Origin: an uncultured Ignavibacteriota bacterium
GTDB taxonomy: Bacteria; Bacteroidota; Ignavibacteria; Tepidaquicellales; Tepidaquicellaceae
Direction: 5' to 3'
Assembly: GCA_937959065.1 (NCBI GenBank)
Contig: CALGOI010000379.1
Span: 2,556 to 66,555 of the forward strand
DNA length: 64,000 bases
This document shows, one piece after another, positions 1 through 64,000 of the stretch (positions are counted from its first letter, which is position 1; each line of letters opens with the position of its first letter). Below the pieces are notes generated by a model. That model ran no database searches and was not told the origin of the DNA. It saw only the letters and a list, made by a program, of their open reading frames with translations. The translations under genes were made by a program, and so were the position numbers.

Positions 1-1
1 T

Positions 2-814
2 ATGATAAAGGATCATTGGAAGAAGGAGATAGCGCTCGAGTCGCATCTTCAGAAGGGGGTAAAGGGAAAAGACGTAGAACGAGTACAGGAGTGGCTTAAC
101 ATCCATAGGGTTAACCATCCTCTATGGCACCAGGAGGTGGTTGTTGATGGAGACTTCGGGCCAATAACCGAGGCGGCCATCAAGGATTTCCAGTACTTAT
201 TCAGAATAGCACCAACCGGTATTGTTGATGAGATGACTTGGCTTAGGCTTGTTACGCCAATGAAGCAGGCTTTTCAGCACGGAATGGATATCTCTCTTGG
301 CGTTAGAAGGCACTGTGTTGAGGTTGCTATGAAGCATGTTGAACAGCATCCCATCGAGTTGGGCAACAATGAGGGCCCTTGGGTAAGGTCTTACATGAAC
401 GGCAAGGATGGAGACCCATACTATTGGTGTATGGGAGCATACCAAACTTGGGTTGACCAGGCGTTCTCGTACAATAAGCTGAAGTTTACTGATCAGATGC
501 CGATGACGTTTAGCTGCGATACACTTGGAAATCACGGGCTTAAAACAGGAAGGCTTATTAAGGCGGCTGATATTGTTAAAATGAAGGAGAAAGACCTGAA
601 GAAGAAAATACAGCCGGGAGACGCTTTTCTTCGTGTTAAGGTAAAAGACAAGGACTGGACCCACACGGGAATGATATTGTCCGTGGAAGGTGATATTGCT
701 GTTTGTGCAGAGGGCAATACAAATGACGAGGGTTCCCGTAATGGGTACGAGGCGTGTGTTCGCAGGCGTAACTTACGGAAAGGAGACCTTGATGTGTTCA
801 CTCTAAACGTATAG
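2..814 (+). CDS. Endolysin candidate: peptidoglycan-binding repeat plus NlpC/P60-CHAP-like cysteine hydrolase domain
   Basis: 270-aa ORF. It has a PG_binding_1-like motif (DGDFGPITEAAIKDFQ) and a C-terminal half with candidate catalytic Cys (YYWCMGAY) and His (WTHTGMIL). A membrane protein gene follows 3 nt later. The ATG is at nt 2, so the true start could lie upstream of the window. Confidence 0.6.
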   Translation: MIKDHWKKEIALESHLQKGVKGKDVERVQEWLNIHRVNHPLWHQEVVVDGDFGPITEAAIKDFQYLFRIAPTGIVDEMTWLRLVTPMKQAFQHGMDISLGVRRHCVEVAMKHVEQHPIELGNNEGPWVRSYMNGKDGDPYYWCMGAYQTWVDQAFSYNKLKFTDQMPMTFSCDTLGNHGLKTGRLIKAADIVKMKEKDLKKKIQPGDAFLRVKVKDKDWTHTGMILSVEGDIAVCAEGNTNDEGSRNGYEACVRRRNLRKGDLDVFTLNV

Positions 815-817
815 GAA

Positions 818-1417
818 ATGGGACTGTTTGGGAAGAAGAAAGACAAGGACAAGGAGCCTGCCAAGGACAAGAAGCGGTTCAATGAGACCGGGTTTGGTCG
901 TTTCCTGGTGAAGGCGGCCGGAAAGCTTCCTGACATTATTGGTGATGTTGCCACCATTATTGAGCGGCCGGTTACCGGGAGTATAGAGGTTCTTAGCGAC
1001 ATACTGAACGAGAAGAAGGCCGAGGCCGATGAATCAGGAGACAAGGAGAGGGTGTCGGTAATTACACAGCTACAGGTTGACCTTGAGAAGAACCGGCAGG
1101 ATTTTGAGCGTGATATCTTCGAACTCGAGGTTCGGGACAGGGAGAGCGCCCGTGATATGTTCAAATCGGATAGCTGGCTTCAAAAGACCTTTGCGCTAAC
1201 CTTCCTTGTGGCCTATATGCTGCTTACAACATACCTGATCTATATCATAGTTCAGACCAACGATGAGCACAAGGAACCGTTGCCGGATTACGTGATAGCG
1301 CTGATATCCACGATATTTGGTGCCTTAAGCACAAAGCTGAACACGATCGTTAGCTTTCTGTTTGGAAGCTCTATGGGCAGCAAACAGAAAAACACACTGA
1401 TGTCGGGCAATAATTAA
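818..1417 (+). CDS. Membrane protein, lysis-cassette candidate (holin/spanin-like role not proven)
   Basis: 199-aa ORF directly after the endolysin. It has a charged coiled N-terminal half and two hydrophobic segments (FALTFLVAYMLLTTYLIYIIV and VIALISTIFGALSTKLNTIVSFLFG). Confidence 0.35.
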   Translation: MGLFGKKKDKDKEPAKDKKRFNETGFGRFLVKAAGKLPDIIGDVATIIERPVTGSIEVLSDILNEKKAEADESGDKERVSVITQLQVDLEKNRQDFERDIFELEVRDRESARDMFKSDSWLQKTFALTFLVAYMLLTTYLIYIIVQTNDEHKEPLPDYVIALISTIFGALSTKLNTIVSFLFGSSMGSKQKNTLMSGNN

Positions 1418-1472
1418 AATTTGGCTATATTTACACACTGAACTTTAACCTTAACACCAAAGCACAACACTC

Positions 1473-1916
1473 ATGGCAAGAGCAGTAGAAGTTACCGAAG
1501 TATCTCGAAACGGGAACACACCTTTAACACCTTTGACCAAGTATATAGGTGTTAAGAGTATTATCAATATTGTGGAAGATGGCACCGGTTCCATCGTTGT
1601 CACTGAAGGTAAGGCCCACAATGTAGAGCGTGTAGTTGAGGAAGACCCCGCCACCTTACAGGCGGCCATTGATGGGGCGGAAACTGCCGGGGTTAATCAG
1701 GTTAACTACGATGTACTTAACATTGTTGGTTACCAGGAGGATAACTTCGAGACTCGCCCACAGACATTCCTTATCGATCGTATTAACGAGTTCCGTGAGG
1801 ACCCAACGGACAACACTCGCACTCGCATCCTCTATAACGAGGAGCACCGACAGGAGATGGTTGTGTATGTGGTTGATGAAACTGTTGCAAACGTATTGGC
1901 GGACGTAAACGCCTAA
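1473..1916 (+). CDS. Hypothetical protein (acidic)
   Basis: 147-aa ORF on the same strand as its neighbours, followed by a hairpin. Confidence 0.5.
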   Translation: MARAVEVTEVSRNGNTPLTPLTKYIGVKSIINIVEDGTGSIVVTEGKAHNVERVVEEDPATLQAAIDGAETAGVNQVNYDVLNIVGYQEDNFETRPQTFLIDRINEFREDPTDNTRTRILYNEEHRQEMVVYVVDETVANVLADVNA

Positions 1917-1961
1917 AAGCCCCACCTTTCCTTCAATCGATCCAATCGATTCCTTGCTGAC

Positions 1962-1992
1962 AAAGGCCCTGGACTACTTCGGGGCTTTTGTG
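1962..1992 (+). terminator. Putative intrinsic terminator
   Basis: AAAGGCCC (1962-1969) pairs with GGGGCTTT (1981-1988) with one mismatch and is followed by a T-rich run. It lies downstream of the 1473-1916 ORF and before a ~90-nt gap. Confidence 0.4.
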
Positions 1993-2079
1993 TTAATAAC
2001 ATTGTTGATTAAATACAAAGTGTTATCAAAATAATATATTTTTTGTTGCGTATTATTGTACTCGTAATTTATTCACAGC

Positions 2080-2427
2080 ATGAGTGGGATAAGTGAGGAG
2101 AAGGAAACACAGTCATTAGAGCAATTAGATAAAAGGAAGGTTTACTGCTATATCCCGGTTGACGAGGACGATCCTGATAAGGGCGGGAAATGGATGACAG
2201 TGATACATCCACGGCAGTTTGCGATGATGGCCAATAGAAACCCTTCTCAGATAAGCGTGTATGTGAACACGGTTGACAGGTATGGGAATAGAAGGCTTAA
2301 TGTAGTTTATCCCTTTCAGCATGGGGAATACCTTGGGAGCTACTACATTATAATGGACCAAAAGGCTGAAGCCTATCTAAGGAAACGAAAGAAGTTGGAT
2401 CGAAAAAAGGAACGAAGAAGGAAATGA
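2080..2427 (+). CDS. Hypothetical protein with basic C-terminus
   Basis: 115-aa ORF with a 4-nt overlap with the next ORF. The C-terminus is KRKKLDRKKERRRK. Confidence 0.5.
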   Translation: MSGISEEKETQSLEQLDKRKVYCYIPVDEDDPDKGGKWMTVIHPRQFAMMANRNPSQISVYVNTVDRYGNRRLNVVYPFQHGEYLGSYYIIMDQKAEAYLRKRKKLDRKKERRRK

Positions 2428-2744
2428 CCGATTTAAGCAAGGTGTTTAAGAAGGAGCAGGTGGAGTTGTATAATCAATATCCTGATCTGTTCACCCATGA
2501 TGAGTTTGTTAAGGCATGGAAAGGCTATTTGGACATGCGCAAGCTAATTAAGAAACCCGCTACGCTAAGGGCTGAAGAACTTGGTATAGGGCAGGTTATC
2601 CGGCTGTCAAAAGGAGATGTTGGCACAGCGGTGAAAATAGTTGACCAATCCACGTTCAAATCATGGCAGGGGCTATTTCCCTTACGAGAGGATTTGAATG
2701 ATGAACCGGCCGGACAAAGAACAACACTTAAGATTGGTGACTAA
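2424..2744 (+). CDS. Hypothetical protein
   Basis: 106-aa ORF, translationally coupled to its neighbours. Confidence 0.5.
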   Translation: MTDLSKVFKKEQVELYNQYPDLFTHDEFVKAWKGYLDMRKLIKKPATLRAEELGIGQVIRLSKGDVGTAVKIVDQSTFKSWQGLFPLREDLNDEPAGQRTTLKIGD

Positions 2745-4167
2745 GGTGGTTGACGATAGCGTATTCATAAACATCACCCCTACCGCTTACGATGTAGAGG
2801 ACGTGGTGTTAGGTGCTTGCATAATATCTAAGAACGTACTGATAAGTTATGCTGACTTACTTAGGGATGAGCTATTTCACAAGCCGGAGAACAAGATAAT
2901 ATTTGGATGCCTCAAAGAATTGTATGATGCCGGAGACAAGGTTGACATGGTAACAGTGTACAACCAGGTTCGCAGCAGGGGCAATATAGATGATATCGGA
3001 GGGCCGGGCGCTATTAGTGAGTTGACAGCAAGGATCAGTGGCGGGGAGAATACCGAGAGGCACATTCGGATATTACAACAATACGCCATGCGTAGAATGA
3101 TCATTGACATGGCCGTGGATGCTGCTCAGTGTAATTATGACGACACAAAGGACGTATTTGACTCTATAGAGGAGATAGAGAAGTCATTGGTAGAGATACA
3201 CGAGATAATCGATTCAGGACGCTCTCAGAGCATGGCAGAGGTGGTTGACGATGTATTGAAACAGGTAAACACTGCCAAAGAGCATAAGGACAAGAATATG
3301 ATGATCGGTCTTCCTACTCCGTACAAGCGGTTCAATAACGAAACGGGTGGCCTTCAGAAGACCGATATGATCGTTATTGCCGGACGGCCGGGAATGGGAA
3401 AGACGACATTTGCAATTAACATAGCGGACTACATATCAAATCTGATGAACGACTCCCGTCCGGGTGTGTTCTTTTCATTGGAGATGAGTGCCGCTCAATT
3501 GGTTCAAAAGCTATTAAGCAAGCAGTCCAGGGTGTCAACCTCATCAATGCGCAAAGGGAGTATTAGCGATGGCCAAATAAACGATTTGTATTCGGCCGGG
3601 ATGAAACTAAAGAAGGTGGGTAAAATGATAATTGATGACACCGCTGCTATTACCCCATTCCAGTTAAAAAGCAAGATCAGAAAGTTAAAGGCCAAGTACA
3701 ACATTGAGTGGGCTGCTATCGATTACCTGCAACTGATGAGGTCTCCATCCAAGAAGAACAGGGAGCAGGAGATAGGCCATATTAGTGGATCGATCAAGGA
3801 GATAGCCAAGGAGTGCGGAATACCGATCATCGCCATATCTCAACTTAGCAGGGCAGTAGAGCAAAGAGGAGGAGATAAGACACCTCAATTATCCGACCTG
3901 CGTGAGTCGGGCTCTATTGAGCAGGATGCCGATATGGTTATACTGCTGTACCGGCCAGAGTATTACGGGCTAACCGAGGACGCTGAAGGGAATAGTACAA
4001 CCGGTAAGTTGAGGGCTGATATAGCAAAGCACAGGCATGGGGGAACATTTGATTACTGGATGAAGTGTGCTCTTGAGTACAGTTTAATTGAGAATTTGGA
4101 AGAGACGGGATATAGCGCAACTCCGCTTCCCCCTAATAGGGACTGGATGGATGAGTTAGATGACTAA
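2698..4167 (+). CDS. dnaB: Replicative DNA helicase, DnaB family
   Basis: Walker A (GRPGMGKTTFAINIA), DYLQLM, and SQLSRAVEQRGGDKTPQLSDLRESGSIEQDADMVILLYRPEYY are hallmark DnaB C-terminal motifs. The start is uncertain because the ORF overlaps the previous one by 47 nt. Confidence 0.9.
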   Translation: MMNRPDKEQHLRLVTKVVDDSVFINITPTAYDVEDVVLGACIISKNVLISYADLLRDELFHKPENKIIFGCLKELYDAGDKVDMVTVYNQVRSRGNIDDIGGPGAISELTARISGGENTERHIRILQQYAMRRMIIDMAVDAAQCNYDDTKDVFDSIEEIEKSLVEIHEIIDSGRSQSMAEVVDDVLKQVNTAKEHKDKNMMIGLPTPYKRFNNETGGLQKTDMIVIAGRPGMGKTTFAINIADYISNLMNDSRPGVFFSLEMSAAQLVQKLLSKQSRVSTSSMRKGSISDGQINDLYSAGMKLKKVGKMIIDDTAAITPFQLKSKIRKLKAKYNIEWAAIDYLQLMRSPSKKNREQEIGHISGSIKEIAKECGIPIIAISQLSRAVEQRGGDKTPQLSDLRESGSIEQDADMVILLYRPEYYGLTEDAEGNSTTGKLRADIAKHRHGGTFDYWMKCALEYSLIENLEETGYSATPLPPNRDWMDELDD

Positions 4168-4170
4168 GCA

Positions 4171-4374
4171 ATGGCCAGAGGAAGATACTACCAGGCGAAA
4201 GCTAAAGGAAAAGTTATTAAGAGACAGAGCCTTCGCAGTCTTGTGGTTTGCGGTGGGTGTAATACTCGTATTCATCACAATGCTTTTACTTGGTATGACG
4301 AGATGACGGGGAAATTCTATCACTTTAAGGACGCATGTTTAACTGAAGAGCAAATAAAACGAAAGCAATTATGA
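4171..4374 (+). CDS. Small hypothetical protein, possible zinc-binding
   Basis: 67-aa ORF containing CGGC...H..H. Confidence 0.4.
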   Translation: MARGRYYQAKAKGKVIKRQSLRSLVVCGGCNTRIHHNAFTWYDEMTGKFYHFKDACLTEEQIKRKQL

Positions 4375-5069
4375 TACAGTTTCAGCAAGAGGGGGACACA
4401 TGGTATGAGGAGGACGGTACCTCTGTTCCTCTTAACCGGGTTACGGACTTCGAAAAGTTCTGCGAAAAGAAGGCGGGGGTGGTTTTTAAAAGGGGATTGG
4501 CCTTACATGAAAAGATGCAAGACTTCAAGGCTTACCTTGCTGATCTTTGCGATAAGGCATATCACAAGTTTCGGGAGGAGAACAAGTCTGATGACGATGA
4601 CTCTCCAACCAAGACATTCACCTGGCATAACTTCAACCGGAGCATTAAGATACAGATGGAGATCAAGAACCGGTATGTTTTTGATGACAATAAGGTATCA
4701 TTGTGTCAGGAGAAATTCAACGACTTCATTGATTCAATAGAAGGTAATGAGGAGGTAGAAATGCTAAAGGGCATCATTCATGATGCCTTTCAAAAGCGCA
4801 ATGGCAAGTTTGACGCAACCCGGCTGGATAGTTTGTTCCGGCATAAGGATAAGATAGAGAACAAGAACTTCCATGAAGCGCTTGAACTCTTAAAGGATGC
4901 CCGTCATCACCTGCCACAAAATACCTACTACAGGATATTTAGAAAAGTTCCGGTGTATGAGGGTGACGTTCCGGTTGACAACAAGTATGAGTACGAGTTG
5001 ATCGACCTTCAATTTAGTAGTGTTAACATTTTAAAATCACAAGAAAATGGCGAGAGGATCGAACAGTAA
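4371..5069 (+). CDS. Hypothetical protein
   Basis: 232-aa ORF with a 4-nt overlap with the upstream ORF. Confidence 0.5.
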   Translation: MIQFQQEGDTWYEEDGTSVPLNRVTDFEKFCEKKAGVVFKRGLALHEKMQDFKAYLADLCDKAYHKFREENKSDDDDSPTKTFTWHNFNRSIKIQMEIKNRYVFDDNKVSLCQEKFNDFIDSIEGNEEVEMLKGIIHDAFQKRNGKFDATRLDSLFRHKDKIENKNFHEALELLKDARHHLPQNTYYRIFRKVPVYEGDVPVDNKYEYELIDLQFSSVNILKSQENGERIEQ

Positions 5070-5886
5070 CAACAGCAATAAGATCTACCTGAGTATATGG
5101 GGAGGGAAGATCGTTGAGAAACTAAAGGATGGCGACCCTAACGGGAAGACCTTTGTTAATCCAAAGGACAACACCAAAAGCACTTTTGGAATCATTGATG
5201 ACTATGTGATAGGCATTATTGCCAACATCTACATTGAGCAGAATGATTACAATGGACAGAGGTGGAGCACTTGGAATGTGGAGATGTATGACAAGGATGA
5301 GCTCGAAGTGCTTGTGCTTAGAATGCCTTTCCGATCATCGTATGCTGAGCAATTTTTGAGAAGGGTGGAGAGCATTGACTTCACTAAGCCGGTAAAGCTT
5401 GCGCCTTATTTCTTTAAGGGCGAGAAGGACGACAAATGGATATCTGTTCTTCATGTTATGCAGGGAGGTGAGGGTGATCATGGCTGGCAGAAGATCGAAT
5501 CTAATTACACCAGGGAAGCCCCTAATGGACTACCTGAGCTTGAGCCAAAGGAAGTGAATGGAGAAACGGTGTGGGATTCTGGAAAGCGGATAAAGTACTG
5601 GATGGAGATGGTGGCCGGTAAGATATTGCCGAAGCTACCAGGCGGTGCCCTTGGTCAGAAGGTTAAGCTTGATGTGGATGATCGGCCTGTAAGGATAGAT
5701 TATGTTGAGCTTATGGGTTCGAAGCCACAGAAACAGGAACGAGTGGCGGATAGCATTGAAGCTAACGAGAGTGTTCAGGAATCCATGGATGCCCAGAATG
5801 TTTCTTCGGCTGCCGCTGAGGTTTCGGACAAGGAGGAGCCTATATGGAAACCATCTGACCAGGAAGATGACGACCTGCCGTTCTAA
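5047..5886 (+). CDS. Single-stranded-DNA-binding-like protein (divergent) with SSB-type acidic C-terminal tip
   Basis: 279-aa ORF ending ...PSDQEDDDLPF, which matches the conserved D-D-D-(I/L)-P-F protein-interaction tail of bacterial and phage SSBs. It sits among replication genes. The N-terminal OB fold was not verified. Confidence 0.45.
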   Translation: MARGSNSNNSNKIYLSIWGGKIVEKLKDGDPNGKTFVNPKDNTKSTFGIIDDYVIGIIANIYIEQNDYNGQRWSTWNVEMYDKDELEVLVLRMPFRSSYAEQFLRRVESIDFTKPVKLAPYFFKGEKDDKWISVLHVMQGGEGDHGWQKIESNYTREAPNGLPELEPKEVNGETVWDSGKRIKYWMEMVAGKILPKLPGGALGQKVKLDVDDRPVRIDYVELMGSKPQKQERVADSIEANESVQESMDAQNVSSAAAEVSDKEEPIWKPSDQEDDDLPF

Positions 5887-6443
5887 TGGGATGGTCTGTT
5901 GACGATCTAAGGGCAAAGGGTATTGACCCTATGACCGGGAAGCGGACCGAAAAGAAATCCGGGCCTCATGATCATAACTACAATGATTTGGGGAAAGTAG
6001 GGAGTGGTGATGAGGTAAACGCAAATTCCTCACACATATTCATTCCCTACGAGGTCCGGAGCAAGAAGAACAGCAGGCCAATAGTGTTTATGAAAGGAAA
6101 GAATGGAGAATTGCTATACGATAAGAATGGGAACCCAAGGGTTAAGTCGATACGCAGTAAGGCCGTGGAGGAATACATCCGGGCGACTAAGGCTTATTAT
6201 GTGCATCAGGCAAAGATCTTTCACAAGATGTGTGAGGGCCGGGGATTTCCTCTTCGAGTTGAGTTCGTGTTCATCCGATCAACAAAGGCAAAGTTTGATT
6301 ATAACAATATAGGGCAATTAGTACAGGATATGATGGTAACACACGGGTGGATAGATGATGATGATGCAGACCACATCATTCCTGTGTATGTGCCATATAG
6401 AGTTGACCGGAGCAATCCGGGTGTTTTAATCCGGGTGTTATGA
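5886..6443 (+). CDS. Possible RusA-like Holliday-junction resolvase
   Basis: 185-aa ORF. The segment FDYNNIGQLVQDMMVTHGWIDDDDADHI resembles the RusA D-x-D-N...DD pattern, but the second Asp is replaced by Asn. Confidence 0.3.
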   Translation: MGWSVDDLRAKGIDPMTGKRTEKKSGPHDHNYNDLGKVGSGDEVNANSSHIFIPYEVRSKKNSRPIVFMKGKNGELLYDKNGNPRVKSIRSKAVEEYIRATKAYYVHQAKIFHKMCEGRGFPLRVEFVFIRSTKAKFDYNNIGQLVQDMMVTHGWIDDDDADHIIPVYVPYRVDRSNPGVLIRVL

Positions 6444-6832
6444 AAAAAGAGGATTTACGAATAGGGAATTTTGTGAATGTCTTTGATGATGTTGGGCTGT
6501 CCCCATCTTTGGTGGTTGCTCCGCTAACGGATATGTCAGCATCTTGGTATGAGCCAATTATTCTGACTGAAAATTGGTTGTGCTGGATGGGGTTCGAATT
6601 AATGGACAAGCTTTATTGGGAGGACGAGTATCGGTGGATGTACCGGCTATCATATAACAACGAAAGTGGTGGGTACGCATCTGAAATAGACTTTGCGCTG
6701 GACAAAGACGGCACATACTGCACATATCTACATGAGGGGGAGTGCCTAAAGCATGTTAAGTATGTTCACCAAATGCAGAACCTTTTTCATTCCCTGACCG
6801 GATGTGAGATCAAAGTGACCATAAATGTATAA
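6440..6832 (+). CDS. Hypothetical protein
   Basis: 130-aa ORF, overlapping-coupled to its neighbours. Confidence 0.5.
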   Translation: MKKEDLRIGNFVNVFDDVGLSPSLVVAPLTDMSASWYEPIILTENWLCWMGFELMDKLYWEDEYRWMYRLSYNNESGGYASEIDFALDKDGTYCTYLHEGECLKHVKYVHQMQNLFHSLTGCEIKVTINV

Positions 6833-7346
6833 AGGAAGAGAGAATCTATACACCAAGGACTCTATCCGGACACACTCGGGTAAGTACGTGAATGTGTTCG
6901 ACCCTGATCCACGGACAATAGTAATGGAGGACATTGCGCACTCTTTGTCAAATCAGTGCAGGTTTGGTGGGCATCTGCCAAGGTTTTACTCTGTTGCACA
7001 ACACTGCATTAACTGTGTTCAGCATGTTCCTGATGAATTAAGGCTTCAGGTATTGCTACACGATGCTTCAGAGGCTTACTTAATGGATATTCCAAAACCA
7101 ATTAAAGAGGGGCTTCCTGAATACAAAAGGATAGAGAACCAGTTAATGATCGTGATAGCGAATAAGTTTGGTTTCGAATACCCTATGTCGGATAAAGTGA
7201 AGTCGGTTGACAAGGTGATGTGCGAGGTTGAGTGGAACGAGATAATGCTTGGCCGGGCTACATCAAAAATGACGGAGTATATGCCAAGGTCTATGGCGAG
7301 GGACAGGTTCCTTTTGTTGTACAAGCAATTGAAAAGAAATGGGTGA
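6825..7346 (+). CDS. HD-domain phosphohydrolase (YfbR-like nucleotidase family candidate)
   Basis: 173-aa ORF with H...HD...D metal-binding spacing (IAHSLSNQCRFGGH and LLHDASEAYLMDIP). Confidence 0.6.
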   Translation: MYKGRENLYTKDSIRTHSGKYVNVFDPDPRTIVMEDIAHSLSNQCRFGGHLPRFYSVAQHCINCVQHVPDELRLQVLLHDASEAYLMDIPKPIKEGLPEYKRIENQLMIVIANKFGFEYPMSDKVKSVDKVMCEVEWNEIMLGRATSKMTEYMPRSMARDRFLLLYKQLKRNG

Positions 7347-8091
7347 CACGAGTAAAATACAATGGACGGAGGCCACATGGAATCCGTGGCATGGGTGCCA
7401 AAAGGTTTCTCCTGGGTGTAAGTACTGTTATATGTACCGAGACAAAGACAGGTATGGACAAGACCCTACTGCTGTTTTGAGAAGCAAATCAAACTTCAAT
7501 GCGCCCTTAAAATGGGATGAAGGCAAGTTAATATTCACCTGTTCATGGTCTGATTTCTTTATAGAAGACGCTGATGAGTGGAGAGACGAGGCGTGGGACA
7601 TAATAAGGAAAACACCACAGCACACCTATCAGATACTAACCAAACGGCCGGAGCGCATATTACAATGCCTTCCCTATGATTGGGGTATTGGGTATGAGAA
7701 TGTTTGGATTGGCGTTTCTGTTGAGGACCAGGCACGGGCAAACGAGCGGATACCTGTGTTGCAAAACATTCCGGCACGTATTCGGTTCCTTAGCTGTGAG
7801 CCATTGTTGGGAGAGATAAATCTTGGTGATACCGAAGGAATACACTGGATGATTATCGGAGGGGAGTCGGGAAATGAAACCGGCAAGTATAGGTATCGTG
7901 AATGCTGGCCAGTGTGGATGTTAAAACTAATTACGCTTGGTCGACTTAGGGGCATTCCTGTTTTTCTTAAACAAGTTGGAACATCGACTGCTAAAAAATG
8001 GGAGCTAAAGGATAGGTTTGGCGGAAATATTGATGAACTGCCGGAGCCCTTCCAAGTAAGGCAAATGCCGTGGGCGTATAAAAATGACTGA
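7339..8091 (+). CDS. Phage Gp37/Gp68 family protein (DUF5131)
   Basis: The N-terminus KIQWTEATWNPWHGCQKVSPGCKYCYM is the characteristic family signature. 250 aa. Confidence 0.85.
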   Translation: MGDTSKIQWTEATWNPWHGCQKVSPGCKYCYMYRDKDRYGQDPTAVLRSKSNFNAPLKWDEGKLIFTCSWSDFFIEDADEWRDEAWDIIRKTPQHTYQILTKRPERILQCLPYDWGIGYENVWIGVSVEDQARANERIPVLQNIPARIRFLSCEPLLGEINLGDTEGIHWMIIGGESGNETGKYRYRECWPVWMLKLITLGRLRGIPVFLKQVGTSTAKKWELKDRFGGNIDELPEPFQVRQMPWAYKND

Positions 8092-8449
8092 GGAAGAATA
8101 CAATACAATAGGCTATGGCAACGTTCTATATTGTGACAAGGAGGGTGTAGCGAGGTTTGTTGTTGAGGTTGTTAAGAAAGAGAAGGGAAACGATGACTCG
8201 CCAACCACAATGTTATACACCCGTGATCCGTTTAAGGTTGGCCGATATGGGTTAAATAACGAGTGGCGGGATATTGGACCGGAGGAGATTGAAAAGTGGA
8301 AGGTGTTCACATCGATACAGGAAGTAAGGAGCCACGAACTGAGGGCAAGAATGTTGATCTACGAAGTGGAGAGATTGAAGTTCATACTATCACAAGTGGC
8401 ACCGGATATGTTTAGTCAAACACCAGCAAGTAATTTTATACCACTATGA
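8084..8449 (+). CDS. Hypothetical protein
   Basis: 121-aa ORF, overlapping-coupled. Confidence 0.5.
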   Translation: MTEEEYNTIGYGNVLYCDKEGVARFVVEVVKKEKGNDDSPTTMLYTRDPFKVGRYGLNNEWRDIGPEEIEKWKVFTSIQEVRSHELRARMLIYEVERLKFILSQVAPDMFSQTPASNFIPL

Positions 8450-8799
8450 AGAAAGAAGAGCAATTTGAAAAAGACCTGCCAATGTGCTGTCACTTCATGT
8501 CAGACGGCTCATTATGGCTCATCCTAATGGAGTTGTGTGAAAACCTGAAAACGGTTAAGAAGAACAACGATAGGCTTGGGATACCTGAGCTTGACATAAT
8601 CAAGGCTACCGTACAAGCCAAGGCCATAGCGTTCAAGGCGCTAAAGGTTTCGAAACACGCAAAACTATATGCTCCGCCACAGGTGGATAACATATTGTCG
8701 ATCCTCGATGATGACGAGATTCGCCTTGCTGGAAACCTTGGCTTTAATCATGCTATGGAGAAGTTCATTGAGACCCATGATAATACACTAAAGAACTAA
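8446..8799 (+). CDS. Hypothetical protein
   Basis: 117-aa ORF, overlapping-coupled. Confidence 0.5.
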   Translation: MKKEEQFEKDLPMCCHFMSDGSLWLILMELCENLKTVKKNNDRLGIPELDIIKATVQAKAIAFKALKVSKHAKLYAPPQVDNILSILDDDEIRLAGNLGFNHAMEKFIETHDNTLKN

Positions 8800-9107
8800 T
8801 GGGAGAGCAGTTGGACATATTTTATAATACTACCAAGGAAACCGGCAAAGAGTTGAGCAAAAGGCGTTATAATGCTTTCTCACAAACTGCCAAGATATTA
8901 AGGTTCTTCAGGCAGAACCCGGAAGGATTGTTTACGCCACCGGAAGTAATGAAGATGATGGCCGATCCTGATTTGCAAGTGTTGAACTCTGTTAGGAGGG
9001 CCATGACGAATTTAACAAAGGCTGGCTGGCTTCAAAAGACCGAGGTAAAGCGGCCGGGCATTTATGGGGAGAATAACTATTGTTGGAAATTAAACACAGA
9101 CAAATGA
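8799..9107 (+). CDS. Hypothetical protein (possible winged-helix)
   Basis: 102-aa ORF. Its stop overlaps the groES ATG (ATGA). Confidence 0.45.
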   Translation: MGEQLDIFYNTTKETGKELSKRRYNAFSQTAKILRFFRQNPEGLFTPPEVMKMMADPDLQVLNSVRRAMTNLTKAGWLQKTEVKRPGIYGENNYCWKLNTDK

Positions 9108-9394
9108 ACATACCGATCAAACCATTAGGAGATAGGGTGGTTGTAAAAGTAGCGCCACCGGAAACCAAGAAAGGGGGGCTTTTGCTACCTAATTCCGCAC
9201 AACAACAATCTTACCGTGGCACCATAGTAAGGATAGGGGATGGCGATGCTGTTAAATCCTGCGGAATAAAAGTGGGGGATGATGTGATGTATGGCAAATA
9301 CTATGGAAGCGATGTGGTCCATGAAGGGGATGAGTATCGGGTTCTTCGTGTAACCGAGTGCTTCGCTGTGTTGGAGGGAAATGGAAAAGGCTAA
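9104..9394 (+). CDS. groES: Co-chaperonin GroES (Cpn10)
   Basis: MNIPIKPLGDRVVVKV...KGGLLLP...GTIVRIGDG...VGDDVMYGKY follows the Cpn10 pattern. The start was moved to the internal ATG at 9104, which overlaps the upstream stop. Confidence 0.8.
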   Translation: MNIPIKPLGDRVVVKVAPPETKKGGLLLPNSAQQQSYRGTIVRIGDGDAVKSCGIKVGDDVMYGKYYGSDVVHEGDEYRVLRVTECFAVLEGNGKG

Positions 9395-9650
9395 GACGAT
9401 ATTCAGCGGCAATGTTAACTTGAATCGGGTTGATAATAGGGAGCCCTGGTTCTCGGTGTGTGATAATTGCGGATCGGTCATGGATAAGGTGTGTATGTGC
9501 CAGATAGAGATGGATTACGACAAAGACGATGAGGATTTGTGTGTACATGCTGTGGCTATTGCAATGCAATATGTAAGGAGCCGGGCAATGATAAGGGCCC
9601 TTGCTAAGGAGATAATGGAATATTCTAACAATAAAAATCAACAACAATGA
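9381..9650 (+). CDS. Cys-rich hypothetical protein inserted between groES and groEL
   Basis: 89-aa ORF overlapping both chaperonin genes. It contains CDNCG...CMC...C. Confidence 0.45.
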   Translation: MEKAKTIFSGNVNLNRVDNREPWFSVCDNCGSVMDKVCMCQIEMDYDKDDEDLCVHAVAIAMQYVRSRAMIRALAKEIMEYSNNKNQQQ

Positions 9651-11260
9651 TCAAGGATTTACACTTTGGAGATGATGCCCGCAAAAAACTAAAAGCGGGA
9701 GTGGATAAATTAGCTAAAGCGGTTAGTGCTACATTGGGTCCTGGGGGCCGTAATGTTCAGATAAGCAAACCTTTCTCACATGCAGTAATAACCAAGGACG
9801 GGGTTTCTGTGGCTCGGGAGATATCGTTTGCTGATCCTATCGAGGACATGGGAGCTCAGGCTGTTAAGGATGTAGCTATCCGTGCCAATGACTTAGCGGG
9901 TGATGGTACTACTACGGCTACGGTGCTTGCCCAGGCAATATTTAATGATGGGCTGAGGTTTATGGCCAACGAGTGTAATCCGATCGAACTGAAGAAAGGC
10001 ATAGACCGTGCAGTGAAAGATGTCGTGGACCGACTTAGCAAGATGGCTGTGGACGTGAAGGGTGATTTTGACCGGATTGCTGAGGTTGGAACAATATCAG
10101 CCAACGGGGACACAGAAATAGGGAGTTTAATTGCTTCAGCCATGAAGAAGATATCTGACAACGGTGTTATAACCATAGAGGATAGCGACACCTCAGAAAC
10201 CACTATTGAGGTGGTTTCCGGGATGCAGATCGAAGCCGGATTCATCACACCGTACTTCATCAACAACCGTGAGAAGGTGAGGTGTGATCACAAGGATGCC
10301 CACATTATCTTGTATGATGATGAGTTGAGTCTTATCAAGGACGCTATGCAATTATTAGAGAGGCTTGTGGACACGAAGAAGCCTATTGTAATCATAGCTA
10401 AGGCCATAAATGGAGAGGCGCTTGGCACCATGGTGAAGAATACGGTAGAGGCATCGTATCCTTTTGTGGCTATTGAGGCACCTGGATATGGGGAGGAGCG
10501 CACACAAATACTTGAGGACATTGCATCATTGACTGGCGCTCAAGTTATCAGCAAGGAGTTTGGATCCTCCCTTAATGATGCGGATGACGAAATGATTGGA
10601 AAGGCAACCTCTATAGAGGTGGGCCGATTTACCACGGTGATCGTAAATAACGAAAACACGAAGGCAGTCAAACAACGTGTTAAATTATTGGAGAGCCAAT
10701 TAAAAAGTTGCAAGACGCATGAAAAGCCACGGTTAAAGAATAGGATTGCCAGGTTAGACGGAGGTGTTGCAGTAATGCGAGTGGGGGCTGAGTCTCAAGT
10801 TGAGCTCAAGGAGAAGAAGGATCGGGTTGAGGACGCCTTAAACTCAACACGGGCAGCCGTAGAGGAGGGTATAGTTCCAGGTGGCGGTGTGGCCTTGCTG
10901 AGGGCTGCTTCAGGTCTAAAGCCAAAGGGAGCTAACTCTGATCAGAAATCAGGCTACAGCATTGTTCTTAGTGCTGTTAGAAAGCCCATGTCATGTATAG
11001 CTTCCAATGCCGGAAAAAACGGAGACATGATAGTTGGGGAAACAGAGAAGATGGAAGGCAACGTTGGATGGGATGCCCGTGCTGAAGAGTATTGTGACCT
11101 GATGAAGGCCGGGGTTATTGATCCTGTTAAGGTAACTCGGGTCGCTTTAGAAAAGGCTGCGTCTGTATCAAGCATGCTTTTAACGACAGAGTGTGTTATT
11201 TCATTTGACGAGGAGAAGCTGAAAGATGACATTGTTAAGCAAAGTCAGTTGTCTCGCTAA
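9647..11260 (+). CDS. groEL: Chaperonin GroEL (Cpn60)
   Basis: 537 aa with ATLGPGGRNV, AGDGTTTATVLAQAI, and VAVMRVGAESQVELKEKKDRVEDALNSTRAAVEEGIVPGGGVALL. Confidence 0.95.
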   Translation: MIKDLHFGDDARKKLKAGVDKLAKAVSATLGPGGRNVQISKPFSHAVITKDGVSVAREISFADPIEDMGAQAVKDVAIRANDLAGDGTTTATVLAQAIFNDGLRFMANECNPIELKKGIDRAVKDVVDRLSKMAVDVKGDFDRIAEVGTISANGDTEIGSLIASAMKKISDNGVITIEDSDTSETTIEVVSGMQIEAGFITPYFINNREKVRCDHKDAHIILYDDELSLIKDAMQLLERLVDTKKPIVIIAKAINGEALGTMVKNTVEASYPFVAIEAPGYGEERTQILEDIASLTGAQVISKEFGSSLNDADDEMIGKATSIEVGRFTTVIVNNENTKAVKQRVKLLESQLKSCKTHEKPRLKNRIARLDGGVAVMRVGAESQVELKEKKDRVEDALNSTRAAVEEGIVPGGGVALLRAASGLKPKGANSDQKSGYSIVLSAVRKPMSCIASNAGKNGDMIVGETEKMEGNVGWDARAEEYCDLMKAGVIDPVKVTRVALEKAASVSSMLLTTECVISFDEEKLKDDIVKQSQLSR

Positions 11261-11343
11261 CGGTTTTGATAAAATGCAGGCGGGATAATGAGCCAAAAAG
11301 CGGCAAATAAGACCATAGCACCCGCTTCATTTTATCTTGTGTT
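11259..11343 (+). repeat. AAC...GTT-closed imperfect hairpin (site A0) overlapping the groEL stop
   Basis: TAAC spans the stop codon. Pairings are GATAAAATG (11268-11276) with CATTTTATC (11328-11336), GCGGG (11280-11284) with CCCGC (11321-11325), and AAC (11259-11261) with GTT (11341-11343). The arms are homologous to site A2. Confidence 0.6.
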
Positions 11344-11357
11344 ATGGCGCGTTTTTT

Positions 11358-11669
11358 ATGGATTACATAGACAATATTGTCCTAAAATTAAAAAGACAGT
11401 ACTCGAAAGACGAATTAGTCTCCTACCTCGCAAAAAAGCAAAGCGAATTGGAAACGGAAGTTGGGATGTTAAAATCTGAAAGAGACGAGTATCAGTATAA
11501 ATATGAGAAGCTCTTAAAGGCTGATAATGCTGTAAAATCAAGAGCTGGTCAATTGAAGCTGTACCAAAATATGAAAGCAGAAATCAAAGATTTGCGGGAA
11601 AAGTGCAGAAAACTTGAATTAGACAACTCCAAGCTATTACAGAAGGTGGTTCGCTTAAATGCGCCATAA
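11358..11669 (+). CDS. Coiled-coil hypothetical protein
   Basis: 103 aa from the ATG at 11358 (the ORF track starts at an upstream TTG). Heptad-like charged sequence. Confidence 0.45.
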   Translation: MDYIDNIVLKLKRQYSKDELVSYLAKKQSELETEVGMLKSERDEYQYKYEKLLKADNAVKSRAGQLKLYQNMKAEIKDLREKCRKLELDNSKLLQKVVRLNAP

Positions 11670-11721
11670 CGGATGGGTACATGAAGCGTATGAGGTACGA
11701 ATATGATTTATGTACCGTGTT
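11668..11721 (+). repeat. AAC...GTT-closed hairpin (site A1) overlapping a stop codon
   Basis: TAAC is at the stop. GGTACAT (11676-11682) pairs with ATGTACC (11710-11716), and AAC pairs with GTT (11719-11721). It overlaps an alternative 8-bp palindrome, GTACCGTG/CACGGTAC (11712-11738). Confidence 0.45.
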
Positions 11722-11760
11722 ATACATTGGCACGGTACGAAACAGATAAAACTTTATTAA

Positions 11761-12166
11761 ATGAACGAAAGTAGCAATAACAGTTTTTTGTGGGATGGCA
11801 AAAATGACCCGATAGGGGCAACAGTACTAAGCTTGTTTGATGGCATAAGTTGCGGACAACAAGCATTAAAAGAACTTGGAATACCTGTAAAAGAATACTA
11901 TGCAAGTGAGATTGACAAGTATGCAATTAAGGTAACGCAAGAGAACCACCCTAATACAATACAGCTCGGAAGCATCACAGAACTTGAAACAACTAAACTT
12001 CCTAAAATTGATTTGCTTATAGGCGGTAGCCCCTGCCAAAGTTTTAGTGTTGCTGGGGATGGAAGTGGTTTTAATGGTAAAAGTGGTTTGTTTTGGGAAT
12101 ATGTGAGAATATTAAAAGAAACAAAGCCTAAATACTTCTTGCTTGAAAACGTTAAAATGAAAAAGG
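11761..12166 (+). pseudogene. DNA (cytosine-5)-methyltransferase, N-terminal fragment (interrupted by an IS)
   Basis: Motif I (LFDGISCG), motif IV (GGSPCQSFSVAG) and motif VI (LLENVKMKK) are present. The reading frame then runs into IS sequence and stops at 12243. Confidence 0.85.
12159..12166. repeat. Target-site duplication, left copy (GAAAAAGG)
   Basis: An identical 8-mer abuts the other end of the insertion at 15430-15437. Confidence 0.75.
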
Positions 12167-12192
12167 GGCAATCATATAGGTGTTGGGACAGG
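12167..12192. repeat. Left terminal inverted repeat of the IS
   Basis: GGCAATCATATAGGTGTTGGGACAGG aligned against the reverse complement of 15404-15429 (GGTGATTATATATCATTTGGGACACG). Confidence 0.6.
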
Positions 12193-12235
12193 ATTTTACG
12201 CCTGATTTACACACACATCAGCAGAAACGACAAGT

Positions 12236-12367
12236 TCACTTAGGCTTGTCGTCCTTCTTTTTAGCTGAATCTTCATCAGCGTCTTTCAAGGAAGCCTTTA
12301 ACACATCAGAGAACGATGCGTTAACCTTTACTTCTTCTTCCTGATCGGACTTTTTCTCTTTAGACAT
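12236..12367 (-). CDS. Small acidic/lysine-rich ORF (43 aa), speculative
   Basis: MSKEKKSDQEEEVKVNASFSDVLKASLKDADEDSAKKKDDKPK. It is below the ORF-track cutoff and has no recognised domain. Confidence 0.2.
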   Translation of the reverse strand: MSKEKKSDQEEEVKVNASFSDVLKASLKDADEDSAKKKDDKPK

Positions 12368-12433
12368 ATTGCTAAGATACAAAATTGAAAATCGTAGTTT
12401 TACGTTAGTACATACAAACTTGCGTCAGCTTTC

Positions 12434-12554
12434 TTCGCTCTGAAATCTGGTAAATTTCAACTGACACGAAAAGCAAGCTGTGGCACCTCGTCATTACGGG
12501 CGTGGGGCTGCGCTTATTACTTCGTGTCAGGGCTTACCAGAGCCTCAGAGCGAG
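12434..12554. other. Long (~120 nt) three-segment imperfect hairpin inside the IS
   Basis: Pairings are CGCTCTGA (12436-12443) with TCAGAGCG (12545-12552), CTGGTAA (12447-12453) with TTACCAG (12534-12540), and CTGACACGAA (12461-12470) with TTCGTGTCAG (12521-12530). It lies between the divergent small ORF and the lipoprotein gene. Confidence 0.5.
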
Positions 12555-12629
12555 TAGAAGTTGTTGGCTCTGCGCTCGTCCGTTTATAAACCCACCATTA
12601 GGAGCCGGTGGTGCACAATAATCAAGCGT

Positions 12630-13349
12630 ATGAAAAAGTGTAAATTACTTGCTTGGGCAATAACTGGCGTTGTTTTCACTTCTTGCTCAGTCGGAAGCCA
12701 TGTAAGCAATGGGTCTCTTATTCAAAAGAGGAAGTACAACACCGGGTTCGCATCATTCAAATCACACACAGATCGTTCCGGTGAACTTAATCAAACCGCA
12801 TCCATATCGGATGACTATTTTATTGATGCTGTTAGCGATGACAACTATGAGGTTGAGGTTCATGAGGTCATAGAATCTCCTTATTCAACTTACGTGGTGC
12901 CGGAGCAGAATCAGGAAGTTTCTCCTGAGCAGTCTTTCGAATTGCCCATTGCTTCAAAAACGGAAGACGGCATTACAACTACCCTGATTCCACAGGAAAG
13001 ACTAATGGCAAAGGAAGATGGTGGCGGCTCAGGAGCAATGCGAACTATTGGGTGGGTGTTAATCGGTCTTGGATTATTGATACTGCTCTTTCTAAGCATA
13101 CTAATTGGAGCGCTACTTGCTTTGCTTGGTCTTATTTTCGTGTTGGCCGGAGGCGTTGGTGGTAATCAAAAGAAAGAAGATACTGGTGTTTTGCAAGAAG
13201 TGGTGTATTTGAAGAACGGCAGTATTATTCGTGGCACCATCATGGAGCAGGTTCCGGGAGTTTCTCTAAAAATTCAAACGGCAGACGGCAGTGTGTTCGT
13301 GTATAGCATGGATGAGGTTGAGAAGATAACCAAGGAGCCAAAGAAATGA
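12630..13349 (+). CDS. Putative lipoprotein/membrane protein (IS passenger)
   Basis: Taking the ATG at 12630 gives MKKCKLLAWAITGVVFTSCS, a lipobox-like signal. There is a long hydrophobic stretch (IGWVLIGLGLLILLFLSILIGALLALLGLIFVLAGG) and a C-terminal LKNGSIIRGTI...DGSVFVYSMDEVEKI module. Confidence 0.55.
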   Translation: MKKCKLLAWAITGVVFTSCSVGSHVSNGSLIQKRKYNTGFASFKSHTDRSGELNQTASISDDYFIDAVSDDNYEVEVHEVIESPYSTYVVPEQNQEVSPEQSFELPIASKTEDGITTTLIPQERLMAKEDGGGSGAMRTIGWVLIGLGLLILLFLSILIGALLALLGLIFVLAGGVGGNQKKEDTGVLQEVVYLKNGSIIRGTIMEQVPGVSLKIQTADGSVFVYSMDEVEKITKEPKK

Positions 13350-13621
13350 TTTTAACCCTAAACTTTAATAAAAGCATCAGGACATTACAGTCAATCATGA
13401 CCATACCTCATGACTTTTTGAAAATTTCTTGATGTTCTTCTTGATGCTATCAAGAAGTTTCATAACTTTACCGCAAAGAAAACGCCCTCACAAGTTTTGA
13501 CGGACTCAACGAGGGCGGATTCTTTCAGAAGCCTTGAGTGGTAAACCCCTTCCGTTGTAAGGAAGATCGGGTCAATACCACAAAGGGCCTTCTGTTGGCT
13601 AAGTTAACAAAAAGCAACAAC

Positions 13622-14074
13622 ATGGAACAGTCAGTAAAGGTTATTAAACAAGAAATCGAAATCCATAAGGCAGAGATAAGGCGGCACAAGTCGGAAATAG
13701 AAAAGCTTGGGGCGGCACTTCAAATATTGGTTGGGAATGGTGGCTCCGCCACTCACTCTGCTGATAATGAAAAAAAAAAACCCCTACACTTTAACACCCT
13801 TACATTCGCACAGTTGATGCAACACATTTTTTCTGATGATGTAACAAAAACAGGAAGGCAGTTATACGATGAGTTTTTGCTTATCACAGGAAAAACAAAT
13901 TATAAGTATCCAGCATTTTCTGCCCGGCTTTCTGAGAGGGCGGTCGTTAAGCTAATCAGCAGACATGAAGAAAGCGATCGGCCGATTCATCAAAGGTATA
14001 TCTATGGCCTTAAGGAATGGTTTAATAATGACGGATTGAAAGAGGAATACAGAAAAAGAATAAAATTTGAATAA
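13622..14074 (+). CDS. Hypothetical protein (IS passenger) containing an A11 tract
   Basis: 150 aa from the ATG at 13622, with a coiled-coil N-terminus. The ORF track begins at an upstream GTG. Confidence 0.5.
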   Translation: MEQSVKVIKQEIEIHKAEIRRHKSEIEKLGAALQILVGNGGSATHSADNEKKKPLHFNTLTFAQLMQHIFSDDVTKTGRQLYDEFLLITGKTNYKYPAFSARLSERAVVKLISRHEESDRPIHQRYIYGLKEWFNNDGLKEEYRKRIKFE

Positions 14075-14114
14075 TCGCCAATATGAGGCTTGTTCCTATT
14101 ATAATTAATAAAAG

Positions 14115-14131
14115 GGGCCGAAGCCCCTTTA
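14115..14131. terminator. Intrinsic terminator hairpin
   Basis: GGGGC-cgaa-GCCCC followed by TTT, 40 nt after the 13622-14074 stop. Confidence 0.6.
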
Positions 14132-14230
14132 AAATACCCTCTAACGGGGTTTCGCTGAAATAGTGCTGTCTCTTGTAAAGGCTGGCCTCATCTAACCAAA
14201 TCCGCAAGAGTAAACCCGTTAGAACCAAGA

Positions 14231-14253
14231 GGGGGAGTTCGCTCCCCCTTTTT
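14231..14253. terminator. Intrinsic terminator hairpin (bidirectional position)
   Basis: GGGGGAG-ttcg-CTCCCCC followed by TTTTT. It lies between the convergent passenger genes and the transposase stop. Confidence 0.65.
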
Positions 14254-14276
14254 CATGCACCAAAGATACGATAATC

Positions 14277-15191
14277 TTACTTCTGTATCAGATTCTCATA
14301 CTTCAGCCGTCTGCCATCGCTTTGAAAGATTGCTTCTGCAAAGCGTTCTTCCTGAGTATCCTCTTTAGCGTTGTATCGGTAGTTGAACTCGTCCAAGTAC
14401 CGAGATAGATGCTTGTCCGATACATGATGGTAGATTCCTATTATTCCCCGCTTCAATAATGAGAAGTAACCCTCAATAGTATTGGTATAGATCGAACCTC
14501 TCACGTATTCTTCTGCGGAATGATTCACTGAATGGTGTTGGTAGTAACCATTCAGGTTCTTATACATTCCGTTTTCATCAGTTATTACCACAGCCCCAGG
14601 CTTCACGTTCTTTAGCATTACCGGAACCACGTCCTTGGCTTTTCCGCTTTCCACAGCCTTAGATCGCACTTTACCCTCTCGCTGAACAAGGCCAACAACA
14701 GGTGTCTTACTATGCGCGCCTTGTTTGCCAATGCGCTTGCTCTTATGCTTATTGCTCTGTTTGCCGCCCACGTAAGTCTCGTCAATCTCAACTACTCCTT
14801 CCAATGATTGCGGAAGCTTCTCTTTTAGCATTTCCCTTACCCGGTGAAGAACAAACCATGCCGACTTCTGAGTAATACCGAGATCACGGGCTAACTGGCA
14901 GGAACTAATACCCTTCTTGTGGCTCGTAATTAGGTAGATGGCAATAAACCATTTACGAAGTGGTATTTTGGTGTTCTCGAATATGGTGCCCACTGTAACG
15001 CTGAACTTCTTGTGGCACTCCTTATTTGCGCATTTAAACCTCTTACCATTCTCAATCTTATAGACTTTCTTGCTCTTGCAGTATGGGCAGTTGGCCTTAC
15101 CGTTAACCCAACGAAGTTTAGCGAGATAGTCCCGGCAGGTTTGCTCATCCTTAAATGTCTCTGTTAGTTGTATAATGTTCTCGAACTCCAT
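14277..15191 (-). CDS. IS1595-family transposase (zinc-ribbon plus ISXO2-like DDE domain)
   Basis: 304 aa. The N-terminal zinc ribbon is CPYCKSKKVYKIENGKRFKCANKECHKKF, followed by an HTH (ISSCQLARDLGITQKSAWFVLHR) and DDE-region motifs VEIDETYVGG, VVITDENGMY and NTIEGYFSLLKR. Confidence 0.9.
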   Translation of the reverse strand: MEFENIIQLTETFKDEQTCRDYLAKLRWVNGKANCPYCKSKKVYKIENGKRFKCANKECHKKFSVTVGTIFENTKIPLRKWFIAIYLITSHKKGISSCQLARDLGITQKSAWFVLHRVREMLKEKLPQSLEGVVEIDETYVGGKQSNKHKSKRIGKQGAHSKTPVVGLVQREGKVRSKAVESGKAKDVVPVMLKNVKPGAVVITDENGMYKNLNGYYQHHSVNHSAEEYVRGSIYTNTIEGYFSLLKRGIIGIYHHVSDKHLSRYLDEFNYRYNAKEDTQEERFAEAIFQSDGRRLKYENLIQK

Positions 15192-15196
15192 TGTCT

Positions 15197-15331
15197 TTAG
15201 TTGTTGTCGGCTATCTTCTTTAATTGTATTCGGATATAATTACTAAGGCTCCGTTCGTCAGCATTGGCCAGCTTTTGCAACTTATCCTTTAGCTCCTTAC
15301 TGACTCTTATTACTATCGTTTCTTCTTTCAT
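15197..15331 (-). CDS. Ribbon-helix-helix (CopG/Arc-like) small protein upstream of the transposase
   Basis: 44 aa: MKEETIVIRVSKELKDKLQKLANADERSLSNYIRIQLKKIADNN. It shows the beta-strand/helix/helix pattern typical of RHH proteins. Its stop is 5 nt before the transposase ATG. It is not in the ORF track because it is under 60 aa. Confidence 0.5.
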   Translation of the reverse strand: MKEETIVIRVSKELKDKLQKLANADERSLSNYIRIQLKKIADNN

Positions 15332-15403
15332 GGTCACTTGTTATACATTGTATAACGATGTAATACATAAAAGGTTGCCTTAATTGTTGGGTTTTTCACG
15401 GGG

Positions 15404-15429
15404 CGTGTCCCAAATGATATATAATCACC
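15404..15429. repeat. Right terminal inverted repeat of the IS
   Basis: See the left terminal inverted repeat; 18/26 matches by hand alignment. Confidence 0.6.
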
Positions 15430-15437
15430 GAAAAAGG
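15430..15437. repeat. Target-site duplication, right copy (GAAAAAGG)
   Basis: Identical to 12159-12166. Confidence 0.75.
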
Positions 15438-15994
15438 AGTGGGAACAAGTTATTACCGATGCTTTAGGGGTAGAACCTTTTGAAATACCGAGTAATTTGG
15501 TTAGTGCTCAAAATAGAGTAAGACTGTACTGGACTAACTTTCCGCTAACATTGCCGAAAGATAGGGGTATTAGTTTGGGTGATATTATTGAAAAGGATTT
15601 TGTTTTTACAAGCAAGGCGCAAATCATACTTAGTACGATGTATAAAGAGAATGCTAAGAGTATGTTTAAGCGAAATAAAAAAGGCTTACTTGCTTGCTCT
15701 AAACAATGCTCTGAATGCAAGTTTATAAAACCAAAAAGCAACACAGTAAGAACTGGAGGTTTGAAAAGCTACCAACGCCACGAATGGGATTCAGTTTGCA
15801 AATTACACCTTCGCAAATTAACACCTTTGGAATGTGAAAGATTACAGACCTTACCTGATAATTATACGGCTTGCATAAGCAATACGAGACGATACCAAAC
15901 AATAGGAAATGGTTGGACTGTAGAAGTTATTAAGCACATCTTTAATTGCCTGATAAGGCAAGCGAGGGGAGAAAAAACTGTTATTGCGGAATAA
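15438..15994 (+). pseudogene. DNA (cytosine-5)-methyltransferase, C-terminal fragment
   Basis: The frame continues EWEQVITDALGVEP...SAQNRVRLYW (motif VIII)...LTPLECERLQTLPDNYT...TIGNGWTVEVI (motif X). There is no in-frame ATG at its 5' end. Confidence 0.85.
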
Positions 15995-16038
15995 CCGCAG
16001 TAACTTTGATTAAATGCACAGGTGTAGTGCTTGTGTAT

Positions 16039-16126
16039 AACGGTTTGGCTAAAATGTAGTAGCCGACCAACGAGAATTTGAATTATTAACCTGATGCTGC
16101 AAAGGCTATTCATTTTAGCTTTTGTT
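16039..16126 (+). repeat. AAC...GTT-closed imperfect hairpin (site A2)
   Basis: AAC-GGTTTG-GCTAAAATG (16048-16056) pairs with CATTTTAGC (16111-16119)-TTTT-GTT. The arms are homologous to site A0, with a compensatory change (A0 has GAT/ATC, A2 has GCT/AGC). Confidence 0.6.
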
Positions 16127-16150
16127 GTAGCATCGTAAAGCGAACGGATT

Positions 16151-16426
16151 ATGAACGAAAATGAAAGGATTGGAACATATTGTGAAAAATGTGGAGGGCC
16201 ATTTTGTATTTGCGAAGAAACCGAAGAAATAAAAAGGCAGGCATTAATAGAAATGAAAGATGATTTTAAAAGACAAGCAAATATTTGGAGGGGCAAAGCG
16301 GAAGAAGTGAAAGAATCAAGCAGACATAGATACTACCAGGGCAAAGCAATGGCTTATAAATACACCTACAATGCTTGCATGGAATTATTGTACGGAAAAG
16401 ATTGGAGAAAAACGCAGGAGGGGTAG
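16151..16426 (+). CDS. Hypothetical protein (CxxC...CxC)
   Basis: 91-aa ORF. Its stop lies 16 nt before the inverted-repeat site. Confidence 0.5.
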   Translation: MNENERIGTYCEKCGGPFCICEETEEIKRQALIEMKDDFKRQANIWRGKAEEVKESSRHRYYQGKAMAYKYTYNACMELLYGKDWRKTQEG

Positions 16427-16442
16427 TGAGCGTATGTGCTAC

Positions 16443-16505
16443 AACGATTGTATCAAAACACCCACACTGAAAATCAGAAAGTTATGAATGAATACACAAA
16501 TCAAT
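16443..16505 (+). repeat. Inverted repeat, left copy (IR-L); contains the recombinase start codon
   Basis: 16443-16488 is identical (46/46) to the reverse complement of 22929-22974. The extended alignment gives 60/63. It begins AACGATTG and contains GTTATGAA, with the ATG at 16484. Confidence 0.9.
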
Positions 16506-17368
16506 TCAGGCGATTTCTTTTGGGTAAAAGGTTGGCGCAATCGACAATGAACAGTTACCTAAGCCACTTAGATCACTACTTGCGTTGGTGTTATTCAGAG
16601 GGTGTGCCACCGGAAGATATGCCAACAGAGGCGTTGCTGGAATGGATGAGCCGACCCGGCTCACCAAGCACGGTAAGCCAACGAAGAACAACACTCGTTC
16701 ACTTGTATGAATCGGTGCTTGGCCAAGGCTTTAAGACTCTGCCGTTGCCCTACCCGAAAAAGAATGTTAGATTGCCCCACCACTTAACACCTCAACAGGT
16801 GGCGCGAATCATTCAGTCAGTAACAAACACCAAGCAACGCCTGGTCTTGCAAATAATGTACGCTCTTGCGCTCCGGGTAGAGGAAGCGGTAAGAATAAAG
16901 AGGGAGGATATTTACGAAAACTACGACACCGAAACGGGAGAGATGTACTATGAACTTAGGGTTGTTGGGAAAGGAAACAAGGAAAGGCGTATTCCAATTC
17001 CTGACCAAACGGTTGCAGCCATGTTTTCGCACATCAAATCCAAGCACACAGAAAGCGGCTATTTGTTCAAAGGTCAGTTCAAAGGACATTACAGTTACGG
17101 AAGCATCCGAAATGTATTCAACCGGGCGAAGGAGAAAGCGGAAGTAACTACGCCCGGAAGCACTCACCTACTCCGAAAGAGCAGAATAACCCACCTTGTA
17201 AATGCCCAATTGAACGACAGGACTATTATGCTAATGGTAGGCTGGAAGAACCAAAAGACCATAGAACACTACCACCGTGCTAACACCTCATCAATGAGAA
17301 AAGCAGTATCAATGGTTGACGAATCACTATTGCTAATTGAGAAGACACACCATAAACTTATAGCATGA
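16484..17368 (+). CDS. Tyrosine site-specific recombinase, Xer-like (short, no obvious arm-binding domain)
   Basis: 294 aa from the ATG at 16484. It has an N-terminal SAM-like core-binding region (STMNSYLSHLDHYLRWC) and the catalytic pattern R (LALRVEEAVRIKRED), K (GKGNKERRIPI), HxxR (HLLRKSRITHL) and H/Y (TIEHYHR). Confidence 0.85.
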   Translation: MNEYTNQFRRFLLGKRLAQSTMNSYLSHLDHYLRWCYSEGVPPEDMPTEALLEWMSRPGSPSTVSQRRTTLVHLYESVLGQGFKTLPLPYPKKNVRLPHHLTPQQVARIIQSVTNTKQRLVLQIMYALALRVEEAVRIKREDIYENYDTETGEMYYELRVVGKGNKERRIPIPDQTVAAMFSHIKSKHTESGYLFKGQFKGHYSYGSIRNVFNRAKEKAEVTTPGSTHLLRKSRITHLVNAQLNDRTIMLMVGWKNQKTIEHYHRANTSSMRKAVSMVDESLLLIEKTHHKLIA

Positions 17369-17958
17369 TAATAGGTATATCAGGAAAGATTGGCTCTGGC
17401 AAGGACACCGTGGCCGGTATCATACAAGAACTAACCAATGACCGGTGGGAAGCAAAGAAGTATGCCGACAAGCTGAAGCAGGTGTGCCACATTGTTTGCG
17501 GAGGAGACATAAGAGATCAGTTTTCCCGGGAGGGCAAGGCCATTTACATATCCTCGTTTGGAATGACCATAGGCGAGATACAGCAGTTAGTGGGCACCAA
17601 TGCCATGCGTGACAACTTTGACGAAAACGTGTGGGTTAAAGCATTGATGAATGATTATGTGCCAAGCAAGGGGGGAAATGTTCCCAACTGGATAATAACT
17701 GATGTGCGCTTTCCTAATGAAGCGGCCGTCATAAGGAAAAATGGCGGATACCTATTAAGGCTGGAAGGAGACCCTGTTGACGTTAGAAAGAACTCTGACA
17801 GGGACCTAAGTCATCCTTCTGAAACATCTCTTGATGATTACCGGTATTGGGACGGAATAATATACAATACCGGTAGCATGGACGATCTAAAGAGGTATGT
17901 CGAAAACTTTCTTGTTGATGTCGAGAATCGCTACGACATGAAGTTCAATTGGTTATAG
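17365..17958 (+). CDS. Deoxynucleoside monophosphate kinase-like P-loop protein
   Basis: It has a P-loop (GISGKIGSGKDTVA) and ITDVRFPNEAAVI, as in phage dNMP kinases. Confidence 0.6.
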   Translation: MIIGISGKIGSGKDTVAGIIQELTNDRWEAKKYADKLKQVCHIVCGGDIRDQFSREGKAIYISSFGMTIGEIQQLVGTNAMRDNFDENVWVKALMNDYVPSKGGNVPNWIITDVRFPNEAAVIRKNGGYLLRLEGDPVDVRKNSDRDLSHPSETSLDDYRYWDGIIYNTGSMDDLKRYVENFLVDVENRYDMKFNWL

Positions 17959-18039
17959 CCTGGCTGTATCTCTTGTGGCAAGGCCCTCGTCATATATTGG
18001 CGGGGGTTTTTCGTAAATTGCCGTCTTAAAACACCGAAA

Positions 18040-18519
18040 ATGGATATGAAGATCCCGAAGGTTACATTGAACTCAGTGTTGAAGATGGTTGTAACACTAC
18101 TTGTCACCCTTTCAGCGTTGGCCACGTCTTATATTGCACTGATAGAACCAAGAATAGTGGTGCTGATAGATGAGCGTATTGACTCTCAAAAGGCCCACAA
18201 TGTTGCAAATGGCAACATGAAACTAAGCGAGAAACTATCTACGCTACTGAATGTGGAGCCCGACTTGGTGGCCAATGAGGTATCACAGATGTACTTCTGG
18301 TACAAACAGCGAGTTGTGATGGACGGGAAGCTGAACGATTTTGTCAACTTCTGGGATGAATGGGAATATGTTGGCGTATTAAAGAACAAGATAACCGGTA
18401 AGTTCAGGTACTTTCCTGGAGTGGGGTATGAGAACCATTACCGGGTGTACATGTACAATGATGGATGGGCGTACTATCCTGAAGGAAACGATGACATTTA
18501 CCAGTGGGTGTATCCCTGA
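18040..18519 (+). CDS. Hypothetical membrane-anchored protein
   Basis: 159 aa with an N-terminal hydrophobic segment (VVTLLVTLSALATSYIALI). Confidence 0.5.
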   Translation: MDMKIPKVTLNSVLKMVVTLLVTLSALATSYIALIEPRIVVLIDERIDSQKAHNVANGNMKLSEKLSTLLNVEPDLVANEVSQMYFWYKQRVVMDGKLNDFVNFWDEWEYVGVLKNKITGKFRYFPGVGYENHYRVYMYNDGWAYYPEGNDDIYQWVYP

Positions 18520-18716
18520 CAAATATGAAAATACCAGACCATCATAGGGCGCATGTTGAAGAACTTAAGCGTATTATGATAGAGGATGATCAATACAGGG
18601 ATGTTCCTTACGCAGAACTTTTTCTTCTGGTAAGTTTCTTTGGGGTGTGGCCGGAATACCGGGCAAAGAAAAGGGCCTCGTGGATAGTGGTGCCTTACGG
18701 AATATACCTTAACTAA
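18504..18716 (+). CDS. Hypothetical protein
   Basis: 70-aa ORF overlapping both neighbours. Confidence 0.4.
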   Translation: MGVSLTNMKIPDHHRAHVEELKRIMIEDDQYRDVPYAELFLLVSFFGVWPEYRAKKRASWIVVPYGIYLN

Positions 18717-19246
18717 TGCTGAAGGGTCGGCCGTGTGAAGCTCCGGGATGTTCAAACCCAAGATGGGGAGGAGGTTATTGTGCCCATCATCAAATGCTTA
18801 GGGAAGACAAAGCTCTGCCCACAGGGCTATCAGTGGGAAAACGTCAAATGCGTTCGTTTAAGGGCTTAAGGCCCAAGAAAAGGCTAAATCCCATGTCATC
18901 TAAGCAGAAAGCCCAGGTGAAGGAGAAAAAGGCGGTGTATGAGCTTATGAAGTCAATTCGTAAAATGGTGTGTACAGGATGCGGGAGGATTAGCGATCCG
19001 GAATTACTTCAGCATAGCCACATAATACCCGTGTCTCGCTGGAAAGAGGGAGAGATAATTATAGAGAACATAACGTATCATTGTAGTGATCTGGCCAACG
19101 GCTGCCACTCAAGGTGGGAAACACACAATCCAAACCACACCAAGGGGATGCTTGATTACGACAAGAACATGAAATACATATCAAGTGTGGATGTTGAATA
19201 CTACCACTTGTTGATAAGTAAGCTTCCTTCTAATGAAACATTATAG
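18716..19246 (+). CDS. NinG/Rap-like or HNH-type zinc-finger nuclease candidate
   Basis: CEAPGC...CAHH at the N-terminus, and CTGCGR...QHSHIIPVSRW...NITYHC...NGCHSRWE in the C-terminal half. Confidence 0.4.
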   Translation: MLKGRPCEAPGCSNPRWGGGYCAHHQMLREDKALPTGLSVGKRQMRSFKGLRPKKRLNPMSSKQKAQVKEKKAVYELMKSIRKMVCTGCGRISDPELLQHSHIIPVSRWKEGEIIIENITYHCSDLANGCHSRWETHNPNHTKGMLDYDKNMKYISSVDVEYYHLLISKLPSNETL

Positions 19247-19310
19247 AGGGTTTGTGCGTAATTTGTAGTGTTGTTACTCCGGTCCTTCATGGGCAATGTC
19301 ACAACAAATA

Positions 19311-19343
19311 GAACCGGGGCGTGTGTTGCAACAACCCCGGTTC
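19311..19343. terminator. Bidirectional terminator at the convergence point
   Basis: GAACCGGGG (19311-19319) pairs with CCCCGGTTC (19335-19343). It lies between the convergent genes ending at 19246 (+) and 19349 (-). Confidence 0.7.
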
Positions 19344-19348
19344 TTCCT

Positions 19349-19873
19349 TTACACCCACGGGGCTTTGTTTCGAATAACGTTTTTCTTGTATTTACGGGAT
19401 AAGGACCTGGCAATCCTCTTATACTGATCGGGAGTGGCTGGCCGCCTGTGTAGTTCCTGAGCTTCCCGGTGCAGGTCAACTATATGCTTGTCTGATTTAT
19501 CATGGTAATCGTAATAGAGGATTCCCGCATATTCTGGAACTTCTTCAGGATTAACCATCTCATAAGGCATTACATAGTAGAACTTGGATGGAACGTTGCC
19601 GTCCAAGTAGTGCCTTTCTGTGCCATCCATGACTACCGTGGTGCCGGTGCCGGATAAGTGAAGGTGCTTTTCTTTTTCGAAGTCCTTTTGAAAGTCGGCT
19701 ACCGTGAGCTTTACTTCGAACTCATATATCATCTCAACTGATGAAAGTGAGATGAGGTCTGATTCCCAATTGAACAGGTAAACATTAGGACAGGCTACCT
19801 TGTGTTTTTTGCCTGAGAGGTAGTTGTAAGTCCCACGTATTACATCCGCTTCAGTAATCTTCCCTTGCGCCAT
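19349..19873 (-). CDS. Possible PD-(D/E)xK nuclease (MmcB-like)
   Basis: 174 aa. WESDLISLSSVEMIYEFEVKLTVADFQKDFEKEKH resembles the D...E-x-K core followed by the ADF..D motif. Confidence 0.35.
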   Translation of the reverse strand: MAQGKITEADVIRGTYNYLSGKKHKVACPNVYLFNWESDLISLSSVEMIYEFEVKLTVADFQKDFEKEKHLHLSGTGTTVVMDGTERHYLDGNVPSKFYYVMPYEMVNPEEVPEYAGILYYDYHDKSDKHIVDLHREAQELHRRPATPDQYKRIARSLSRKYKKNVIRNKAPWV

Positions 19874-19892
19874 ATTCGGCTAAAGATACGAA

Positions 19893-20228
19893 TTAGGGTG
19901 TGTTGTTGTTGTTGGGCAGGGCAACTAAGTGCCAAAGACGTATGCCGGGGACGCAGAGAATGATTTGAAGTGCACAATATAGTGAAGCGGCAATTTGCAT
20001 GTGGCCCAGCATTTGGTCTTTACAATTATTAAAGAACCAAATGTTGAGAATAACAAGTGCGGTAGTGGCCGCTAATATTCCGAACACACCCCATAGGCCC
20101 GCCCATCGAAATCTCTTTTCGTATGTCACTTTAGGTTCGTCATCGTAGTGTTTTTCGAACACCATCATTTGATACGGATTTACTATTTGACATCCTGTGT
20201 GGTGCCTTACATAATTACTCTTGTTCAT
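19893..20228 (-). CDS. Hypothetical membrane protein
   Basis: 111 aa with two or three hydrophobic segments. Confidence 0.45.
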   Translation of the reverse strand: MNKSNYVRHHTGCQIVNPYQMMVFEKHYDDEPKVTYEKRFRWAGLWGVFGILAATTALVILNIWFFNNCKDQMLGHMQIAASLYCALQIILCVPGIRLWHLVALPNNNNTP

Positions 20229-20893
20229 ATATAGTTTGGTTTTCCGTTAGTGCTCAATATTTCAAATTCCACTACCCAAACCCATGGGTTGGACTTCCAT
20301 GATTCTGCTCCGTTTATCTCGATCCAAAGGGTTTTGAATGACTCCGTTGGCTCCGAAGTTGCTCCTCCGGTTATGTAATTTCGATATAGTGAGTACGAGT
20401 CTGTGTTGGCTATATAAGCACCAGCTGGCTCTATTCCCTCTTCTATACAATCCCTTGGGGATATGCTTTGCGCCTTTTCAATTAGAACCTTCTTTATCCT
20501 AAGCCATATTCTGGCGACCGGCTTTGGCATGTGTATGGATGGTTTCCATCCTGTTTTTGTACTGAAGCTGGGATCAGGGCCGTAATCAGCCTTGTAAGCC
20601 ACCTCGTAATTGTTTGGGGTGTCTGCAAATGCCCTGTAAAACGATTCCCGAACCCAAAGAAAGTCTCCGGGATTTCCGTATGGGCACTTATGGAAATCAA
20701 CAAGAGTGTCTTTTCTATGATACATTACACCAAACTGTTTTTCCTCGTCCACTTTCTCTCCGGTAGTAACAGCGATGTGCTTGCCTTCCTTGGGCTGAGG
20801 TTTGATGGTTCTTCTGGTCTGTGTTTTCCTGCCGTCAAGTATGGCCCTAACCATACTTGTGGAGAATAGGATTGGTTTCTCTTTTGTCATCAT
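20225..20893 (-). CDS. ASCH-like phage protein
   Basis: The N-terminus PILFSTSMVRAILDGRKTQTRRTIKP is a widespread prophage signature, usually annotated as an ASCH domain. Confidence 0.4.
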   Translation of the reverse strand: MMTKEKPILFSTSMVRAILDGRKTQTRRTIKPQPKEGKHIAVTTGEKVDEEKQFGVMYHRKDTLVDFHKCPYGNPGDFLWVRESFYRAFADTPNNYEVAYKADYGPDPSFSTKTGWKPSIHMPKPVARIWLRIKKVLIEKAQSISPRDCIEEGIEPAGAYIANTDSYSLYRNYITGGATSEPTESFKTLWIEINGAESWKSNPWVWVVEFEILSTNGKPNYI

Positions 20894-21135
20894 GTAAGCT
20901 TTATGTATCCTGATTTAATGGCTTTGAGCACCAATAGGGTGTCGTTGTTCTCATTGAAAATGGCCCTGAGTTTTTCCCGGTAATTGAGAACGGTTTGGTA
21001 AGAGCAGTTATTCCACTCTGCGGCTATGTTCTTGATCGATTCTCCCTTGGCCAACATCATTAGCATTTCTTTAGTTAGGCCGTTGAAGTCAGGGTGGTCG
21101 CTCGGGTCAAGTTCCTTTACTTCAATTTCTATCAT
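20890..21135 (-). CDS. LuxR/GerE-type helix-turn-helix protein
   Basis: LTKEMLMMLAKGESIKNIAAEWNNCSYQTVLNYREKL matches the LuxR C-terminal HTH pattern. Confidence 0.45.
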   Translation of the reverse strand: MIEIEVKELDPSDHPDFNGLTKEMLMMLAKGESIKNIAAEWNNCSYQTVLNYREKLRAIFNENNDTLLVLKAIKSGYIKLT

Positions 21136-21677
21136 ATCGGTTTATTTGAAAGTAAAACATCTCTGTTAATCCCATAGATGCGTGAATCCATGGGTTGTAA
21201 TATATCTATCCACTTGGTTCGAACGATGAGGTTGCCATTCTCATCATGGGTGTATTTGCTCATGGTGTCATGTACCACCCACCAGCCGTTTGCCGGGGGC
21301 ATGTGCGGAGAATAAACGTGTATGGTATCGCCATAATTAAAGGGACCTCCCCATCTTGTGAGGAGATCTCTTGACAGTGCGCACCACCGAAGGCTTCCTT
21401 GCTGTAAAGCCACGGTATCGATATACCCACCGTCTGCTGTGTTTAGTGGAGTACTGTCGCACTGCGCTATGGTTGGGTTGTATTTAGTGAGGGTAACATG
21501 ATGTAGTTCCTGGTGGTAGTGGTGTATTACCGTGTCGTGAACTACAACGCAGGTGTCTTTTTTGGCCAGTAATGCGCTGAGGTTTTGGTTCTGCTCACAC
21601 TGGTGGGTTGCTCCGCATAGCAGGAATATGATTAGACCTATAAGGACGAAGCGGTATGTCTTTTGGGATGAGGTCAT
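21132..21677 (-). CDS. Secreted/anchored 3D-domain (DPBB-fold) protein, putative cell-wall lytic
   Basis: It has an N-terminal hydrophobic anchor. TKYNPTIAQCDSTPLNTADGGYID...GDTIHVY resembles 3D/RlpA-like domains. Confidence 0.4.
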   Translation of the reverse strand: MTSSQKTYRFVLIGLIIFLLCGATHQCEQNQNLSALLAKKDTCVVVHDTVIHHYHQELHHVTLTKYNPTIAQCDSTPLNTADGGYIDTVALQQGSLRWCALSRDLLTRWGGPFNYGDTIHVYSPHMPPANGWWVVHDTMSKYTHDENGNLIVRTKWIDILQPMDSRIYGINRDVLLSNKPI

Positions 21678-21720
21678 TGTTCTGCTTTGGTTATTGTTTC
21701 GGGATCAACCTCTTGGTATT

Positions 21721-21954
21721 TCATTTCTTGGAAATTACTTTTATTGTTACCCTTCCCCCTCCGAAAAGAGGCATTGTGTCTCCGTGTTTGGCTCTAATAG
21801 CGTGTTTATTGTGGTTAATACTACACCATTGGCCAATCTCATTTACCCATCCCACATAGGCATCTGGTCTTTTGTTGGTCAGCCGCATCTTCCTTGCTGT
21901 AACATGATCTCCAGTAGGAGCCAAGACATATCCGGGAGGGGCTTCAGGGGTCAT
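21721..21954 (-). CDS. Hypothetical protein
   Basis: 77-aa ORF. Confidence 0.4.
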   Translation of the reverse strand: MTPEAPPGYVLAPTGDHVTARKMRLTNKRPDAYVGWVNEIGQWCSINHNKHAIRAKHGDTMPLFGGGRVTIKVISKK

Positions 21955-22125
21955 GTTAGTCGTGTTGGTTAATAATCATTAAGTTGATTTCGTTTATTCG
22001 TGCCTCAATATTCTTTTCGATCACAGCGCACCTCATTAGCTGCCCGGGCCGAACATCTTTTTTAATGCCCCGAACACGCTCCAGGCGCTTTGTAAGGCAC
22101 TCTTTCCTATGGATGAGGTATTCGC

Positions 22126-22302
22126 TCACTCCTTGCCCCGTATATAGCCCTTATCTTCTCCTGTATCACGGGCAGCTATCATCTTTTCACGTAGCCTGAT
22201 CTCCTTGTCGAGCAGGCAGCAGGGCCCCACGCCCCGGAAACAATCCTCGGCATAGTGTTCTTTGCCACACCTCCTGCACTTTATCTTAACTTTATACGTC
22301 AT
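22126..22302 (-). CDS. Small Cys-rich hypothetical protein
   Basis: The start was moved to the internal ATG (MTYKVKIKCRRCGKEHYAEDC...) so that it does not overlap the upstream gene, which ends at 22316. Confidence 0.35.
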   Translation of the reverse strand: MTYKVKIKCRRCGKEHYAEDCFRGVGPCCLLDKEIRLREKMIAARDTGEDKGYIRGKE

Positions 22303-22315
22303 TTTTCTTACGTGT

Positions 22316-22696
22316 TCAACAACGATTTTCACTAAACGTACTATACACCACGGCCACCTCTTTTGAGAACGAAATAGCCCCAATTCCAAGCCGTGTGTTT
22401 CTTACGCTTTTAAGGGTGATGTCGGCACCATGCCTGCTCACCACAATGTATTGCTCAGTGCCCACACCACTAATCACTACATCATCGGCCTCAATGTGCC
22501 TTTCTTCCTGCTCTATCTTTCCATGAACAACAAGGTAAACGTTGGTGTCTGTGGATCCCCACAGCCTAAGCCACCAATTGCTTGATGGTTCCTGGTAATA
22601 GCACACTTCTACGGTGCCTATATTGATCTTGGCGGTGTTGCCTCTGGCCAGCGTGTGGCATTCTCCGGGAGTTAGGGGGTAGTCGTAGATGCTCAT
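22316..22696 (-). CDS. Hypothetical protein
   Basis: 126-aa ORF with a 4-nt overlap with the upstream ORF. Confidence 0.45.
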   Translation of the reverse strand: MSIYDYPLTPGECHTLARGNTAKINIGTVEVCYYQEPSSNWWLRLWGSTDTNVYLVVHGKIEQEERHIEADDVVISGVGTEQYIVVSRHGADITLKSVRNTRLGIGAISFSKEVAVVYSTFSENRC

Positions 22697-22887
22697 CGTT
22701 TTGTGGTTATTTTATTAGTAATAGCGAATCCCGCAGCAAACCCCCAGATGCCGAACAACACCGTGGTAAGTATATATCCGGCCACGGTATCGTGCTCTGA
22801 GTTAAAGAATGCCGAGGTTGTCCATGCCCACCCAGTAAGGATAAAGGGCAGGGATGTTATTAGGGTGATCTTGAGTTTTCTGGTCAT
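22693..22887 (-). CDS. Small membrane protein
   Basis: 64 aa with two hydrophobic segments. It is the first gene downstream of IR-R. Confidence 0.45.
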   Translation of the reverse strand: MTRKLKITLITSLPFILTGWAWTTSAFFNSEHDTVAGYILTTVLFGIWGFAAGFAITNKITTKR

Positions 22888-22911
22888 GTTTTAAGGCTTT
22901 AGGTGGTCATT

Positions 22912-22974
22912 ATTAATTTGTGTATTTGTTCATAACTTTCTGATTTTCAGTGTGGGTGTTTTGATACAATCGTT
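22912..22974 (-). repeat. Inverted repeat, right copy (IR-R) with a vestigial 6-codon ORF
   Basis: This is the reverse complement of IR-L, with a perfect core at 22929-22974. On the minus strand it reads ATG AAC AAA TAC ACA AAT TAA (MNKYTN-stop), against MNEYTNQF... for the recombinase. Confidence 0.9.
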
Positions 22975-22983
22975 ATGTGCAAG

Positions 22984-23310
22984 CTAATCTTCGTGCCAAG
23001 CCTTAAATTCCGTTAAAAAAGGTTCGCTTTCTGGTCTGTGTCCATCTGCATAGCTTATATGAGCGTATGTGGTTTCAAAACCATATTGATAAACAGTTTC
23101 GTAGCCAAAAAACTTACAAATCCTATCAGCTTGCTTTTCATAGTCTTTTCGTTTTATGGTTTTGTCATAAAACCCCACCTTTTTTAACTCGTCATAATCG
23201 AAATGTTCCAGCAAGAAATTTTTGAGTAGTTCTAATTTCTCGCCAGCACATAACAATGTATAACCGTCAGGCTTGGTTTCTGCATTTTTGGGAGTTTCTT
23301 GTGTATTCAT
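22984..23310 (-). CDS. Hypothetical protein (array B ORF 9)
   Basis: 108-aa ORF. Its stop TAG lies 9 nt before the AAC of IR-R. Confidence 0.5.
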   Translation of the reverse strand: MNTQETPKNAETKPDGYTLLCAGEKLELLKNFLLEHFDYDELKKVGFYDKTIKRKDYEKQADRICKFFGYETVYQYGFETTYAHISYADGHRPESEPFLTEFKAWHED

Positions 23311-23333
23311 AAGTCATTTGTATTTTGAAAGTT

Positions 23334-23406
23334 AACGTCTAATTCACGCCCGAACGGTTATACTCACCGTTACCATTAATAAAAAAGGGCGACCAATCTG
23401 TACGTT
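23334..23406 (-). repeat. AAC...GTT-closed nested hairpin
   Basis: On the minus strand TAAC spans the stop. The outer pairing is AACGT/ACGTT, with CGCCC/GGGCG inside it and an inner AACGGT/ACCGTT mini-hairpin (23353-23371). Confidence 0.45.
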
Positions 23407-24283
23407 AAAAAACTGCGCATCCAGTACCACATTCTTCTTCCATATCAAACAAATCATTTTCATAAATATATTCATCTGTTGCTCTTGTAAATGGTTGTTC
23501 AGCCATTTTTACTAAATCTTCAATAGTATTGTAACCTCTATAAAATGTTTGCACACCGTTGTTTTTTTTCATTAATTCGTTATAGCTTGGTTTAACTTCA
23601 ATTGGTATTGAGCCATAAGTTTTAATCATTCTATCCCACCAATCAGCTTTATCTGGTTCTTCTTTTAAAATAGTCATTAACTTTCTGTTAGACTTCGCAA
23701 AACACATATCGCAGTTTCCTTTATAAGCTGGAATACTTATTTGTATTGGTTGTTCTTTCCAGAATTTATTTCTATCTCGATTTGAAATACCTCTATCTAA
23801 TAATGGATAAAAAACATTATTGGTTTTATAATCTTTCCTTACACGATCCATTTCATCGGCACGCAAACCAACAGCTATAGAATAATTATTTGTGCTAAAT
23901 ATTGAATCTGCATATTTTCTTAATGGCTCTAATTTCATATCTCTATTACACCATTTATTTTCTTTGTTTGGTATTCCAAACTTTTTTATGCCTGTTTCAA
24001 ATATTTCGCCATTACGCTTTAAGTTTTCGTAAGAAACTATTTTAGGTGTTACACCTGTGCCTTTATCGTGAAATTCTGCTTCAATCCAAATTAAATTAAG
24101 ATTATAGTGTTTATCACATTCATTCATAAACTCTAAAGATTCTTCTCTTTCTTTAGACGTGTTAGCCATAACATTTATAATATTGTGATCTGGAAACCAT
24201 TTAGGAAGCATTATAGCCATCATAACACTACTATAACCAGCAGATACACTACAAAATATATTTTTATTATTCTCTAATTTCAT
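23405..24283 (-). CDS. PAPS-reductase/PP-loop ATP-pyrophosphatase family protein
   Basis: 292 aa. It has an N-terminal PP-loop-like FCSVSAGYSSVMMA and a C-terminal CGTGC cluster. The family call is based on overall pattern only. Confidence 0.55.
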   Translation of the reverse strand: MKLENNKNIFCSVSAGYSSVMMAIMLPKWFPDHNIINVMANTSKEREESLEFMNECDKHYNLNLIWIEAEFHDKGTGVTPKIVSYENLKRNGEIFETGIKKFGIPNKENKWCNRDMKLEPLRKYADSIFSTNNYSIAVGLRADEMDRVRKDYKTNNVFYPLLDRGISNRDRNKFWKEQPIQISIPAYKGNCDMCFAKSNRKLMTILKEEPDKADWWDRMIKTYGSIPIEVKPSYNELMKKNNGVQTFYRGYNTIEDLVKMAEQPFTRATDEYIYENDLFDMEEECGTGCAVF

Positions 24284-24333
24284 TTCGTATTATTTTGCTT
24301 CGTGCCTCAGCAACGCCCTTTTTAACTAATGGT

Positions 24334-24377
24334 AACACCACCTATACACCATTAAAACGGTGCATAGCCAAACCGTT
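24334..24377 (-). repeat. AAC...GTT-closed hairpin
   Basis: The minus strand reads AAC-GGTTTGG-CTATGCACC-loop-GGTGTATAG-GTGGT-GTT, a 9-bp stem with one G-T pair. Its first 13 nt are identical to site A2 (AACGGTTTGGCTA). Confidence 0.55.
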
Positions 24378-24379
24378 AG

Positions 24380-24721
24380 CTACAATACCGCTTTTTCGTC
24401 TATTTCATCAGAGTCACACACAGGGCAAGTGCAATCACCATAATCACCAGTATCAGCTATTTGTCCACCGCCATTTAACAGTTTTGAGCTTCCCCACCAA
24501 CCGCACTTGCCACATTCGGCAGTATAGTATCTATTTGCAATATCTTCGGGAGAAGCGGTACAATAGCTAACATTGGCTATACGCAAATTATTTACTAGCT
24601 TATCCAATGTATATTGCATATGTACTTTGCCCCAATCTACTTGACATTCCCCTACTTTTGTCATAGGTTCAATCAGTTGTTTAATCTCTTCTACTGTTTT
24701 AATATCTTCTTTTGTTATCAT
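24380..24721 (-). CDS. Hypothetical zinc-ribbon protein
   Basis: 113 aa with CGKCGWWG...CTCPVC. Confidence 0.5.
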   Translation of the reverse strand: MITKEDIKTVEEIKQLIEPMTKVGECQVDWGKVHMQYTLDKLVNNLRIANVSYCTASPEDIANRYYTAECGKCGWWGSSKLLNGGGQIADTGDYGDCTCPVCDSDEIDEKAVL

Positions 24722-24750
24722 AATTTTAGTTCTTTAAATCCGTAAATAAT

Positions 24751-24772
24751 CAACGCATAGCCTTGTCCGTTG
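24751..24772 (-). repeat. Mini hairpin CAACG-12 nt-CGTTG
   Basis: The loop contains GGCTATGC, as does the neighbouring site at 24334-24377. Confidence 0.35.
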
Positions 24773-24782
24773 TGGTGCATGG

Positions 24783-24998
24783 CTACTCTACCCACATCAA
24801 ACCAATTTCCCGTCTAAAATTAGATAGGTGGCTCATTGCATCAGAAAGCATTGATTCCATGAAGCTCTCGTGCCTATTTAAAATGTCGGCTAATTCTCGT
24901 TTGGTTTTAGCGTTTTTTATTTCATCTTCATGTATCAGGTCGCCACCGTAGTAATCACGATAAGCCAACATTTTCTTTTTCGTTTCTTCTAAAGTCAT
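24783..24998 (-). CDS. Hypothetical protein
   Basis: 71 aa from the ATG at 24998 (the ORF track begins at an upstream GTG at 25019). Confidence 0.45.
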   Translation of the reverse strand: MTLEETKKKMLAYRDYYGGDLIHEDEIKNAKTKRELADILNRHESFMESMLSDAMSHLSNFRREIGLMWVE

Positions 24999-25027
24999 AT
25001 TCGTTAATTTACCCGCCACGACACCAC

Positions 25028-25139
25028 AACAATAAATAAACGCAAGCTGGTCGGGCGTTGTAGCGGAGGTTAGTATTTAATTTAAAGCTCAGTCATTTAA
25101 TCAAAGTCAAGGCTCAGCCAGCGTTTATTAGGTTTCGTT
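25028..25139 (-). repeat. AAC...GTT-closed long imperfect hairpin
   Basis: AATAAACGC (25035-25043) pairs with GCGTTTATT (25121-25129), with 4-5 further pairs after a 2x2 internal loop. AAC/GTT pairs at the base. Confidence 0.5.
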
Positions 25140-25149
25140 ATATACAATG

Positions 25150-25428
25150 CTAATCTAATGCACTTTCAGGATATTCAGTCCTTGCATCAAACACCCAAAT
25201 CATAATACCTTTTGCCCAACATTTTGCTGTCAAATCATCCATATCTAAATCAGAAAATTTATGCGTATAACAAACGCTTGGGTAATCAGCAAAAGGTTTT
25301 ATTAGTTCCGATGGCAAATAGCTGTATTCAAACTCATCCATCTCTTTAATTACTTCTTTTACTTTTTCAATGTCTTTAGGGTCATTTACATAAATTGCCC
25401 CGTAACTTTTGTGTGATAATGTATTCAT
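25150..25428 (-). CDS. Hypothetical protein
   Basis: 92-aa ORF. Confidence 0.5.
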   Translation of the reverse strand: MNTLSHKSYGAIYVNDPKDIEKVKEVIKEMDEFEYSYLPSELIKPFADYPSVCYTHKFSDLDMDDLTAKCWAKGIMIWVFDARTEYPESALD

Positions 25429-25465
25429 TTTAATAAAGTTTTAGTTTGTAACCCGCACAGTATAT

Positions 25466-25521
25466 AACAATGTATAAAGCTAACCCTGCGGGTCGTTTCA
25501 CTTAGCTTTATACTAACCGTT
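25466..25521 (-). repeat. AAC...GTT-closed hairpin overlapping a stop codon
   Basis: It has a 12-bp perfect stem, GTATAAAGCTAA (25472-25483) with TTAGCTTTATAC (25502-25513), with AAC/GTT at the base. TAAC spans the stop. Confidence 0.6.
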
Positions 25522-26044
25522 AGCAAACATTTTCTGCCAACGCGCGGGAATACTCCACCAACTTTGGCGAATTAGGATCGCGGCCATTTCTCGGCATCAT
25601 AGCCAAAGGATGAAAAGGTGTTCCATTTGCATTTAACCCAAAGCATTTAGCACCTTCAAATCTTGGTTTCACTTGCTTAATCCTATCCTTTGCCTGTTTG
25701 AAATTTCCCCAGCAAAATATTACATCATCACAAATGGCCGCTACTTCGTCCAATTTCACATCATTTTCACCTAAAGGATCATCACAAGTTAAAAGCACAT
25801 CTGGCTTAGACGATATGATTGCAAATAAGTTCGTCATATAAAAACCGCCATATCCAAGCACGGTAAGCATCTGAATGAGGTAGCGGATAGTAGTATCATT
25901 CTTTTCGTGATTAGCGGTTGATGGGTTCAATCCAATACACATAGCCAGAGGTTTAGATTCATCCCAAATTCGCCAAAGTTTATATCGGTAGTTTCCACAA
26001 GGTGAAAATTCCGCTCCTGATAAGTCTTTTCCAAATAAGTCCAT
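25520..26044 (-). CDS. DUF1643-family protein
   Basis: CGNYRYKLWRIWDESKPLAMCIGLNPSTANHEKNDTTIRY matches the DUF1643 N-terminal signature. Confidence 0.75.
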   Translation of the reverse strand: MDLFGKDLSGAEFSPCGNYRYKLWRIWDESKPLAMCIGLNPSTANHEKNDTTIRYLIQMLTVLGYGGFYMTNLFAIISSKPDVLLTCDDPLGENDVKLDEVAAICDDVIFCWGNFKQAKDRIKQVKPRFEGAKCFGLNANGTPFHPLAMMPRNGRDPNSPKLVEYSRALAENVC

Positions 26045-26062
26045 CGCTCAAAACGATTTGCT

Positions 26063-26150
26063 AACACGGGCTCAAAAGCAATTGCCTATGAAAGTCCGTG
26101 CTAAATTTGAAGCAGTGTTTAAGGGCAACTGCTTTTAGCCCGATCCCGTT
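26063..26150 (-). repeat. AAC...GTT-closed long bulged hairpin overlapping a stop codon
   Basis: Pairings are CGGGCT/AGCCCG (6 bp), AAAAGCA/TGCTTTT (7 bp), TTGCC/GGCAA (5 bp) and AAC/GTT. There are single-base bulges, including one extra G on the minus strand. Confidence 0.6.
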
Positions 26151-26295
26151 ATAGGGCATTTAAAAAACCCATAAAGCAAACACCAGCAACAAAAGTGTTA
26201 AACATTGCCACTTTATATTTCTTCTTACTATACATCCAAGCTGCACACACTAAGTTAAGTGCAGTTAATAAAATTTGTATCACTATTGTTTCCAT
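26149..26295 (-). CDS. Small two-segment membrane peptide (48 aa), speculative
   Basis: METIVIQILLTALNLVCAAWMYSKKKYKVAMFNTFVAGVCFMGFLNAL. It is below the ORF-track cutoff. Confidence 0.3.
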   Translation of the reverse strand: METIVIQILLTALNLVCAAWMYSKKKYKVAMFNTFVAGVCFMGFLNAL

Positions 26296-26311
26296 AATAA
26301 AAACGCCCTAT

Positions 26312-26435
26312 AACAAAATGTATAGCAAATAGCCGTTATTGAGCTGGTAATCAAACTATTTGCGTGTTTATAAATATTATCTATAATTCATCATTTGTGG
26401 TTATCTATCGGCTACATTGCCATACATAAACCGTT
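26312..26435 (-). repeat. AAC...GTT-closed long imperfect hairpin
   Basis: On the minus strand, ACCCAAC-GGTTTATGTATGGCAAT pairs with ATTTGCTATACATTTT-GTT. This gives ATGTAT/ATACAT and GCAA/TTGC plus G-T pairs. The 7-mer ACCCAAC fits RYYYAAC. Confidence 0.45.
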
Positions 26436-26445
26436 GGGTGTAATG

Positions 26446-26775
26446 CTAAACCCCCGCAAGTTCATATCTACCATTATCACCGTGAGCAAGTAAGTAATAG
26501 TTTTCGAACCATTCGAGGCTACTTTCTAACGCTATATATGTTCTATCCCCACCGTGCCAAACTCGGTAATAGTGGTGTTCAAAATGAATCCAAATCTTAT
26601 CACGGTCTTTTATGTTCGGTTCTACCCAGTATTTGCCTTCTTGAATCCAACCCTTACCTTGTAGGTATTCAGGCGTGAGTTGGTTAAGACCGTGAACAAT
26701 TCTGTTAGCAATCAACTTAACTGCTAATTTGTAAATGCATTGTTTAGCACTGAGCCATTTAATTAAGTTTTTCAT
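26446..26775 (-). CDS. Hypothetical protein
   Basis: 109 aa from the ATG at 26775. Confidence 0.45.
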   Translation of the reverse strand: MKNLIKWLSAKQCIYKLAVKLIANRIVHGLNQLTPEYLQGKGWIQEGKYWVEPNIKDRDKIWIHFEHHYYRVWHGGDRTYIALESSLEWFENYYLLAHGDNGRYELAGV

Positions 26776-26872
26776 TTCAATTCGATTAAGCACTACGCCC
26801 AACAATTGCTATAAAACATAGGGCGTTCGTGCGGTTATTAAAGTGTAGGGTTCTTATCATGTTGTTGGTTTC

Positions 26873-26904
26873 AACGATATGTTCGGCTATCTATGCCCTG
26901 CGTT
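26873..26904 (-). repeat. Weak AACG...CGTT hairpin immediately after a stop codon
   Basis: The minus strand reads TGA-AACGCAGGGCATAGATAGCCGAACATATCGTT, with only a 4-bp base plus GGC/GCC. Confidence 0.25.
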
Positions 26905-27072
26905 TCATAGCATAGCCGTTGTGTGCCATTTATTTTTCTTTGCCAGCTTCATTGTGCCTGTTATCACCTTGTTTAAGGTGGTTGAGGGGCAGCCTATTTC
27001 CTTTTCGATGAAATTAACAGACAATCTATATCTGTTGCTTTTCAGCCATTCGGTTAGTTCTTGGTTATTCAT
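26905..27072 (-). CDS. Small HTH-like protein (array B ORF 1)
   Basis: 55 aa from the internal ATG. LSVNFIEKEIGCPSTTLNKVITG is XRE-like. Confidence 0.35.
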   Translation of the reverse strand: MNNQELTEWLKSNRYRLSVNFIEKEIGCPSTTLNKVITGTMKLAKKNKWHTTAML

Positions 27073-27441
27073 TTCTGCTTTTTGCCGCCAAAACCCCACT
27101 ACCCTCAATCCAGCCGCACCACACAACATAGTGCAAACGTGCGCTTCGCATGAACATACCACACTTTTTCTCCCTTGATAACTACAAGAGAGCACACCTA
27201 ATTCTTATCTATCACCTCGAATTAAGTCTGGCTGACTACGCTGCGTTCTCCCTTACTAACCTGAGTAAACTAATTCTCCTAAGAAGGAGCATCAAGGTCC
27301 GGGGAGGGAAGTGTTCACCCTCGTGTCCGTCTGTCGCTTACTCATTGGCGCTTCAACCTTTCCGGATTTTTTTGGGAGCCGGTGTGCCCCCTGGAAAAAC
27401 CCCTGATCCGAAAACCGTATGTCTGCTATCGGTGGGGGCAT

Positions 27442-27483
27442 AAAAAAGAACCCCCGAACAGGCTTGATAAGTTTCGGAGGTTC
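27442..27483 (-). terminator. Intrinsic terminator (minus strand)
   Basis: The minus strand reads GAACCTCCGAA-loop-TTCGGGGGTTC followed by TTTTTT. Confidence 0.7.
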
Positions 27484-27643
27484 TAATGGTTGGCGGGTTT
27501 CCCTGCCCACACTGGTATTTTGGTAAAGATACTGATTCAGAACTTCGTTATCAACTTACTTAGCCTGTGATAACTTGACAAATCTACAACTTTTGTTGCA
27601 ATGTCAAAGAACTAATACAAAAAGAACGATGAGGTTTCCCTCT

Positions 27644-27877
27644 TTATTGTGTTCGCACAACCTTAAATACGTTAGGCACTGAAGTCTTTTCCAGTTCAAT
27701 ACGCCCCTTGAAGTAGGCATCCTTGCTGACTCCTTCCGCAACATAGTCCGGCACATAGGTGGCAATATACAGATCAGGGCCGGACTTGAGTGTGTGAATA
27801 ACCTTCTGTGCAAATTCCGATACCGAATCGATTGTGTGGTCTTGCTTATTACCGTGTATCATTATTATTCTACTCAT
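27644..27877 (-). CDS. Hypothetical protein
   Basis: 77-aa ORF whose ATG overlaps the stop of the upstream small ORF. Confidence 0.45.
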   Translation of the reverse strand: MSRIIMIHGNKQDHTIDSVSEFAQKVIHTLKSGPDLYIATYVPDYVAEGVSKDAYFKGRIELEKTSVPNVFKVVRTQ

Positions 27878-27998
27878 ATATCCTTCTAAGTATTTTTTCC
27901 ATTACCCGAATAGTCATTGAATTACCGGCTACGGAAAACGCCTGAACAGGATATTCAATACCCGAGCAATCGGTTGCTATATCTATTTGTTCACTCAT
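27870..27998 (-). CDS. Small hypothetical protein (42 aa), speculative
   Basis: MSEQIDIATDCSGIEYPVQAFSVAGNSMTIRVMEKILRRIYE. It fills the gap between two coupled ORFs exactly. Confidence 0.3.
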   Translation of the reverse strand: MSEQIDIATDCSGIEYPVQAFSVAGNSMTIRVMEKILRRIYE

Positions 27999-27999
27999 A

Positions 28000-28191
28000 T
28001 CAATTCAAAAAAATGTAATACGATGCGAAATATCCAATGTAGAACTCTCCCACATGCTCTGCCTTCTTGGTAAGGTGTCCATACTCCATGACTGGGGCAG
28101 TGCTTTTGGTCGAGTAACTTTCCTGAAGACTGTTCAAAAGCTTCAGCGCCTCCACTTTGGCTTTATATGACATCTTGCTATTCTTCATCAT
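28000..28191 (-). CDS. Hypothetical protein
   Basis: 63-aa ORF, coupled. Confidence 0.4.
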   Translation of the reverse strand: MMKNSKMSYKAKVEALKLLNSLQESYSTKSTAPVMEYGHLTKKAEHVGEFYIGYFASYYIFLN

Positions 28192-28748
28192 TCTATTGGC
28201 TTAAGTTCGCAAGTGCATAAACACTTTTGGCACACCGCAACGGGATAATTATAATTGACACCCGGCAAATGATAGAACTTTGCCCCGCAACAAATCGATA
28301 TGAGGCCGGACAATCGTATTTGATCAAGGTAGATTCGGAGGCAGGTTTGACACAGGTTGTCGGGGCTGACACCTGACACCCCCTCATGCTCATCAAAATC
28401 CACAGGCATGTGATTATCATCAAGCAAGTAAAGACGGTGGCAAAGACGGATCGCCCCCTGGTACCGGTAATACGGGCCGTTATACCACCTTTTGGTAAAG
28501 CAATGTATCTTTTTTCCGCCCTCCTCATGTCCGTAATCCCATAAATAAGTATCATCATTGACTATCGTTTTTCCTTGAAACTCTGATACAGCCACGATGG
28601 CAGGATTATCATCCTTGCGTCCACTGCCGAGCCCATTATCTTGTCTTCCCCTATTATCTGTGATCGGGGTATGAACATCGGTTTGTGGGACCTGAGTTCG
28701 GGTATCACCACCTTGTAAGAATTTTCCCTTATCTCCTTTACGTAGCAT
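28188..28748 (-). CDS. Cys-rich hypothetical protein
   Basis: 186-aa ORF. Confidence 0.45.
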   Translation of the reverse strand: MLRKGDKGKFLQGGDTRTQVPQTDVHTPITDNRGRQDNGLGSGRKDDNPAIVAVSEFQGKTIVNDDTYLWDYGHEEGGKKIHCFTKRWYNGPYYRYQGAIRLCHRLYLLDDNHMPVDFDEHEGVSGVSPDNLCQTCLRIYLDQIRLSGLISICCGAKFYHLPGVNYNYPVAVCQKCLCTCELKPIE

Positions 28749-28763
28749 CGTATCTTAACAGTA

Positions 28764-29081
28764 TCAGACATAGCTAAATTCACACTCAATGTTTTCCGGC
28801 TTCGATGAGGCCACCAATACCCGCTGAGGTAACACCATTTGCTCAACCTCATCAGCAAAGTTCCCGAACTCTGCTGTAGGCCGGAAGTGATTGGAGTTAT
28901 ACATGTCCTCCGCCTTTTTCTCCCAAAACACCAGCCACATCAAATTGTCTTCCCTGATAATGTCTTTGATGGTAACTACATCCCCGTAGTTTGGTGGATC
29001 GACAGGCTTATGCCCGCTGCTACACTTCCATGGCCCACGGTGTACACATACTACCTTTTGTCCTATCCTGAAGTTATTCAT
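28764..29081 (-). CDS. Hypothetical protein
   Basis: 105-aa ORF. Confidence 0.45.
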   Translation of the reverse strand: MNNFRIGQKVVCVHRGPWKCSSGHKPVDPPNYGDVVTIKDIIREDNLMWLVFWEKKAEDMYNSNHFRPTAEFGNFADEVEQMVLPQRVLVASSKPENIECEFSYV

Positions 29082-29205
29082 TACTGTAAAAGTTTAGTTC
29101 AAACCAAACCCCCGAAGGGGTGCCCGTCTTTCCGGGCTGTCACTCACGCCTGAGTTAGCGCATCTTAATTTAGCGTTGTTCTACTCTACTCTCAACATTG
29201 CTATG

Positions 29206-29311
29206 TGGCAAGGACAGGACTCGAACCTGCAGATACCGTTTTACATTCATCGCCTACGATAAACACGGTTATCTCTTTTCAGAAGCAAATGCCTAATTTT
29301 GCTACCCTGCC
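29206..29311 (-). ncRNA. tRNA-like element with a non-canonical middle (not a confident tRNA)
   Basis: On the minus strand the acceptor pairs GGCAGGG with CCTTGCC (one G-U). The D-arm is GCAA-AATTAGGCAT-TTGC and the T-arm is GCAGG-TTCGAGT-CCTGT. However, 52 nt lie between the D- and T-arms with no 5-7-5 anticodon arm. Instead there is a 3-bp stem around a CTGAAAA loop and a 9-bp stem, AGAT(A)ACCGT/ACGGTATCT. Confidence 0.4.
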
Positions 29312-29493
29312 ATTTCCCCCGAAGGGGATTACCCTGTCCATTTCCAAGTAATGAAATATAGAGCAAGAAGGGTGATAATGAGCTTTACTACAAACTTGCT
29401 CTGATGGCGGGCTTTATGTCTCTGGTTGAATCGTTATCAGATTACAAGAAACCATTTTTACACATTCAATACTTTCAAAGAACTATCGATCCG

Positions 29494-29772
29494 CTACCAC
29501 CCAAGCAAAGAGGCGTAGCCATCACTCCCAATAACTACACGCCTTTCCTTTGCTAATCTCCTCACCTTCATCTCAACCTTATCTCGTTTTAAGCGGCTCA
29601 GAGCGCTTTTCTTGTCATGGATGAGGTTATATTCATCTATCAGGTCGTTGAGGTCATACAAAGGCTCCTGTGGCTTAACAGGCCCATCATATTCTGCTTC
29701 CAATCGAGGAAGATCCCCCGCCAAGGCTAAACCTATTCCTAAAAGCTCTATGGCATCACGTTTATTCACCAT
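29494..29772 (-). CDS. Hypothetical protein
   Basis: 92-aa ORF. Confidence 0.45.
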   Translation of the reverse strand: MVNKRDAIELLGIGLALAGDLPRLEAEYDGPVKPQEPLYDLNDLIDEYNLIHDKKSALSRLKRDKVEMKVRRLAKERRVVIGSDGYASLLGW

Positions 29773-29986
29773 CTTTCGGTAACGACCTGTAAATTACAGC
29801 AAAATTCCTCACAATATCCAATATGGCACCAGCCTCATCTTCCCACACCTCATCGTGGAAAACAATCGTCTTGTCCGGTTTGATCGTAGCCAACCGGAAA
29901 TCCCCACCACCTTTCTTAATCACTACGCCAATGTCAGACATTCTTCCAGGTATCTGTAGCCGCTCTAATCTCATGTTCCTTGCCAT
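29762..29986 (-). CDS. Hypothetical protein
   Basis: 74-aa ORF overlapping the downstream ORF. Confidence 0.45.
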   Translation of the reverse strand: MARNMRLERLQIPGRMSDIGVVIKKGGGDFRLATIKPDKTIVFHDEVWEDEAGAILDIVRNFAVIYRSLPKDGE

Positions 29987-30016
29987 AGCTAATCCTCCTC
30001 CGTTTATTTACTATTC

Positions 30017-30041
30017 AACAATGCCGCTACATACCATCGTT
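30017..30041 (-). repeat. Mini hairpin AACGATG-11 nt-CATTGTT directly after a stop codon
   Basis: The minus strand reads TAA-AACGATGGTATGTAGCGGCATTGTT-GAAT, a 7-bp stem with one G-T pair. The GTTGAAT that follows fits GTTRRRY. Confidence 0.35.
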
Positions 30042-30707
30042 TTAGCAGACAAAATGATTTTTGTTCTCCGTTTGGCCTACTAATTCTGCATAAGGTGCCC
30101 TTGTCCATTCATCATGATTGAACTCGGCTATGCGCTCAGGAGAAGCTATGCTGACATGAATGCTAAGATTATTACAGCCAAGAGATGCGTGGTATAGCTC
30201 ATAAGTATTCCCGTTGTCGGATTTTGCAAACACATACGTTTTGCCATTCGAGTTCAATAGCTTGGCATCTTCAACGCTGATCTTTAACGTTCTTGCCAGT
30301 CTTTCAGCATCGAAATGATGATTGTAAAACTCATCATCACTTAGTTCTACGTAATGTCCAACGTCACCTTCAGCTTCTTTGAGGCTGTATATTCCGTTAG
30401 ATCTTGCCTCCTCTATTCTGGCTGCTTTTTCTGCTGCTTTTGTCAAGTTAATTGCTATCCTTTCTTCACGCTCTTTTAGCATTTTAAGAAAGTTTGAATA
30501 CTTTTTTTTGGAAACTTTTACGTCACCAATTTTATCATGCTTGATACTGCTGTTGTACTTAGCTCCACGGCCAGAGTAGTATTCTCTGTCGTCAAATTCT
30601 TTTGATTTTCCGTTTGGCAGAATCACCGTTTGGGTGCCTCCCATCTTGTAAGAGTAAGGCCTTTTGAAGTAGTTGAATGCTTGGTTGAATTTTTCTGAAT
30701 TTTTCAT
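30042..30707 (-). CDS. Hypothetical protein
   Basis: 221-aa ORF, preceded by the conserved leader TTAAAACGGAGTAAC. Confidence 0.5.
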   Translation of the reverse strand: MKNSEKFNQAFNYFKRPYSYKMGGTQTVILPNGKSKEFDDREYYSGRGAKYNSSIKHDKIGDVKVSKKKYSNFLKMLKEREERIAINLTKAAEKAARIEEARSNGIYSLKEAEGDVGHYVELSDDEFYNHHFDAERLARTLKISVEDAKLLNSNGKTYVFAKSDNGNTYELYHASLGCNNLSIHVSIASPERIAEFNHDEWTRAPYAELVGQTENKNHFVC

Positions 30708-30916
30708 TGTTACTCCGTTTTAAGTTATTAATTTGTGTTGCTATCTGTTTAACGCCTTTGTTTCTAAAAGGTTGCATTTTTGGTAAGAAATTTTCTGCCG
30801 CTCTTGACAAAATGCCGTTCGCTACTCATTATGTCCTCCTTTCTTTATCCATGCGTCAGCGCATGGTGAACAATCCACACGGACGGCAGGAGCCAACAGG
30901 CCCCAGCCGTTTCGGC

Positions 30917-31351
30917 TTAAATAGTGGTTGGTGTATCCTGGGCGAGGCTTTTGCACTCCGCTTTGTTGACAAAGCCAAGTCGATGCAATTTGTGGATAAT
31001 GGTGTAATTGGTGTGGAATACCATATCCATACCGCTGCCGTGAATGCGGAAAAACCCATTTCGATCACATTTATTGCCCATCGCGTTCATAAATCCAATG
31101 AAATTAAGGTACATGTACTTATTTTTGTGGTGCTTGGATTTTGCGCATTCCAAAAATTTCATCATTCGCGACATCCCAGAAGATGAAACCGATCCAACGC
31201 AGTTGATAACTCGCCCTTCTTTTATGGCTTTAATGTATCGAAAACCATCTTTAACAAATTGCTCGGCATCGTAATAGCTTTCAAGCTTTAAGCGCTTGCA
31301 AATTTCTTTATCCTCAGAAATTCGCTTTAATACTTTCTCTTTTTTTCTCAT
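30917..31351 (-). CDS. Hypothetical protein
   Basis: 144 aa from the ATG at 31351. This start was chosen because the same 15-nt leader precedes it as precedes the ATG at 30707. Confidence 0.45.
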   Translation of the reverse strand: MRKKEKVLKRISEDKEICKRLKLESYYDAEQFVKDGFRYIKAIKEGRVINCVGSVSSSGMSRMMKFLECAKSKHHKNKYMYLNFIGFMNAMGNKCDRNGFFRIHGSGMDMVFHTNYTIIHKLHRLGFVNKAECKSLAQDTPTTI

Positions 31352-31463
31352 GTTACTCCGTTTTAAATGTGTGTGCAATTCCTTTAACGCAATGAGTTGC
31401 GGAAGGGTTACAAAAAAATGAAAAAAAGTTTAGAAATGCCCGTTAACAAAGGGTTGCAGAGCG

Positions 31464-31790
31464 TTAAAATTGGTCGCTTATCTCAACTACCACCTCTTTT
31501 CCAAGCGGTGTTAAATTATATTTGCCCAGTGCAATCCTATATATATAATCCAGTTCGACGAGCCGAAGTAAATTAATGTGTATTCGCTCCGAGGATTGCA
31601 GCGAATGCGGCTTAATGTCTTTCGGTGCCGCCCAAGCCCGGGCGCTCCTGCCTATATTTAGAGCTTTGTATAGCGCCAATAGCGTCCAACCCTCGCCAAG
31701 GGTTATCGGGAAGCTTGTAACAGCGTCCTGAGCTGTTTTGTGGCGGGTGATGGTCTCCTCTATCTTATCTATTCGCTCCTTATCTCTCAT
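31464..31790 (-). CDS. Hypothetical protein, possible winged-helix DNA-binding
   Basis: 108 aa from the ATG at 31790. The upstream extension in the ORF track is Gly/Pro-rich translation of a C-tract region. Confidence 0.4.
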   Translation of the reverse strand: MRDKERIDKIEETITRHKTAQDAVTSFPITLGEGWTLLALYKALNIGRSARAWAAPKDIKPHSLQSSERIHINLLRLVELDYIYRIALGKYNLTPLGKEVVVEISDQF

Positions 31791-32334
31791 TAGGCAAATA
31801 TAGTAAGCGCAACTAATTGCCGCCAAACATACGCGCCCACCAGCCCCCACGCCACCCCCAAACCCCCCAAAATCGGGGTTTTCCCTGCGCAAATCAGGCT
31901 GCAAAAACTTACCCCTTCAACATGTCCAATAATTTATGTTATGTTAAGTTGATAGTTTCGGGGCTCGAAAGGTGTACCCCCTCCCCTACTCTATTCTATG
32001 GAACGGAGAGGCTCAAAAATGGAGGGGGGCGGGTCTCGTTTTTCGGTTTTGATTTTTGGGCGGAGCCCCCGGTTTCATGTCATTAAGTGCGGCCAGAGGT
32101 GTATATGGGGGGTGTCTTAGATAAGTACCTATATTTGCAGGAACCAACGTTCTTTTCATAGATCCAATTTTTGAGTTTAGTTTCAGGTAAACCCCTCGAT
32201 CACTTCGGGGGGTTTCTTGTTTGTTGATTAATACCCCATCGGGTACAATTGTCCGGGATCACCAAGATATTATACCCAAACGGGTATTATATGTCATATC
32301 ACAACATATTACAAAAACTAACTACATTTGCTGT

Positions 32335-32487
32335 ATGAGCATCTTTTTTTCAGATAAGAAAGAAAGCGCAGAGAGACGGTCCGGGTTCATCAGGCGGCTT
32401 ATAAAGCCCGTTAAACGAGCTATACCCGACCGGAAAGAGGCTGAGAAGATACTTCGTACACGTAACTACGAAAGGCTTCTCACATAG
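32335..32487 (+). CDS. Small basic ORF (50 aa), speculative
   Basis: The ATG lies 5 nt after a TACATTTG box (32323-32330). It could equally be the 5' part of a non-coding transcript ending at the 32700 terminator. Confidence 0.25.
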   Translation: MSIFFSDKKESAERRSGFIRRLIKPVKRAIPDRKEAEKILRTRNYERLLT

Positions 32488-32699
32488 CGTTAAGTGAGGG
32501 GGATGCGCATAAGCATAGTGCGGAGGTCTTCGCCACTAAGGGGGAGCCAGTCGCTACACGGGGAGCCCTAACAGCCGGTTTCTGTCGGTGGAATTTATAA
32601 CCCGTGTAAACGATCAAATGGGTCGCATCCGGAAAGTGTAATGCCCTTATGGACTTCAAAGACTGACGGCCCGGAAAGACGGGTTACAGGAAAGAGAAA

Positions 32700-32726
32700 G
32701 CCCCCGGATAACTACCGGGGGCTTTT
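32700..32726. terminator. Strong bidirectional intrinsic terminator
   Basis: GCCCCCGG-ataacta-CCGGGGGC followed by TTTT, with AAAG on the other side. Confidence 0.75.
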
Positions 32727-32771
32727 CACTGATTAACGTTGCGTGTAAAGCGTATGTATTAGAGGGTAAGC

Positions 32772-33413
32772 TTATTGAAACTGTGCTATATCAGAGAATG
32801 AGATACTGCCCTTGGCCTTGATTTGGTCGGCCATATCAGAGGGAACCTGAACCCATCGTTTACCACCGGCATCACGAATGTTCGCCTCCACCCAGACTTG
32901 TCCGGGCTTTAGTTCAACTTCTCCGGCTTTAGGTTGGGCAAAATACCCGAACTCAGTTGATTTCTGTGATAAAGAGCTTGGTTCGGCCGTGGGCGTGGTT
33001 GGTTGCGATACCACGGTGGACAACACCTCCGGTGATGGCTTAACCACGGGTGCGCTTGGCTGCGCTTCAAGTGTCTTGGTTGGTATGCTGGCATCCATGA
33101 CTGTTTCTTCACCCTCTACAGCGTCAATATTGAGGGTTTGGAAGAACTCTGGCGGGACATCTTCCTTGGCGGGCCCCTTGAATCGATCTTTTAAAGGAAG
33201 AGATAGCGTTTGAACCTTAACGGTTTTTGGGCCGCCATAGCCACCGGCAGCACCACGAAGTATATCCCAAATACTTCTCTTTAGCCGCTGTGGTTTGGCA
33301 TACTTACCCTTAGTTTTCTCGATTTCCTTTTCCTTCTCCATTCTTGCTTTAGAAAGAAGCTTTTCAGGTATCAGGTCTTCTCTTGTGATTTTATCACCAT
33401 CACCGTTTGGCAT
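32772..33413 (-). CDS. Hypothetical Pro/Lys-rich protein
   Basis: 213-aa ORF. Confidence 0.5.
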   Translation of the reverse strand: MPNGDGDKITREDLIPEKLLSKARMEKEKEIEKTKGKYAKPQRLKRSIWDILRGAAGGYGGPKTVKVQTLSLPLKDRFKGPAKEDVPPEFFQTLNIDAVEGEETVMDASIPTKTLEAQPSAPVVKPSPEVLSTVVSQPTTPTAEPSSLSQKSTEFGYFAQPKAGEVELKPGQVWVEANIRDAGGKRWVQVPSDMADQIKAKGSISFSDIAQFQ

Positions 33414-33449
33414 GTTCTATAGTTTTGAATTACAGACCAAATATAGTAA

Positions 33450-33950
33450 TTATTCAGGTCTGTAGAATGCGATCGATCCATTGTCTCCACTCATCATGTC
33501 AAAACTGTAAACATCGGTGACTATCTTGCCGTTTCGGGTTCTGTCGCTTGAGTTAATGTTTTGATGGACAATGGTAAATGAGCCGTCCTCATGAACCTCG
33601 TAAACAAATCCTGTGTGCGAAACACATAGCCCGGTGTTATACTTAAAGGTAAAGAACACATTGATAATCACAAACACGTCTCCTGGTTGAATGTTTTCGC
33701 CTTTGACCTTAGCCTTGTCTTTCTTAAATCGAATTTCATATACTTTTTCGCCCGTTGGCGCTACCCCATATCTTTCATGATCATAATCAACATTCCACTC
33801 AAGAACGTTGTCCACGAGCCCCTGACAAAGCCCGTTACCAATTTCCTCTTGCCCAATTAACGTATCAAGGCAGTTCAGTATATTCTCCTGTGTAGTCTGA
33901 GCCAATGCCACTCCGGGCACCATGATCAGCATTGCTATTATCGTTCTCAT
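33450..33950 (-). CDS. Secreted NlpC/P60-CHAP-like hydrolase candidate
   Basis: It has a signal peptide (MRTIIAMLIMVPGVALAQ), a candidate catalytic Cys (NGLCQGLV) and His (CVSHTGFVYEV), and QPGDVFVI. Confidence 0.4.
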   Translation of the reverse strand: MRTIIAMLIMVPGVALAQTTQENILNCLDTLIGQEEIGNGLCQGLVDNVLEWNVDYDHERYGVAPTGEKVYEIRFKKDKAKVKGENIQPGDVFVIINVFFTFKYNTGLCVSHTGFVYEVHEDGSFTIVHQNINSSDRTRNGKIVTDVYSFDMMSGDNGSIAFYRPE

Positions 33951-34025
33951 ATAACCATTTACGTTATCAACACAAAAATGTTACAAACAATAATTATTTT
34001 TTGTTACGGGTTTGTATATAAAAGA

Positions 34026-34033
34026 TAGTTTTG
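34026..34033 (+). promoter_or_regulatory. Bacteroidota-type -7 box candidate (TAGTTTTG)
   Basis: It matches TAnnTTTG, with TTTG 22 nt upstream (34000-34003). It lies at the head of the rightward late block, 1 nt before the ATG at 34035. Confidence 0.3.
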
Positions 34034-34034
34034 G

Positions 34035-34415
34035 ATGGCAATGGAGTTTATCGGGTACATAACCGGGGTTATTCTCATATTAACGGCAATAGCCAGTCTT
34101 GTTGTCCGGACGAACAAAGTTAAGAAAGAGGAACGGGAACAATACGACTTCGGCGAAGAAGTTCAGGCCGACAATGAGTTGATCAACGTGGCCTATCGTG
34201 GTGTGTTGCTTCCAATGACCGTGGGCGAGAAAGAGCAATGGTGGGACCCGATGAGCCCACACGAGAAGGATGCACATGTGGTTAAACGCAAGAACCATGT
34301 CAAGTCCGGTAAGATTGCGTATGTTCGCCACAGGGATATGTATGTGTTCATATCGCCCGAGAAGGCAGATGAACTCATGTTACCAAGGGAGAGGTTTAAG
34401 CCAAGGCTTAGTTAA
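34035..34415 (+). CDS. Hypothetical membrane-anchored protein
   Basis: 126 aa with an N-terminal hydrophobic segment. Confidence 0.5.
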   Translation: MAMEFIGYITGVILILTAIASLVVRTNKVKKEEREQYDFGEEVQADNELINVAYRGVLLPMTVGEKEQWWDPMSPHEKDAHVVKRKNHVKSGKIAYVRHRDMYVFISPEKADELMLPRERFKPRLS

Positions 34416-35095
34416 TGAAGTACAGAATACCAGCAAACAAGGTGTTGATACGGCCCTCTGAAGAACACCAGGGCGTGATCACATCGAACGGGAACTCACT
34501 TCTGATAGACACTTCGTATGAGCTAAATAACCATGCGGTGATGTCAGGGGTGGTGGTGGCCTTGCCAGAGCATTTATTGTATTCAAGAGACAGGCACGGT
34601 GAGGTTGATTCAGTGGAGTGTGATGCCGAAATGGAGCTTCAAATAGGCGATACGGTATGGTTTCACCATAACCTGATAGAGAACTGTGTTGATAACGAGG
34701 AGGTAATAAAGGATGATTCAGGCTATTTGGTGTCCGGTAACTACGACATGCTGTATATGGCCAAGCGTGGTGAGGAAATAATCCCAATAAACGGGTGGTG
34801 CCTTGTTGAGCCGGTATCGGATGAAATAAGCAACAAGATCCTCCTTCCGGATAACCTCATTAGGCAACATAGCCTTAAAAAAGGACGTGTAGCATACGTA
34901 GGAGAGCCTGTAAGGGAATATCGTGACGAAACCGACTTCAGGGACGATGAGGTTAAAATAAGCGCAGGAGACCTCATCATATTTCTTCCTTACAGTGATA
35001 TTCCGATCGAATACGACCTACACGCCTCAATTGATGGGCGACAAAGGTTCTACCGGATGCAGCGGAGGGATATATTGGCGGTGATAGAAGAGTAA
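34415..35095 (+). CDS. Possible tandem Cpn10 (GroES-fold)-like protein
   Basis: Two segments follow the Cpn10 pattern: KVLIRPSEE...SGVVVALPE...IGDTVWF, and GWCLVEPVSDE..NKILLPDN...KKGRVAYVGEPV...ISAGDLIIF. Similarity is weak and judged by eye only. Confidence 0.3.
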   Translation: MKYRIPANKVLIRPSEEHQGVITSNGNSLLIDTSYELNNHAVMSGVVVALPEHLLYSRDRHGEVDSVECDAEMELQIGDTVWFHHNLIENCVDNEEVIKDDSGYLVSGNYDMLYMAKRGEEIIPINGWCLVEPVSDEISNKILLPDNLIRQHSLKKGRVAYVGEPVREYRDETDFRDDEVKISAGDLIIFLPYSDIPIEYDLHASIDGRQRFYRMQRRDILAVIEE

Positions 35096-35121
35096 GCAAT
35101 TTCTAACCAAATCAAAATAAG

Positions 35122-35979
35122 ATGAAAACACTTATCATTTATGACGGCAGCACACCAGGATCGGTTATATCGGCTGCTATTGCCTTGCGTAAATATCCCG
35201 CAAGTGAAGTTCTTGACACCGAAGGCATCGGATTTAAGATAACCCCAAAGAAGTGGGATAAGATATTTCTTATGACCGAGGTGGACGAGGCGGAGCTAAC
35301 CAATAACATGGTTTACGTATCAGGCCGCACCAAGGAGAAAACCCGTTCGGTATTGACATGGGAACGTGAGTTTGGTGGCCAGTCTTGTCCTCTTGCGCTT
35401 CACTACCTTGGGGGCTACAAGTTAAACGAGGCAAACCGTGAGAAGGCAGAGTCTTTCTATTATGCGGTAGCCACGTACTTGTCTGATCTTACCGATGCCC
35501 ATGTGAAGTATGATTGGAACGAGTTGATGAATAACAACCTTGGTGTTCTAAATTCGTATTGCACTAAGGGAAGTGTTATCCGTGATTATCTTTCGGTAAA
35601 CGCCCCGGTAGAGACGGATGATTCAGCTTTTGCTAATATGGCTGAGGAGATCCATGCTCAGGCAGCGGAGATTTCGAAACTGACGCAGGACAATGTTGCC
35701 CTTGACAAGCAAGTAAAGGAAACCTCAGCAGCGTTAAAGGCCATTAACAAGGAGCTGAACGACTCTCTTTCTGTTATGGCCAAGGTGGATGATATTTCGC
35801 TTATCCATGCCATGACACCTAAGCAGGTGGCGGATAGGTACACCGTGTCTGAGCTTCGAAAGATCGCTCCGAGGGTTGGTGGCATTAAGGGTTATAGCAA
35901 CCTGAAGCAGGCCGACCTTGTTAAGGCATTGAGGTCTCGGATAAAGAGTATCTTTAAGTCGGGATTGGTTAACGCATAG
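35122..35979 (+). CDS. Hypothetical protein with C-terminal Rho_N/SAP-like motif
   Basis: 285 aa, with YTVSELRKIAPRVGGIKGYSNLKQADLVKALRSRI at the C-terminus. Confidence 0.45.
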   Translation: MKTLIIYDGSTPGSVISAAIALRKYPASEVLDTEGIGFKITPKKWDKIFLMTEVDEAELTNNMVYVSGRTKEKTRSVLTWEREFGGQSCPLALHYLGGYKLNEANREKAESFYYAVATYLSDLTDAHVKYDWNELMNNNLGVLNSYCTKGSVIRDYLSVNAPVETDDSAFANMAEEIHAQAAEISKLTQDNVALDKQVKETSAALKAINKELNDSLSVMAKVDDISLIHAMTPKQVADRYTVSELRKIAPRVGGIKGYSNLKQADLVKALRSRIKSIFKSGLVNA

Positions 35980-36012
35980 CGTTGGCTTGAAGTTATAGAC
36001 TGTAGTATTGAG

Positions 36013-36050
36013 AGAGGACGGTTAAGTTATCCCTCATTTGACCGTCCTCT
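36013..36050 (+). terminator. Intrinsic terminator
   Basis: AGAGGACGGT (36013-36022) pairs with ACCGTCCTCT (36041-36050), followed by TTCTCTC. Confidence 0.65.
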
Positions 36051-36070
36051 TTCTCTCATAAGCGTCTGAG

Positions 36071-36748
36071 GTGAAGAAGAAAGAGTTTAGAGCGGACGAG
36101 TTCGAAAAGATGTTCGTGAACGTGAATGCCCTTAAAGCGGGAGACTTGATATTGTCATCTACCCCTCTTGGGGAGTATTCGGAGTTCCGGGCGGAGATGC
36201 AGGAGTATGGACAGTATCGGGAAGAGATGCTTCGATATATGTGTTTGGTGTATGATCCGCAATCTCCCTACGTTAAGCACTACGACAACATAATCGACAG
36301 GAAGTTGGATGCTTTGATCGATGTAGGTGTTCGGCCTATCAAGGGAGGTAGGCTGCCTATGTTGATAGAAGAAATGGTGAAGTGTCACAACCGGACGTTT
36401 AATGACATGATAATTAAGTACTGTAGGTTGTGTTCGGGAGGTGAGCGGACATATATGGCGCTTGTGGCGGCCAATGAGTTTTATTGGGGGCAGATGAAGC
36501 GTTTGTTCATGGTCACCCCGGGTAATGATGACGATGCCTTGGTTGATGCGGACAAGAAGGCGAAGCTGTTCAAGTCCATGGCGGAGCAGGAGGGAATTAT
36601 CGAATCATTGGAGGATAAGTTGTTGGCTTTGGATGATAATCCTCAGTTGAGGTCTGATGTATGGGTATTACATGAAGATAAGCGTAATTCACATAATAGG
36701 TTATCGCCTGAGCACTTTAGTAAAAAGGCTGGTAATGGGAAAAAGTAG
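36071..36748 (+). CDS. Hypothetical protein; small terminase subunit candidate by position only
   Basis: 225-aa ORF (GTG start) upstream of the large terminase. Confidence 0.3.
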   Translation: MKKKEFRADEFEKMFVNVNALKAGDLILSSTPLGEYSEFRAEMQEYGQYREEMLRYMCLVYDPQSPYVKHYDNIIDRKLDALIDVGVRPIKGGRLPMLIEEMVKCHNRTFNDMIIKYCRLCSGGERTYMALVAANEFYWGQMKRLFMVTPGNDDDALVDADKKAKLFKSMAEQEGIIESLEDKLLALDDNPQLRSDVWVLHEDKRNSHNRLSPEHFSKKAGNGKK

Positions 36749-37016
36749 TTCGGAGTCAGGGGAGTACTTTAACCGGGTTTCCTTTGAGGGGAGTGTTAAG
36801 GACTTGGAGGTTGCCATGAAGTACCTTGAGAAGAAGGGTATGAAATGGGAGAGCCGGTTCAGCATTAAGGACGACCACAGTATGTATCCCTATATGGTTA
36901 CTAACTATAATGGGATATTTGGTACCCTTGGTATGTGGAAAGATCCAAGGGAGTATAATTATAAACTGCCTGAAGAACTCTCGGTGGGCGTTGATAAGGC
37001 GCTACAGAAAAGATGA
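36735..37016 (+). CDS. Hypothetical protein
   Basis: 93 aa from the ATG at 36735. Confidence 0.4.
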   Translation: MGKSSSESGEYFNRVSFEGSVKDLEVAMKYLEKKGMKWESRFSIKDDHSMYPYMVTNYNGIFGTLGMWKDPREYNYKLPEELSVGVDKALQKR

Positions 37017-37177
37017 TGAACCGGTACAACTACAAATCAGCGCTTAGTGTGATACAATGGATTGTGTTCCTTGTGTTGGTGTTTGGTGTTCCGGTGGTGG
37101 CCGAGACCTACAATAACTATCACTATTTGTGGATGTGGTTGGCGCTTATTCCTTGGGGAATAGCGTGTTCTGATTGA
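37013..37177 (+). CDS. Small membrane protein (54 aa), speculative
   Basis: MMNRYNYKSALSVIQWIVFLVLVFGVPVVAETYNNYHYLWMWLALIPWGIACSD. ATGA overlap with the upstream stop. Confidence 0.3.
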   Translation: MMNRYNYKSALSVIQWIVFLVLVFGVPVVAETYNNYHYLWMWLALIPWGIACSD

Positions 37178-37219
37178 ATCGGTTTGTCTTCGTGTTTACT
37201 ATAACTAAAATTTGTAGTC

Positions 37220-37414
37220 ATGGAATTTTTACAGGATGATGAGGTTGTGGAGAAGGAGCAACCAAAGGAAAGTAAGGAGTGTAATCACCGTATAGTGTCT
37301 AAGGTGGTGGATGGCATCCGTTATCGGTATTGTAAGCATTGTGATATGATCGCACATGCTGATAGTAAATTCTCATATCCCTGTGGTATGGAGTGGTGTA
37401 AGTGTATGCAGTAA
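37220..37414 (+). CDS. Small Cys/His-rich hypothetical protein
   Basis: 64-aa ORF. Confidence 0.4.
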   Translation: MEFLQDDEVVEKEQPKESKECNHRIVSKVVDGIRYRYCKHCDMIAHADSKFSYPCGMEWCKCMQ

Positions 37415-37423
37415 ACCTCATAA

Positions 37424-39562
37424 TTGGCAACCTCATCGAAATATTCTTACAAACCTCATCAGGAATACATTGTTGTAAATGACAACGATCCTGACTTAGA
37501 GCCTATTCGAATTGAATTACCGGCACCTCCGGCACTCACCAAGGTAATTGGGTATGGGCGAAAGCCTGAAAATCAGTATTGGGAACCGGATGAGGTTCCC
37601 GAAAGGCTGGTCGAATTAATGAGAGACCCTGACCTACAGACCAATGACGATATATGGGAGGTGCTTGAGAATAATTATGAGGAGTACAAGAAAGAGTGGA
37701 AGTTCATACAGCAGCAATGGGAATACCGTATTAACGGATGTTGGTTCTTTAATAACGGTGAGCCTACCTACATTACTGGTGCGCATTGGTTCTTTTTGTC
37801 CACCTGGAAGATGGACGGGGCGTTGCCGGAATATAGGTCCCGTGACAGGAAGTGGTGGCTTTCAGTTAAGTTCGGTGAGGAAGATCCCGTGTGTATGGGA
37901 ATAACTTACCCCAAACACAGGAGGGAGGGAGCCACATCACGTACTCAGTGCTGGATGTATGAGAGGATTTCAAGGAACGCCTTTCACTATGGCGGTATTC
38001 AGTCTATGACCGAGCCACATGCCGAGACCGTGTTCCAGAACCACATGGTAAACGGATGGAAAGGGATGCCGTTTTGGTTTCAACCGGTACACGAAGGAAC
38101 TACAAACCCAAAACGGGAACTTAGCTTTAAGGCCCCGGCTCGGGCAGGAGGTAAAAAGTCGATCCGAAGTGTGGGGGATGATGCGCTTAACTCAACCATC
38201 TCTTTTGGAGCATCAACCATTGGCCACTACGATACGTGGAAACTACATGCGTATCACGCTGACGAGGTAGGTAAGACCAAGGAGGTTGATGTTAACAAGC
38301 GGTGGCAAATCGTTAAACAGTGCCTTCGTGTTGGCCGGAAGGTTATTGGGTTTTCTATCCATACCTCAACCGTGGGCGAAATGGAGAAGGGGGGGGGCAA
38401 GAACTTCAAGAAATTGTGTGATCAATCACATTATTCCCACCATGATCCGAGATTGCAACGAAACAAGAATGGGGAGACCATTTCCGGTCTGTATGTGATA
38501 TTCATTCCGGCCTATGACGGCTTAGAGGATTTTGTGGACAAATACGGTAACTCTGTTATCGATAAGCCCACGAAAGAACAGGCGGCCTTTATTGGCTCAG
38601 ATATTGGGGCACGGGAATACCTTGACAATAAGCGGAAGGCACTTATCGAAGCGGAGGACATGGAGGGACTGTCTGAGCAGATACGAATGTACCCCACCCG
38701 TTACCGGGAGTGTTTCTATGGCTCAAGTAAGAGTAATAATTTCAATGTAGTTATCCTGAATGAACAGATAGCGAAATACGCTGTAAGTAATCCCCATGTT
38801 CAGCCGGGTAACTTTGAGTGGACCGATGGGCAGGATTCCCGTGTAACATGGAACCCGTGTAGTGACGGCAGGTTCAACCTCAGCCTTGTTCTTAATGATC
38901 AGCAATCAAACAGGTTCAAAAGGGATGACCTTGGTAAAGCAGTTCCGGCCAATAAGAGTGTATTCCAGGGCGGGGGTGACCCGTTCAAGTTCAAGGAAAC
39001 CCAAAGCGGGCGGAAGTCAATGGCGGGCGGGGCGGTATTTATGAAGTCCTCTCCTACGTTCCTTCATCCAAGACAGCAAGAGTTGGGCTCTAACCGGTTT
39101 GTGTGTACCTACCTTGCCCGACCAAAGAAGAAGGAGATATTCGGGGAAGACATGATCAAGATGTGTGTGTACTTCGGATGTACCATGTTCCCTGAGATAA
39201 ACGTGTCGTTCCTTTGGGACTACTTTGATAGCAGGGGATATAACAATTACTTGTATTACCGTGTTGATAAGAAGACCAAGCGGGTTTCTAAAACACCGGG
39301 GGCCAATACCCTTGAGCAGATGAAGGAGTCGATATTCAATCACTTCCACACCTATATCGAGGAGAATGGATATCGTGAAGTACACACTGATCTTTTACAG
39401 CAATGCCTTGATATCGATGATGACATGGGGGATTATGACCTTTTCACGGCATCGGGTTACGCATTGGTGGCGGCAATGGATCCCTTTGCCCGTATATATG
39501 ATGAGGAAGAAACTGATGAGGGCGCTGAAATAGGTTCGTTCTTTAGGCGTAGTAATTACTGA
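37424..39562 (+). CDS. terL: Terminase large subunit candidate
   Basis: 712 aa. It has a Walker-B-like LHAYHADEVGK, a coupling-motif-like IHTSTVGEM, a C-terminal acidic nuclease-like region (GGGDPFKF), and sits immediately upstream of the portal-sized gene. TTG start. Confidence 0.65.
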   Translation: MATSSKYSYKPHQEYIVVNDNDPDLEPIRIELPAPPALTKVIGYGRKPENQYWEPDEVPERLVELMRDPDLQTNDDIWEVLENNYEEYKKEWKFIQQQWEYRINGCWFFNNGEPTYITGAHWFFLSTWKMDGALPEYRSRDRKWWLSVKFGEEDPVCMGITYPKHRREGATSRTQCWMYERISRNAFHYGGIQSMTEPHAETVFQNHMVNGWKGMPFWFQPVHEGTTNPKRELSFKAPARAGGKKSIRSVGDDALNSTISFGASTIGHYDTWKLHAYHADEVGKTKEVDVNKRWQIVKQCLRVGRKVIGFSIHTSTVGEMEKGGGKNFKKLCDQSHYSHHDPRLQRNKNGETISGLYVIFIPAYDGLEDFVDKYGNSVIDKPTKEQAAFIGSDIGAREYLDNKRKALIEAEDMEGLSEQIRMYPTRYRECFYGSSKSNNFNVVILNEQIAKYAVSNPHVQPGNFEWTDGQDSRVTWNPCSDGRFNLSLVLNDQQSNRFKRDDLGKAVPANKSVFQGGGDPFKFKETQSGRKSMAGGAVFMKSSPTFLHPRQQELGSNRFVCTYLARPKKKEIFGEDMIKMCVYFGCTMFPEINVSFLWDYFDSRGYNNYLYYRVDKKTKRVSKTPGANTLEQMKESIFNHFHTYIEENGYREVHTDLLQQCLDIDDDMGDYDLFTASGYALVAAMDPFARIYDEEETDEGAEIGSFFRRSNY

Positions 39563-39609
39563 AAGTGAATTTTTGCTTACATTTGAATTTGTAAAATTCT
39601 GCTTATTCG

Positions 39610-42012
39610 ATGCCGCCCAATACGTCCTTAAACACGTATCAAAGAGAAGGAGCGTATCCTCAACCTGAGATGCACATTGACCCCAAAGAGAAAGGGGAAA
39701 AGTATCACAAGCAATGGGCGGAGTACATTTTTTCTGCATACATAAGGGATAGGGGTGGCCTTCTTTATTCGAAAAGAAGCGAGTTCCAAATGCTTCGGCT
39801 TTACGCTGATGGCAACCAACCGGTAGAGAAATACATGGATATCCTTGACCCAAAGGACGAGAATACCCATGAACGAAAGGGATTGATGAACATCTCATGG
39901 GACATTATTAGTGTTGCCCCAAGAATACGTGAGGCAGTGGTTGGAAATTACATGAAGTTAGACCATGACATCACTATCAATGCTATTGACGAGAAGTCGG
40001 GTGCCGATAAAGAACAAATGGAACACAGGGCTTGGGCGGAGAAGCAATTACAGCCTTTCTTTGAGTCGGTTAATCCCGCACTTGCCCAACAGATGAGGTC
40101 ATCCATGTTGCCCTTCCTTCCGGATTCGATGGAGGAGATCGAAATGATGAAGCAGATCGGTGCCTTTAAACTGAAGGATGAGATAGCCATGGAGAAGGCT
40201 TTGGACTATACATGGCTCATTAGTGATTGGGTTGACATAAAGAGAAGGTTGTACGAGGACCTATTCGATTTAGGCATTGCTGCAACAAAAGACTATGTTG
40301 AGCCGTCAACTCAATTGGTCAAAACACGTTATGTTGATCCCGCTAAGGCCATTGTTAACTATAGTAGCGATCATAATTTCAGGAACCTTCGATATGCCGG
40401 TGAAATAGTTGAGTTTACGGCAGGCGAATTACGAAAGGCGGCACCGGACCTCAGCGAGGAACAGATACAGGATTGTGTTAAGAGGGCCACAAAGGCAACT
40501 CAGCATCTTAGGGATTATGAGTTTGATTATTATTCACACGGAGAGGTTAATGGCGCTTATTCATACGATGAGGTTAGGATACCGGTTCTTGATATAGAGT
40601 GGTTTGATTATGACATTAAGAAGGGCGAGAAGAGAAAAGAGAATGGCCGGGAATCGTTCTATGATAAACCGTTCAGCTATAAGGGAAAGAAGAGCGAGAC
40701 GAGAACGCCTCAATACAGCCGTTTACAGACTGTTAGGAAGTGTAAATGGGTGGTAGGCACCGAATATGTATTCGATTGGGGCTATCAAAATGACATTCCC
40801 CGGCCAAGTAAAGAACAAGCCCGGTTGTCCTATCACTTCTATAAGGCATCGAACAAGTCGAAGTTAGCGGCAATGATTCCTCACCTGGACAACATCCAGT
40901 TGACCTACTTGAAGATGAAGAACGCTATTGCTAAGGCGGCACCGGCCGGTCTTGCTATAGAGGTGGGATCGCTTAACAACATCTCACTTGGTACTAAGAA
41001 AATGCAGCCGTTGGATGTATTGGACATCAGGCGTATTACCGGTGACCTTTTGTTTAAGTCAACAAATACCTATGCCCAGGTCGTTTCGCCTAATTCCGGT
41101 AAGCCGGTAACCGAAACAAATGGAGGCGTTGGTCCATTCCTTCAAGAGCTTATCAATACCCTTGAACTGGAAATGAAATACATCCGGGATGTAACGGGTA
41201 TTAACGAGTTTGTTGATGCCTCCACCCCCGATCCAAACACTCCTGTGGGGACAGGTAAGCTGGCCGTGGCCTCAGCGAACAATGTTCTTCATACCTTATA
41301 TATAGGATACCAGCGAATACATGAGTGTACCGCAGAGCAGGTGTTGTTGCGTTGGCAGATAGTTGCCCGTGCTAACAAGGGCAAGAAACTGGTTTACCCG
41401 GCCATTGGCAAAAATGCCATGGAAACAATAAAGCTGAGTTCTGATACAGCAGTCCGCACTTACGGGCTCAGGATAGAAGAGCGGCCTACTGCCGAGGAAA
41501 TAATGGAGACCAAGCAAATGGCCATTGCCTCAATGCAGAAGAGAGCGACCGGTGGGCCGGGAATAACCCTTGCTGATTTCCAGGTGGTGTCAAGGATGCT
41601 CAAGGCGGGGCAGCCAAAGCAGGCGGAGATGTTCTTGTCATGGCGTGAGCAGAAGTCTCAAGAGGAGATCGATCAGCGCAATCAGCGCAATCAGCAAATG
41701 AACGCTGATATACAAGCGCAGGGTATTCAACAGAAAACACAAGGCGAGATCACTAAGATTGCCGAGGAAGGTAAATGGAAGATTGAGATTGAGAATACCA
41801 AGAGCCGTAACCGGATGGAAGAAGAAAAGCTCCGCCACTTTAATAAACTGGAATATGCCGACAAACTTGGTGATGATGATATTACTAAGGCAATCGTTAA
41901 GCATCGTGGAGACGAGAGCCGACAAATAAAGGAACACGAAAATCAACAAAAGATTGTTGATAAGCAGACCAAGAACAATCGTAAAAAAGATTCGAAAGAA
42001 GAGGTTGCGTAG
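39610..42012 (+). CDS. Portal protein candidate
   Basis: 800-aa ORF directly after TerL, with a charged, Gln/Glu/Lys-rich C-terminal tail. The call rests on size and order. Confidence 0.6.
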   Translation: MPPNTSLNTYQREGAYPQPEMHIDPKEKGEKYHKQWAEYIFSAYIRDRGGLLYSKRSEFQMLRLYADGNQPVEKYMDILDPKDENTHERKGLMNISWDIISVAPRIREAVVGNYMKLDHDITINAIDEKSGADKEQMEHRAWAEKQLQPFFESVNPALAQQMRSSMLPFLPDSMEEIEMMKQIGAFKLKDEIAMEKALDYTWLISDWVDIKRRLYEDLFDLGIAATKDYVEPSTQLVKTRYVDPAKAIVNYSSDHNFRNLRYAGEIVEFTAGELRKAAPDLSEEQIQDCVKRATKATQHLRDYEFDYYSHGEVNGAYSYDEVRIPVLDIEWFDYDIKKGEKRKENGRESFYDKPFSYKGKKSETRTPQYSRLQTVRKCKWVVGTEYVFDWGYQNDIPRPSKEQARLSYHFYKASNKSKLAAMIPHLDNIQLTYLKMKNAIAKAAPAGLAIEVGSLNNISLGTKKMQPLDVLDIRRITGDLLFKSTNTYAQVVSPNSGKPVTETNGGVGPFLQELINTLELEMKYIRDVTGINEFVDASTPDPNTPVGTGKLAVASANNVLHTLYIGYQRIHECTAEQVLLRWQIVARANKGKKLVYPAIGKNAMETIKLSSDTAVRTYGLRIEERPTAEEIMETKQMAIASMQKRATGGPGITLADFQVVSRMLKAGQPKQAEMFLSWREQKSQEEIDQRNQRNQQMNADIQAQGIQQKTQGEITKIAEEGKWKIEIENTKSRNRMEEEKLRHFNKLEYADKLGDDDITKAIVKHRGDESRQIKEHENQQKIVDKQTKNNRKKDSKEEVA

Positions 42013-42070
42013 TCGTTCTTTGAGATTTATTTATTAATTTCGAATCGTATAACTTTTAAGCAGTTGCAAA

Positions 42071-43294
42071 ATGGATCCTGTTCAAGCGGATAGCACAACA
42101 CCTGAAACTGATACTTTAACCGATGATCTTGGTGTCAATGGCGAGACCTGGTCAAAGGTCGAAGATGAGGATGGACCCGAAGTAACCGATGTAGGGGGAG
42201 GAGAAGAACCCGAACCGGAGAAAAAAGAGGAACCCACCGAACCTGAGACTCCTGAACAGAAAGCTGACGACCCGGACAACGGTGGCCAGAAAGAGGAACC
42301 AAAGGCCGAGGAACCTCAAAAGGAAGAGCCGAAAGCGGAAGAACCCACATCCACACCGGCCAGTGCGGATGTAGAGACGTTCAACCAAAAGATTTCTGAA
42401 TTGTCGGAAGGCCGATTTAAGACAATAGAGGATCTCGTTAATTCGGATGTATTCCAGATTTATGGCCAAGCAGGTGATCTTGTTGATGAATTGGAGAAGC
42501 TGCGTGGGTTAGCGGACCGTGAGCCTGAGTTTGCAAACGATTGGGTTAAAGGACTCAATGATTTTGTAAAGCAGGGAGGGGACCCCAACCTATATGCACG
42601 AATCCAGGGAGTCAATGTTGACGAACTGCCTCCGATGGAGCGAATGGCGCTACAGATGAAATGGGAAAACCCGGACATCAGCGATGAGAACATTCGAATC
42701 ATTTTGGAGAATAAGTATCAGCAGAACGCAGAGGATGGATCAAACGAGAGGAAATTGGGAGATGCCAACTTGGAGCTTGACTCACGAAAAGCTACAAATT
42801 GGCTGAAGGAGCATCAAGTCAAGAGTGCCACCCCTGACCCTGTAAAGGCAGAGGAAAGGACTCGACAACTTGAGGAGACAAGGGTAGAGAATTGGAGCAA
42901 GACCTTGAACGAATTACCTAACTACATCAACAAGTTTGATGTACCTGTCAACGACAAAGGTGAAACGTTCGAGTTCGAGTTCAAAGACCAACACAAGGCC
43001 TCGCTCATGGAGAAGGTCTCGGAAATGGTACGGTACTCACCCCACCTCAAGCATGACGAGGCAGGCATTAAGGATGTATGGGCTGCAACCCAACACTTGA
43101 TTAAGAGCATGTTCTTCGAAGAAATGATGGCCGAGGCTGTAAAGAGTGAACTCAACAAGCTTCAGGAGTCAACCTTCAAAGAACAGCACAATCCAAGTGC
43201 GGGCAAACCCGAAGAGGCTCCTGCTACGGTTGACTCAAACGAGCCAAAGGACGAACAAGACTTTCTCCTTAAAATGCTCAGAGAGGATTCGTAG
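42071..43294 (+). CDS. Scaffolding-like acidic coiled-coil protein
   Basis: 407 aa with EEPKAEEP low-complexity repeats, lying between the portal and capsid candidates. Confidence 0.45.
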   Translation: MDPVQADSTTPETDTLTDDLGVNGETWSKVEDEDGPEVTDVGGGEEPEPEKKEEPTEPETPEQKADDPDNGGQKEEPKAEEPQKEEPKAEEPTSTPASADVETFNQKISELSEGRFKTIEDLVNSDVFQIYGQAGDLVDELEKLRGLADREPEFANDWVKGLNDFVKQGGDPNLYARIQGVNVDELPPMERMALQMKWENPDISDENIRIILENKYQQNAEDGSNERKLGDANLELDSRKATNWLKEHQVKSATPDPVKAEERTRQLEETRVENWSKTLNELPNYINKFDVPVNDKGETFEFEFKDQHKASLMEKVSEMVRYSPHLKHDEAGIKDVWAATQHLIKSMFFEEMMAEAVKSELNKLQESTFKEQHNPSAGKPEEAPATVDSNEPKDEQDFLLKMLREDS

Positions 43295-43332
43295 GAACTG
43301 AATTTTGTTAACGACTTAAAAAGCATAAGAAA

Positions 43333-44712
43333 ATGCCAACACCATCTGCTGTTCAATCGATACACGCTACCGATATCATAACCACGTTTGATATTGATAA
43401 GCCGGAACGTCTTGCTGAATTGTTCCGCATACGTGGCGATCAGGGCCTTAGCTACTTCGCTATTCTGAAGGCTATGGGCTTCTCACTTCCTGTTGCACAG
43501 GACACTTACGGACACAACGAGGAGGACTGGATACATGAAGTGTTCCATGTTCGTAACCTTGTGCCCGCTCCTGGCGCCGGTAACCCTGCCGCAATTACGC
43601 TTGAGTTGGGTGACCTTGATGCCTCTAACCGATTCTACCCACGTCTATGGGATACAGTGATGTTTCCTAACGAGGTAACCGGTCAGATAACCGACATTGA
43701 CACAACTACGCCTACTGCACCTGTTGTTACTGTTACCCCTAACTTGTCAACTGATGATATTGGCGCTCTTCCGGCCGGAACAGAGCTTATCATCATCTCT
43801 GATGCCTTCTCTGAAGGTTCTGGTCAGCCCGAGTCTGTAACTCGTGGTGTGTTCTTCTATGATAACGATACGCAGATCATAAAGGAGACATTCACGGCTA
43901 CCGGTTCTGAAATGACCAACCAGAAGTGGTTTGACAAGTATCAGAACGGTAAAGGGTTCTACGCCTACTACATAAAAGGCCAAGAGGACACCGAGTACAC
44001 CATGCAATTGAAAATTGATGGTGCCCTGTTGTTCCAAAAGCGTACTGATGTTGGCCAGATCAACGACCCGGTAACCGGACGTGACCTTCGAACTACTGAA
44101 GGATGGGTACCTTATATCCGAAGGACAGGGAACATTGTTCCTCACACTACCGGATTGTTCAGTGTTCAGAAGTTCAACGAGATGTCTAAGGTACTTAACC
44201 GTGAGTTTGCGGCTAAGAACGTATGCTGTCTGTTTGGTTTCGACCTTAATACAGAAGTAGGTGATGTGCTTGTTGATTATTTCGATGACACGAACATCGA
44301 GTTTGCCCAGAAGAAAATGGTAGCATCTGCCTTTGGTGGAAACGAAGGGCTTGCTGCTGCTGTTGACTTCTCTTACCTTGTTAAGAGCGGGTTTACCTAT
44401 AACTTCAAGACAATGGAAGTGTTTACGCACTCGAAGTTGTATGGAGCTACGGGATACAACATGCCTAACATGGGCATTGTTACTCCAATGGGCAAGAAAA
44501 AAGACAAGCTTTCTAAGAAGGACTTACCAACCTTCGGATGTCGCTACAAGAAGCTTGGGCCTTACGAGCGAATGATGGAGGTTTGGAATGTTTCCGGAGC
44601 CGGTCCCGCTCAAAAGGTAATCGCTGATGATTTGCACAACCACTATATGCGTTGTCATATTGGTGCGCACTTCATGGCTGGTAACCAAATGATACTGGTT
44701 GATCCTCAGTAA
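43333..44712 (+). CDS. Major capsid protein candidate
   Basis: 459-aa ORF after the scaffold-like gene, followed by a strong hairpin. The call rests on position and size. Confidence 0.55.
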   Translation: MPTPSAVQSIHATDIITTFDIDKPERLAELFRIRGDQGLSYFAILKAMGFSLPVAQDTYGHNEEDWIHEVFHVRNLVPAPGAGNPAAITLELGDLDASNRFYPRLWDTVMFPNEVTGQITDIDTTTPTAPVVTVTPNLSTDDIGALPAGTELIIISDAFSEGSGQPESVTRGVFFYDNDTQIIKETFTATGSEMTNQKWFDKYQNGKGFYAYYIKGQEDTEYTMQLKIDGALLFQKRTDVGQINDPVTGRDLRTTEGWVPYIRRTGNIVPHTTGLFSVQKFNEMSKVLNREFAAKNVCCLFGFDLNTEVGDVLVDYFDDTNIEFAQKKMVASAFGGNEGLAAAVDFSYLVKSGFTYNFKTMEVFTHSKLYGATGYNMPNMGIVTPMGKKKDKLSKKDLPTFGCRYKKLGPYERMMEVWNVSGAGPAQKVIADDLHNHYMRCHIGAHFMAGNQMILVDPQ

Positions 44713-44742
44713 AAAGGATTTGTAAGATAATAAGACGCATAT

Positions 44743-44766
44743 CCGGCCTCCCTTCGGGGAGGTCGG
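44743..44766 (+). terminator. Stable hairpin after the capsid gene
   Basis: CCGGCCTCCC-ttcg-GGGAGGTCGG (10 bp). There is no clear T-run. Confidence 0.5.
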
Positions 44767-44800
44767 TAGCTGCGTAAGTTGAACTAAATACATTTAAAGC

Positions 44801-45763
44801 GTGTTACTTATCAACGAAAGGCCGTACACAGTTACGGAAGAAGACAAGAATTGGGACACTAAGAATAAGTGCCCAAAGAATCCTGAAAAGCCCTATTTCG
44901 ATCCTGAAAACGGGGCGGTTTTCAACCTCTCAGACCAGCACATCCATAAAACAAGGCCAAGTGCCATTGAGAAGAACCGTGGCAAACGAATGCGGCAACG
45001 GCAATCGCCCAGGAGTTTCCGGGTAGATACCCAATACACGGTGTATGATGAGGAGGGTAATGCTTTAGCATACCACTACTACAAGACCAAATCTGAAAAG
45101 ACAAACGGGAACATGGTAGCGGTTAACTACCAGCCATTGTACATCATATTTGAGCAGAGCGGTGTTCTTCGTGTAAGGGATGCTGAATTGTGGTGGTACA
45201 TGGTTAATCACCCACGTCAGGCATCATCTCCTTTCAAGGATGAAACCCGTAAGGCCAACTTCTTCTTTGAGAACAAAGGACAAGAGGCACGAAGGAACAA
45301 GGCCCGTAAGTCAACTCTTATGGAGGCGCTTCGATTGCTTTACGGCAATGACGATGAGGCCCTGGATAGGGAAGGGCTTCTTGAGATGGCCAGGTTCTAT
45401 GGCATTACCGGTGGAGACCGAAAGACTGACGATGAGTTCCGGCAGGAGTTGGAGACATTTGCCTACAAGCACCCAAAGGAGTTTATCAATGTGCTGAATA
45501 ACCCGGTTGCCCAGTGTATTGTTTCCATTAAGAAGTGTAAGGAGGCGAAGATTGTTAACTACAATGGGGCTACCCGAACGTGGAGCTTTATGAGTGGTGA
45601 TAAGGTTGGCGACAAGATACACGTTGTTAAGAAGTCATCCAGTAAGGACCCAATATCACTTCTTGCTGAGTGGATGGTTAAGCACGATCGAAAGCAGAAC
45701 TATGAGGCCATGATGGACGCTCTTGAGAAGAAAGAGCAACTTGCCGAGGAGGAGGTTGAATAG
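44801..45763 (+). CDS. Hypothetical protein
   Basis: 320-aa ORF (GTG start). Confidence 0.5.
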   Translation: MLLINERPYTVTEEDKNWDTKNKCPKNPEKPYFDPENGAVFNLSDQHIHKTRPSAIEKNRGKRMRQRQSPRSFRVDTQYTVYDEEGNALAYHYYKTKSEKTNGNMVAVNYQPLYIIFEQSGVLRVRDAELWWYMVNHPRQASSPFKDETRKANFFFENKGQEARRNKARKSTLMEALRLLYGNDDEALDREGLLEMARFYGITGGDRKTDDEFRQELETFAYKHPKEFINVLNNPVAQCIVSIKKCKEAKIVNYNGATRTWSFMSGDKVGDKIHVVKKSSSKDPISLLAEWMVKHDRKQNYEAMMDALEKKEQLAEEEVE

Positions 45764-45795
45764 GGCTGTAATCTGCGCATAGCCAAAAAGGTTAG

Positions 45796-45825
45796 GAAGC
45801 CGTTTCATTAATATGGAGCGGCTTC
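45796..45825 (+). terminator. Putative terminator
   Basis: GAAGCCG (45796-45802) pairs with CGGCTTC (45819-45825), followed by TGTAATTTTT. Confidence 0.5.
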
Positions 45826-45864
45826 TGTAATTTTTCCTTAATTTTAACCTGTAAATTTTCCCTA

Positions 45865-47232
45865 ATGGCAATCGCAGATAACATCAAGACGGAGGTTTGT
45901 TTCAATCTTAACAATTCCATCCCGAGAATAGAAGTAACAGACACCACAGACTATGCGGCCGAAGGTATTGCCCTTGCCGATGTGGTTGGAATCCTTACGA
46001 TACTTGACCCATCGGGCGGAACGGTATATAGTAATACCAACTTTGGGACACCAGACATTGATCTTGACGTTAGTGCTCTTTTTGCTGATGATGCGGCCGC
46101 AATTCCCTTGGATGGTAATGGCGATCCTGTAAAGGGTGATTATGTGGTAGATTATACAATTCGTGTTATTGGGGCGGTTCAACCGGGAGATTACTCAGAG
46201 TCATTCACACTTGATTTTTGCCATCAACTACCAGATGTGTGTATTGAGGCTACCGTTAATTGCGATAAGAGTTCTTTGGTCTCAGATGATCAGACCAATT
46301 ACAACCAATATGCCACAGCGGAAACAATTACCCGAACACATACACATCACCCGCCACTAACAAGTCCGGTAACAGCCGACACGGTTGATGTAACCAAGGA
46401 ATTAACCACTTCGCCAATATTGACCAAAACTTACACGGTTGAGGTTTCTTCTGAGGTTAAGTTTGTGTATGAGGACGGCACCTGTGTTCTTGACACGGTT
46501 TATGGCTCACGGGAAGTCGAGGTTATTTGTGATGTAAACCTGTGCGACATCTATTGTTGTGTAGATGCCGCTTATAAGCGATACCGATCGGCTAAAAGCT
46601 CAAGCCCTATAAGGGCGGCCGAACTCGAAAGAGATTGGCAGACCATATTAAGCAACGTGGTTTTGTTCGGCAATGCCCGCACTTGCGGTGATAAGGCACG
46701 GGCTGATGAACTATACAATGAGATATTGTCTCTTGGAAACTGTAAGCCCGGTTGCGGATGTGATGCCGATGAGCCGATACCTGTTGTTCCTATAACGATA
46801 ATCCAAGGCCCTCCCGGACCAATTGGGCCAGTAGGCCCGGCAGGCCCACCCGGACCAGCGGGACCCGCAGGCGCATTGTTTGAATATTACGATTCTCAAT
46901 CGATTGCCCCGCACACATGGGATGATCCTGAGTCTGTTGTTCCAGGCATGTCTTACGCTCTGGCCGGCCCAACAGGAACCTATGCGGTTCACGTTCATCT
47001 TACCGATGACATGCTACAGGCTGCGTCTGGTCAGTTCAGGCTATATGTTGATGGTGTTCTCGTGAACCAAAAACCTGTTTCAACAGGCGGAACCACTGAG
47101 ATTATAACACAACACTCTATTACATGGCATGGCGCTATAAACAACGGAGATGTTGTTGAGGTTAGAGTGTTCTCTTCCACCACGAAGATTGACACGATCG
47201 GGTTTGATTGGCTAATATTCCAATTGTCCTAA
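45865..47232 (+). CDS. Collagen-triple-helix-repeat fibre protein
   Basis: 455 aa with a G-X-Y run (GPPGPIGPVGPAGPPGPAGPAG) and a Cys-rich segment before it. Confidence 0.6.
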   Translation: MAIADNIKTEVCFNLNNSIPRIEVTDTTDYAAEGIALADVVGILTILDPSGGTVYSNTNFGTPDIDLDVSALFADDAAAIPLDGNGDPVKGDYVVDYTIRVIGAVQPGDYSESFTLDFCHQLPDVCIEATVNCDKSSLVSDDQTNYNQYATAETITRTHTHHPPLTSPVTADTVDVTKELTTSPILTKTYTVEVSSEVKFVYEDGTCVLDTVYGSREVEVICDVNLCDIYCCVDAAYKRYRSAKSSSPIRAAELERDWQTILSNVVLFGNARTCGDKARADELYNEILSLGNCKPGCGCDADEPIPVVPITIIQGPPGPIGPVGPAGPPGPAGPAGALFEYYDSQSIAPHTWDDPESVVPGMSYALAGPTGTYAVHVHLTDDMLQAASGQFRLYVDGVLVNQKPVSTGGTTEIITQHSITWHGAINNGDVVEVRVFSSTTKIDTIGFDWLIFQLS

Positions 47233-47235
47233 GTA

Positions 47236-48339
47236 ATGTGTACTACCTGCCAAAATAAAGGAGTCGGATGTGAGTGTGATTGCTGCGAGGAAAAGCGCAC
47301 CAAACAACTTGTAAAGGGTCCTCCCGGTCCTCCCGGTCCGAAAGGTGATAAGGGAGACACCGGTGCTGTAGGACCAAAGGGAGATCAGGGTGAACAAGGT
47401 GACCCCGGCCCACAAGGCGATCAGGGTGACCCCGGCCCAACAGGTCCTCCCGGCCCAACAGGAGCTGATGGAGCTGATGGAGCTGATGGAGCTGATGGAG
47501 ACCCCGGTCCAACAGGTCCGCAGGGCGATCCTGGATATTCATTTGCGGCAACCTCAACCACAAGTAGCACGTTAGGAACGTCAGACACGTTCACTATCCA
47601 TCCTAACATCAATGATGATAGTGACGGAACGGGGTATAATGTTGGCAGCAGGGTTAGGTTTGCTGTAGCTACGTCACCTGATACTATATATCAGGAAGCT
47701 GTAGTAACGGCATTTAATAACACCACTGGTTCCATGACTATCAGCACACCAGATGTTGTTGTAGGCGCTGTCGCGGCATATAATGATTGGGTAATATCTC
47801 TTACTGGTGAACCTGGCAGCACATTACTGAATGTGCCATGGGATACTTACACGGTTACTATTAACCAAAACAACACCAACGAGCCCGCGGATGAGTTGCA
47901 GATAATTGATTATGGAGGTGCGACATCTGGCTCTCCCGACCCTATATCGGCAACTAACCTTCTGAATCAAGATATTTACTACAAGCAAGTAGGGAAAACA
48001 CTAATACTTGCTTTTGATGTGGAGTTTGACCTTGAGGTTGCCGGGTCAGGTTTCCATGATTTCTTTGCGGAATTGATCTTGCCAAACTCATTGATTTGCG
48101 CAAAAGATGTTCGTGCTTTTTGTTTGGTTAGGGAGTTCCCTCGTCCAGGAACTACACATGAGCGGCCTTTGGTTTTTTCGGACAATGACCAAAACCCGAA
48201 TGTGTTGTTTGAGGCGGAGTTAATTGCTTTGTCTGGTTCGGACAGAATAGAAACCTCGAAGATAAGGACGGAGTTCCATAATTCGGTTAACCCGATTGAC
48301 ATAAGGCTTAGTGGTGAAATAATTATTGAAGTGCAGTAA
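47236..48339 (+). CDS. Collagen-triple-helix-repeat fibre protein
   Basis: 367 aa with a ~90-aa G-X-Y run ([31 protein letters not shown]...[25 protein letters not shown]). Confidence 0.65.
47461..47496 (+). repeat. Perfect tandem repeat (GGAGCTGAT) x4
   Basis: Four identical 9-nt units encode (GAD)4 inside the collagen run. Confidence 0.9.
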
Positions 48340-49061
48340 TGGCATTAGCTATTGTAAGTGTAAATGAAGTCTATGAGTTTGTCCAATACATTGCTGATAA
48401 AGAGCAATCGGGCAATACCATGTCCCCGGAGGAGTTTAACCTAAACCTGCGAAGGGCAGCGGATGATTATTTCCGTTGGCTTTATGGACTACCGCACAAA
48501 TACGCACCGAACTTCCCGTTGCCTGCACCAGCTTATGAGTTAACCCAAAAGGTAAAGGATGATCTTCGAATACTGAAGGTTAATACTGAACTTCCTGTTT
48601 CGGGCAGTGGTACCATGGTTATTCCGGATGATTATGTGGCTGTAACGAGTATTGCGTACAAACTATTTGAGAACGGAGATGATTGTGATGACGGTACCGT
48701 GGAGATGCGGCCGGTAGAGATAATCGATGACGATAAGTGGTATGGCCGAATTAGCAGTGCTATTAAAAAGCCAACCAAGCGTTATCCGGTTTGCAACTTC
48801 AGAAAGGACCACGTTCAATTTGAGCCCAAGAACCTAAGCAAGGTTCAGTTTGAATATTTAAGGTGCATCACACCACCTTTTTGGGGTTATTCCATTGTTG
48901 ATGATGTAGCTATTTATGATCCAGGCGGAAGTGTTGACCTGGAATACCCCAAGATAGTTACTAACGACATTGTTCGGCTTGTTTTGTCGTATGTTGGTAT
49001 TAACTTGCGAGATGGAGACCTGCTTGGGTATTCGGAAGCCAAAAAAGCTGAAGGAGTATAA
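48339..49061 (+). CDS. Hypothetical virion-module protein
   Basis: 240-aa ORF, start overlapping the upstream stop. Confidence 0.5.
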   Translation: MALAIVSVNEVYEFVQYIADKEQSGNTMSPEEFNLNLRRAADDYFRWLYGLPHKYAPNFPLPAPAYELTQKVKDDLRILKVNTELPVSGSGTMVIPDDYVAVTSIAYKLFENGDDCDDGTVEMRPVEIIDDDKWYGRISSAIKKPTKRYPVCNFRKDHVQFEPKNLSKVQFEYLRCITPPFWGYSIVDDVAIYDPGGSVDLEYPKIVTNDIVRLVLSYVGINLRDGDLLGYSEAKKAEGV

Positions 49062-49687
49062 TGACTAAGAAGGAGGCATACGAATTAGTGATAGACCGCT
49101 TATCTGGTGGCGATCCTTCGGCTGTGAACAAGTATCACCCTGAGATAGTTTACAAGAACATTGAGCTTGCCCGAAACTTTATGATAAAGGTGGAGTTCAA
49201 TGAGGCCCGTAATGCCGGTACATACGATATAAACGGAGAGTTTATCAGTGCCTTTAACTGTGTTCCGGTTAAATACGATGAGTGCCGGGATGAGTATTAT
49301 TCGAAACTGCCCGGGCGCATCATATCGCTTCCAATGAACCGGGGGTTAAGGTCGGTCTCTCCGACAAAGGGACAACAAACCCCGTTCAACATAGTTCCCA
49401 ACGGAAGCGCAGGGGTTTTTGAGGGGCTGGAAGCGCAATACCTTGCCGGAACGGAGTGCTATGTTGAGGGAGATAAGATATATTACCGGGCGCTTGACCA
49501 TGCTAATGTTAAGCAGGTATTGATAAAAATGGTGGCATCCATTAATGATTTGGATGAGGATGAACAAATACCGATACCTGCTGACAAGGAGACTATGTTA
49601 TTGGATAAGGTGGTGGAAATGCTTACCGATAGCAAAGTAACGATACAGGACAAGCATAACGATAGTAATACCGAACAAACAGTATAA
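49061..49687 (+). CDS. Hypothetical virion-module protein
   Basis: 208-aa ORF, coupled. Confidence 0.5.
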   Translation: MTKKEAYELVIDRLSGGDPSAVNKYHPEIVYKNIELARNFMIKVEFNEARNAGTYDINGEFISAFNCVPVKYDECRDEYYSKLPGRIISLPMNRGLRSVSPTKGQQTPFNIVPNGSAGVFEGLEAQYLAGTECYVEGDKIYYRALDHANVKQVLIKMVASINDLDEDEQIPIPADKETMLLDKVVEMLTDSKVTIQDKHNDSNTEQTV

Positions 49688-50472
49688 TGGGCCAGAACAC
49701 ATCGGGATATGTAAACCTCAGCTATGTGAGCAACACTGTTCTCATGGATAGGGATGACTGGACCACCCACCAGAAGAAGAAGATATTTCAATACGCTGTG
49801 ATTGGGTTTACCCAATTAAGCCTGTATGCTATTAATAACGTGAAGGTCGCGTATCTGAAGTTGTCCGCAATAAACACGGTTGATCTGCCGGACGATTACA
49901 TTGATGTGTCCAAGATAGGGATGGAGTTTGGCGGTCAGATTGTTACGCTTACCCGAAGGGATAATATGCCGCTGCCCAGGGAAACGGACGATTGCGGCAA
50001 TGAACTTGGTGTGCCCTCAGCGTTAGCGCAGGAGCCCGATGGTTCCATATATGGGTACAATGGCTACTATTTCGCCACACATTGGCGTAATGGGCAGTAT
50101 GTAGGAGAACTTTACGGAACGGAAGGCGGCCGTAATTTCGGGTATTACAGGATAGACCTTGAGAGGCGGCAGATCGTATTTAACCACGAGATAGGTCAGA
50201 TAACAAAGCCCATAATACTTGAGTACTTGTCTTCCGGAGTGGAGGCGTGTGGAGAAACCGTGGTGCCACGGCAATGTGTAGAGGCACTAAGAACATGGAT
50301 ACACTGGCAGCTTGCCCGATATGATAAGTCTGTGGCTCAGTCTGAAAAGGCGAGATTACAGCAAGAGCATATTGTAGCGTTTGAGCAATTAAAGTTCTTT
50401 GAGAATATGTTCTCGTTGGACGAATACCTGGACGCAACAAGGGCAAATGCCCGTAATGTGCCGAGACGTTAA
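49687..50472 (+). CDS. Hypothetical virion-module protein
   Basis: 261-aa ORF, coupled. Confidence 0.5.
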   Translation: MGQNTSGYVNLSYVSNTVLMDRDDWTTHQKKKIFQYAVIGFTQLSLYAINNVKVAYLKLSAINTVDLPDDYIDVSKIGMEFGGQIVTLTRRDNMPLPRETDDCGNELGVPSALAQEPDGSIYGYNGYYFATHWRNGQYVGELYGTEGGRNFGYYRIDLERRQIVFNHEIGQITKPIILEYLSSGVEACGETVVPRQCVEALRTWIHWQLARYDKSVAQSEKARLQQEHIVAFEQLKFFENMFSLDEYLDATRANARNVPRR

Positions 50473-50474
50473 AT

Positions 50475-53400
50475 ATGGCTATAGTTGACAAAAAGCTATT
50501 CATTAACGGGGGGCTTAATTCGGATGATGACAACCGAGCTATGCCCCCTGAAGATTATCGCTATGCCTTAAACATACGTAACGGTTCATCGGATGCCTCA
50601 AATATGGGCGCTGTAGAGGGGGCTTTAGGCAATGAACTTGTATCAGTAACACTTCCGGCCGGAAACAACGAATGTGTTGGCTCGGTAGAGGACAGGGAGA
50701 ATCAAAAGGTTTATTATTTCATAGCTAACGATGCGGGCAGTCACAGCATTTACGAGTATGATGTGATCACTAACAGCGTGGAGTTGGTTATGCAGGATGA
50801 GGTTCTGAACTTCAATAAGTTTTTCCCCGTACACTCCGCTGATGTTATTGAGGGGCTGTTACAATGGACTGATAACCGTAATGAGCCTCGTAGCATTAAC
50901 ATTGAGAAGGCTAAAAAGGACAAGCGCTTTAAGTACAAATTTGTGTTCGGCCTTCCTGGTGATGACCTAATTATGTCTGTGGGAACCGACTACTCTGTTG
51001 AAATACTGGATGAGGTTGGCGGAACGGTATTAGCCCCTTATGTATTTCACACCGCTTCCGATCCAAATATAGTTGATGATTTAGAAGAGGCGGCCAAGGT
51101 GATCGCTGATGCTATAAACAACGATATTACCACCTCGGCAGAACTTACAGCTACAGCGTGTGGGCAATATGTTGAAGTTGAAGTTGACACTGCCGGATAT
51201 TTCGAAGTGATATTTACGGCCAGTACGCACGATGTATTGGCAATACCACAGAACTTCTACTACAACGGAATAACCGAGGAGCAGATAAACTCTGTTAAGG
51301 ACCCACAGCATTGTGAGCCACAAACATCTGTTGTTCAGGATGTTGACAGGGAATCAAACAGGATAAGGAAGCACGTATTCCAGTTTAGGACCCGATTAAT
51401 ATTTACTGACAGCGAAAAGTCTGCGCTTGGGCCCATATCGGACATTGCCCTCGATTACAATGATTGCAGTGGAAGTTCTCTTGGTAGCGCTAATAACTGT
51501 ATTGTGGTAAACTTTACAGATACAAGGCTTAATGATCTTACCTCGCTATCCGTTATAACCGGCCTTGAGATATTTGTAAGGGATCATGAAGAAGGCAAAT
51601 GGAGATCGGTAACGGTTCTTGATCAGCACCAGTTTGGGATAGGCACTAATTCATTCAAGTTCTATAATGATGGCATCTATTCCGGAATAGCTGATGAGGA
51701 TGCCGACAAGTTATTTGATAGCCATCCTATTTTGGCCGAGGCTCAGGCCATTATTAAGAACAGGAAGCACTTTGGCAATACACTTGAAGGGTATGATCCG
51801 GTGTGTGTGGATGCTGATATTGATATTGATTATGAGGAATCGCCTGATGTAATAGGCCACAGCATTACCGGGAAGATATTTATTCGAAACGCATTTGTAG
51901 GACAGACTGAATACAAGTTGCACCAACCCATTTGGGATAACTCTTCGAACGACATACAGGGAACCACTGTGTTTGGTGGGTTCGGGCCACTTGATGTGGT
52001 TAATGGCGTTGGACAGGATTACGATCAGATACTACCACTGGACGGGTTTGTGGTGTACTTGGCTGGTACCGACTTTTACGATATTTCGAAACAGGCTCCA
52101 AACGACAATCCCAATCCACAGAATCCTAATGGTGTTTACATCGGTACTAACGGGAATATAAGGGATGATATTACGGGAAACGGCAACTCAGGAGAAACAC
52201 CCGAAACACGGGCGTACAGCACCTTTTCAATTGACGGGGTTCCCGATGGAACCTACATACTACGGGTAGCGTCTCATAAGACCACTCAGGACGACCTCAA
52301 CGATCCCGGAAGGCGCTATCAGCGTTCGAGTACCTATGTTGATGACATAGGCGGTGGAGGACAGGAGTTGCTTGTTACGATTAGTGGCGGAAACGTGGAC
52401 ATTGGAAAAATACAGATACAGGATCTTACAGATCCAAGCCTTTCCACTCAAAGCACGGCTATATCAGGATACGTTACTGATAAGGATGTTACACTTCCCG
52501 GATCTCCGACAGCAGAAGATTACCGGTCGGACACAAGGGTTGAGTTAGCGAATGTTGAATTAGATATAGGGGTGTTGTTTCATTCAGCAAAAGGACATAC
52601 CACCACGGATCACAATGGGTTTTTCTGGTGGGGAGCGCCATATACAATTACTGGTGTTGCTCCAAACATTGATGTGGATGATGTATTCACAATGGACTTA
52701 AGCCACAGCCCAACTGTTGTTAATGAAAATGGAGATCCGTTTTCAGCGTTTGACGGAGCGCAGCACCAGGAGGTGGTTTGCCGAAATACGAATAACGATG
52801 TTAGTATTAATGGCCGAACAAAGGTTGAGGGCAGTACCGGCTTTCCGGGGGTTGTAGTTCTGAGCGACCATGGGCGGTGGATATTGACCGATTCAGTGGG
52901 TGATTATTCTATAATTCAGTATGGAGATACGCTTATTTATAACGCATCAGGGCAAAAGAGGAGGTATGACAGCATCCGGTTTTTCCAAAGAACCGTACAA
53001 TGCCTTGTTGAGTTTACACCGGATTCTCAACTGAACAACATATTTATTGGCCCGTCTGACTTTAATTTTAACAATCCGTTCTTATTACAACCGGTTGTTG
53101 GAACTGTGATCTATTCAGCCATAGACCCCGCATGGGCCCGTGGTGCCGATTGGCAGTTTGGTATTGTGTATTATGACCATGCTAACCGAAGTAATGCGGT
53201 AAACACCTCCGATCGGCTTATAAAGCACAGTACGTTCTACACTGAGATAAACCCCGACACAGGACTTCAGGATCCTGATGGGAAGGCAATATTGAGTTGG
53301 GAGGTTAAACATCAGCCGCCTGATTGGGCTACACACTGGCAATGGGTTAGAACCAAGAATACATTTGCCAAGTCGTATTTGCAATGGGTAGCTGACTCAG

Positions 53401-55085
53401 TGGACTATATTGATGATTCAGGGGCTTCGGTGTCGTTTGCCAACTCAACGAAGTGTAAGATCAATATTTCGAATATCGGGGAATATTTGACCAGGTTCCC
53501 AAACTCTATTGTTTCCTTTACAGCAGAGCCGGGAGATCGGATACGCTTTATAAGGGATGAGGATGGTGACCTGTACTCCACTTATGAGGATGTGGAGATA
53601 ATTGATGTACAGGGAGATGATCTTATTATATACACAGACTTTAGCCTTGGGGAACTTCAGGATGGGGTGATGTTTGAGGTGTATAAGCCTGAATTGGATG
53701 TTGAGGTTAAGACCTATTATGAGTTTGGAGAATGTTACGAAGTTGGAAACCCCGGTGAATCTGATCGATACCACAAGGGTCCCACACAAGATCAAAACCC
53801 TGCCGACTTGTCCGGCACACCGGCTACCGGAACATTCTCTGTTGGAGATGCCTATTATCGTGTTCGCAGCGTTCCGAGTGATGGAGGGGAGAAGGTAAGG
53901 TATGGCCATAATCAATTCATTAGTGATTTCTATGAGTCTTTTGATGAATCCGTTGGCCGGGTTAATGCCGAAAATCCGGATTTTAAGCAGATAAGAAGGA
54001 CCGAGGTTGACAGGTTTAGCGGTAAAATATTCCCTGAAACCAAGATAAACAACCTCAACCGGTTCGATTTTAACGACCAAAAGCCATTGCCGAAGGAGCA
54101 TGGCCCGATACAGAAGCTACAACGGGTAGAAAATGTATTGTTGGCCATCTGCCAGTTCAGGGTTAATGCGCTATACATAGAGGAATCTATCATTACGAAC
54201 AACGAGGGTGTTGATACCATTACTACATCTCAGGATGTTATTGGAGGTGTTAGGGCACTTAAAGGTAAGTTTGGCACACTTCACCCTGAGTCAGTAGATG
54301 AATGGGAAGGAGAGGTAAGATGGTTTGATGTGAGCACCGGAAAAGTGTTGAGGTATGCCAACAATGGACTAACTCCTATTAGTGAGTTGAAGATGGGTAA
54401 CTTCTTTTCGGATAAAGCCAAGGAGTATGGGCAAATACTAAGTCCGGAGATTGCCACTGTCGTTTCCACTTACGATCCGTTTTTCGAGGAATATGTTTTG
54501 TCATTTAAGTTCCACGAAGCAATATTAACAGGAAACGACATTACGCCTGTTACGCTTGCATTTAGCGAGAAGATAAAACGATGGACTACGTTCTATTCTT
54601 TCGAACCGGAAGAATTGCAACGGGCCGGGCAGAACATTATTTCCTTTAAAACAGGAAATCTCTATTTACACAACCAGAACACTAACCGGGCTAATTATTA
54701 TGGTTCTCAAGACGATGTGGAGATAAAGATAGTTGGCAATATCGATCCGTTTAGTGTTAAGGTGTTTAAAGGCATTACCGTTGACTCTCCTGTTTTATGG
54801 TGGTGTCCCGAGATACAGATACCAATTAACGCCAATCTTTCTGTACCGATGAACAGCCGATTGAAGCCTGCCCACTTCAGGAATAAGGAAGGTAAGTGGT
54901 ATGCCTCGTTCCTTCGGGATGAGAACACTCCCGGACCTGGTGTACATAAATTGTTAAACGGTCGGGCGTTGAGGGGAGAAACGGTGGAAGTGTTGTTAAG
55001 GGCGAATGAAATTGATAAAGACATAGTTCTGATGAGTGTTGACCTGCTTTCAGTTAAGAGTGAATACAGCAACCGTCAGGCATAA
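50475..55085 (+). CDS. Very large virion protein (tail/baseplate/fibre candidate)
   Basis: 1,536-aa uninterrupted ORF in the structural block. No motif was recognised. Confidence 0.5.
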   Translation: MAIVDKKLFINGGLNSDDDNRAMPPEDYRYALNIRNGSSDASNMGAVEGALGNELVSVTLPAGNNECVGSVEDRENQKVYYFIANDAGSHSIYEYDVITNSVELVMQDEVLNFNKFFPVHSADVIEGLLQWTDNRNEPRSINIEKAKKDKRFKYKFVFGLPGDDLIMSVGTDYSVEILDEVGGTVLAPYVFHTASDPNIVDDLEEAAKVIADAINNDITTSAELTATACGQYVEVEVDTAGYFEVIFTASTHDVLAIPQNFYYNGITEEQINSVKDPQHCEPQTSVVQDVDRESNRIRKHVFQFRTRLIFTDSEKSALGPISDIALDYNDCSGSSLGSANNCIVVNFTDTRLNDLTSLSVITGLEIFVRDHEEGKWRSVTVLDQHQFGIGTNSFKFYNDGIYSGIADEDADKLFDSHPILAEAQAIIKNRKHFGNTLEGYDPVCVDADIDIDYEESPDVIGHSITGKIFIRNAFVGQTEYKLHQPIWDNSSNDIQGTTVFGGFGPLDVVNGVGQDYDQILPLDGFVVYLAGTDFYDISKQAPNDNPNPQNPNGVYIGTNGNIRDDITGNGNSGETPETRAYSTFSIDGVPDGTYILRVASHKTTQDDLNDPGRRYQRSSTYVDDIGGGGQELLVTISGGNVDIGKIQIQDLTDPSLSTQSTAISGYVTDKDVTLPGSPTAEDYRSDTRVELANVELDIGVLFHSAKGHTTTDHNGFFWWGAPYTITGVAPNIDVDDVFTMDLSHSPTVVNENGDPFSAFDGAQHQEVVCRNTNNDVSINGRTKVEGSTGFPGVVVLSDHGRWILTDSVGDYSIIQYGDTLIYNASGQKRRYDSIRFFQRTVQCLVEFTPDSQLNNIFIGPSDFNFNNPFLLQPVVGTVIYSAIDPAWARGADWQFGIVYYDHANRSNAVNTSDRLIKHSTFYTEINPDTGLQDPDGKAILSWEVKHQPPDWATHWQWVRTKNTFAKSYLQWVADSVDYIDDSGASVSFANSTKCKINISNIGEYLTRFPNSIVSFTAEPGDRIRFIRDEDGDLYSTYEDVEIIDVQGDDLIIYTDFSLGELQDGVMFEVYKPELDVEVKTYYEFGECYEVGNPGESDRYHKGPTQDQNPADLSGTPATGTFSVGDAYYRVRSVPSDGGEKVRYGHNQFISDFYESFDESVGRVNAENPDFKQIRRTEVDRFSGKIFPETKINNLNRFDFNDQKPLPKEHGPIQKLQRVENVLLAICQFRVNALYIEESIITNNEGVDTITTSQDVIGGVRALKGKFGTLHPESVDEWEGEVRWFDVSTGKVLRYANNGLTPISELKMGNFFSDKAKEYGQILSPEIATVVSTYDPFFEEYVLSFKFHEAILTGNDITPVTLAFSEKIKRWTTFYSFEPEELQRAGQNIISFKTGNLYLHNQNTNRANYYGSQDDVEIKIVGNIDPFSVKVFKGITVDSPVLWWCPEIQIPINANLSVPMNSRLKPAHFRNKEGKWYASFLRDENTPGPGVHKLLNGRALRGETVEVLLRANEIDKDIVLMSVDLLSVKSEYSNRQA

Positions 55086-55097
55086 TTCATATATTTG

Positions 55098-55466
55098 ATG
55101 AATAGTTCTTTGGGGAAATTTCCTTGTACTGGATGCGGTGTTTGTTGCATGAACGTGTCATCTGTATTGAATAGGGCCAAAGAAGGAAAAATAGACGATC
55201 CAGACCTTAAAAAGGCGATTGACGCATTTCCTTACAAGGCAATGGAAAACGGTTCGTGCGAGATGCTTGATGATAACGGTAAATGTAAGGTGTACGATAA
55301 CCGCCCTGAACTATGTAATACAGACGTGATGTTTGAGAAGGTTTGGAGCAAGAAGATGAGTAAGTCGGACTATTTTAAAGAATCTGCCCGTGCGTGTAAC
55401 AACATGATCAAGTACAGTGAATTGCCAAAGGAGTTCCTTATTGACGAAAAACAGTTTGACGAATGA
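55098..55466 (+). CDS. YkgJ-like CxxCxxCC zinc/iron-chelating domain protein
   Basis: It has CTGCGVCC near the N-terminus and further Cys residues (GSCEML, GKCKVY, LCN). The ATG at 55098 was preferred over the TTG at 55095. Confidence 0.5.
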   Translation: MNSSLGKFPCTGCGVCCMNVSSVLNRAKEGKIDDPDLKKAIDAFPYKAMENGSCEMLDDNGKCKVYDNRPELCNTDVMFEKVWSKKMSKSDYFKESARACNNMIKYSELPKEFLIDEKQFDE

Positions 55467-56176
55467 GCCCTCTTGTCACATCAGCACTATTTGCAGGCGT
55501 TCCGGCCTTAGCCAAAATGGGCGTGGGGATTGGCCAAAAAATAAAAGCCAACAAGCTTAGTAAAACTCCACGTCCTGTTTATCAGCGCCCAGGAGAGATC
55601 GACAAGTATGTTCAATCATCTTTATCACGATCTGCGTCCCCACGAATTGCCGGTCATGAAGCTATTGAGCAAAAACTTGGTGCGGCCTCAGCAAATGTTA
55701 TGAGGACTGCCCAGGATGCTGCTGATCCGATGGCCTTCTTAGGTGCTGTTAGTTCAGCTAAAGGCCGGGAGCAAGATGCTATTCTTGATCTTGGTATTGC
55801 CGGGGCACAGGATAAGGCAAGGCGTGAGGAGGCTGCAAATCAGGCGTTGCTTACCGGTGCCCAATACAAGGATAAGGAGTTTGAGATAAACGAGTTGATG
55901 CCTTATCAGCAGGCTAAGGCGGCTGAATCTGCGCTAAGGGAAAGCGGCACTCAAAACCTTATAGGAGGGATAACAGACTTGTCTGGTGTTGCAAGTAGTA
56001 TGATAGGAATTGGCGGAGGCGGAGACACCAAGGTTACTACAGGCGCAGTAAACGACACTGTTGCAGGCCAACAAGTTACAGATCCCGCAAACGTTATGAA
56101 TATGAGTGACGCTGATAAGAACAGGCTGAAGATTCAAAATCCTCGACTATACGCCACCCTATTCCCTAACGGCTAA
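55463..56176 (+). CDS. Hypothetical virion-module protein
   Basis: 237-aa ORF, Ala/Gly-rich. Confidence 0.5.
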   Translation: MSPLVTSALFAGVPALAKMGVGIGQKIKANKLSKTPRPVYQRPGEIDKYVQSSLSRSASPRIAGHEAIEQKLGAASANVMRTAQDAADPMAFLGAVSSAKGREQDAILDLGIAGAQDKARREEAANQALLTGAQYKDKEFEINELMPYQQAKAAESALRESGTQNLIGGITDLSGVASSMIGIGGGGDTKVTTGAVNDTVAGQQVTDPANVMNMSDADKNRLKIQNPRLYATLFPNG

Positions 56177-57651
56177 TGGACCCACTTGGACAGGTATATC
56201 AAGGAGTAGGCGGCACGGGTGCGGCAGTGATAATTGAGGCACAAGGACTGGATCCTGTTGCGCTACACGCCCAGCGTGTTAATCAGTATTGGCAGAATAA
56301 GGCGGCCGAGGCGCAAGTTAGGCAACAGCAGTTTGACGCTGCATTTAAGCAACTAAACGACTTTAAGGGTGACGGATGGTACCAACACGATAAGTACCTG
56401 AAGGAGATGAGTAATACACTCACCGATGAACTAACTACAGCCTACATAGGCGGAGGAAATCCATTTGACCCTTCCGATTCCGGGTATATTGACTTTTCCA
56501 GGAGGATGAAGGACATTGAATCTGCCCACAATTATTCGAAGCAGATCAAGGACTACCACGATGAGGTTTTCACGAAAATGCAAGGCGCAGAGCCTGGAAC
56601 ATACACTGCTGAAAGCATGTTGGAGTTTGAGGCGTTCTACTCACTTCCATTTGAAGAACAACTTCAAACTAAACTTCCTGTTTTGGTCGAAACACCAGAG
56701 GCTACTGATTGGTATGGTGATTTTACAAAAACCGTTAAACCGTCCACTAAGTACACACGTATTGATGAGAACGGGGTTTCGGTTACCAATCAGAAAGCCA
56801 ACAAGGATGCTAATGCCATTATTGTAAATAATTGGCTGGACACTTATGCCGGCCGTGATGAATTACTGGCGTATTTTAACGGGGATGTAAATGCTGCTAT
56901 TGACTTTCTTAATGGTGATGTAAACTCAAGAGCAGACATCACCTATATGAAGAGCGTTGATCCTGCTGATGTGTTTGGCACCGGTTCTGCTGACGACAAC
57001 AACCCTCTTGGCCTTGGAACAAGGGTATATGAAGTTCCATTTGTTCCGGGCGGAGACAAATCATTCGGAACTTATGAGACTACGGCCACGAACGAATACG
57101 CATTAAACGGCCGGGAGATAATCATTAACACTCCTGAGTACTTTAATGTGAGTACCGGAAAGTGGAACAGGGGTGTAGCCGAGAATATCAATTTCATTCC
57201 GGAAGGTGTTGTTAGGTACAATGTTGCCGGTCAAGCCACTACATTTACCTACAACAACCAAACATTCAGCCTTGAGGAGGGAGATATAATTCCTGACGAA
57301 TGGATATCCACGATGAAGTCTCAAAATGTTCTTATACAACAACGTGATTTTGTAAGGGGTATTGAGCGGTATGTTGAGGAAACAACCGTTCCTGTAACGG
57401 AAAGTTATGCGGACAGGGTTGTGCGGGAACAACAGGGCGTTCCATTGCCTGTGGAGACAGAATATTCCAAGAGAGAAGAAACGGTATATGTTCCGCTGGA
57501 TTATGTTCAGGATGACCTTGTTCGTTCTGTTAAGGGTTATGGTAACTTTGTGGCCGACATGAATAAGCACCAACAATACAATGCACAGAGCGGAATATTC
57601 AGCGGCACCGGCCCTGCCCAAATAAATTCGACAGGAATAACTTGGGAATAA
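56176..57651 (+). CDS. Hypothetical virion-module protein
   Basis: 491-aa ORF, coupled. Confidence 0.5.
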   Translation: MDPLGQVYQGVGGTGAAVIIEAQGLDPVALHAQRVNQYWQNKAAEAQVRQQQFDAAFKQLNDFKGDGWYQHDKYLKEMSNTLTDELTTAYIGGGNPFDPSDSGYIDFSRRMKDIESAHNYSKQIKDYHDEVFTKMQGAEPGTYTAESMLEFEAFYSLPFEEQLQTKLPVLVETPEATDWYGDFTKTVKPSTKYTRIDENGVSVTNQKANKDANAIIVNNWLDTYAGRDELLAYFNGDVNAAIDFLNGDVNSRADITYMKSVDPADVFGTGSADDNNPLGLGTRVYEVPFVPGGDKSFGTYETTATNEYALNGREIIINTPEYFNVSTGKWNRGVAENINFIPEGVVRYNVAGQATTFTYNNQTFSLEEGDIIPDEWISTMKSQNVLIQQRDFVRGIERYVEETTVPVTESYADRVVREQQGVPLPVETEYSKREETVYVPLDYVQDDLVRSVKGYGNFVADMNKHQQYNAQSGIFSGTGPAQINSTGITWE

Positions 57652-60600
57652 ATGGATCCGTTAGCCTCAGTAAATAGCGATAAAATGACAGCCTTTCACG
57701 AGGTTATGTCCAAGGCGTATTCCGACATTCCTGATTATGACACGTTTGTAACCACCTTGGTTAACGATGAGGTTAAGAGAAGGCAGGTGTTCGATAGTAT
57801 GCTAAAGGCTTACCCCGGTGATCAGGTTGATTATGTAACCTGGCAGGACAATCTTGGCTTAAAAAAAAAAGTCGGATTTACCGATGGCTCAAGTTTGCTC
57901 GAAAACTCCGTTATCTCCGGTGGAGAAACCCCCTCTATTTCCGTACCTAACTCGGGTGCGCCACAGTATTTCTCTTCAACTCAGGAAAATCTCAACAATG
58001 CTGCTCCGGCAGCGCAAATAGAGCAGCTTCAAAAAGAGGTTTGGGAGGAGAATAACCCGGAGGCAGGGCCCCATCAATTTGTTAAGCCAATTGTATCAAA
58101 GCCGGAAACTTCGGAGGAGCCGCTTATAAAGCACTATTTCACCACTGACCCTAATATCACACAGGTGGGATTGTACCCTGAGCCTGAGACGCTGACCAAG
58201 CACCAGGTTAAGCAATTAGAGAATCTTGATGAGTCTCAGCTTGCCCAGAACATAGAGCAGTACAAGGAGAAGCAACAAGAGATATTTGCCGAACAGGAAA
58301 GAATGGCCGGCCACTGGCAGTGGTTATATGATCAGAACCTAAAGCAGCGGGATCCGGAGCAATACGATCAGGTTGTAGAGGAACGAGATAAGCAGACAAG
58401 GTTGATGGAGATAAGCAACCGGTTTGCTGAACTTGAGAAGCTTGTTTATTCGAAACCATCCGAAATACCCGCCATGGGAGCGGATGGGGTTACATTTGAA
58501 GATCAAGCACTGGTTGATGAGTGGAACTCACTTATAGGTGAATGGAACGAATTAGCAGGATACTTCAGGGAAAAATATCCTCAAACGGAAGAAGTGGGTG
58601 GTGTTGAGTTGGAATACTCTACAGAGGCACGGGTTAACGCATGGAACGAGTTTCTTCAACCTAAACGGGACAGGCTTGATGAGATAAATAAGCAAATAGA
58701 TGAATTGTCTAACAACCTCAACTATGACTATTTAAAGTCTCCTGATGAAAGATATACTGACACCGAAGTTCAGTTGATCAATTTGCAATTGGAGGAGCTA
58801 ACCAAGGAGCGTGGTGACTTGTCTGATTATCTTGATGAGATGGAGAAGGAGTTGTGGCTGATCCAGAATCCTATACCTGGAAGTGAGAAATGGAAGCTAA
58901 ATACACCTCTTGCCGTTAGTTACGGAAACGCTGTACTACAAGGACTTTCATCGGCTGTTCTTGGAACAGTGGAGGGCGCAATAATGCTTCATGGTATGAC
59001 CGTGCCGGATGAGGTTATTGGTATTCTGAATGAAAGCGGAACATCGCCACATGAGTGGGTTTTATACAAGCTTAACCAAGCGCAGGATTGGGCGAACGAA
59101 ACATGGCAGACCAATCCTATGTACAGTGGTGAACTTGGCCATCAGGTTGCTAATGGTGCAGGGCAAATAGCTGCGTTTATAGCTGGTGGATGGGCAGGAC
59201 AAGCGATGAGGCTTCCTGCTTGGGTGACCAGCACAAGCATGGGTGCTTTGAGTGTGGGATCACACGAATATCAAGTGGCTTATGACATGACACAGGATGC
59301 CAACCGAATGGATATGGATTCTTGGGTTAAGAAGTACGCAAGCGAGCCCGAAGATGTGGTAAAACTTGTGCAGCAGTACAAAGACCTGCATGAACGGGAC
59401 CCGTATGATGTGGGTATGGACTCATTCCTTGTTTCAGCACCATGGGGCGCACTTGAGGGCATTGTTATCGGAAGGTTCTTTGGAAGACTTAATAAAGCCA
59501 CTGGCGGACAGGTAGCCGAAAAGATGGCCAACGGCTTTGCCGACAAGTTTAAGAACGTGTTTAATAATGCCGGCAATTACATGCTTGGCAGCGGGGTTAA
59601 GTTCGGCTTTGAAGAAGGTGTTCAGGAGATGATAACCGAGATAGGCACCAATTGGGCTAACGGGGAGCTTTACGATAAAACCCGTGATGTGTTCGAAAAT
59701 GTTGGCATGGCCGGAGAGGTGGGAGGTATATTAGGGTTTACCCTTGGAGCTATGCTTCCCGTGGTTAAAAAGCGCTATGGCGGTAAGTTGTCTCAGGAGG
59801 AGCTTATTGATGTTAAGGTAGCTGAATCATACATTAATGAGCAGCTATCAAGGCTTGAAGGAATAGATGATCTTGAGGTGTTTAACCCAATTGAGTATTC
59901 GAGTGAGGCTAAATTGATACAAGAAGAGATCGTTCGAATTGAGGCTGACCTTGCAAAGGGTGGGATAGACGCTAACACACAAGGAATATTAGAAACCCAA
60001 CTTGAGGAACTGAATACTGAGCTTGCTGTTCAGATAAACGAGGACATGGAATCTCAGCGGGAGATTGATAAGCTGAGATTGCGGGGTGGTGTTATAGCCG
60101 AGATACTAACGGACATGACCAATGCCTATAATGCAGGAAAACTTTCTCCTGAAAGCGCTGAGGCATTGTCGGGCAATATAGAGGAACTTACTGCTGAATT
60201 AGAGAGTATTAACCAACAATTAGAAAGCTATGCCGAAGGAGTTGGAGAGGAAACTCAAGAAAAAGGCCAGGAAGAAGTTTCCGGGCAACAAGAAACGACA
60301 GAACCGGTACGTGTACGGGACGTTGAACAAGTTGAAGTAGCAGACCAAATAACCGGTCTTGCTCAAAAGATAATGGCAGGAGAAACCGAGTTCACTGCCG
60401 AGGAGTTGCAGTTGCAACAAAATAACCCTCAATTACTTGAACAAGAACTAAACAGACTTAAAGATGAAGGACAACTCGAAACCAGAGAGACTGGCGTACC
60501 TGTACAAGTCGAAGGGCAAACAGGGCAAATCCAAGCCGAAGAAGAAGTACAGCCGGCCCAAGCAGTCGAAGGGGTTGTATTAAAGCCTTATGTTACGGAT

Positions 60601-62259
60601 GATGGCCGTTATACGGTAACCCCAACAGAACAAGGTGTTCAGATCATCAACAATAAGACGAAGAATGTCATCGACCCCCGTAGTGCCAACTACAAAACCG
60701 TTCTTGATTTTTACAAGCGGTCAAACATAGAGGCATTACGGGAAGGCGGCAGGGTAAAACCCGAGCCGGGAATGACTGAGGACCAGTACCGATCTTCCGT
60801 ATTGGAAACCTCAACAAATCCGCAGGAAATAGCCGAAGAGTATTTAAGGGCCTTGGCGGAGCCTCCTGATGCCACACATATTGACGACATACTTGTTGAC
60901 CATTTATCGGCCATTACGCCTGATTCATTCTATCAGTGGGGAGACAAGAATTATGTTACGCCACAGATACGCAATAACTACTTCAAGACCAAAAAGAAAG
61001 GAGGTGTTCCGCTTGATGTTATTGCGCAGGAGATAGTGGAGGAATATGCCCCGCCCGGAATGGATGAGCAGGCCGTGATAGAGGCGATGATAGACTTTGT
61101 TGTGGATAATCCCGGAGGCACCCAATCTTACAAACCTGTTTCTGAGGCAGCACGAAGCCTTGCCGGTAAGTTTCAGGATGTGGCCGGGTTTAAGATAGAT
61201 GAGGATTTTGCACGTGATTTGGCAGGGGTAGATGAGCAAGCATCTCAGTTATCCGATCAGGTTGCCGATATTATAGCCTCAGAAGGAATTACCAAGGATA
61301 ACTGGGCCCAACTCAGGGATGAGTTGTTCTACTTATCTGATGAAGAAATAGCACTAATTGATACTCATTATGGCACACAAGAACAAACGCAAGTCCAGCC
61401 AGAGGCCGTCACTGAAGAAGGTGCAGGCCGTGTTGAAGGTGAACCAACTCTTAAACCAACTCCGGGCAGGGTAGAGGCTTCTCCTGAAATAGAGGCTGTT
61501 GTAGAGGACTTTGTTTCCAAGAACCCAAAAAAGCCCTACGGGAATACACTATTCTCGGACTTTGTTAAGTTGAATTATCCACAAATAGATGCGGATGCTA
61601 CTCAGGCGTATTACGATTCTGTTACGGAAATGCAGAACAAAGAGGAGCAGGCGCGGGCTGAGGTTCGTGATAATTTACAGAATAGACGGGATTCTGTATT
61701 CTCCATACTTCAGGCTAAGGTTGATGAGTCAGCCAATACGGCCAAGCAACAGGCAAAGGATAATGTTACAGAGGCTTCAATACCGGTTCTTGATGCTGTT
61801 AAGGCTGCCCGAAAGGGGGTTGCTTATGCGAGTTCTGCACTAAATAAGTTTCAGGACGCTACGTTTGGAAAAGCGGTAGATGCTGCTGAGGACTTTGTGG
61901 CCAAGAAAATAAAACAGGCCAATGCCAGTCATAATAAAGCGGCAGTTGGTGTTTCCCAGGCGCTATCAATTTATTTTGGTGGAATGCCGTACACCAAAGC
62001 TGATCTGAAGAACAAACTGCAGTTCAACGGGCAGGTAAACTTCTCTAAGGTGCAGGCGGAAAAGATGATGAAGGAAATGTGGGCCATGGTCGAAGGCAGC
62101 CCTCAGTCCCTTATCAAGATACACAAGCTGCTCGATCCGGAGGTTTACGAAGTGAGGGGCTTGGAGGCAGGGGAAATGCCCACTCTTGATGACCTTACTA
62201 CGAACGAGAGAAGGCTGTACGAAACCATTACGGAGATAAACGCCTATGTTCACTACTAA
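57652..62259 (+). CDS. Very large coiled-coil protein with central hydrophobic segments (internal/ejection or tape-measure-like candidate)
   Basis: 1,535 aa with long Glu/Gln-rich coiled regions and hydrophobic stretches (GAGQIAAFIAGGWAGQAM and VGGILGFTLGAMLPVV). Confidence 0.45.
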   Translation: MDPLASVNSDKMTAFHEVMSKAYSDIPDYDTFVTTLVNDEVKRRQVFDSMLKAYPGDQVDYVTWQDNLGLKKKVGFTDGSSLLENSVISGGETPSISVPNSGAPQYFSSTQENLNNAAPAAQIEQLQKEVWEENNPEAGPHQFVKPIVSKPETSEEPLIKHYFTTDPNITQVGLYPEPETLTKHQVKQLENLDESQLAQNIEQYKEKQQEIFAEQERMAGHWQWLYDQNLKQRDPEQYDQVVEERDKQTRLMEISNRFAELEKLVYSKPSEIPAMGADGVTFEDQALVDEWNSLIGEWNELAGYFREKYPQTEEVGGVELEYSTEARVNAWNEFLQPKRDRLDEINKQIDELSNNLNYDYLKSPDERYTDTEVQLINLQLEELTKERGDLSDYLDEMEKELWLIQNPIPGSEKWKLNTPLAVSYGNAVLQGLSSAVLGTVEGAIMLHGMTVPDEVIGILNESGTSPHEWVLYKLNQAQDWANETWQTNPMYSGELGHQVANGAGQIAAFIAGGWAGQAMRLPAWVTSTSMGALSVGSHEYQVAYDMTQDANRMDMDSWVKKYASEPEDVVKLVQQYKDLHERDPYDVGMDSFLVSAPWGALEGIVIGRFFGRLNKATGGQVAEKMANGFADKFKNVFNNAGNYMLGSGVKFGFEEGVQEMITEIGTNWANGELYDKTRDVFENVGMAGEVGGILGFTLGAMLPVVKKRYGGKLSQEELIDVKVAESYINEQLSRLEGIDDLEVFNPIEYSSEAKLIQEEIVRIEADLAKGGIDANTQGILETQLEELNTELAVQINEDMESQREIDKLRLRGGVIAEILTDMTNAYNAGKLSPESAEALSGNIEELTAELESINQQLESYAEGVGEETQEKGQEEVSGQQETTEPVRVRDVEQVEVADQITGLAQKIMAGETEFTAEELQLQQNNPQLLEQELNRLKDEGQLETRETGVPVQVEGQTGQIQAEEEVQPAQAVEGVVLKPYVTDDGRYTVTPTEQGVQIINNKTKNVIDPRSANYKTVLDFYKRSNIEALREGGRVKPEPGMTEDQYRSSVLETSTNPQEIAEEYLRALAEPPDATHIDDILVDHLSAITPDSFYQWGDKNYVTPQIRNNYFKTKKKGGVPLDVIAQEIVEEYAPPGMDEQAVIEAMIDFVVDNPGGTQSYKPVSEAARSLAGKFQDVAGFKIDEDFARDLAGVDEQASQLSDQVADIIASEGITKDNWAQLRDELFYLSDEEIALIDTHYGTQEQTQVQPEAVTEEGAGRVEGEPTLKPTPGRVEASPEIEAVVEDFVSKNPKKPYGNTLFSDFVKLNYPQIDADATQAYYDSVTEMQNKEEQARAEVRDNLQNRRDSVFSILQAKVDESANTAKQQAKDNVTEASIPVLDAVKAARKGVAYASSALNKFQDATFGKAVDAAEDFVAKKIKQANASHNKAAVGVSQALSIYFGGMPYTKADLKNKLQFNGQVNFSKVQAEKMMKEMWAMVEGSPQSLIKIHKLLDPEVYEVRGLEAGEMPTLDDLTTNERRLYETITEINAYVHY

Positions 62260-62268
62260 AATTTATCC

Positions 62269-64000
62269 ATGGGTCTTATCAATCAGGAAACCTATGACAA
62301 GTTCAATGGGCGGTATATAGCCCGGCTATATGAAAGCCACCTGCTTGGCCAGGATGTTGAAAGCCATCTTGACGATCTGTTTGGTGGATTTACCGGTTCC
62401 CAGAAGTTGAACTTAAAGATATTCTCCAAACGACAGGAGATGAGCGAGGATTTATCTCGGGACATAATACAAGATCCGGTGTTCCTGACAGCGGTAAGGT
62501 TAATGCAAACCGAACAAAATGCCGCAATACTGAAGTACCTTAATAAGGTTTCAGAGGACCCTAATTTGGTTAGTGATGAGGCAAAGCCCGGATTTAATAA
62601 ACTTGAGGGTGCGGGTAAGTTTAAGAACATTCCTATTTATGGAGACTTGACCAATAAGTATGTGGCCCACCACATAGCGGAAGACCTTCGGGGCTACTTC
62701 TTTTCGAATAAGTTCCTTCAGGGAGGGTATGAGTTTCTTCGGTATTATGACCGAATTAAGCCCCGGCAGTTCTACAAAAAGTGGAACACGATATATGCCC
62801 CGCCTGTAATACTTGGAAACGCATCGTCCAACGTGGTGTTTGCGGCCCTGCATGGCATCGATCCTGTCAACTACCTAAGCCACGTTCCGGAGGCAATAAA
62901 ACAGGTTAAGAACGCTACTGGTAAACACTTTGAGGCAGCGGTTAGGCAGGGAACACTTGGGAGCAACGTTATTACAGCAGACTTCCGGCCTGTTACGTCT
63001 GCTGCTGAAGCTCGCATCAAGGTAATGGATCAGGCTAAGTCCGAGACATGGGGTAGGGCTATCTCTGCCCTAAAGAAAGTGTACGGATGGACAGACAAGA
63101 AAGCCACCGGTTTTTATCAGGGAACCGATGATGTGGCTAAGGTTGCGGCCATGATAACACTTATGAAAGACTATGGTTATTCTGAAGAAGCGGCCGCAAT
63201 GAAAGTTTACGAAGCTTTTCAGAACTACGCAACGGTAGGAAAGCTATGGGATGTGGCAAGTAAAACCCCTCTTGTTGGACCGGTGTATGTGAAGTTTCAG
63301 GCTGACCTACAGAGAATATTGAAAAACGCTGCGCTTAAACGACCACTTACCACGGCCGGCATTGTTATGATGTACCATTACATGGCGTACTTTGCCTCTC
63401 AATCAATGGATGAAGAGGATATAGAGCGGGAGATAAGGGAGAACAGGTCGTTCATCCCGAAGATACCCTTTCCTGAAGCGCTTGGCGGGAACGTGCCGCT
63501 AACATTTATGACACCGATAGGCGAAGTAAACCTTGCCCGGTATATGTCTCCGTTTTACATATACGATATGGGCGACACGGAGCACCCAATAGAGTATTGG
63601 TCTAAATTCCTGCCTTATCAACTACAGGTTGTTGAAAAAGCGCAGGTTGGCACTGCTTCCACTTATATGTCTCGGGGCGATGTGCTGATGGGGCCGCTTA
63701 TAGATGTTTGGCTGGACACAGATTTTAGGGGTGTGTCTATTGAGGATCCGGGCGCTACCCGATACACGCCTTCAGGAGTCACAGAAGAAGAAAAGTGGTA
63801 CAATGATGCAAACTATCTTCTTCGTGGTTATTTGCCGTTTTACAGGAGCGGAAATGACATCTACCTCACAATGAAGTATGGTGAGGATTATTATGGTCGC
63901 CACAGGGATATTACCCAGGTCATAATAAATCAATTCATAAAGGTTCAGGATGTAACCGATTCCGATTACTTGAATTGGGCGACCCGTGCGGTTAAGAATG
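62269..64000 (+). CDS. Large hypothetical virion-module protein, 3'-truncated by the window end
   Basis: From the ATG at 62269 (MGLINQETYDKFNGRYIARLYE...) the frame stays open to nt 64000. It is absent from the ORF track because no stop lies within the window. Confidence 0.5.
   Translation, partial: MGLINQETYDKFNGRYIARLYESHLLGQDVESHLDDLFGGFTGSQKLNLKIFSKRQEMSEDLSRDIIQDPVFLTAVRLMQTEQNAAILKYLNKVSEDPNLVSDEAKPGFNKLEGAGKFKNIPIYGDLTNKYVAHHIAEDLRGYFFSNKFLQGGYEFLRYYDRIKPRQFYKKWNTIYAPPVILGNASSNVVFAALHGIDPVNYLSHVPEAIKQVKNATGKHFEAAVRQGTLGSNVITADFRPVTSAAEARIKVMDQAKSETWGRAISALKKVYGWTDKKATGFYQGTDDVAKVAAMITLMKDYGYSEEAAAMKVYEAFQNYATVGKLWDVASKTPLVGPVYVKFQADLQRILKNAALKRPLTTAGIVMMYHYMAYFASQSMDEEDIEREIRENRSFIPKIPFPEALGGNVPLTFMTPIGEVNLARYMSPFYIYDMGDTEHPIEYWSKFLPYQLQVVEKAQVGTASTYMSRGDVLMGPLIDVWLDTDFRGVSIEDPGATRYTPSGVTEEEKWYNDANYLLRGYLPFYRSGNDIYLTMKYGEDYYGRHRDITQVIINQFIKVQDVTDSDYLNWATRAVKN

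Follow-up and report, generated by a model that had tools for sequence, protein, structure and literature searches.

The tailed-phage genome examined here carries two gene arrays within the window (the whole 64,000-nt stretch of DNA that was analysed), and we consider it probable, at roughly 65%, that both arrays work like an integron, holding mobile gene cassettes that are handled by a Xer-like tyrosine recombinase encoded by the phage itself. Array A (11259-16442, plus strand) has three cassettes and array B (26920-22975, minus strand) has eight. The system is a phage-borne analogue of an integron and not a true integron. Four observations carry this reading: the cassette architecture with its covarying stems, the cassette-precise gain or loss of units in natural variants, the breaks in homology at AAC, and ten independent loci at which a recombinase gene, its docking site and a cassette are linked.

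Cassette anatomy in the two arrays

The repeating unit in both arrays reads AACGG, an imperfect hairpin, TGTT and an ORF, and the orientation of the sites relative to the ORFs is identical, which bears out the proposal, made in an earlier note on this DNA, of a single site family common to arrays A and B. Each ORF is framed by an inverted repeat (GTT plus 5-20 nt at one end, 5-20 nt plus AAC at the other), a signature shared with integron cassettes, and these flanking repeats are present in all 11 window cassettes. A repeat score of at least 5 was reached by 9 of the 11 adjacent site pairs versus 5 of 158 non-adjacent pairs; the two seeming failures were resolved on closer look, the 3' arm of the site sitting within the next ORF. 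Chains of linked cassettes attained lengths of 9 and 3 within the arrays and at most 2 elsewhere in the window, and the two arms (5' and 3') of one site had a median score of 10, as compared to 4.4 +/- 1.5 when arms from different sites were combined. The outer arm has the consensus ATKnnnnnTAA in its inverted copy, with the T at arm position 2 invariant in 36 cassettes. The arrays are also more A+T-rich than the backbone (29-40% GC versus 43-49%). It is with its downstream ORF, not the upstream one, that a hairpin moves.

Array A borders the backbone at a groEL-like chaperonin gene (9647-11260, plus strand; Pfam Cpn60_TCP1, E = 1.8e-65), whose stop TAA (11258-11260) overlaps the first AAC core. 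The 85-nt hairpin that had been described at this stop is site A0 (11259-11343), which together with a coiled-coil ORF (11358-11669) forms cassette A-c1 (11259-11667, plus strand; flank repeat GTTATGGCGCGTTT / AAATGCGCCATAAC), whose joined ends gave z = -3.4 when folded as single-stranded DNA. The third hairpin of the earlier description, site A1 (11668-11721), begins at the TAAC that closes the coiled-coil ORF and belongs to A-c2 (11668-16038, plus strand; flank repeat GTTATACA / TGTATAAC), the cassette of a C5 DNA methyltransferase gene. This gene is in two pieces (11761-12166 and 15430-15994), both matching NCBIfam dcm TIGR00675, which flank a 3263-bp IS1595-family element (12167-15429, minus strand; Pfam DDE_Tnp_IS1595, E = 2.5e-47; NCBIfam, E = 1.3e-64). 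The element stands outside the cassette system and was inserted in the methyltransferase gene with an 8-bp target duplication (GAAAAAGG at 12159-12166 and 15430-15437); in a sister contig (L058) the gene is intact and the IS site empty. Cassette A-c3 (16039-16442, plus strand; flank repeat GTTGTAGCA / TGCTACAAC) comprises a 91-aa ORF (16151-16426) and site A2 (16039-16126), the 88-nt element reported as homologous to A0. The two sites have about 20 nt in common at each end, and their centres and flanking sequence are unrelated; their similarity, which excludes flanking coding sequence, is therefore not the local duplication including coding sequence that might have explained it. The first 13 nt of site A2, AACGGTTTGGCTA, are found again without change on the minus strand at 24365-24377, as had been noticed, and lie there in site B6. 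The features listed in the earlier note were all located at the positions given there. The per-cassette inverted repeats, the unit of hairpin and downstream ORF, the recombinase link and the IS in the methyltransferase cassette had gone unseen in the earlier note.

All cassettes of array B are on the minus strand. The outermost is B-c1 (26436-26920; site B0 26920-26801, 109-aa ORF 26775-26446), whose joined site had a minimum-energy fold without the expected shape; the distal edge of the array is uncertain, with a weaker candidate unit at 27127-26918. It is followed by B-c2 (26151-26435; site B1 26435-26312, 48-aa membrane-like ORF 26295-26149, flank repeat with a 13/14 match), B-c3 (25522-26150; site B2 26150-26063, ORF 26044-25520 with Pfam DUF1643 at E = 1.3e-35, joined ends folding with z = -5.3), B-c4 (25140-25521; site B3 25521-25466, 92-aa ORF 25428-25150, joined ends folding with z = -5.4) and B-c5 (24772-25139; site B4 25139-25028, 71-aa ORF 24998-24783, flank repeat GTTGTGGTG / CACCACAAC). 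In B-c6 (24378-24771; site B5 24771-24569, 113-aa ORF 24721-24380) flank repeats are present and the ORF starts inside the loop of site B5. The PAPS-reductase-like ORF (24283-23405) of B-c7 (23372-24377; site B6 24377-24334) matches Pfam PF01507 and phrog_424 and has a 23-nt flank repeat with a score of 15. Lastly, B-c8 (22975-23371; site B7 23371-23252, flank repeat GTTATGTGC / GCACATAAC) has a 108-aa ORF (23310-22984) whose start codon also lies within the hairpin loop.

Docking sites and the Xer-like recombinase

Both arrays terminate at a 63-nt inverted repeat beginning exactly at AAC. Copy L (IR-L, attI-like, AACGATTGTATC...; 16443-16505, plus strand) ends array A, as had been stated, and shares its last 22 nt with the start of the recombinase gene. 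Copy R (IR-R; 22912-22974, minus strand) differs from it at 3 positions (95% complementary, with identity beginning exactly at AAC) and holds a decayed recombinase start (MNKYTN*). The suggestion that both arrays converge on one terminal site was correct, this site being duplicated in inverted orientation; IR-L does not itself form a hairpin (z = +0.86). Between the copies lies a 6.4-kb backbone segment (16506-22911) with one block of plus-strand genes, among them those for the recombinase and a dNMP kinase, and one block of minus-strand genes. This segment could be invertible, and inversion was not observed among three related contigs (L053, L055 and L057), which share one arrangement.

The intact recombinase gene (16484-17368, plus strand; Pfam Phage_integrase, E = 1.5e-24), 41 nt downstream of the start of IR-L, encodes 294 residues, and alignment found the catalytic positions R, K, H, R, W and Y intact. 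Its top NCBIfam matches are XerA/XerD-like, and it scored 74.6 bits against the IntI model versus a cut-off of 265. Integron integrases are defined by an insertion (the I2 region) which, based on alignment and PDB comparisons, the phage enzyme does not have, and we ruled it out as a true integron integrase on that ground.

An AACGA... docking site is retained about 45 nt ahead of the gene in twelve homologues of the recombinase (33-39% identity), with the motif AACGAnnGTATAnnnGAAT...TGAAAATCA and conservation starting at AAC; the window docking site has only AACGAkTGTAT and TGAAAATCA in common with their consensus. At 10 of the 10 homologue loci with enough upstream sequence, an unrelated cassette abuts the docking site, and the bases 5' of the docking AAC are matched by an inverted GTT-partner lying 238-1000 nt further upstream (the observed score was reached in 0-10 of 200 shuffles per locus; downstream controls scored at most 4.5). 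Among 185,579 species-representative bacterial and archaeal genomes the only relatives found were 24-28% identical, which argues against a role of the recombinase in lysogeny, with the proviso that our protein and locus searches rely on shared exact words and may under-sample the family.

Natural variants and stem pairing

The decisive evidence is the cassette-precise loss seen in contigs of the same phage from sister samples (L053 and L054), which are 99.5-100% identical to the window. L053 is without exactly 26435-26151 (285 nt), which is unit B-c2, and both contigs, two separate assemblies, are without exactly 24771-24378 (394 nt), which is unit B-c6. Each missing piece consists of one hairpin and its downstream ORF, both deletions end exactly on predicted cores, and the breakpoints share only AACGG. 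Slippage or microhomology deletion at these five shared bases could in principle give such losses. The comparison of homologous phages that the earlier note had proposed thus found near-identical genomes differing by whole cassettes, with breakpoints at AACGG cores.

Other contigs break in homology at the same bases. Two of them (L022 and L023) show 100% identity over a 1227-nt stretch that runs from the docking-site TAAC through the recombinase gene, and are unrelated directly upstream of that TAAC. Site A2 and its 5'UTR are 97% identical to those of a further contig (L017), with identity from TAAC onward, and the cassettes of A-c3 and L017 have the same final 21 nt up to AAC, beyond which the sequences diverge. 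The ends of the A-c3 cassette (GTTGTAGCATCG...TGCTACAAC) occur in 8 viral contigs with other ORFs and behind different hairpins, and crossover only at the sense-strand AAC is consequently insufficient, there being breakpoints also at GTT. The search for the element elsewhere thus placed it beside unrelated genes in other viral contigs.

The compensatory change originally pointed out between A0 and A2 (GATAAAATG/CATTTTATC versus GCTAAAATG/CATTTTAGC) is real and, taken alone, amounts to one event. Covariation preserving the stem is borne out by the A2 family (7 homologous hairpins from 6 genomes), in which 8 of 18 consensus pairs are changed on both sides, none of the first 17 is broken and the inner stem is exactly 11 bp. 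For the outer stem, 82.9% of cells are paired versus 59.3% in shuffles, and the covariation score is 0.633 versus 0.192 (0 of 500 shuffles reach it; slid controls, 0.10-0.21), statistics that are partly circular in that most cassettes of the set were found by a detector requiring positions 4-8 to be paired. Independent support comes from the adjacency test, the 10-locus GTT-partner test, the sister deletions and arm positions 11-15. When joined-end sites were folded as single-stranded DNA, 8 of 9 gave a two-tier stem, and the folds of all 9 outscored those of shuffled sequence (z between -2.5 and -5.5). The long-range stem proposed for A2 is absent from the minimum-energy RNA fold of that site alone and appears once the cassette ends are joined. 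Mismatches in the outer stem are G·T 36 times versus A·C 4 times, and the conserved G·T pairs sit on the ORF-sense strand.

These features suggest how the system may work. Read on the ORF-sense strand, a cassette runs AA|C-GG, imperfect hairpin, TGTT, 11-nt arm, 5'UTR and ORF, inverted arm. If the ends were joined in a circle, the two arms would pair into a two-tier stem, that is, an outer stem with AAC/GTT, a small asymmetric internal loop and then the hairpin. The recombinase would exchange strands at TAA|C; recombination of two cassette sites would lead to excision or loss, and that of a cassette site with the docking site immediately before the recombinase gene (AA|CGAkkG-TAT...) to capture. 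Since the cassette ORFs face the docking site, phage operons lying upstream would drive their transcription (groES-groEL in the case of array A). The second, inverted docking site would serve array B and could also let the 6.4-kb segment invert. From sequence, we infer that the Xer-like recombinase is the catalyst of cassette moves, that it probably acts on the ORF-sense strand in single-stranded, folded form, and that cassettes may pass via a circular form and be exchanged between co-infecting phages.

Alternative mechanisms and comparison with known systems

The foremost alternative, which we consider unlikely, is that the same recombinase acts on ordinary duplex DNA and hairpin folding plays no part. 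Each AAC or GTT junction would then be a 28-bp Xer-type site (11-bp arm, spacer of about 6 bp, 11-bp arm), and inverted sites would separate alternating ORF and hairpin modules, as in the pdif modules of Acinetobacter plasmids. The arms do fit ATKnnnnnTAA plus a 6-nt spacer, the A2-family inner stem has the length of one arm, the docking site resembles a canonical 11-6-11 duplex site, and breakpoints at GTT as well as AAC would let ORF modules and hairpins re-assort. Furthermore, the I2 segment is credited with making single-strand recombination possible for the integron integrases (PMC7790495), and for an enzyme without this helix a duplex mechanism is therefore quite possible. However, the arm sequences are cassette-specific yet pairwise complementary, which points to selection for base pairing rather than a shared protein-binding sequence; window sites differ in how far the inner arm lies from AA|C (4 to 11 nt); and G·T pairs conserved on one strand only would be meaningless in duplex DNA.

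Somewhat less probable again is shuffling by homologous recombination at conserved intergenic palindromes, a hotspot role that has been proposed for the promoter/stem-loop cassettes of T4-type phages; the recombinase would then do something else, for instance invert the 6.4-kb segment. The 63-nt inverted repeat beside the recombinase gene is indeed a classic invertible-segment layout, related contigs have RecT or RusA genes, and conserved elements of 20-110 nt surround unrelated ORFs in unrelated phages. The 5 nt shared at the ends of both natural deletions are nevertheless too few for this process, which also does not fit the exact boundary at TAAC between 100% identical and unrelated sequence (L022/L023) or the recurrence of the recombinase linkage in ten loci, and which leaves the complementarity of each ORF's two ends unexplained.

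We give very little credence to the sites being RNA elements only, which would terminate, process or stabilise polycistronic phage mRNA and take no part in DNA rearrangement. The conserved wobble pairs would be G·U on the sense strand, and the hairpins lie in 5'UTRs, some with start codons in their loops; however, such a role cannot account for the DNA breakpoints at AACGG or the recombinase link, and outer stems would need to pair across whole ORFs, one of them 4.3 kb. No site has a terminator-like T-run or other such feature, none matches an Rfam family, and the element is not limited to groEL, which disposes of the earlier worry that it is a groEL terminator. The sites may have an RNA role in addition to their DNA role. 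An ordinary lysogeny module (a phage integrase, the AACGA site as attP and the variable genes as prophage-end morons) is just as improbable, for although integrase genes normally adjoin attP and temperate phages commonly carry variable cargo beside attachment sites, the only relatives found in the 185,579 species-representative genomes are distant ones (24-28% identity), phage DNA lies on both sides of the site in every locus, two inverted copies in one genome do not fit attP, and the variable region consists of site-bounded cassettes gained or lost singly.

The preferred reading, cassette storage in the integron manner, also agrees with known systems at the level of the sites. We found no earlier description of an integron-like system with a phage-encoded, non-IntI recombinase. 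In E. coli dif, one arm is assigned to XerD, and cleavage is at the border of arm and spacer. Read inward, the XerD arm of dif, ATTTAACATAA (dif sequence confirmed from PMC3025954), matches the phage arm ATKnnnnnTAA with its 6-nt spacer. The integron attC site consists of an R box, an unpaired spacer and an L box, and the two-tier phage stem has this same layout.

Organization and structure of the two cassette arrays

The window is a tailed-phage genome with genes for a DnaB-like helicase, the large terminase, the portal, virion proteins, groES and groEL. A megablast search with window positions 9000-17400 found no near relative among GenBank phages, and an exact look-up of the groEL product gave no record. 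In array A (11259-16442, plus strand, three cassettes) the sites lie at 11259-11343 (A0, 85 nt, opening on the groEL stop codon), 11668-11721 (A1, opening on the stop of a coiled-coil ORF) and 16039-16126 (A2, 88 nt, 3' of the methyltransferase gene), and when array B (26920-22975) is read on its coding, minus strand the same site type lies between all eight ORFs. The form throughout is AACGG (AACGA once), a 5' arm, a loop, a 3' arm and TGTT. All 11 cassette ORFs point towards the docking site, with each hairpin 5' of its own ORF and the start codon sometimes inside the hairpin; the linking hairpins span 44-203 nt, their loops reaching about 165 nt with ORF starts inside. ORF modules (GTT...AAC) alternate with hairpin modules (AAC...GTT), and both kinds of boundary are homology breakpoints. 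The GC content of the arrays is 29-40%, vs. 43-49% for the backbone. Among their cargo are genes for a cytosine methyltransferase, a PAPS-reductase-like enzyme and DUF1643; relatives carry Mom-like and other methyltransferase genes. The pair groES-groEL was considered as a further cassette and rejected, as its upstream GTTAGCGAG partner was not found.

The earlier note had claimed that arrays A and B share one family of sites and converge on two copies of one terminal site, an interpretation that our analysis supports, the finding being real. Sites A0 and A2 are homologous at their ends (about 20 nt common to each end), and since their centres and flanks are unrelated they did not arise by local duplication. 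The 13-mer AACGGTTTGGCTA of A2 does recur at 24365-24377 on the minus strand, and the terminal site is present twice, as a 63-nt inverted repeat (16443-16505 and 22912-22974, IR-L and IR-R) that is 95% complementary and whose identity starts exactly at AAC. IR-L is not itself an AAC...GTT hairpin, as it shows no fold (z = +0.86).

What the earlier note had missed is an inverted repeat that brackets each ORF, running outward from GTT and AAC, such as GTTATGGCGCGTTT...AAATGCGCCATAAC or the 23-nt pair around the PAPS-reductase-like gene. Bracketed ORFs are the signature of integron cassettes, in which an imperfect palindrome is split near one end upon insertion. When the 13 intergenic regions were compared all against all, scores of at least 5 were obtained for 9 of 11 adjacent vs. 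5 of 158 non-adjacent pairs; A0 scored 7.5 against the docking site, a weak signal. The two exceptions involve sites B5 and B7, whose 3' arm and GTT are within the following ORF, which puts the start codon in the hairpin loop. All 11 window cassettes begin with a sequence that can pair with the inverse core of their own site. Within each site, the two hairpin arms pair much better with each other (median score 10) than do arms swapped between sites (4.4 ± 1.5), and it is the structure of the site, not its sequence, that is conserved. A generic finder of AAC...GTT hairpins gave background matches at scores of 9-10 outside the arrays and only the chained and adjacency tests discriminate; the chain detector found runs of nine and three linked cassettes in the arrays and at most two elsewhere in the window. 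A possible weaker unit (GTTGTGTG...CACACAAC, 210 nt), with a small ORF called helix-turn-helix-like by eye, is located at 27127-26918 (minus strand), which leaves it uncertain where array B ends distally.

The pairing of cassette end with cassette start, which forms the outer stem of the site, was examined in 36 cassettes, drawn from ten further loci besides the window. Pairing was found in 82.9% of cells vs. 59.3% in shuffles, and the covariation score of 0.633 was reached by none of 500 shuffles (0.192), slid controls giving 0.10-0.21. Positions 4-9 each show three to five pair types. As most of these cassettes came from a detector for which pairing at positions 4-8 is a prerequisite, independent support comes from the adjacency, docking-locus and breakpoint tests and from the positions beyond the mismatch. 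This mismatch lies at position 11 from GTT (arm position 2), which is almost never a Watson-Crick pair: the T of the 3' arm is invariant (36/36) and is opposite G in 25. Across the outer stem, 36 mismatches are G·T and 4 are A·C. The boxes have the consensus GTTRYR, with an 11-nt arm and the conserved G·T, and differ from the integron GTTRRRY.

The compensatory change that had been noted between A0 and A2 was borne out and extended by seven homologous A2-family hairpins from six genomes. Of their 18 consensus pairs, 8 have changed in both partners and the first 17 are all intact, and G·U is conserved in two columns. When cassette ends were put together in silico, eight of nine such joined-end sites folded as single-stranded DNA in two tiers: an outer stem of 8-15 bp that includes AAC/GTT and an inner stem, separated by an asymmetric internal loop (about 5 nt against 3 nt). 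Each of the nine has a better fold than shuffled sequence (z -2.5 to -5.5). The wobble pairs are one-sided, implying that the strand that folds is the sense strand, or RNA. A reading of the sites as terminators (short-loop, G+C-rich hairpins before a T-run) or promoters was dropped: none of the 11 sites is among the 19 terminator-like matches (15.9 ± 3.8 in shuffles), and promoter-like sites show no excess (34 vs. 42.3 ± 5.5). A search of Rfam with window 9000-28000 (E ≤ 1) returned two chance-level matches only, neither at a site.

Cassette movement and its breakpoints

The decisive result on cassette movement comes from contigs of sister samples, which are 99.5-100% identical to the window and lack exactly 26435-26151 (285 nt; hairpin B1 and a 48-aa ORF) and 24771-24378 (394 nt; hairpin B5 and a 113-aa ORF), the latter deletion being found in two separate assemblies. 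AACGG alone is common to both ends of the deletion breakpoints. The precision of these deletions identifies the mobile unit as a hairpin plus its downstream ORF, and places the exchange point inside AACGG on the sense strand.

Breakpoints of the same kind are seen between other phages. Two viral contigs encoding relatives of the recombinase, L022 and L023, are 100% identical over the 1227 nt that start at TAAC and take in the whole recombinase gene, and have different cassettes directly upstream. Likewise, A2 and the following 5' UTR (16038-16148) are 97% identical to a viral contig, L017, starting at TAAC, and the ORFs that follow are unrelated (91 and 66 aa). Both of these cassettes, A-c3 (the third of array A) and that of L017, finish with AGTGAGCGTATGTGCTACAAC, after which comes the docking site in the window and another hairpin in L017.

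The ends of A-c3, GTTGTAGCATCGTAAAGCGAACG...GTGAGCGTATGTGCTACAAC, are identical in eight viral contigs (L046-L052 and L017, compared with window 16124-16445). The shared sequence comprises 25 nt (5') and 21 nt (3'), and the ORFs enclosed, 177-322 nt long, are unrelated, which shows that a single site type can serve many different ORFs. The hairpins 5' of them differ, some being homologous to A2 and some unrelated, and so homology breaks at GTT too, with hairpins and ORF modules re-assorting. The GTT breakpoints could be a consequence of exchange on both strands, of a duplex pdif-like mechanism, or of homologous recombination in the conserved ends. We rejected as the main mode the classical cassette model, in which the hairpin belongs with the upstream ORF, crossover is at the sense-strand G|TT and IR-L is the last attC, because the identity of the inverted repeat and of L022 and L023 starts at AAC, ORF starts sit inside hairpin loops, and the natural deletions take a hairpin with its downstream ORF; GTT breakpoints are nevertheless present between distant contigs.

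The C5 methyltransferase gene of array A is split by an IS1595-family element of 3263 bp (12167-15429) flanked by an 8-bp target duplication, GAAAAAGG (12159-12166 and 15430-15437). The element encodes a transposase (14277-15191, minus strand), a small ORF called ribbon-helix-helix-like by eye (15197-15337, minus strand) and, on the plus strand, passenger ORFs at 12561-13349 and 13538-14074. In a sister-sample contig, L058, the methyltransferase gene is intact and GAAAAAGG occurs once, from which it follows that the phage population is polymorphic for the insertion. Just 5' of the ribbon-helix-helix-like ORF is a perfect palindrome, GTTATACATTGTATAAC (15340-15356), that may be an operator; it has 11 nt in common with the GTT side of site A1 (chance expectation about 0.03 per window), a match that may be due to chance. 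The passenger region (about 13350) matches site B0 at 17 of 18 positions, a level expected by chance.

The recombinase and its docking sites

The gene at 16484-17368, whose start is overlapped by IR-L, encodes a tyrosine recombinase of 294 aa with intact catalytic residues. Its best family matches are XerA and XerD-like, and it scores 74.6 bits with the IntI model (NCBIfam TIGR02249) vs. a cut-off of 265. XerA and XerD each align to the recombinase family profile as a single continuous match, whereas the match to VchIntIA (2a3v) is split in two, 66 IntI residues facing 24 positions of the profile, leading us to conclude that the IntI-specific insertion (the I2 helix region that separates the beta-hairpin from the HxxR box) is absent. 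Homologues at 33-39% identity were found on viral or metagenomic contigs only, and the search of species-representative bacterial and archaeal genomes yielded only relatives at 24-28% identity. Single-sequence peptides identified no relatives in the viral contigs; L022 and L023 were recovered from these by an alignment-based scan.

At twelve recombinase loci a docking motif, AACGAnnGTATAnnnGAAT...TGAAAATCA, lies about 45 nt 5' of the start codon. Its conservation starts at AAC, and the sequences 5' of AAC are unrelated between loci. The bases just 5' of this AAC have an inverted GTT-partner 238-1000 nt upstream in all ten testable loci (shuffles reached the observed score in 0-10 of 200 trials per locus and downstream controls gave ≤4.5), and a cassette abuts the docking site in 10/10 loci with enough upstream sequence. 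The genes upstream of the homologous recombinases are small and in the same orientation as the recombinase gene. An exact scan of the viral contigs found no other copy of the window's own docking site. One metagenomic phage contig of 75.8 kb (L001) has two tyrosine recombinase genes of different subfamilies (6578-7567 and 10001-10888) flanking a 2.4-kb cassette stretch, the first gene being followed directly by an AAC...GTT hairpin site.

IR-L and IR-R bound a segment of 6.4 kb that consists of one plus-strand and one minus-strand gene block, inversion of which would keep all transcription directions consistent. Invertible segments are marked by inverted repeats beside a recombinase gene and by the coexistence of both orientations in a population; the repeats are present here, and among the assembled contigs recovered, all have the window orientation. 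Where the two blocks converge there is a G+C-rich hairpin, AACCGGGGCG...CAACCCCGGTT (19300-19345), that looks like a bidirectional terminator. At 22912-22932 (minus strand), IR-R extends 22 nt into what is recombinase coding sequence in IR-L, and this part reads MNKYTN-stop. The extension looks like a decayed duplicate of the 5' end of the recombinase gene, which in turn suggests that the second docking site arose by inverted duplication. Elsewhere in the genome, collagen-like GGN-NNN-NNN triplet repeats (47344-47526) occur inside an ORF of 367 aa (47236-48339), whose product is probably a fibre or other structural protein.

Relation to integrons and other systems of mobile modules

Cassettes are most likely exchanged by a recombinase, through site-specific recombination that is precise to the cassette and joins cassette sites with a docking site at TAA|C. 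By inference, the window recombinase would catalyze this reaction, the sites would fold as single strands, cassettes would pass through circular intermediates and the 6.4-kb segment could invert. A circular form of B-c6, the sixth cassette of array B, would have its 3' arm and AA joined to the C of its own hairpin, GCGGTATTGTAGCTAA|CGGACAAGGCTATGCG.

Arbiol et al. are said to have described, in 2010, promoter/stem-loop (PeSL) mobile regulatory cassettes in T4-type phages whose shuffling was ascribed to homologous recombination between promoter-containing repeats. The arrays resemble these in that small accessory ORFs are parted by conserved stem-loops in a genome region that is plastic, in a phage of virulent type, but differ in having no promoter-like excess, breakpoints with only 5 nt in common and a linked site-specific recombinase.

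The Xer/dif site is a 28-bp duplex with two inverted 11-bp arms ending in TAA and a spacer of 6-8 bp, and in the pdif modules of Acinetobacter plasmids and in IMEX, host XerC/XerD act on sites with a common consensus. We take cleavage to be at the border of arm and spacer, and the arms of E. coli dif to be as usually assigned. The last 11 nt of the cassettes fit ATKnnnnnTAA, with an invariant T, a pattern that is the XerD arm of dif read inward (ATTTAACATAA; dif sequence confirmed in PMC3025954). In most homologues the docking site comprises a cassette arm, CGAkkG and TATAGAGGAAT, an 11-6-11 layout that would fit the enzyme family and place cleavage at TAA|C, by resemblance. Measured against the 28-bp scheme, the window sites have a spacing of 4-11 nt from AA|C to the inner arm, and inner arms off the arm consensus. 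The system is like pdif and IMEX in its Xer-family recombinase, in 11-nt arms ending in TAA beside a spacer of roughly 6 nt, and in modules that lie between inverted alternating sites and carry their arms with them. Unlike in pdif and IMEX, the recombinase is phage-encoded, the arms are cassette-specific yet pairwise complementary, the sites are linked by hairpins (44-203 nt) and a fixed docking site adjoins the recombinase gene.

Integrons are regarded as bacterial, and lately also archaeal, systems defined by one recombinase clade. The bottom strand of their attC sites reads 5'-...AA|C, hairpin, GTT...-3' and is cleaved at the 5' side, and in the VCRs of Vibrio one site type is common to unrelated ORFs. 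The arrays share with integrons a tyrosine recombinase gene that adjoins the docking site and reads away from it, small and mostly single-ORF cassettes arrayed in one orientation, and cassettes that begin with a complement of their own site's far box. Like attC, the sites are imperfect palindromes with AAC...GTT boxes, in which an unpaired spacer parts the outer stem from the inner one and the loop is variable; as in the attC bottom strand, the crossover maps to AA|C on one strand at the 5' side of the hairpin, and as in VCRs and chromosomal integrons the same site type is common to unrelated ORFs. The differences are that the recombinase is Xer-like, without the IntI-specific insertion, that the genome is that of a tailed phage, and that two arrays are served by two inverted docking sites. 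The window ORFs also lie on the strand that appears to fold, which puts the hairpin upstream of the ORF and directs ORFs towards the docking site, whereas integron ORFs read away from attI, with the Pc promoter in the intI/attI region and attC downstream of the ORF. We therefore describe the system as a phage integron analogue run by a Xer-like enzyme, and do not file it as an integron, because the recombinase lacks the defining IntI features and the ORF polarity is opposite.

The closest published parallel is in 17 phages reported to have attC clusters without an integrase (CALINs), treated as attC sites of bacterial integrons (Qi et al., 2023; PMC9892861). P12002L_attC1, called by HattCI, was the only one of the tested sites that IntI1 failed to recombine (PMC9892861). 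This site (TGCTAACGG...GGCTAAACGG...CCGTTTTAGCCATTGTTAGGC) belongs to the same family as those of the window, on the ORF-sense strand between two methyltransferase genes of Polaribacter phage P12002L, which has no integrase gene. Cassette-like runs of six and four units were found in this phage, although flank scores of only 5 are unreliable in its A+T-rich genome. Its published attC2 is present as two near-identical copies of about 70 nt (about 29170-29240 and 37195-37265), each ending a run of cassette-like units (chains of four and six); judged by its reverse complement, this "divergent" attC2 may be a near-palindromic site of the same kind, called on the opposite strand. The window arrays are like the phage CALINs in their methyltransferase and Mom-like cargo, and differ from them in having a dedicated recombinase, in its presumed role, a docking site, and natural gain and loss of cassettes. 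In the literature searched, whose coverage was incomplete, no phage was described as encoding a non-IntI recombinase together with a docking site and arrays of cassettes.

We tentatively propose, at roughly one chance in three, that these phages carry a separate lineage of integron-like gene capture in which a Xer-like recombinase without the I2 helix joins folded, single-strand, sense-strand hairpins to a duplex docking site, shuttling counter-defence genes (e.g., DNA-modification enzymes) between co-infecting phages. The extra helix of IntI is thought to have made recombination of single-strand hairpins possible (PMC7790495). If the proposal is true, the capture of cassettes through hairpin sites has evolved on more than one occasion or is older than the helix of IntI, and the attC-like clusters of integrase-less phages are the footprint of a phage system, not stray parts of bacterial integrons. 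The window system would then explain the attC-like clusters of virulent phages, including the one not recombined by a bacterial integrase, and would identify a dedicated route for the gain and loss of individual accessory genes in phages. As natural single-cassette variants are already present in public samples, the idea is directly checkable. A phage-encoded Xer-like enzyme tied to attC-like arrays would widen the scope of integrons, and would offer a tractable outgroup for the question of how integrons arose from Xer recombinases.

Follow-up and report, generated by a model that had tools for sequence, protein, structure and literature searches.

The two arms of the inverted repeat that brackets a 6.5-kb segment of this uncultured phage are best read as copies of a recombination and control site belonging to the phage's own Xer-like tyrosine recombinase. 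On this basis we tentatively propose, giving the proposal somewhat less than an even chance, that the arms serve a family of phage tyrosine invertases as recombination sites and that the 6.5-kb module can invert. The inversion itself, strand exchange, its position and any regulatory consequence are inferred.

In the window, i.e., the whole 64-kb stretch of DNA that was analyzed, a repeat search found 16443-16488 to be the exact reverse complement of 22929-22974, with similarity continuing to 16505 and 22912, and all coordinates of the original prediction proved correct. The arms, IR-L (16443-16505, plus strand) and IR-R (22912-22974, minus strand, the inverted copy of the IR-L element), are 63 nt long, are complementary at 60/63 positions (95%; 14/17 in the imperfect part, 16489-16505) and have 6406 nt between them. 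The 46-mer of the exact core is present in exactly two copies in the window, one per strand, while no match with three or fewer mismatches was obtained in 100 shuffles, and no other repeat in the window, of whichever kind, comes near the 63-nt pair in length. With its 46-nt exact core, this pair brackets the segment as the inverted repeats of an inverton do. The arms extend from an AAC(GA) core, which is the core of an element conserved upstream of the recombinase genes of this family, to codon 7 of the recombinase gene, whose ATG (16484) lies inside IR-L. IR-R carries a stub in the recombinase frame on the minus strand (22913-22933; ATG at 22933, MNKYTN, stop at 22913), followed by minus-strand ORFs from 22887 down to 19349, both as described before, and the three mismatches between the arms cluster in this non-coding stub region. 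The outer flank of IR-R, cTTGCACAT, agrees with the family consensus ATTrCAyAT in 5/6 conserved columns, and that of IR-L in only 3/6. No dyad-symmetric arm-spacer-arm site of the dif/lox type (11-13-bp arms, 6-8-bp spacer) was detected in the 46-bp core; none of the five best dyads per arm (7-8 of 11) lies before the ATG or within the conserved upstream element, and no dyad is shared throughout the family.

The recombinase gene (16484-17368, plus strand; 294 aa) is intact, and the protein matches PF00589 (1.5e-24) with catalytic R, K, HxxR and Y present and W replacing the second His in the alignment, i.e., with the C-terminal R-K-H-R-(H/W)-Y domain of the tyrosine recombinase superfamily. 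The segment therefore contains an intact site-specific recombinase, as an inverton should contain or adjoin. Its best PDB matches are XerA (4a8e, 3e-18) and XerD (1a0p, 1.5e-15), and Cre is absent among its seven PDB matches. Assignment to an NCBIfam equivalog was rejected because the scores are below the curated cut-offs (XerA, 109 vs 220 bits; XerD, 102 vs 330; XerC, 85 vs 335). An integron integrase was likewise rejected (TIGR02249, 74.6 vs a cut-off of 265 bits, for this 294-aa protein), and so was a serine invertase of the Gin/Hin type, since the enzyme is a tyrosine recombinase.

The rest of the rightward operon (17365-19246, plus strand) follows the recombinase gene and consists of a dNMP kinase gene (17365-17958), an ORF (18040-18519) and a Cys-rich ORF with a weak HNH match (18716-19246). 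The leftward operon (19349-22887, minus strand) has about ten small ORFs, including a phrog_2776 ORF (19349-19873), a phrog_874 ORF (20225-20893) and a gene for an 81-aa LuxR/GerE-type HTH protein (20890-21135). Between the convergent operons is a hairpin with a 10-bp stem (19310-19344), which had been called a bidirectional terminator. The hairpin itself stood, being stable on both strands (dG of -20.6 and -22.8 kcal/mol on the plus and minus strands, respectively); a consensus terminator scan did not call it, as it has a long loop and lacks a clean T run, and its terminator role is therefore only putative. Outside the repeat, a 91-aa gene (16151-16426, plus strand) ends 17 nt short of IR-L and a 108-aa gene (22984-23310, minus strand) ends 9 nt short of IR-R. 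The cargo consists of ordinary early genes, not of the genes for tail fibres or specificity that switches typically carry, which counts against the reading as an invertible module. The phage also encodes a RusA-like resolvase.

In the proposed mechanism, the recombinase would bind the common 46-bp arms in inverted orientation, and strand exchange at or beside the AAC core would flip the 6.5-kb segment. No gene would be broken by the flip because the operons converge at the hairpin and each junction falls in a short gap between two genes of the same direction. For the recombinase operon and the ten-gene leftward operon, the flip would swap which converging transcription arm reads into each, and one orientation would predominate in the sampled populations. 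The geometrical part of this scheme, in which inversion keeps genes intact and exchanges the upstream transcription arms, had been foreseen correctly.

Comparison with related phages ties the repeat to the recombinase. An upstream element with the AAC(GA) core is kept before every homologous recombinase gene (proteins 35-39% identical), and the flanking intergenic DNA is otherwise unrelated; the outer edge of the window repeat coincides with the start of this element. The right half of this element occurs in each relative at the recombinase gene alone (24-32 bits vs 12 bits or less for the next match). In all eight relatives with unrelated upstream DNA (L001, L002, L004, L023, L024, L026, L027, and L029), the 50 nt before the core form a significant inverted repeat with a partner 75-970 nt upstream; scores were 12-26.5, reached in 0-2 of 200 shuffles, and a score of 12 was found at 2/125 control positions in these loci. 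The recombinase family is thus associated with repeat-flanked segments elsewhere (8/8 vs 2/125), as is expected for invertons. These repeats bracket a 0.1-1 kb segment directly upstream of the recombinase gene, and since every relative's recombinase adjoins such a segment, the enzymes look like "flippers" of phage DNA. Arm sequences vary among phages and agree within each phage. Their identity stops exactly at AAC in L001, L002, L026, and L029, and the part common to both sites is on the L side of the AAC core, which is the opposite side to that shared by the window arms. The recombinase genes of L004 and L029 are near-identical (DNA 99.8%), yet the adjoining repeats are completely different, showing that the repeats themselves are not the recognition sequence. 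Inversion in L026 is predicted to truncate the upstream gene, giving an ON/OFF geometry. One early gene of such a kind in a relative is Mom-like. The Logan contig L025, carrying a relative's recombinase, breaks off precisely where the repeat of that phage has its only mismatch (T/C), as would be expected if orientations were mixed in the assembly graph.

Three sibling assemblies provided information on populations close to that of the window. No contig carried the inverted junction in these assemblies, whose coverage is low (3-4x) and whose contigs represent the majority state. Contigs spanning IR-L (L012/L015 and L017) and IR-R (L013) are all in the orientation of the window, and this single orientation makes a free 50:50 flip unlikely. 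In another sibling contig (L022), IR-R has the IR-L bases at all three mismatch positions, with one other difference in 2987 nt; since the right arm carries left-arm bases, the arms recombine or convert. Homologous recombination accounts for such arm-to-arm conversion better than a tyrosine recombinase does. The original prediction had left a choice among an invertible module, a footprint of past inversion and a shared duplicated leader. It is supported in part: the position of the repeat at the recombinase's own conserved element, the repeat-flanked segments in relatives and the exchange between arms favour a recombinase-linked recombination site, but the two orientations that define an invertible module were not found among these majority-state contigs.

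One alternative, unlikely in our estimation, is that a single recombinase serves two small switches and that the 6.5-kb inversion is not a programmed reaction. The 9-mer at 16437-16445, i.e., the 6 nt preceding IR-L plus AAC, has an exact inverted copy, candidate partner site S1 (TGCTACAAC, 16124-16132, minus strand), and the two flank the 91-aa gene; likewise, the 6 nt preceding IR-R plus AAC (22972-22980) have an exact inverted copy inside the 108-aa gene, candidate site S4 (GCACATAAC, 23246-23254, plus strand). Both 9-mers end at AAC, and their inverted partners, at upstream distances of 304 nt (IR-L) and 265 nt (IR-R), have A as the base following AAC, as have the distal arms of L001, L002, L026, and L029. 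The 9-bp matches are weak by score alone (p about 0.4), although their position fits the pattern of the relatives, in which the segment is always short and upstream and identity is on the L side up to AAC. If exchange needs L-side identity, IR-L (TGCTACAAC) and IR-R (GCACATAAC) would be incompatible and each would pair with its own 9-bp partner upstream, but nothing indicates that L-side heterology stops recombination between the two arms. The 46-bp identity would then be explained by the need of both proximal sites for an identical recombinase-binding arm, and IR-R would be the remnant of another recombinase module that lost its gene beyond codon 7, a loss with which the MNKYTN stub agrees. 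The computed inversion between S4 and IR-R truncates the 108-aa gene at codon 23, an ON/OFF arrangement like that of L026; sibling contigs, however, are colinear with the window over both small segments. A rather unlikely explanation is that the arms are a duplicated regulatory leader that arose when repeated junction motifs recombined, as in the PeSL cassettes of T4-type phages (PMC2839356, PMC4122927). The early regions of this phage are interspersed with an intergenic motif, ATTGyAyAT-AACGR, which in many cases precedes a hairpin. Homologous or microhomology recombination at this motif would shuffle single-gene cassettes and would once have copied the recombinase leader before the leftward operon; the copy, if active, would be a shared promoter, operator or translation-start region, and inversion would be sporadic and due to homologous recombination. 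Motif counts agree with this (TAACGRTT, 12 observed vs 4.1 expected; AACGG-N3-7-GCTA, 8 vs 1.5), most AACGG-GCTA and several TAACGRTT copies being intergenic and co-oriented with genes at 11-27 kb. The outer flank and core of IR-R match the junction at 25139 (minus strand) in 19/22 columns, and both indels (2/2) between sibling genomes 99.5-100% identical join exactly in AACGG, so that a border motif is repeated and indels join within it as in PeSL. The conversion in L022 is typical of homologous recombination, and the phage has its own resolvase. This explanation leaves unaccounted for why the recombinase's own junction was chosen among at least 13 junction motifs and why repeats adjoin the recombinase gene in 8/8 relatives. 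Furthermore, the arms have no match to a sigma-70-type or Bacteroidota-type promoter and no conserved RNA fold, and the gap of 57 nt from the upstream stop to the recombinase ATG is short for a promoter plus leader.

It is very improbable that a past inversion, or mosaic recombination between two phages, left the repeat as an inert fossil with no present function, surviving only because it is young or is homogenized by gene conversion. The complete family-type element at IR-R, together with a recombinase coding sequence running on from IR-L, could be the trace of one flank exchange, and the clustered mismatches and the single orientation agree with this. Against it, identity has its outer edge precisely at the conserved core, the 46-bp stretch is free of mismatches, there is still interaction between the arms in a sibling population, and a duplication is not a product of conservative site-specific inversion. 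An ordinary attP-integrase module, in which IR-L is the attachment site of a temperate phage and IR-R a secondary att-like copy, is extremely unlikely. The site does adjoin a tyrosine recombinase gene that PHROGs annotates as integrase, and bacterial-looking contigs from metagenomes (L007, L008, and L010) carry 21-22-nt matches to the arm ahead of uvrA, but another 21-mer match (L011) falls inside an unrelated CDS, so chance matches of such length do occur. No attL/attR junction was found, the 294-aa recombinase has no match to an arm-binding domain, and no member of its family was found in a genome collection that represents 185,579 bacterial and archaeal species by one genome apiece; this absence speaks against a plain prophage integrase.

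Beyond the tentative reading as an invertible module, the phage and its relatives may carry a hitherto undescribed family of Xer-like tyrosine invertases acting at AAC-core sites, with at least one inverton beside each recombinase gene. Jointly with this, one enzyme and one core would have three roles, namely two small gene switches, the 6.5-kb operon swap, and AACGG-bounded single-gene cassettes in the early region. We regard this joint claim as doubtful, with a low probability; if it is true, the system would be shufflon- or integron-like, with phage early genes reversibly re-wired and re-stocked. If inversion occurs, a tyrosine-recombinase family would give phages reversible, heritable on/off control of early genes, and in the phage of the window the transcriptional context of two whole operons could be exchanged. 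Such recombinases are routinely labelled "integrase" and taken as a marker of lysogeny, which would be wrong for this family, and the recombinase with its 46-bp site would be a candidate for a new orthogonal recombination tool. In known phage inversion systems, such as Mu Gin and P1 Cin, it is tail fibres that serine invertases switch. Invertons in viral genomes have only begun to be surveyed (PMC13501310).

Several known systems share features with the present one. As in PeSL, an intergenic motif, often with a stem-loop, is repeated at the borders of small early genes and indels between near-identical genomes join within it, but the phage lineage and motif are different, and the other motif copies are much shorter than the 46-63-nt inverted pair, which is linked to the recombinase gene. 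Integrons (IntI, attI, attC) similarly have a tyrosine recombinase with a strong site beside its gene and weaker AAC-core sites at the borders of single-gene cassettes, with presence/absence joints at the core. The enzyme, however, is far below the integron-integrase cut-offs (see above), hairpin-type R''/R' attC sites are not established in the phage, and the cassettes are co-directional with the recombinase gene. Cre-loxP of P1 is also a small simple tyrosine recombinase with Trp for the second His and a site directly upstream of its own gene, two inverted copies of which would invert; in contrast, the window has no 13-8-13 dyad and its recombinase resembles XerA and XerD, and any weight given to the likeness between ATAACGATTGTAT and the lox arm ATAACTTCGTATA would be anecdotal. 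Mu G/Gin, P1 C/Cin, e14 Pin and Salmonella Hin likewise have a kb-scale phage segment with the recombinase gene at or inside one end and genes intact in either orientation, whereas their serine invertases, with an enhancer and Fis, swap tail-fibre C-termini and the Xer-like enzyme of the window swaps no CDS. Unlike the fim (FimB/FimE, E. coli), Tsr (Bacteroides) and RecV (C. difficile) switches, the present system is phage-encoded, is seen in one orientation in the sibling contigs, and has a 6.5-kb segment holding the recombinase and two whole operons, and what is switched is neither a promoter nor a specificity gene. It shares with these switches short inverted repeats around a segment that has a tyrosine recombinase gene beside or within it, non-identical DNA outside the repeats and, in its relatives, an ON/OFF geometry in which inversion is predicted to truncate the upstream gene.

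The 6.5-kb segment lies in the genome of an uncultured tailed phage (~45% G+C), which carries genes for DnaB, GroEL and GroES-like proteins, large terminase, portal, dNMP kinase and a RusA-like resolvase, and for which a near-mode search of INPHARED phages gave no match. The terminase is ~30% identical to Flavobacterium and Cellulophaga podophage terminases, and this similarity hints at a Bacteroidota host. Rightward genes begin at ~34 kb and continue round to 19.2 kb, and the leftward ones occupy 33.9 kb to 19.3 kb. Since the two transcription arms meet at ~19.2-19.3 kb, the segment straddles their meeting point. The tyrosine recombinase encoded in the segment matches PF00589 (1.5e-24) and has the R, K, HxxR and Y residues, with Trp in the second-His position. 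Its nearest structures are XerA and XerD, and its score is well under every curated Xer and integron cut-off.

Several other features of this phage were registered. A full-length GroEL-like chaperonin (phrog_5725, 3.4e-150) and a Cpn10/GroES-domain protein are encoded at 9647-11260 and 34415-35095, and a structural-gene ORF (47236-48339) contains a run of collagen-like 9-nt (Gly-X-Y) repeats at 47344-47526. The C5 cytosine methyltransferase gene is split into an N-terminal part (11761-12243; profile positions 2-127) and a C-terminal part (15497-15994; 205-322) by a 3.2-kb insertion (12244-15496). The insertion contains two unknown ORFs and, on the minus strand, an IS1595-family transposase (14277-15191; NF033547, 1.3e-64); in L001, a contig of a relative, both parts of the methyltransferase gene are adjacent. 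A 106-nt Rfam tRNA match at 29206-29311 (minus strand; 31.4 bits against a gathering score of 29), in which ARAGORN calls no tRNA, may represent a degenerate tRNA or one with an intron. A 34-nt direct repeat AAAGTGTTATCAAAATAATATATTTTTTGTTGCG, 74% identical between 2017-2050 and 33975-34008, lies upstream of two rightward genes, with one copy where the two transcription arms diverge, and is likely a promoter region.

The inverted repeat was placed correctly by the original prediction: its left arm IR-L (16443-16505) and right arm IR-R (22912-22974) are 63 nt long, 95% complementary and separated by 6406 nt, and the exact 46-nt core (16443-16488 and 22929-22974) is as described there. This core occurs only twice in the window and was matched in none of 100 shuffles, and no other repeat in the 64-kb window, of whatever kind, is as long; the pair is neither a chance nor an assembly feature. 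The ATG at 16484, inside IR-L, does open the 294-aa recombinase, and the minus strand of IR-R carries the same leader and an ATG at 22933 followed by MNKYTN and a stop, from which the first ORF of the leftward operon is 26 nt away. Where the operons converge, a hairpin with a 10-bp stem (19310-19344; dG -20.6 and -22.8 kcal/mol on its two strands) is a putative bidirectional terminator; a scan for consensus terminators made no call. A composite transposon with target duplication was rejected, since direct repeats do not flank the segment, whose cargo consists of ordinary phage genes of equal G+C.

Only 11 homologues of the recombinase were found in a large protein collection, the best of them, the window's own protein aside, being 39% identical, and a search of IMG/VR found neither close relatives of the recombinase nor the repeat. 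Comparison of the homologue contigs (L001-L005, L023-L027) revealed, directly 5' of the ATG in all fetched homologues, a box (A)TTrCAyAT-AACGAkTGTATAGAGGAAT, followed by ~12 variable nt and ATCAATAA. From one phage to another, nucleotide homology extends from 9-11 nt ahead of the AACGA core to the stop codon of the recombinase gene; therefore, site and gene form one module. The window repeat starts exactly at AAC(GA) and ends at codon 7, and it is mechanistically tied to the recombinase. In each relative the right half of the box scores 24-32 bits at the recombinase gene, against at most 12 for the next match; a dispersed promoter was thus rejected for this half, its position weight matrix finding no second copy in the relatives. 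No second full copy of the site was found within 10 kb in the relatives or in a 55.6-kb IMG/VR contig. The conserved element contains no conserved dyad and no consensus RNA structure, single-sequence folds being no better than shuffles, and a promoter scan of both window arms gave neither a sigma-70-type nor a Bacteroidota-type match. No homology was found between the 64-aa gene after IR-R and the 64-aa genes after the relatives' recombinases. In the 9-nt outer flank, IR-R (cTTGCACAT) agrees with the family consensus in 5/6 conserved columns (p about 0.005) and IR-L in 3/6. The complete ancestral element is now at IR-R and the recombinase coding sequence runs on from IR-L, an arrangement suggestive of flanks once having been exchanged between the two arms.

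In eight relatives whose upstream DNA is unrelated, the 50 nt before the core were searched for inverted partners upstream, and a significant partner was found in every one, 75-970 nt away, with scores of 12-26.5 reached by 0-2 of 200 shuffles; at control positions in the same loci, 2/125 reach a score of 12 and 0/125 reach 20. The arms are located at 9237-9258 and 9927-9948 in L001 (AAAAAATAATGTTTAAAAAATA...CGGCTAAC), 9662-9676 and 9948-9962 in L002 (AGCAyTGCATATAAC), 6585-6610 and 7427-7452 in L004 (AAAAAATAAAAAAGAAGAAAACGAAA), 642-670 and 943-971 in L023 (AAAAATTAAGTTTATAAATAATTTAAyTG), 624-638 and 1295-1309 in L026 (GCAAyTACACATAAC), and 1763-1778 and 2747-2762 in L029 (GGCAAyTACTGATAAC), and the inverted repeats of L027 and L024 are at 318-329 and 3451-3465, respectively. 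They match within one phage and differ from phage to phage. Arm identity ends exactly at AAC in L001, L002, L026 and L029, followed by G in the recombinase-proximal arm and A in the distal arm, and a single mismatch lies at one common place in L002, L023, L026 and L029 (ATT proximal, ACT distal). The arms enclose between one and three small genes or else the body of a single gene. In L026 the bracketed gene is Mom-like and would be cut at residue 38 by a computed inversion; in L002 the computed inversion would yield an in-frame fusion of the first 19 codons with an antisense ORF of 94 codons. The Logan contig L025, which encodes the L026 recombinase, begins at L026 position 1300, one base past the repeat's single T/C mismatch, as expected of an assembly-graph branch point if both orientations co-exist in SRR11341812, for which the predicted inverted junction is GCAACTACACATAACGATGGTATAG.

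The relatives' repeats have the appearance of an inverton family in phages, and the best argument for the AAC-core region being a recombination site of the enzyme family comes from this recombinase-adjacent architecture. A long-range RNA stem may instead account for them and was considered since, in all four phages, the single mismatch reads as a G-U wobble on the sense strand; such a stem is inapplicable to the window pair because both arms there are transcribed as the same, not complementary, sequence. The side of the core common to both sites faces away from the recombinase in the relatives, whereas it faces towards the recombinase in the window arms. Were identity on the far side a requirement of strand exchange, IR-L (TGCTACAAC) and IR-R (GCACATAAC) would be incompatible. 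These two 9-mers have exact inverted partners 304 and 265 nt upstream, at 16124-16132 (minus strand) and 23246-23254 (plus strand), respectively, and the window may therefore contain two small switches. Both partners end at AAC and continue with A, as in L001, L002, L026 and L029; by score alone they are non-significant (p about 0.4). Two small switches served by one shared enzyme are rather unlikely in our judgment; in such an arrangement IR-R may be the orphan proximal site of a second recombinase gene, now deleted.

Three sibling assemblies of low coverage (ERZ869936, ERZ869940, ERZ869942) represent the same phage at 99.5-100% identity. The contigs spanning IR-L (L012/L015, L017) and the contig spanning IR-R (L013) all have the window orientation, and a search for the inverted junction through outer-flank genes, inner genes and homologues found only parental junctions or interior contigs. 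The junctions expected after inversion of the large segment are GTAGTGAGCGTATGTGCTAC + 46-mer + CAAATACACAAATTAATAATGACC and GAAGATTAGCTTGCACAT + 46-mer + TGAATACACAAATCAATTCAGGCG. Contig L022 begins within IR-R; its first 55-mer equals IR-L 16451-16505, which is the last shared k-mer, and the contig continues into the IR-R interior. It has IR-L bases at the mismatch positions 22928, 22927 and 22915 and one other difference in 2987 nt; therefore, the repeat is perfect over 63 nt in that population. This shows that sequence has moved between the two arms, most simply by gene conversion through homologous recombination, because a single crossover inside the core cannot yield it. That the pair is an inert fossil is very unlikely. 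L013 has 13 clustered differences from window 20068-20136, 12 of them from another base to A, which break a 111-aa ORF; DGR mutagenesis, which the pattern resembles, was rejected as the window has no template repeat, and at 4x coverage the cluster is probably read error from low-quality reads.

The left half and core of the element resemble an intergenic motif dispersed over the early regions (TAACGRTT, 12 observed against 4 expected; AACGG-N-GCTA, 8 against 1.5), and the junction at 25139 (minus strand) matches the IR-R flank in 19/22 columns. At 24378-24766 and 26151-26430, sibling genomes differ by two indels, each with its joint exactly in AACGG. Motif and joints recall the PeSL cassettes of T4-type phages (PMC2839356, PMC4122927), so that the duplication may have arisen independently of the recombinase; duplication of the leader through the motif is, however, unlikely overall. 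As for attachment sites, the arm 21-mer AACGATTGTATCAAAACACCC is exact in unrelated metagenome contigs (L007 2646-2666, L008 13393-13413, L010 1285-1305, L011 1647-1667), in L007, L008 and L010 in the uvrA upstream region of a bacterium and in L011 in coding sequence (ERLYQNT). No tRNA or Rfam feature was found at these sites, and attB there is unsupported, the L011 match being a coding-sequence coincidence. The matches are probably due to chance, and arms acting as attP are extremely improbable.

The two indels are single-gene cassettes, encoding a 113-aa ORF and a 48-aa membrane peptide, and both are missing from the 99.5-100% identical sibling assemblies. An intergenic element of ~150 nt, composed of the AACGG motif, a hairpin and a promoter-like end, has two copies in the window (26280-26460 and 26760-26935, minus strand) and two in the barely related IMG/VR phage L006 (7440-7620 and 8285-8465) with 78-83% nucleotide identity; Rfam gave nothing for it at gathering threshold, and it represents either a regulatory cassette that is mobile or an RNA not described before. 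A PAPS-reductase-like gene (23405-24283, minus strand), bracketed by a 23-nt inverted repeat of 91% complementarity (23369-23391 and 24314-24336), has counterparts of 73-82% amino-acid identity in IMG/VR phages that are unrelated in other respects; synteny through this gene was rejected, the coding sequence alone being common.

Surveys of viral invertons are only now under way (PMC13501310). We tentatively favor, at a little under an even chance, that the arms serve a phage tyrosine-invertase family as recombination sites and that the 6.5-kb module can invert. Invertons of tyrosine recombinases are well known in bacteria, and to our knowledge the phage inversion systems found so far use serine invertases. 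If confirmed, the present module would be a case of inversion by a tyrosine recombinase in a phage, in contrast to those serine invertases.

Follow-up and report, generated by a model that had tools for sequence, protein, structure and literature searches.

A phage-borne gene-cassette platform that is likely to work like an integron with different parts

Short same-strand ORFs separated by imperfect hairpins, ending at a site linked to a tyrosine recombinase gene, raise the question of whether a phage can carry a cassette array of its own, what its units are and how they move. The whole stretch of 64,000 nucleotides analysed here (the window) had been predicted, from sequence alone, to hold an integron-like array serviced by a Xer-like recombinase. 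This original prediction largely held; that the recombinase is the catalyst is an inference resting solely on its conserved linkage to the sites, and catalysis was not shown.

Layout of the two arrays

Array B occupies positions 22912-27247 of the window on the minus strand and comprises nine single-ORF units; a second array, A, lies at 11262-16445 on the plus strand. The boundaries of the units were established. The 5′ part of a unit is a G followed by an imperfect hairpin closing with GTT, and the 3′ end is yAAC right behind the ORF. Read in ORF sense, a unit runs from G through an imperfect hairpin (20-124 nt), GTT with a 5-7-nt extension, 8-40 nt, the ORF and the complementary extension to yAAC. 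The array ORFs are directed toward the recombinase, each with its hairpin upstream. In 11 of 12 array genes, compared with 5 of 77 other greedy ORFs of the window, AACG began no more than 20 nt from the stop codon (Fisher p = 1.4e-9). A purine (A or G) followed GTT at each of the 11 window sites whose R-box is paired and at all 23 sites examined in other loci. The G+C content of the island was 0.32-0.38 versus ~0.45. A Bacteroidetes-type promoter-like motif, TTTG-N18-TAGATTTG (27579..27608, minus strand), was found by pattern scan ~330 nt upstream of array B and none was found within the array; its promoter function is only putative.

The nine predicted minus-strand ORFs were all present, the first being better read as a 55-aa ORF with ATG (27072-26905) than as a 96-aa GTG ORF. 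The predicted AAC-G behind the stops, AAC/GTT hairpins and purine after GTT also held (Fisher test, site tally and DNA folds). Several other claims failed. A unit consists of a hairpin and the ORF downstream of it rather than of an ORF with the hairpin behind it, and the geometry departs from the classical attC. Array B starts at AACG 27247, not at 27072. The site before ORF119, read as TGAAACG 26904 / GTTGAAA, is AACGG 26920 with GTT 26803 (GTTGGGCG); the PAPS/ORF108 boundary, read as TAACGT 23406, is AACGG 23371; and the GTT of ORF108, read as GTTAACT, lies at 23254 within the ORF (GTTATGTGC). The weaker sites predicted after the stops at 30042 and 31464 held in part, with the AACG motif present and the hairpin absent.

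Pairing and folding of the cassette sites

The two ends of a unit were shown to pair with each other. In this R-box, the 5-7 nt preceding the terminal AAC are paired to the 5-7 nt that follow GTT in the hairpin of the same unit, not the neighbour's. Beyond AAC/GTT, a cassette's own ends were complementary over a mean of 4.7 contiguous nt, whereas non-cognate pairs reached 0.88 nt and pairs that are physically adjacent ~1 nt; no permutation reached the observed own-end value (0/100000). The sites show pairing covariation. Under a strict rule (R-box ≥9 bp, unit ≤1300 bp, AACG upstream of GTT), 10 matches were found in the window versus 1.0 in shuffles, and 26 versus 2.6 in eight other loci combined. 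Since the R-box pairs a unit's own two ends, the complete site exists only in the circularised cassette. DNA folds of the circular junction gave z = -3.1 to -5.5 for 8 of the 11 sites first tested. In 27 of 34 sites the sense strand was the stabler of the two (p = 9e-5), a bias that an RNA-level role of the hairpins could account for as well.

All cassettes of array B are on the minus strand. B1 (26918..27244) carries a 55-aa HTH-like ORF (27072-26905) whose final four codons cross the crossover point into the next unit; its R-box is CACACAAC / GTTGTGTG, with GTT at 27127, and its circular form folds at -19.7 to -19.9 kcal/mol. B2 (26433..26917) combines a 120-nt hairpin (AACGG 26920 to GTT 26803, 17-bp stem) with a 109-aa ORF from ATG 26775 to 26446, an extent backed by a gene call in the variant contig L001; the R-box is ACACCCAAC / GTTGGGCGT (8/9). 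B3 (26148..26432) has a 124-nt hairpin and a 48-aa ORF (26295-26149; R-box CCCTATAAC / GTTATAGGG; fold z -3.8), B4 (25519..26147) an 88-nt hairpin and a DUF1643 ORF (26044-25520; TTTGCTAAC / GTTAGCAAA; z -5.5), B5 (25137..25518) a 56-nt hairpin and a 92-aa ORF (25428-25150; GTATATAAC / GTTATATAC; z -5.0) and B6 (24769..25136) a 112-nt hairpin and a 71/78-aa ORF (25019-24783; CACCACAAC / GTTGTGGTG; z -3.9). B7 (24375..24768) pairs a 113-aa ORF (24721-24380) with a short 20-nt site, AACGGACAAGGCTATGCGTT, which has no R-box partner and no significant fold (z -0.7). Boundary sites that are likewise short and without a partner occur at 6182, 7368 and 7637 of contig L011. B8 (23369..24374) carries a hairpin and a PAPS-reductase-like ORF (24283-23405); its R-box, TAATGGTAAC / GTTACCATTA, extends into a 23-nt inverted repeat (24336-24314 / 23391-23369), and with the corrected boundary its circular form folds at -13.6 kcal/mol. 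B9 (22972..23368; R-box GCACATAAC / GTTATGTGC) carries a 108-aa ORF (23310-22984) whose start is overlapped by the 120-nt hairpin (AACGG 23371 to GTT 23254); the circular form with the corrected boundary folds at -18.5 kcal/mol.

The cassettes of array A are on the plus strand. A1 (11262..11670) starts at the TAACGG in which the GroEL stop is embedded and consists of an 85-nt hairpin and a 103-aa ORF (11358-11669; R-box GCGCCATAAC / GTTATGGCGC; fold z -3.5). A2 (11671..16041) has a 54-nt hairpin and a C5 cytosine methyltransferase gene (R-box TGTATAAC / GTTATACA; z -4.2) in two parts, 11761-12243 and 15497-15994, interrupted by a ~3.3 kb insertion encoding an IS1595-family transposase. A3 (16042..16445) has an 88-nt hairpin and a 91-aa ORF (16151-16426; R-box TGCTACAAC / GTTGTAGCA; z -3.5).

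Gain, loss and replacement of units

Units were shown to be gained, lost and replaced at AAC|G, and the predicted turnover of single units in related genomes held exactly at the motif. Near-identical metagenome contigs from three samples of one study were compared as population variants. The 394-bp ORF113 unit (B7) is missing from L001 and L004 and kept in L003; L001 additionally lacks the 285-bp ORF48 unit (B3), and the junction there reads CACCCAACGG|GATCGGGC. The deletion junctions have only AACGG in common with the window sequence, their flanks being unrelated, and contigs L002 and L003 terminate exactly at these junctions. L002 also carries a two-ORF unit (G-hairpin...CACACAAC) inside the window ORF 30917-31378, inserted at GTAC|AT with AC alone in common; ordinary direct repeats, 13 nt and 5 nt long, border its further indels. 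Replacement was seen between L009 and L010, two near-identical members of the set of seven other phage contigs described below: their sequences are the same as far as ...TTTAACGGA|, hold wholly different cassettes beyond it, and coincide once more from |AACGATACAAT across the recombinase (99.8%). The exchange point is the stop-proximal AAC|G, not the predicted GTT, and the hairpin therefore moves with the downstream ORF. Coverage of the variant contigs was only 3-4x, with the ORF113 junction seen in two samples. Identity at the junctions amounts to just 5 nt, and to 2 nt at the secondary site, which leaves microhomology-mediated events formally possible.

The hairpins could instead have a regulatory or RNA function, as terminators, processing sites or promoter-stem-loop modules of the T4 PeSL kind; turnover would then come from recombination, homologous or illegitimate, among intergenic modules that resemble one another. 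In favor of this reading are leaders conserved across unrelated cassettes and phages, the better fold of the sense strand, as expected of RNA, and the direct repeats at the other L002 indels. Against it, the spacers lack terminator features, which the original prediction had left as a possibility: no T-tracts follow the hairpins, a scan gave 3 terminator-like matches versus 4.0 expected, none of them in spacers, and no Rfam family matched. The junctions share AACGG alone, the insertion at GTAC lies within coding sequence, and the R-box links unit ends 290-4400 nt apart, for which local RNA structure is no explanation. This alternative is considered unlikely. T4-type PeSL cassettes (promoter-early stem-loops; Arbiol et al. 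2010) are reported to be small accessory genes bounded by stem-loops, located in the hyperplastic regions of virulent phages and shuffled as modules, reportedly by homologous recombination between conserved promoter/stem-loop modules without a dedicated recombinase. The present arrays resemble them in their small stem-loop-bounded accessory genes and modular shuffling, and differ in their 5-nt junctions, self-pairing unit ends and linked recombinase.

Non-autonomous IS200/IS605-type single-strand transposons, hairpin-guided and mobilised by an HUH/Y1 transposase encoded elsewhere, would fit the insertion 3′ of a 3-4-nt target (AAC or TAC), the subterminal hairpin at one end, and a unit 3′ end complementary to hairpin-adjacent sequence, which recalls guide-sequence recognition. 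However, a Y1/HUH transposase is absent from the window and the loci, the sole transposase is the IS1595 DDE enzyme within one cassette, and the units lie strictly head-to-tail beside a tyrosine recombinase and a conserved AACGA site, making this explanation very unlikely.

The recombinase, its attI-like sites and known systems

The cassette platform adjoins a gene for a Xer-like tyrosine recombinase (16484..17368, plus strand, 294 aa). The IntI-specific insertion is missing: the enzyme scored 74.6 bits against the integron-integrase model (cutoff 265) and lacks the ~40-residue I2 region. The I2 helix is held necessary for single-strand attC recombination by IntI; if the substrate here is really folded, the chemistry must differ.

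Each array terminates at a 63-nt site opening with AACGA, which takes in the 5′ end of the recombinase gene or a truncated copy of it. Array A ends at IR-L (16443..16505, plus strand; AACGATTGTATC...), 41 nt upstream of the recombinase ATG, and this arm spans the 5′ UTR and the first 7 codons. Array B ends at IR-R (22912..22974, minus strand), which also begins with AACGATTGTATC and contains a truncated recombinase start, MNKYTN*. As predicted, IR-R is an inverted copy of the recombinase-start site; the two arms are 95% complementary and begin exactly at AACG. The linkage is conserved. Seven other phage contigs have the same layout, with recombinases 25-39% identical; in the seven other homologue-encoding loci every array adjoins a non-IntI recombinase. 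The AACGA core precedes six homologous recombinase genes in these other loci, the adjacent cassette ending there each time, and lies 41-44 nt upstream of the ATG in every homologue 33-39% identical to the window enzyme.

Alternatively, the recombinase and its inverted repeat could form a DNA invertase (16443-22974) or a lysogeny integrase with its attP, the arrays lying nearby by chance. A 6.4-kb segment is indeed flanked by two inverted site copies, and both functions are common among tyrosine recombinases. Against this, contigs spanning either arm (L001, L012, L014) showed no inverted isoform, no prophage copies of the recombinase were found among 185,579 bacterial and archaeal species genomes, and the other loci have one site at which arrays still end. 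This reading is very improbable.

Under the cassette reading, the two ends of an excised circle would join into a complete three-part site: an R-box helix of 9-12 bp, an asymmetric internal loop with more nucleotides on its AACG side, and a further stem (9-20 bp) that carries a variable loop. The recombinase would swap strands at AA|C or AAC|G. Two cassette sites would yield excision or reshuffling; capture would result when a cassette site meets the attI-like site (AACGA-TGTAT), which is unstructured and directly precedes the recombinase gene, so that new cassettes would enter beside the recombinase and in its orientation. As the attI-like site is duplicated and inverted in this phage, two arrays converge on the 6.4-kb core. 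Circular intermediates are inferred, as is a substrate of folded single-stranded DNA, probably the ORF-sense strand, which was not shown; there is no experimental or read-level evidence of circles or recombinase activity.

Like bacterial integrons, the system has arrays of mostly single-ORF cassettes, yAAC...GTTr-closed imperfect hairpins with R-box, unpaired spacer, second stem and variable loop, an R-box complete only once the cassette ends are joined, an unstructured capture site beside the recombinase gene, secondary-site insertion, and a recombinase from the Xer-related branch of tyrosine recombinases. Unlike in bacterial integrons, the recombinase lacks I2 and falls below the integron-integrase cutoff, and the ORFs face attI and the recombinase, whereas integron ORFs face away. 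With crossover at the ORF-proximal AAC|G, each ORF has its site on the 5′ side; the crossover arm bears the longer spacer, the sole promoter-like motif is at the end far from attI, and the carriers are virulent-type phages, with no copies found in bacterial genomes. XerC and XerD of the host move pdif modules (Acinetobacter plasmids) and CTX-phi-type IMEX elements at 28-bp dif-like sites, CTX-phi integrating as a folded single-strand hairpin. There too, Xer-family enzymes move discrete gene modules, but the present enzyme is phage-encoded and its sites are long variable hairpins with covarying ends; no dif-like site was seen here.

Qi et al. 2023 (PMC9892861) described CALINs from virulent phages, Polaribacter phage P12002L among them; just two sites, in 'divergent' orientations, were found in P12002L and treated as bacterial integron parts, and no phage recombinase was proposed. 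This isolated phage has the present site family, to which P12002L_attC1 and attC2 belong, homologous leaders, at least 8 sites obeying the same rules, and methyltransferase cargo as here, although no recombinase was detectable in it; related phages encode a dedicated one with its own attI-like site. The arrays might be CALINs, attC clusters without integrase acquired from bacteria, serviced if at all by host IntI and unrelated to the phage recombinase. HattCI and Infernal called the two P12002L sites attC, IntI1 recombined one of them with attI1 in E. coli (PMC9892861), and the R-box, spacer and stem architecture is attC-like. However, exchange occurs at the ORF-proximal AAC|G, and a G|TT exchange after the hairpin would give a different L001; every ORF runs antisense by the attC convention; of the unpaired spacers, the one on the crossover arm is the longer; the arrays adjoin the non-IntI recombinase in all seven other loci, with AACGA alongside in six; and the recombinase family was not found in the 185,579 genomes. 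The CALIN explanation is therefore judged unlikely.

No published description of such a phage platform was found in the literature searched, the sole earlier report being the two P12002L sites labelled attC. The cargo (C5 methyltransferase, PAPS-reductase-like protein, DUF1643 and HTH protein) is inferred to serve host takeover or anti-restriction. These phages thus likely carry a gene-cassette platform that is integron-like in its working and built from different parts.

The islands and their flanks

The window was likely, by its appearance, a tailed-phage genome, with large plus-strand structural ORFs at 34-62 kb and a GroEL gene; megablast of window 16-34 kb against isolated phages (INPHARED) returned no nucleotide match. 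The island at 23-27 kb had a G+C content of 0.32-0.38 versus ~0.45 and was filled by short minus-strand ORFs encoding a DUF1643 protein, a PAPS-reductase-like protein (phrog_424) and seven proteins without a family. Each unit, or cassette, is read here as a G and a hairpin ending in GTT, followed by an ORF and a terminal yAAC. AACG began no more than 20 nt from the stop codon in 11 of the 12 genes of this island (array B, 22912-27247, minus strand) and of the plus-strand island at 11.2-16.4 kb (array A), versus only 5 of 77 other ORFs of the window (Fisher p = 1.4e-9). A 63-nt inverted repeat (16443-16505 and 22912-22974) was 95% complementary, and AACG formed the start of each arm. The left arm comprised the 5' UTR and the first seven codons of a tyrosine recombinase gene (ATG at 16484, end at 17368; 294 aa), indicating that the two islands terminate at copies of one recombinase-proximal, attI-like site.

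In array A, the first TAACGG motif includes the stop codon of a full-length GroEL gene (9647-11260, 620 bits). No partner for an R-box, the pairing of a unit's own two ends, was found upstream of GroEL, which is thus likely a fixed left flank and apparently not a cassette. In cassette A2, the C5 cytosine methyltransferase gene was split (11761-12243 and 15497-15994) by a ~3.3 kb insertion at ~12160-15440, within which lay two passenger ORFs (12561-13349 and 13538-14074) and, on the minus strand, a transposase of the IS1595 family (14277-15191); the split arrangement was also present in contigs L012 and L013.

On the minus strand, a Bacteroidetes-type promoter motif (TTTG-N18-TAGATTTG, 27579-27608) was separated from the first cassette of array B by a 330-nt ORF-free leader, the structure of which (27245-27580) was not significant (z -1.4). 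A small stem-loop (TTGCTgaggcacgaAGCAA, 24290-24308, minus strand) between an R' box and a start codon was conserved with covariation in leaders of Polaribacter phage P12002L (L008 ~30860 and 38830; TGCCT...AGGCA) and may act in translation or processing within one family of leaders. A weak tRNA-like hit was obtained at 29206-29311 (minus strand) and 29232-29461 (Rfam 31.4 bits, ARAGORN none). In L002, a contig near-identical to the window, another 341-bp sequence (3338-3678) replaced this stretch with its 3' end GGTTCGAGTCC.GTCCTTGCCA kept, and the stretch looks as if it may be a variable tRNA-like locus.

Gain, loss and own-end pairing of units

Gain and loss of whole units became apparent from short variant contigs of three ENA assemblies, which were found by exact-protein look-up and matched the window at 99-100% identity. 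Contig L001 lacked two single-ORF units of 285 bp (48-aa ORF) and 394 bp (113-aa ORF); the deletion of the 394-bp unit was seen again in L004, from a different sample, and L003 kept that unit. The deletion junctions read CACCCAACGG|GATCGGGC and CACCACAACGG|TTTGGCTATG, and the parental sequences had only AACGG in common. In L002, a two-ORF unit of ~708 bp was located inside the window ORF 30917-31378, reading AAGTAC|GGTTTGGCTATGCG...GCACACAAC|ATGTACC; this unit is a secondary-site insertion, with only AC common at the junction. Two contigs started or ended precisely on deletion-junction motifs, as expected if one sample holds both forms. The variant contigs were of low coverage. In all three events, the hairpin after AAC traveled with the downstream ORF, which rules out exchange of the integron type at the GTT that follows this hairpin. 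The original prediction of single-unit gain and loss in related genomes therefore held, but the L001, L004 and L002 junctions placed the exchange at the AAC|G 5' of the hairpin, not at GTT.

Two alternative definitions of the unit were considered. Canonical exchange at G|TT was rejected, and so was a unit delimited by terminal inverted repeats (GTT...AAC), as the deleted units include the hairpin.

A larger exchange was found between two other phage loci, L009 and L010. They were identical as far as ...TTTAACGGA|; identity resumed at |AACGATACAAT and extended across the recombinase (99.8%). The interval held cassettes that had nothing in common, 1449 bp in L009 and 2687 bp in L010.

Two more indels in L002 (1363-1996; window ~30800 and 30856) lay away from AACG sites: a 13-nt direct repeat, GAGCGGCAGAAAA, bordered one of 474 bp, and TGACG bordered the other, of 92 bp. 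The region 29.4-31.6 kb was only 95-96% identical in L002 versus 99% elsewhere.

The 5-7 nt before the terminal AAC of a unit and the 5-7 nt that follow the GTT of its own starting hairpin were reverse complements of each other, as in CCCTATAAC / GTTATAGGG, TTTGCTAAC / GTTAGCAAA, GCGCCATAAC / GTTATGGCGC and TAATGGTAAC / GTTACCATTA. Mean contiguous complementarity was 4.7 nt for a cassette's own two ends versus 0.88 nt for non-cognate pairs and about 1 nt for physically adjacent pairs. The predicted covariation of the sites was thus borne out in the form of own-end pairing, the observed total being reached in 0 of 100000 permutations. The R-box is built from the two ends of one cassette, implying a circular intermediate; the circles themselves are inferred and none was observed. 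Under the own-end rule, the 23-nt inverted repeat around the PAPS-reductase gene became an extended R-box, and three boundaries were moved, to 27247, 26920 and 23371. Placements at TGAAACG 26904 and TAACGT 23406 were rejected in favor of 26920 and 23371, as indicated by scanning for hairpins and by the R-box rule. Some boundary sites were short and without an R-box partner, the polymorphic 113-aa ORF unit among them.

Sites were found by custom scanners, as variable loop lengths made MAFFT-based alignment unsuitable. When folded as DNA, end-joined sites formed an R-box of 9-12 bp, an internal loop and a 9-20-bp stem with a variable loop, and the internal loop was longer on the AACG side in the predicted folds (~1-6 nt versus 0-3 nt). 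Eight of the first 11 window sites had z = -3.1 to -5.5. Most of 34 sites from nine loci displayed attC-type architecture (imperfect hairpin, AAC/GTT R-box, unpaired spacer, L-stem and variable loop), and a purine followed GTT in every site. The ORF-sense strand was more stable than its complement in 27 of the 34 sites (mean -2.3 kcal/mol, p = 9e-5), a bias that could also fit an RNA-level role of the hairpins. A reading of the hairpins as terminators was not supported: the signature of a G+C-rich stem plus T-run gave 3 hits in 22500-27800 versus 4.0 expected, none of them in cassette spacers. At Rfam gathering and E-value thresholds, the spacers matched no family, and the hairpins received only chance miRNA-like hits.

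Weaker sites had also been proposed at 30042 and 31464; there only the motif held, with the hairpin absent and no significant R-box partner. The sequence AAAACGATGGTATGTAGCGG after the stop of ORF 30042-30707 (30028-30044, minus strand) closely resembled the attI-like core AACGATGGTATAGAAG of phage locus L017, and it may be a relic capture site.

The recombinase and related phage loci

The recombinase was a simple Xer-like protein, of Xer type only in its overall fold (PF00589 plus a SAM-like N-domain) and its best PDB matches. It scored 74.6 bits with the integron-integrase model TIGR02249 (cutoff 265) and 57 with PRK15417 (cutoff 435), and does not qualify for membership of the XerA, XerD or XerC equivalogs (109, 102 and 85 versus cutoffs of 220, 330 and 335). 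The best PDB matches were XerA and XerD; the AlphaFold model was mediocre (pLDDT 69), and little weight was therefore put on Foldseek ranks. In the alignment with VchIntIA (2a3v), 74 chain residues faced 32 query residues between query residues 173 and 206, such that ~42 residues were skipped at the IntI-specific I2 region, and only 21 residues separated helices 174-183 and 205-218 in the model. A Xer-like, non-IntI recombinase, as originally predicted, was thus upheld by the subthreshold integron-integrase score and the missing I2. No 28-bp dif-type site was seen, the sites being judged by direct reading only.

Homologues of the recombinase were rare and 25-39% identical. A search of 185,579 bacterial and archaeal genomes yielded only a single 26% match, and this near absence argues against a role in lysogeny. 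Among isolated phages, tblastn recovered only the integrase of Polaribacter phage Leef_1 (28% identical), and an initial scan of viral contigs with the single recombinase protein gave nothing.

Seven other loci encoded a homologue, and each of the seven had runs of units in one orientation that followed the own-end rule. In six of them (33-39% homologue), the ATG was preceded at 41-44 nt by an AACGA-(N)TGTAT-type core, on which the adjoining cassette ended. Together with P12002L, which is without a homologue, these loci contained 26 own-end-rule units versus 2.6 expected from shuffles, with 6-8 units each in L011 and L018. P12002L, an isolated phage, shared the same sites and homologous leaders with the window, and no tyrosine recombinase was annotated or detected in it. 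On its minus strand (L008 29248-41779), at least eight sites of the family flanked methyltransferase, Mom-like and HNH genes, and some followed the own-end rule.

In L005 (6578-7737), a second tyrosine recombinase of 329 aa was directly followed by a hairpin site. The reconstructed 72-nt circular-form site including the R-box (TACTGGTAAC / GTTACCAGTA) was identical in L005 and L010 (70-186), and ~118 nt of leader around it were 91% identical. The recombinases of these two loci differ, indicating that one cassette leader occurs in two phage lineages.

Relation to known systems and meaning

By the prevailing view, no cassette platform other than integrons uses folded hairpin sites, and this ability is tied to the IntI-specific I2 helix. 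The phage sites matched the attC architecture of integrons, the R-box from one cassette's ends and the presence of an attI-like site beside the recombinase gene, whereas the integrase models and the I2 insertion were not met. Integron crossover at the G|TT of R' and attC 3' of the ORF were likewise not met, as exchange in the phage occurs at the AAC|G preceding the hairpin. Nor was the integron Pc at attI, with cassettes pointing away: the phage ORFs point toward the attI-like site, and the sole Bacteroidetes-type promoter motif (27608-27579) is at the far end of the array. With no IntI, no attI-proximal promoter, and crossover position and ORF orientation unmet, the phage platform is outside the integron family as defined. 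Transposons of the IS200/IS605 type have subterminal hairpins at both ends, whereas each phage unit has one; a Y1/HUH TnpA was not found in the window or loci by Pfam scans or precomputed Pfam calls.

Two P12002L sites have been called attC sites of a 'CALIN' by Qi et al. 2023 (PMC9892861), who demonstrated IntI1-mediated recombination of one of the two with attI1 in E. coli, indicating that sites of this family can serve as hairpin recombination substrates. The array extent, unit structure and phage recombinase were not recognized there, and searches of full-text literature turned up no account of a Xer-like cassette system in phages.

The best explanation is likely an integron-like capture platform run by a Xer-like recombinase without I2, in which the site would form the 5' part of each cassette and the cassettes would be oriented toward the recombinase. 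That the recombinase is the catalyst, that folded single-stranded DNA is the substrate and that circular intermediates exist are inferred only, as is a role of the cargo in anti-restriction or host takeover. The occurrence of sites without a recombinase in P12002L is a weak point of this platform model.

A bolder reading, toward which we lean by a narrow margin as a joint claim, is an integron-independent, phage-specific gene-capture lineage. In this lineage, a Xer-like recombinase without the I2 helix would recombine folded single-stranded hairpins 5' of ORFs, and virulent Bacteroidota phages of different habitats would share a circulating pool of cassettes, including genes for DNA modification and, probably, for anti-defence; the phage 'CALINs' would be that system and not bacterial integron debris. 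If so, the reading of published phage 'CALINs' would change, and the small recombinase and short sites would be a potential tool. It would be a second hairpin-cassette platform, with another recombinase lineage, mirrored site geometry and a viral host. Hairpin-cassette recombination would then have evolved more than once or be older than IntI, and the hyperplastic accessory-gene regions of virulent phages would have a concrete mechanism.
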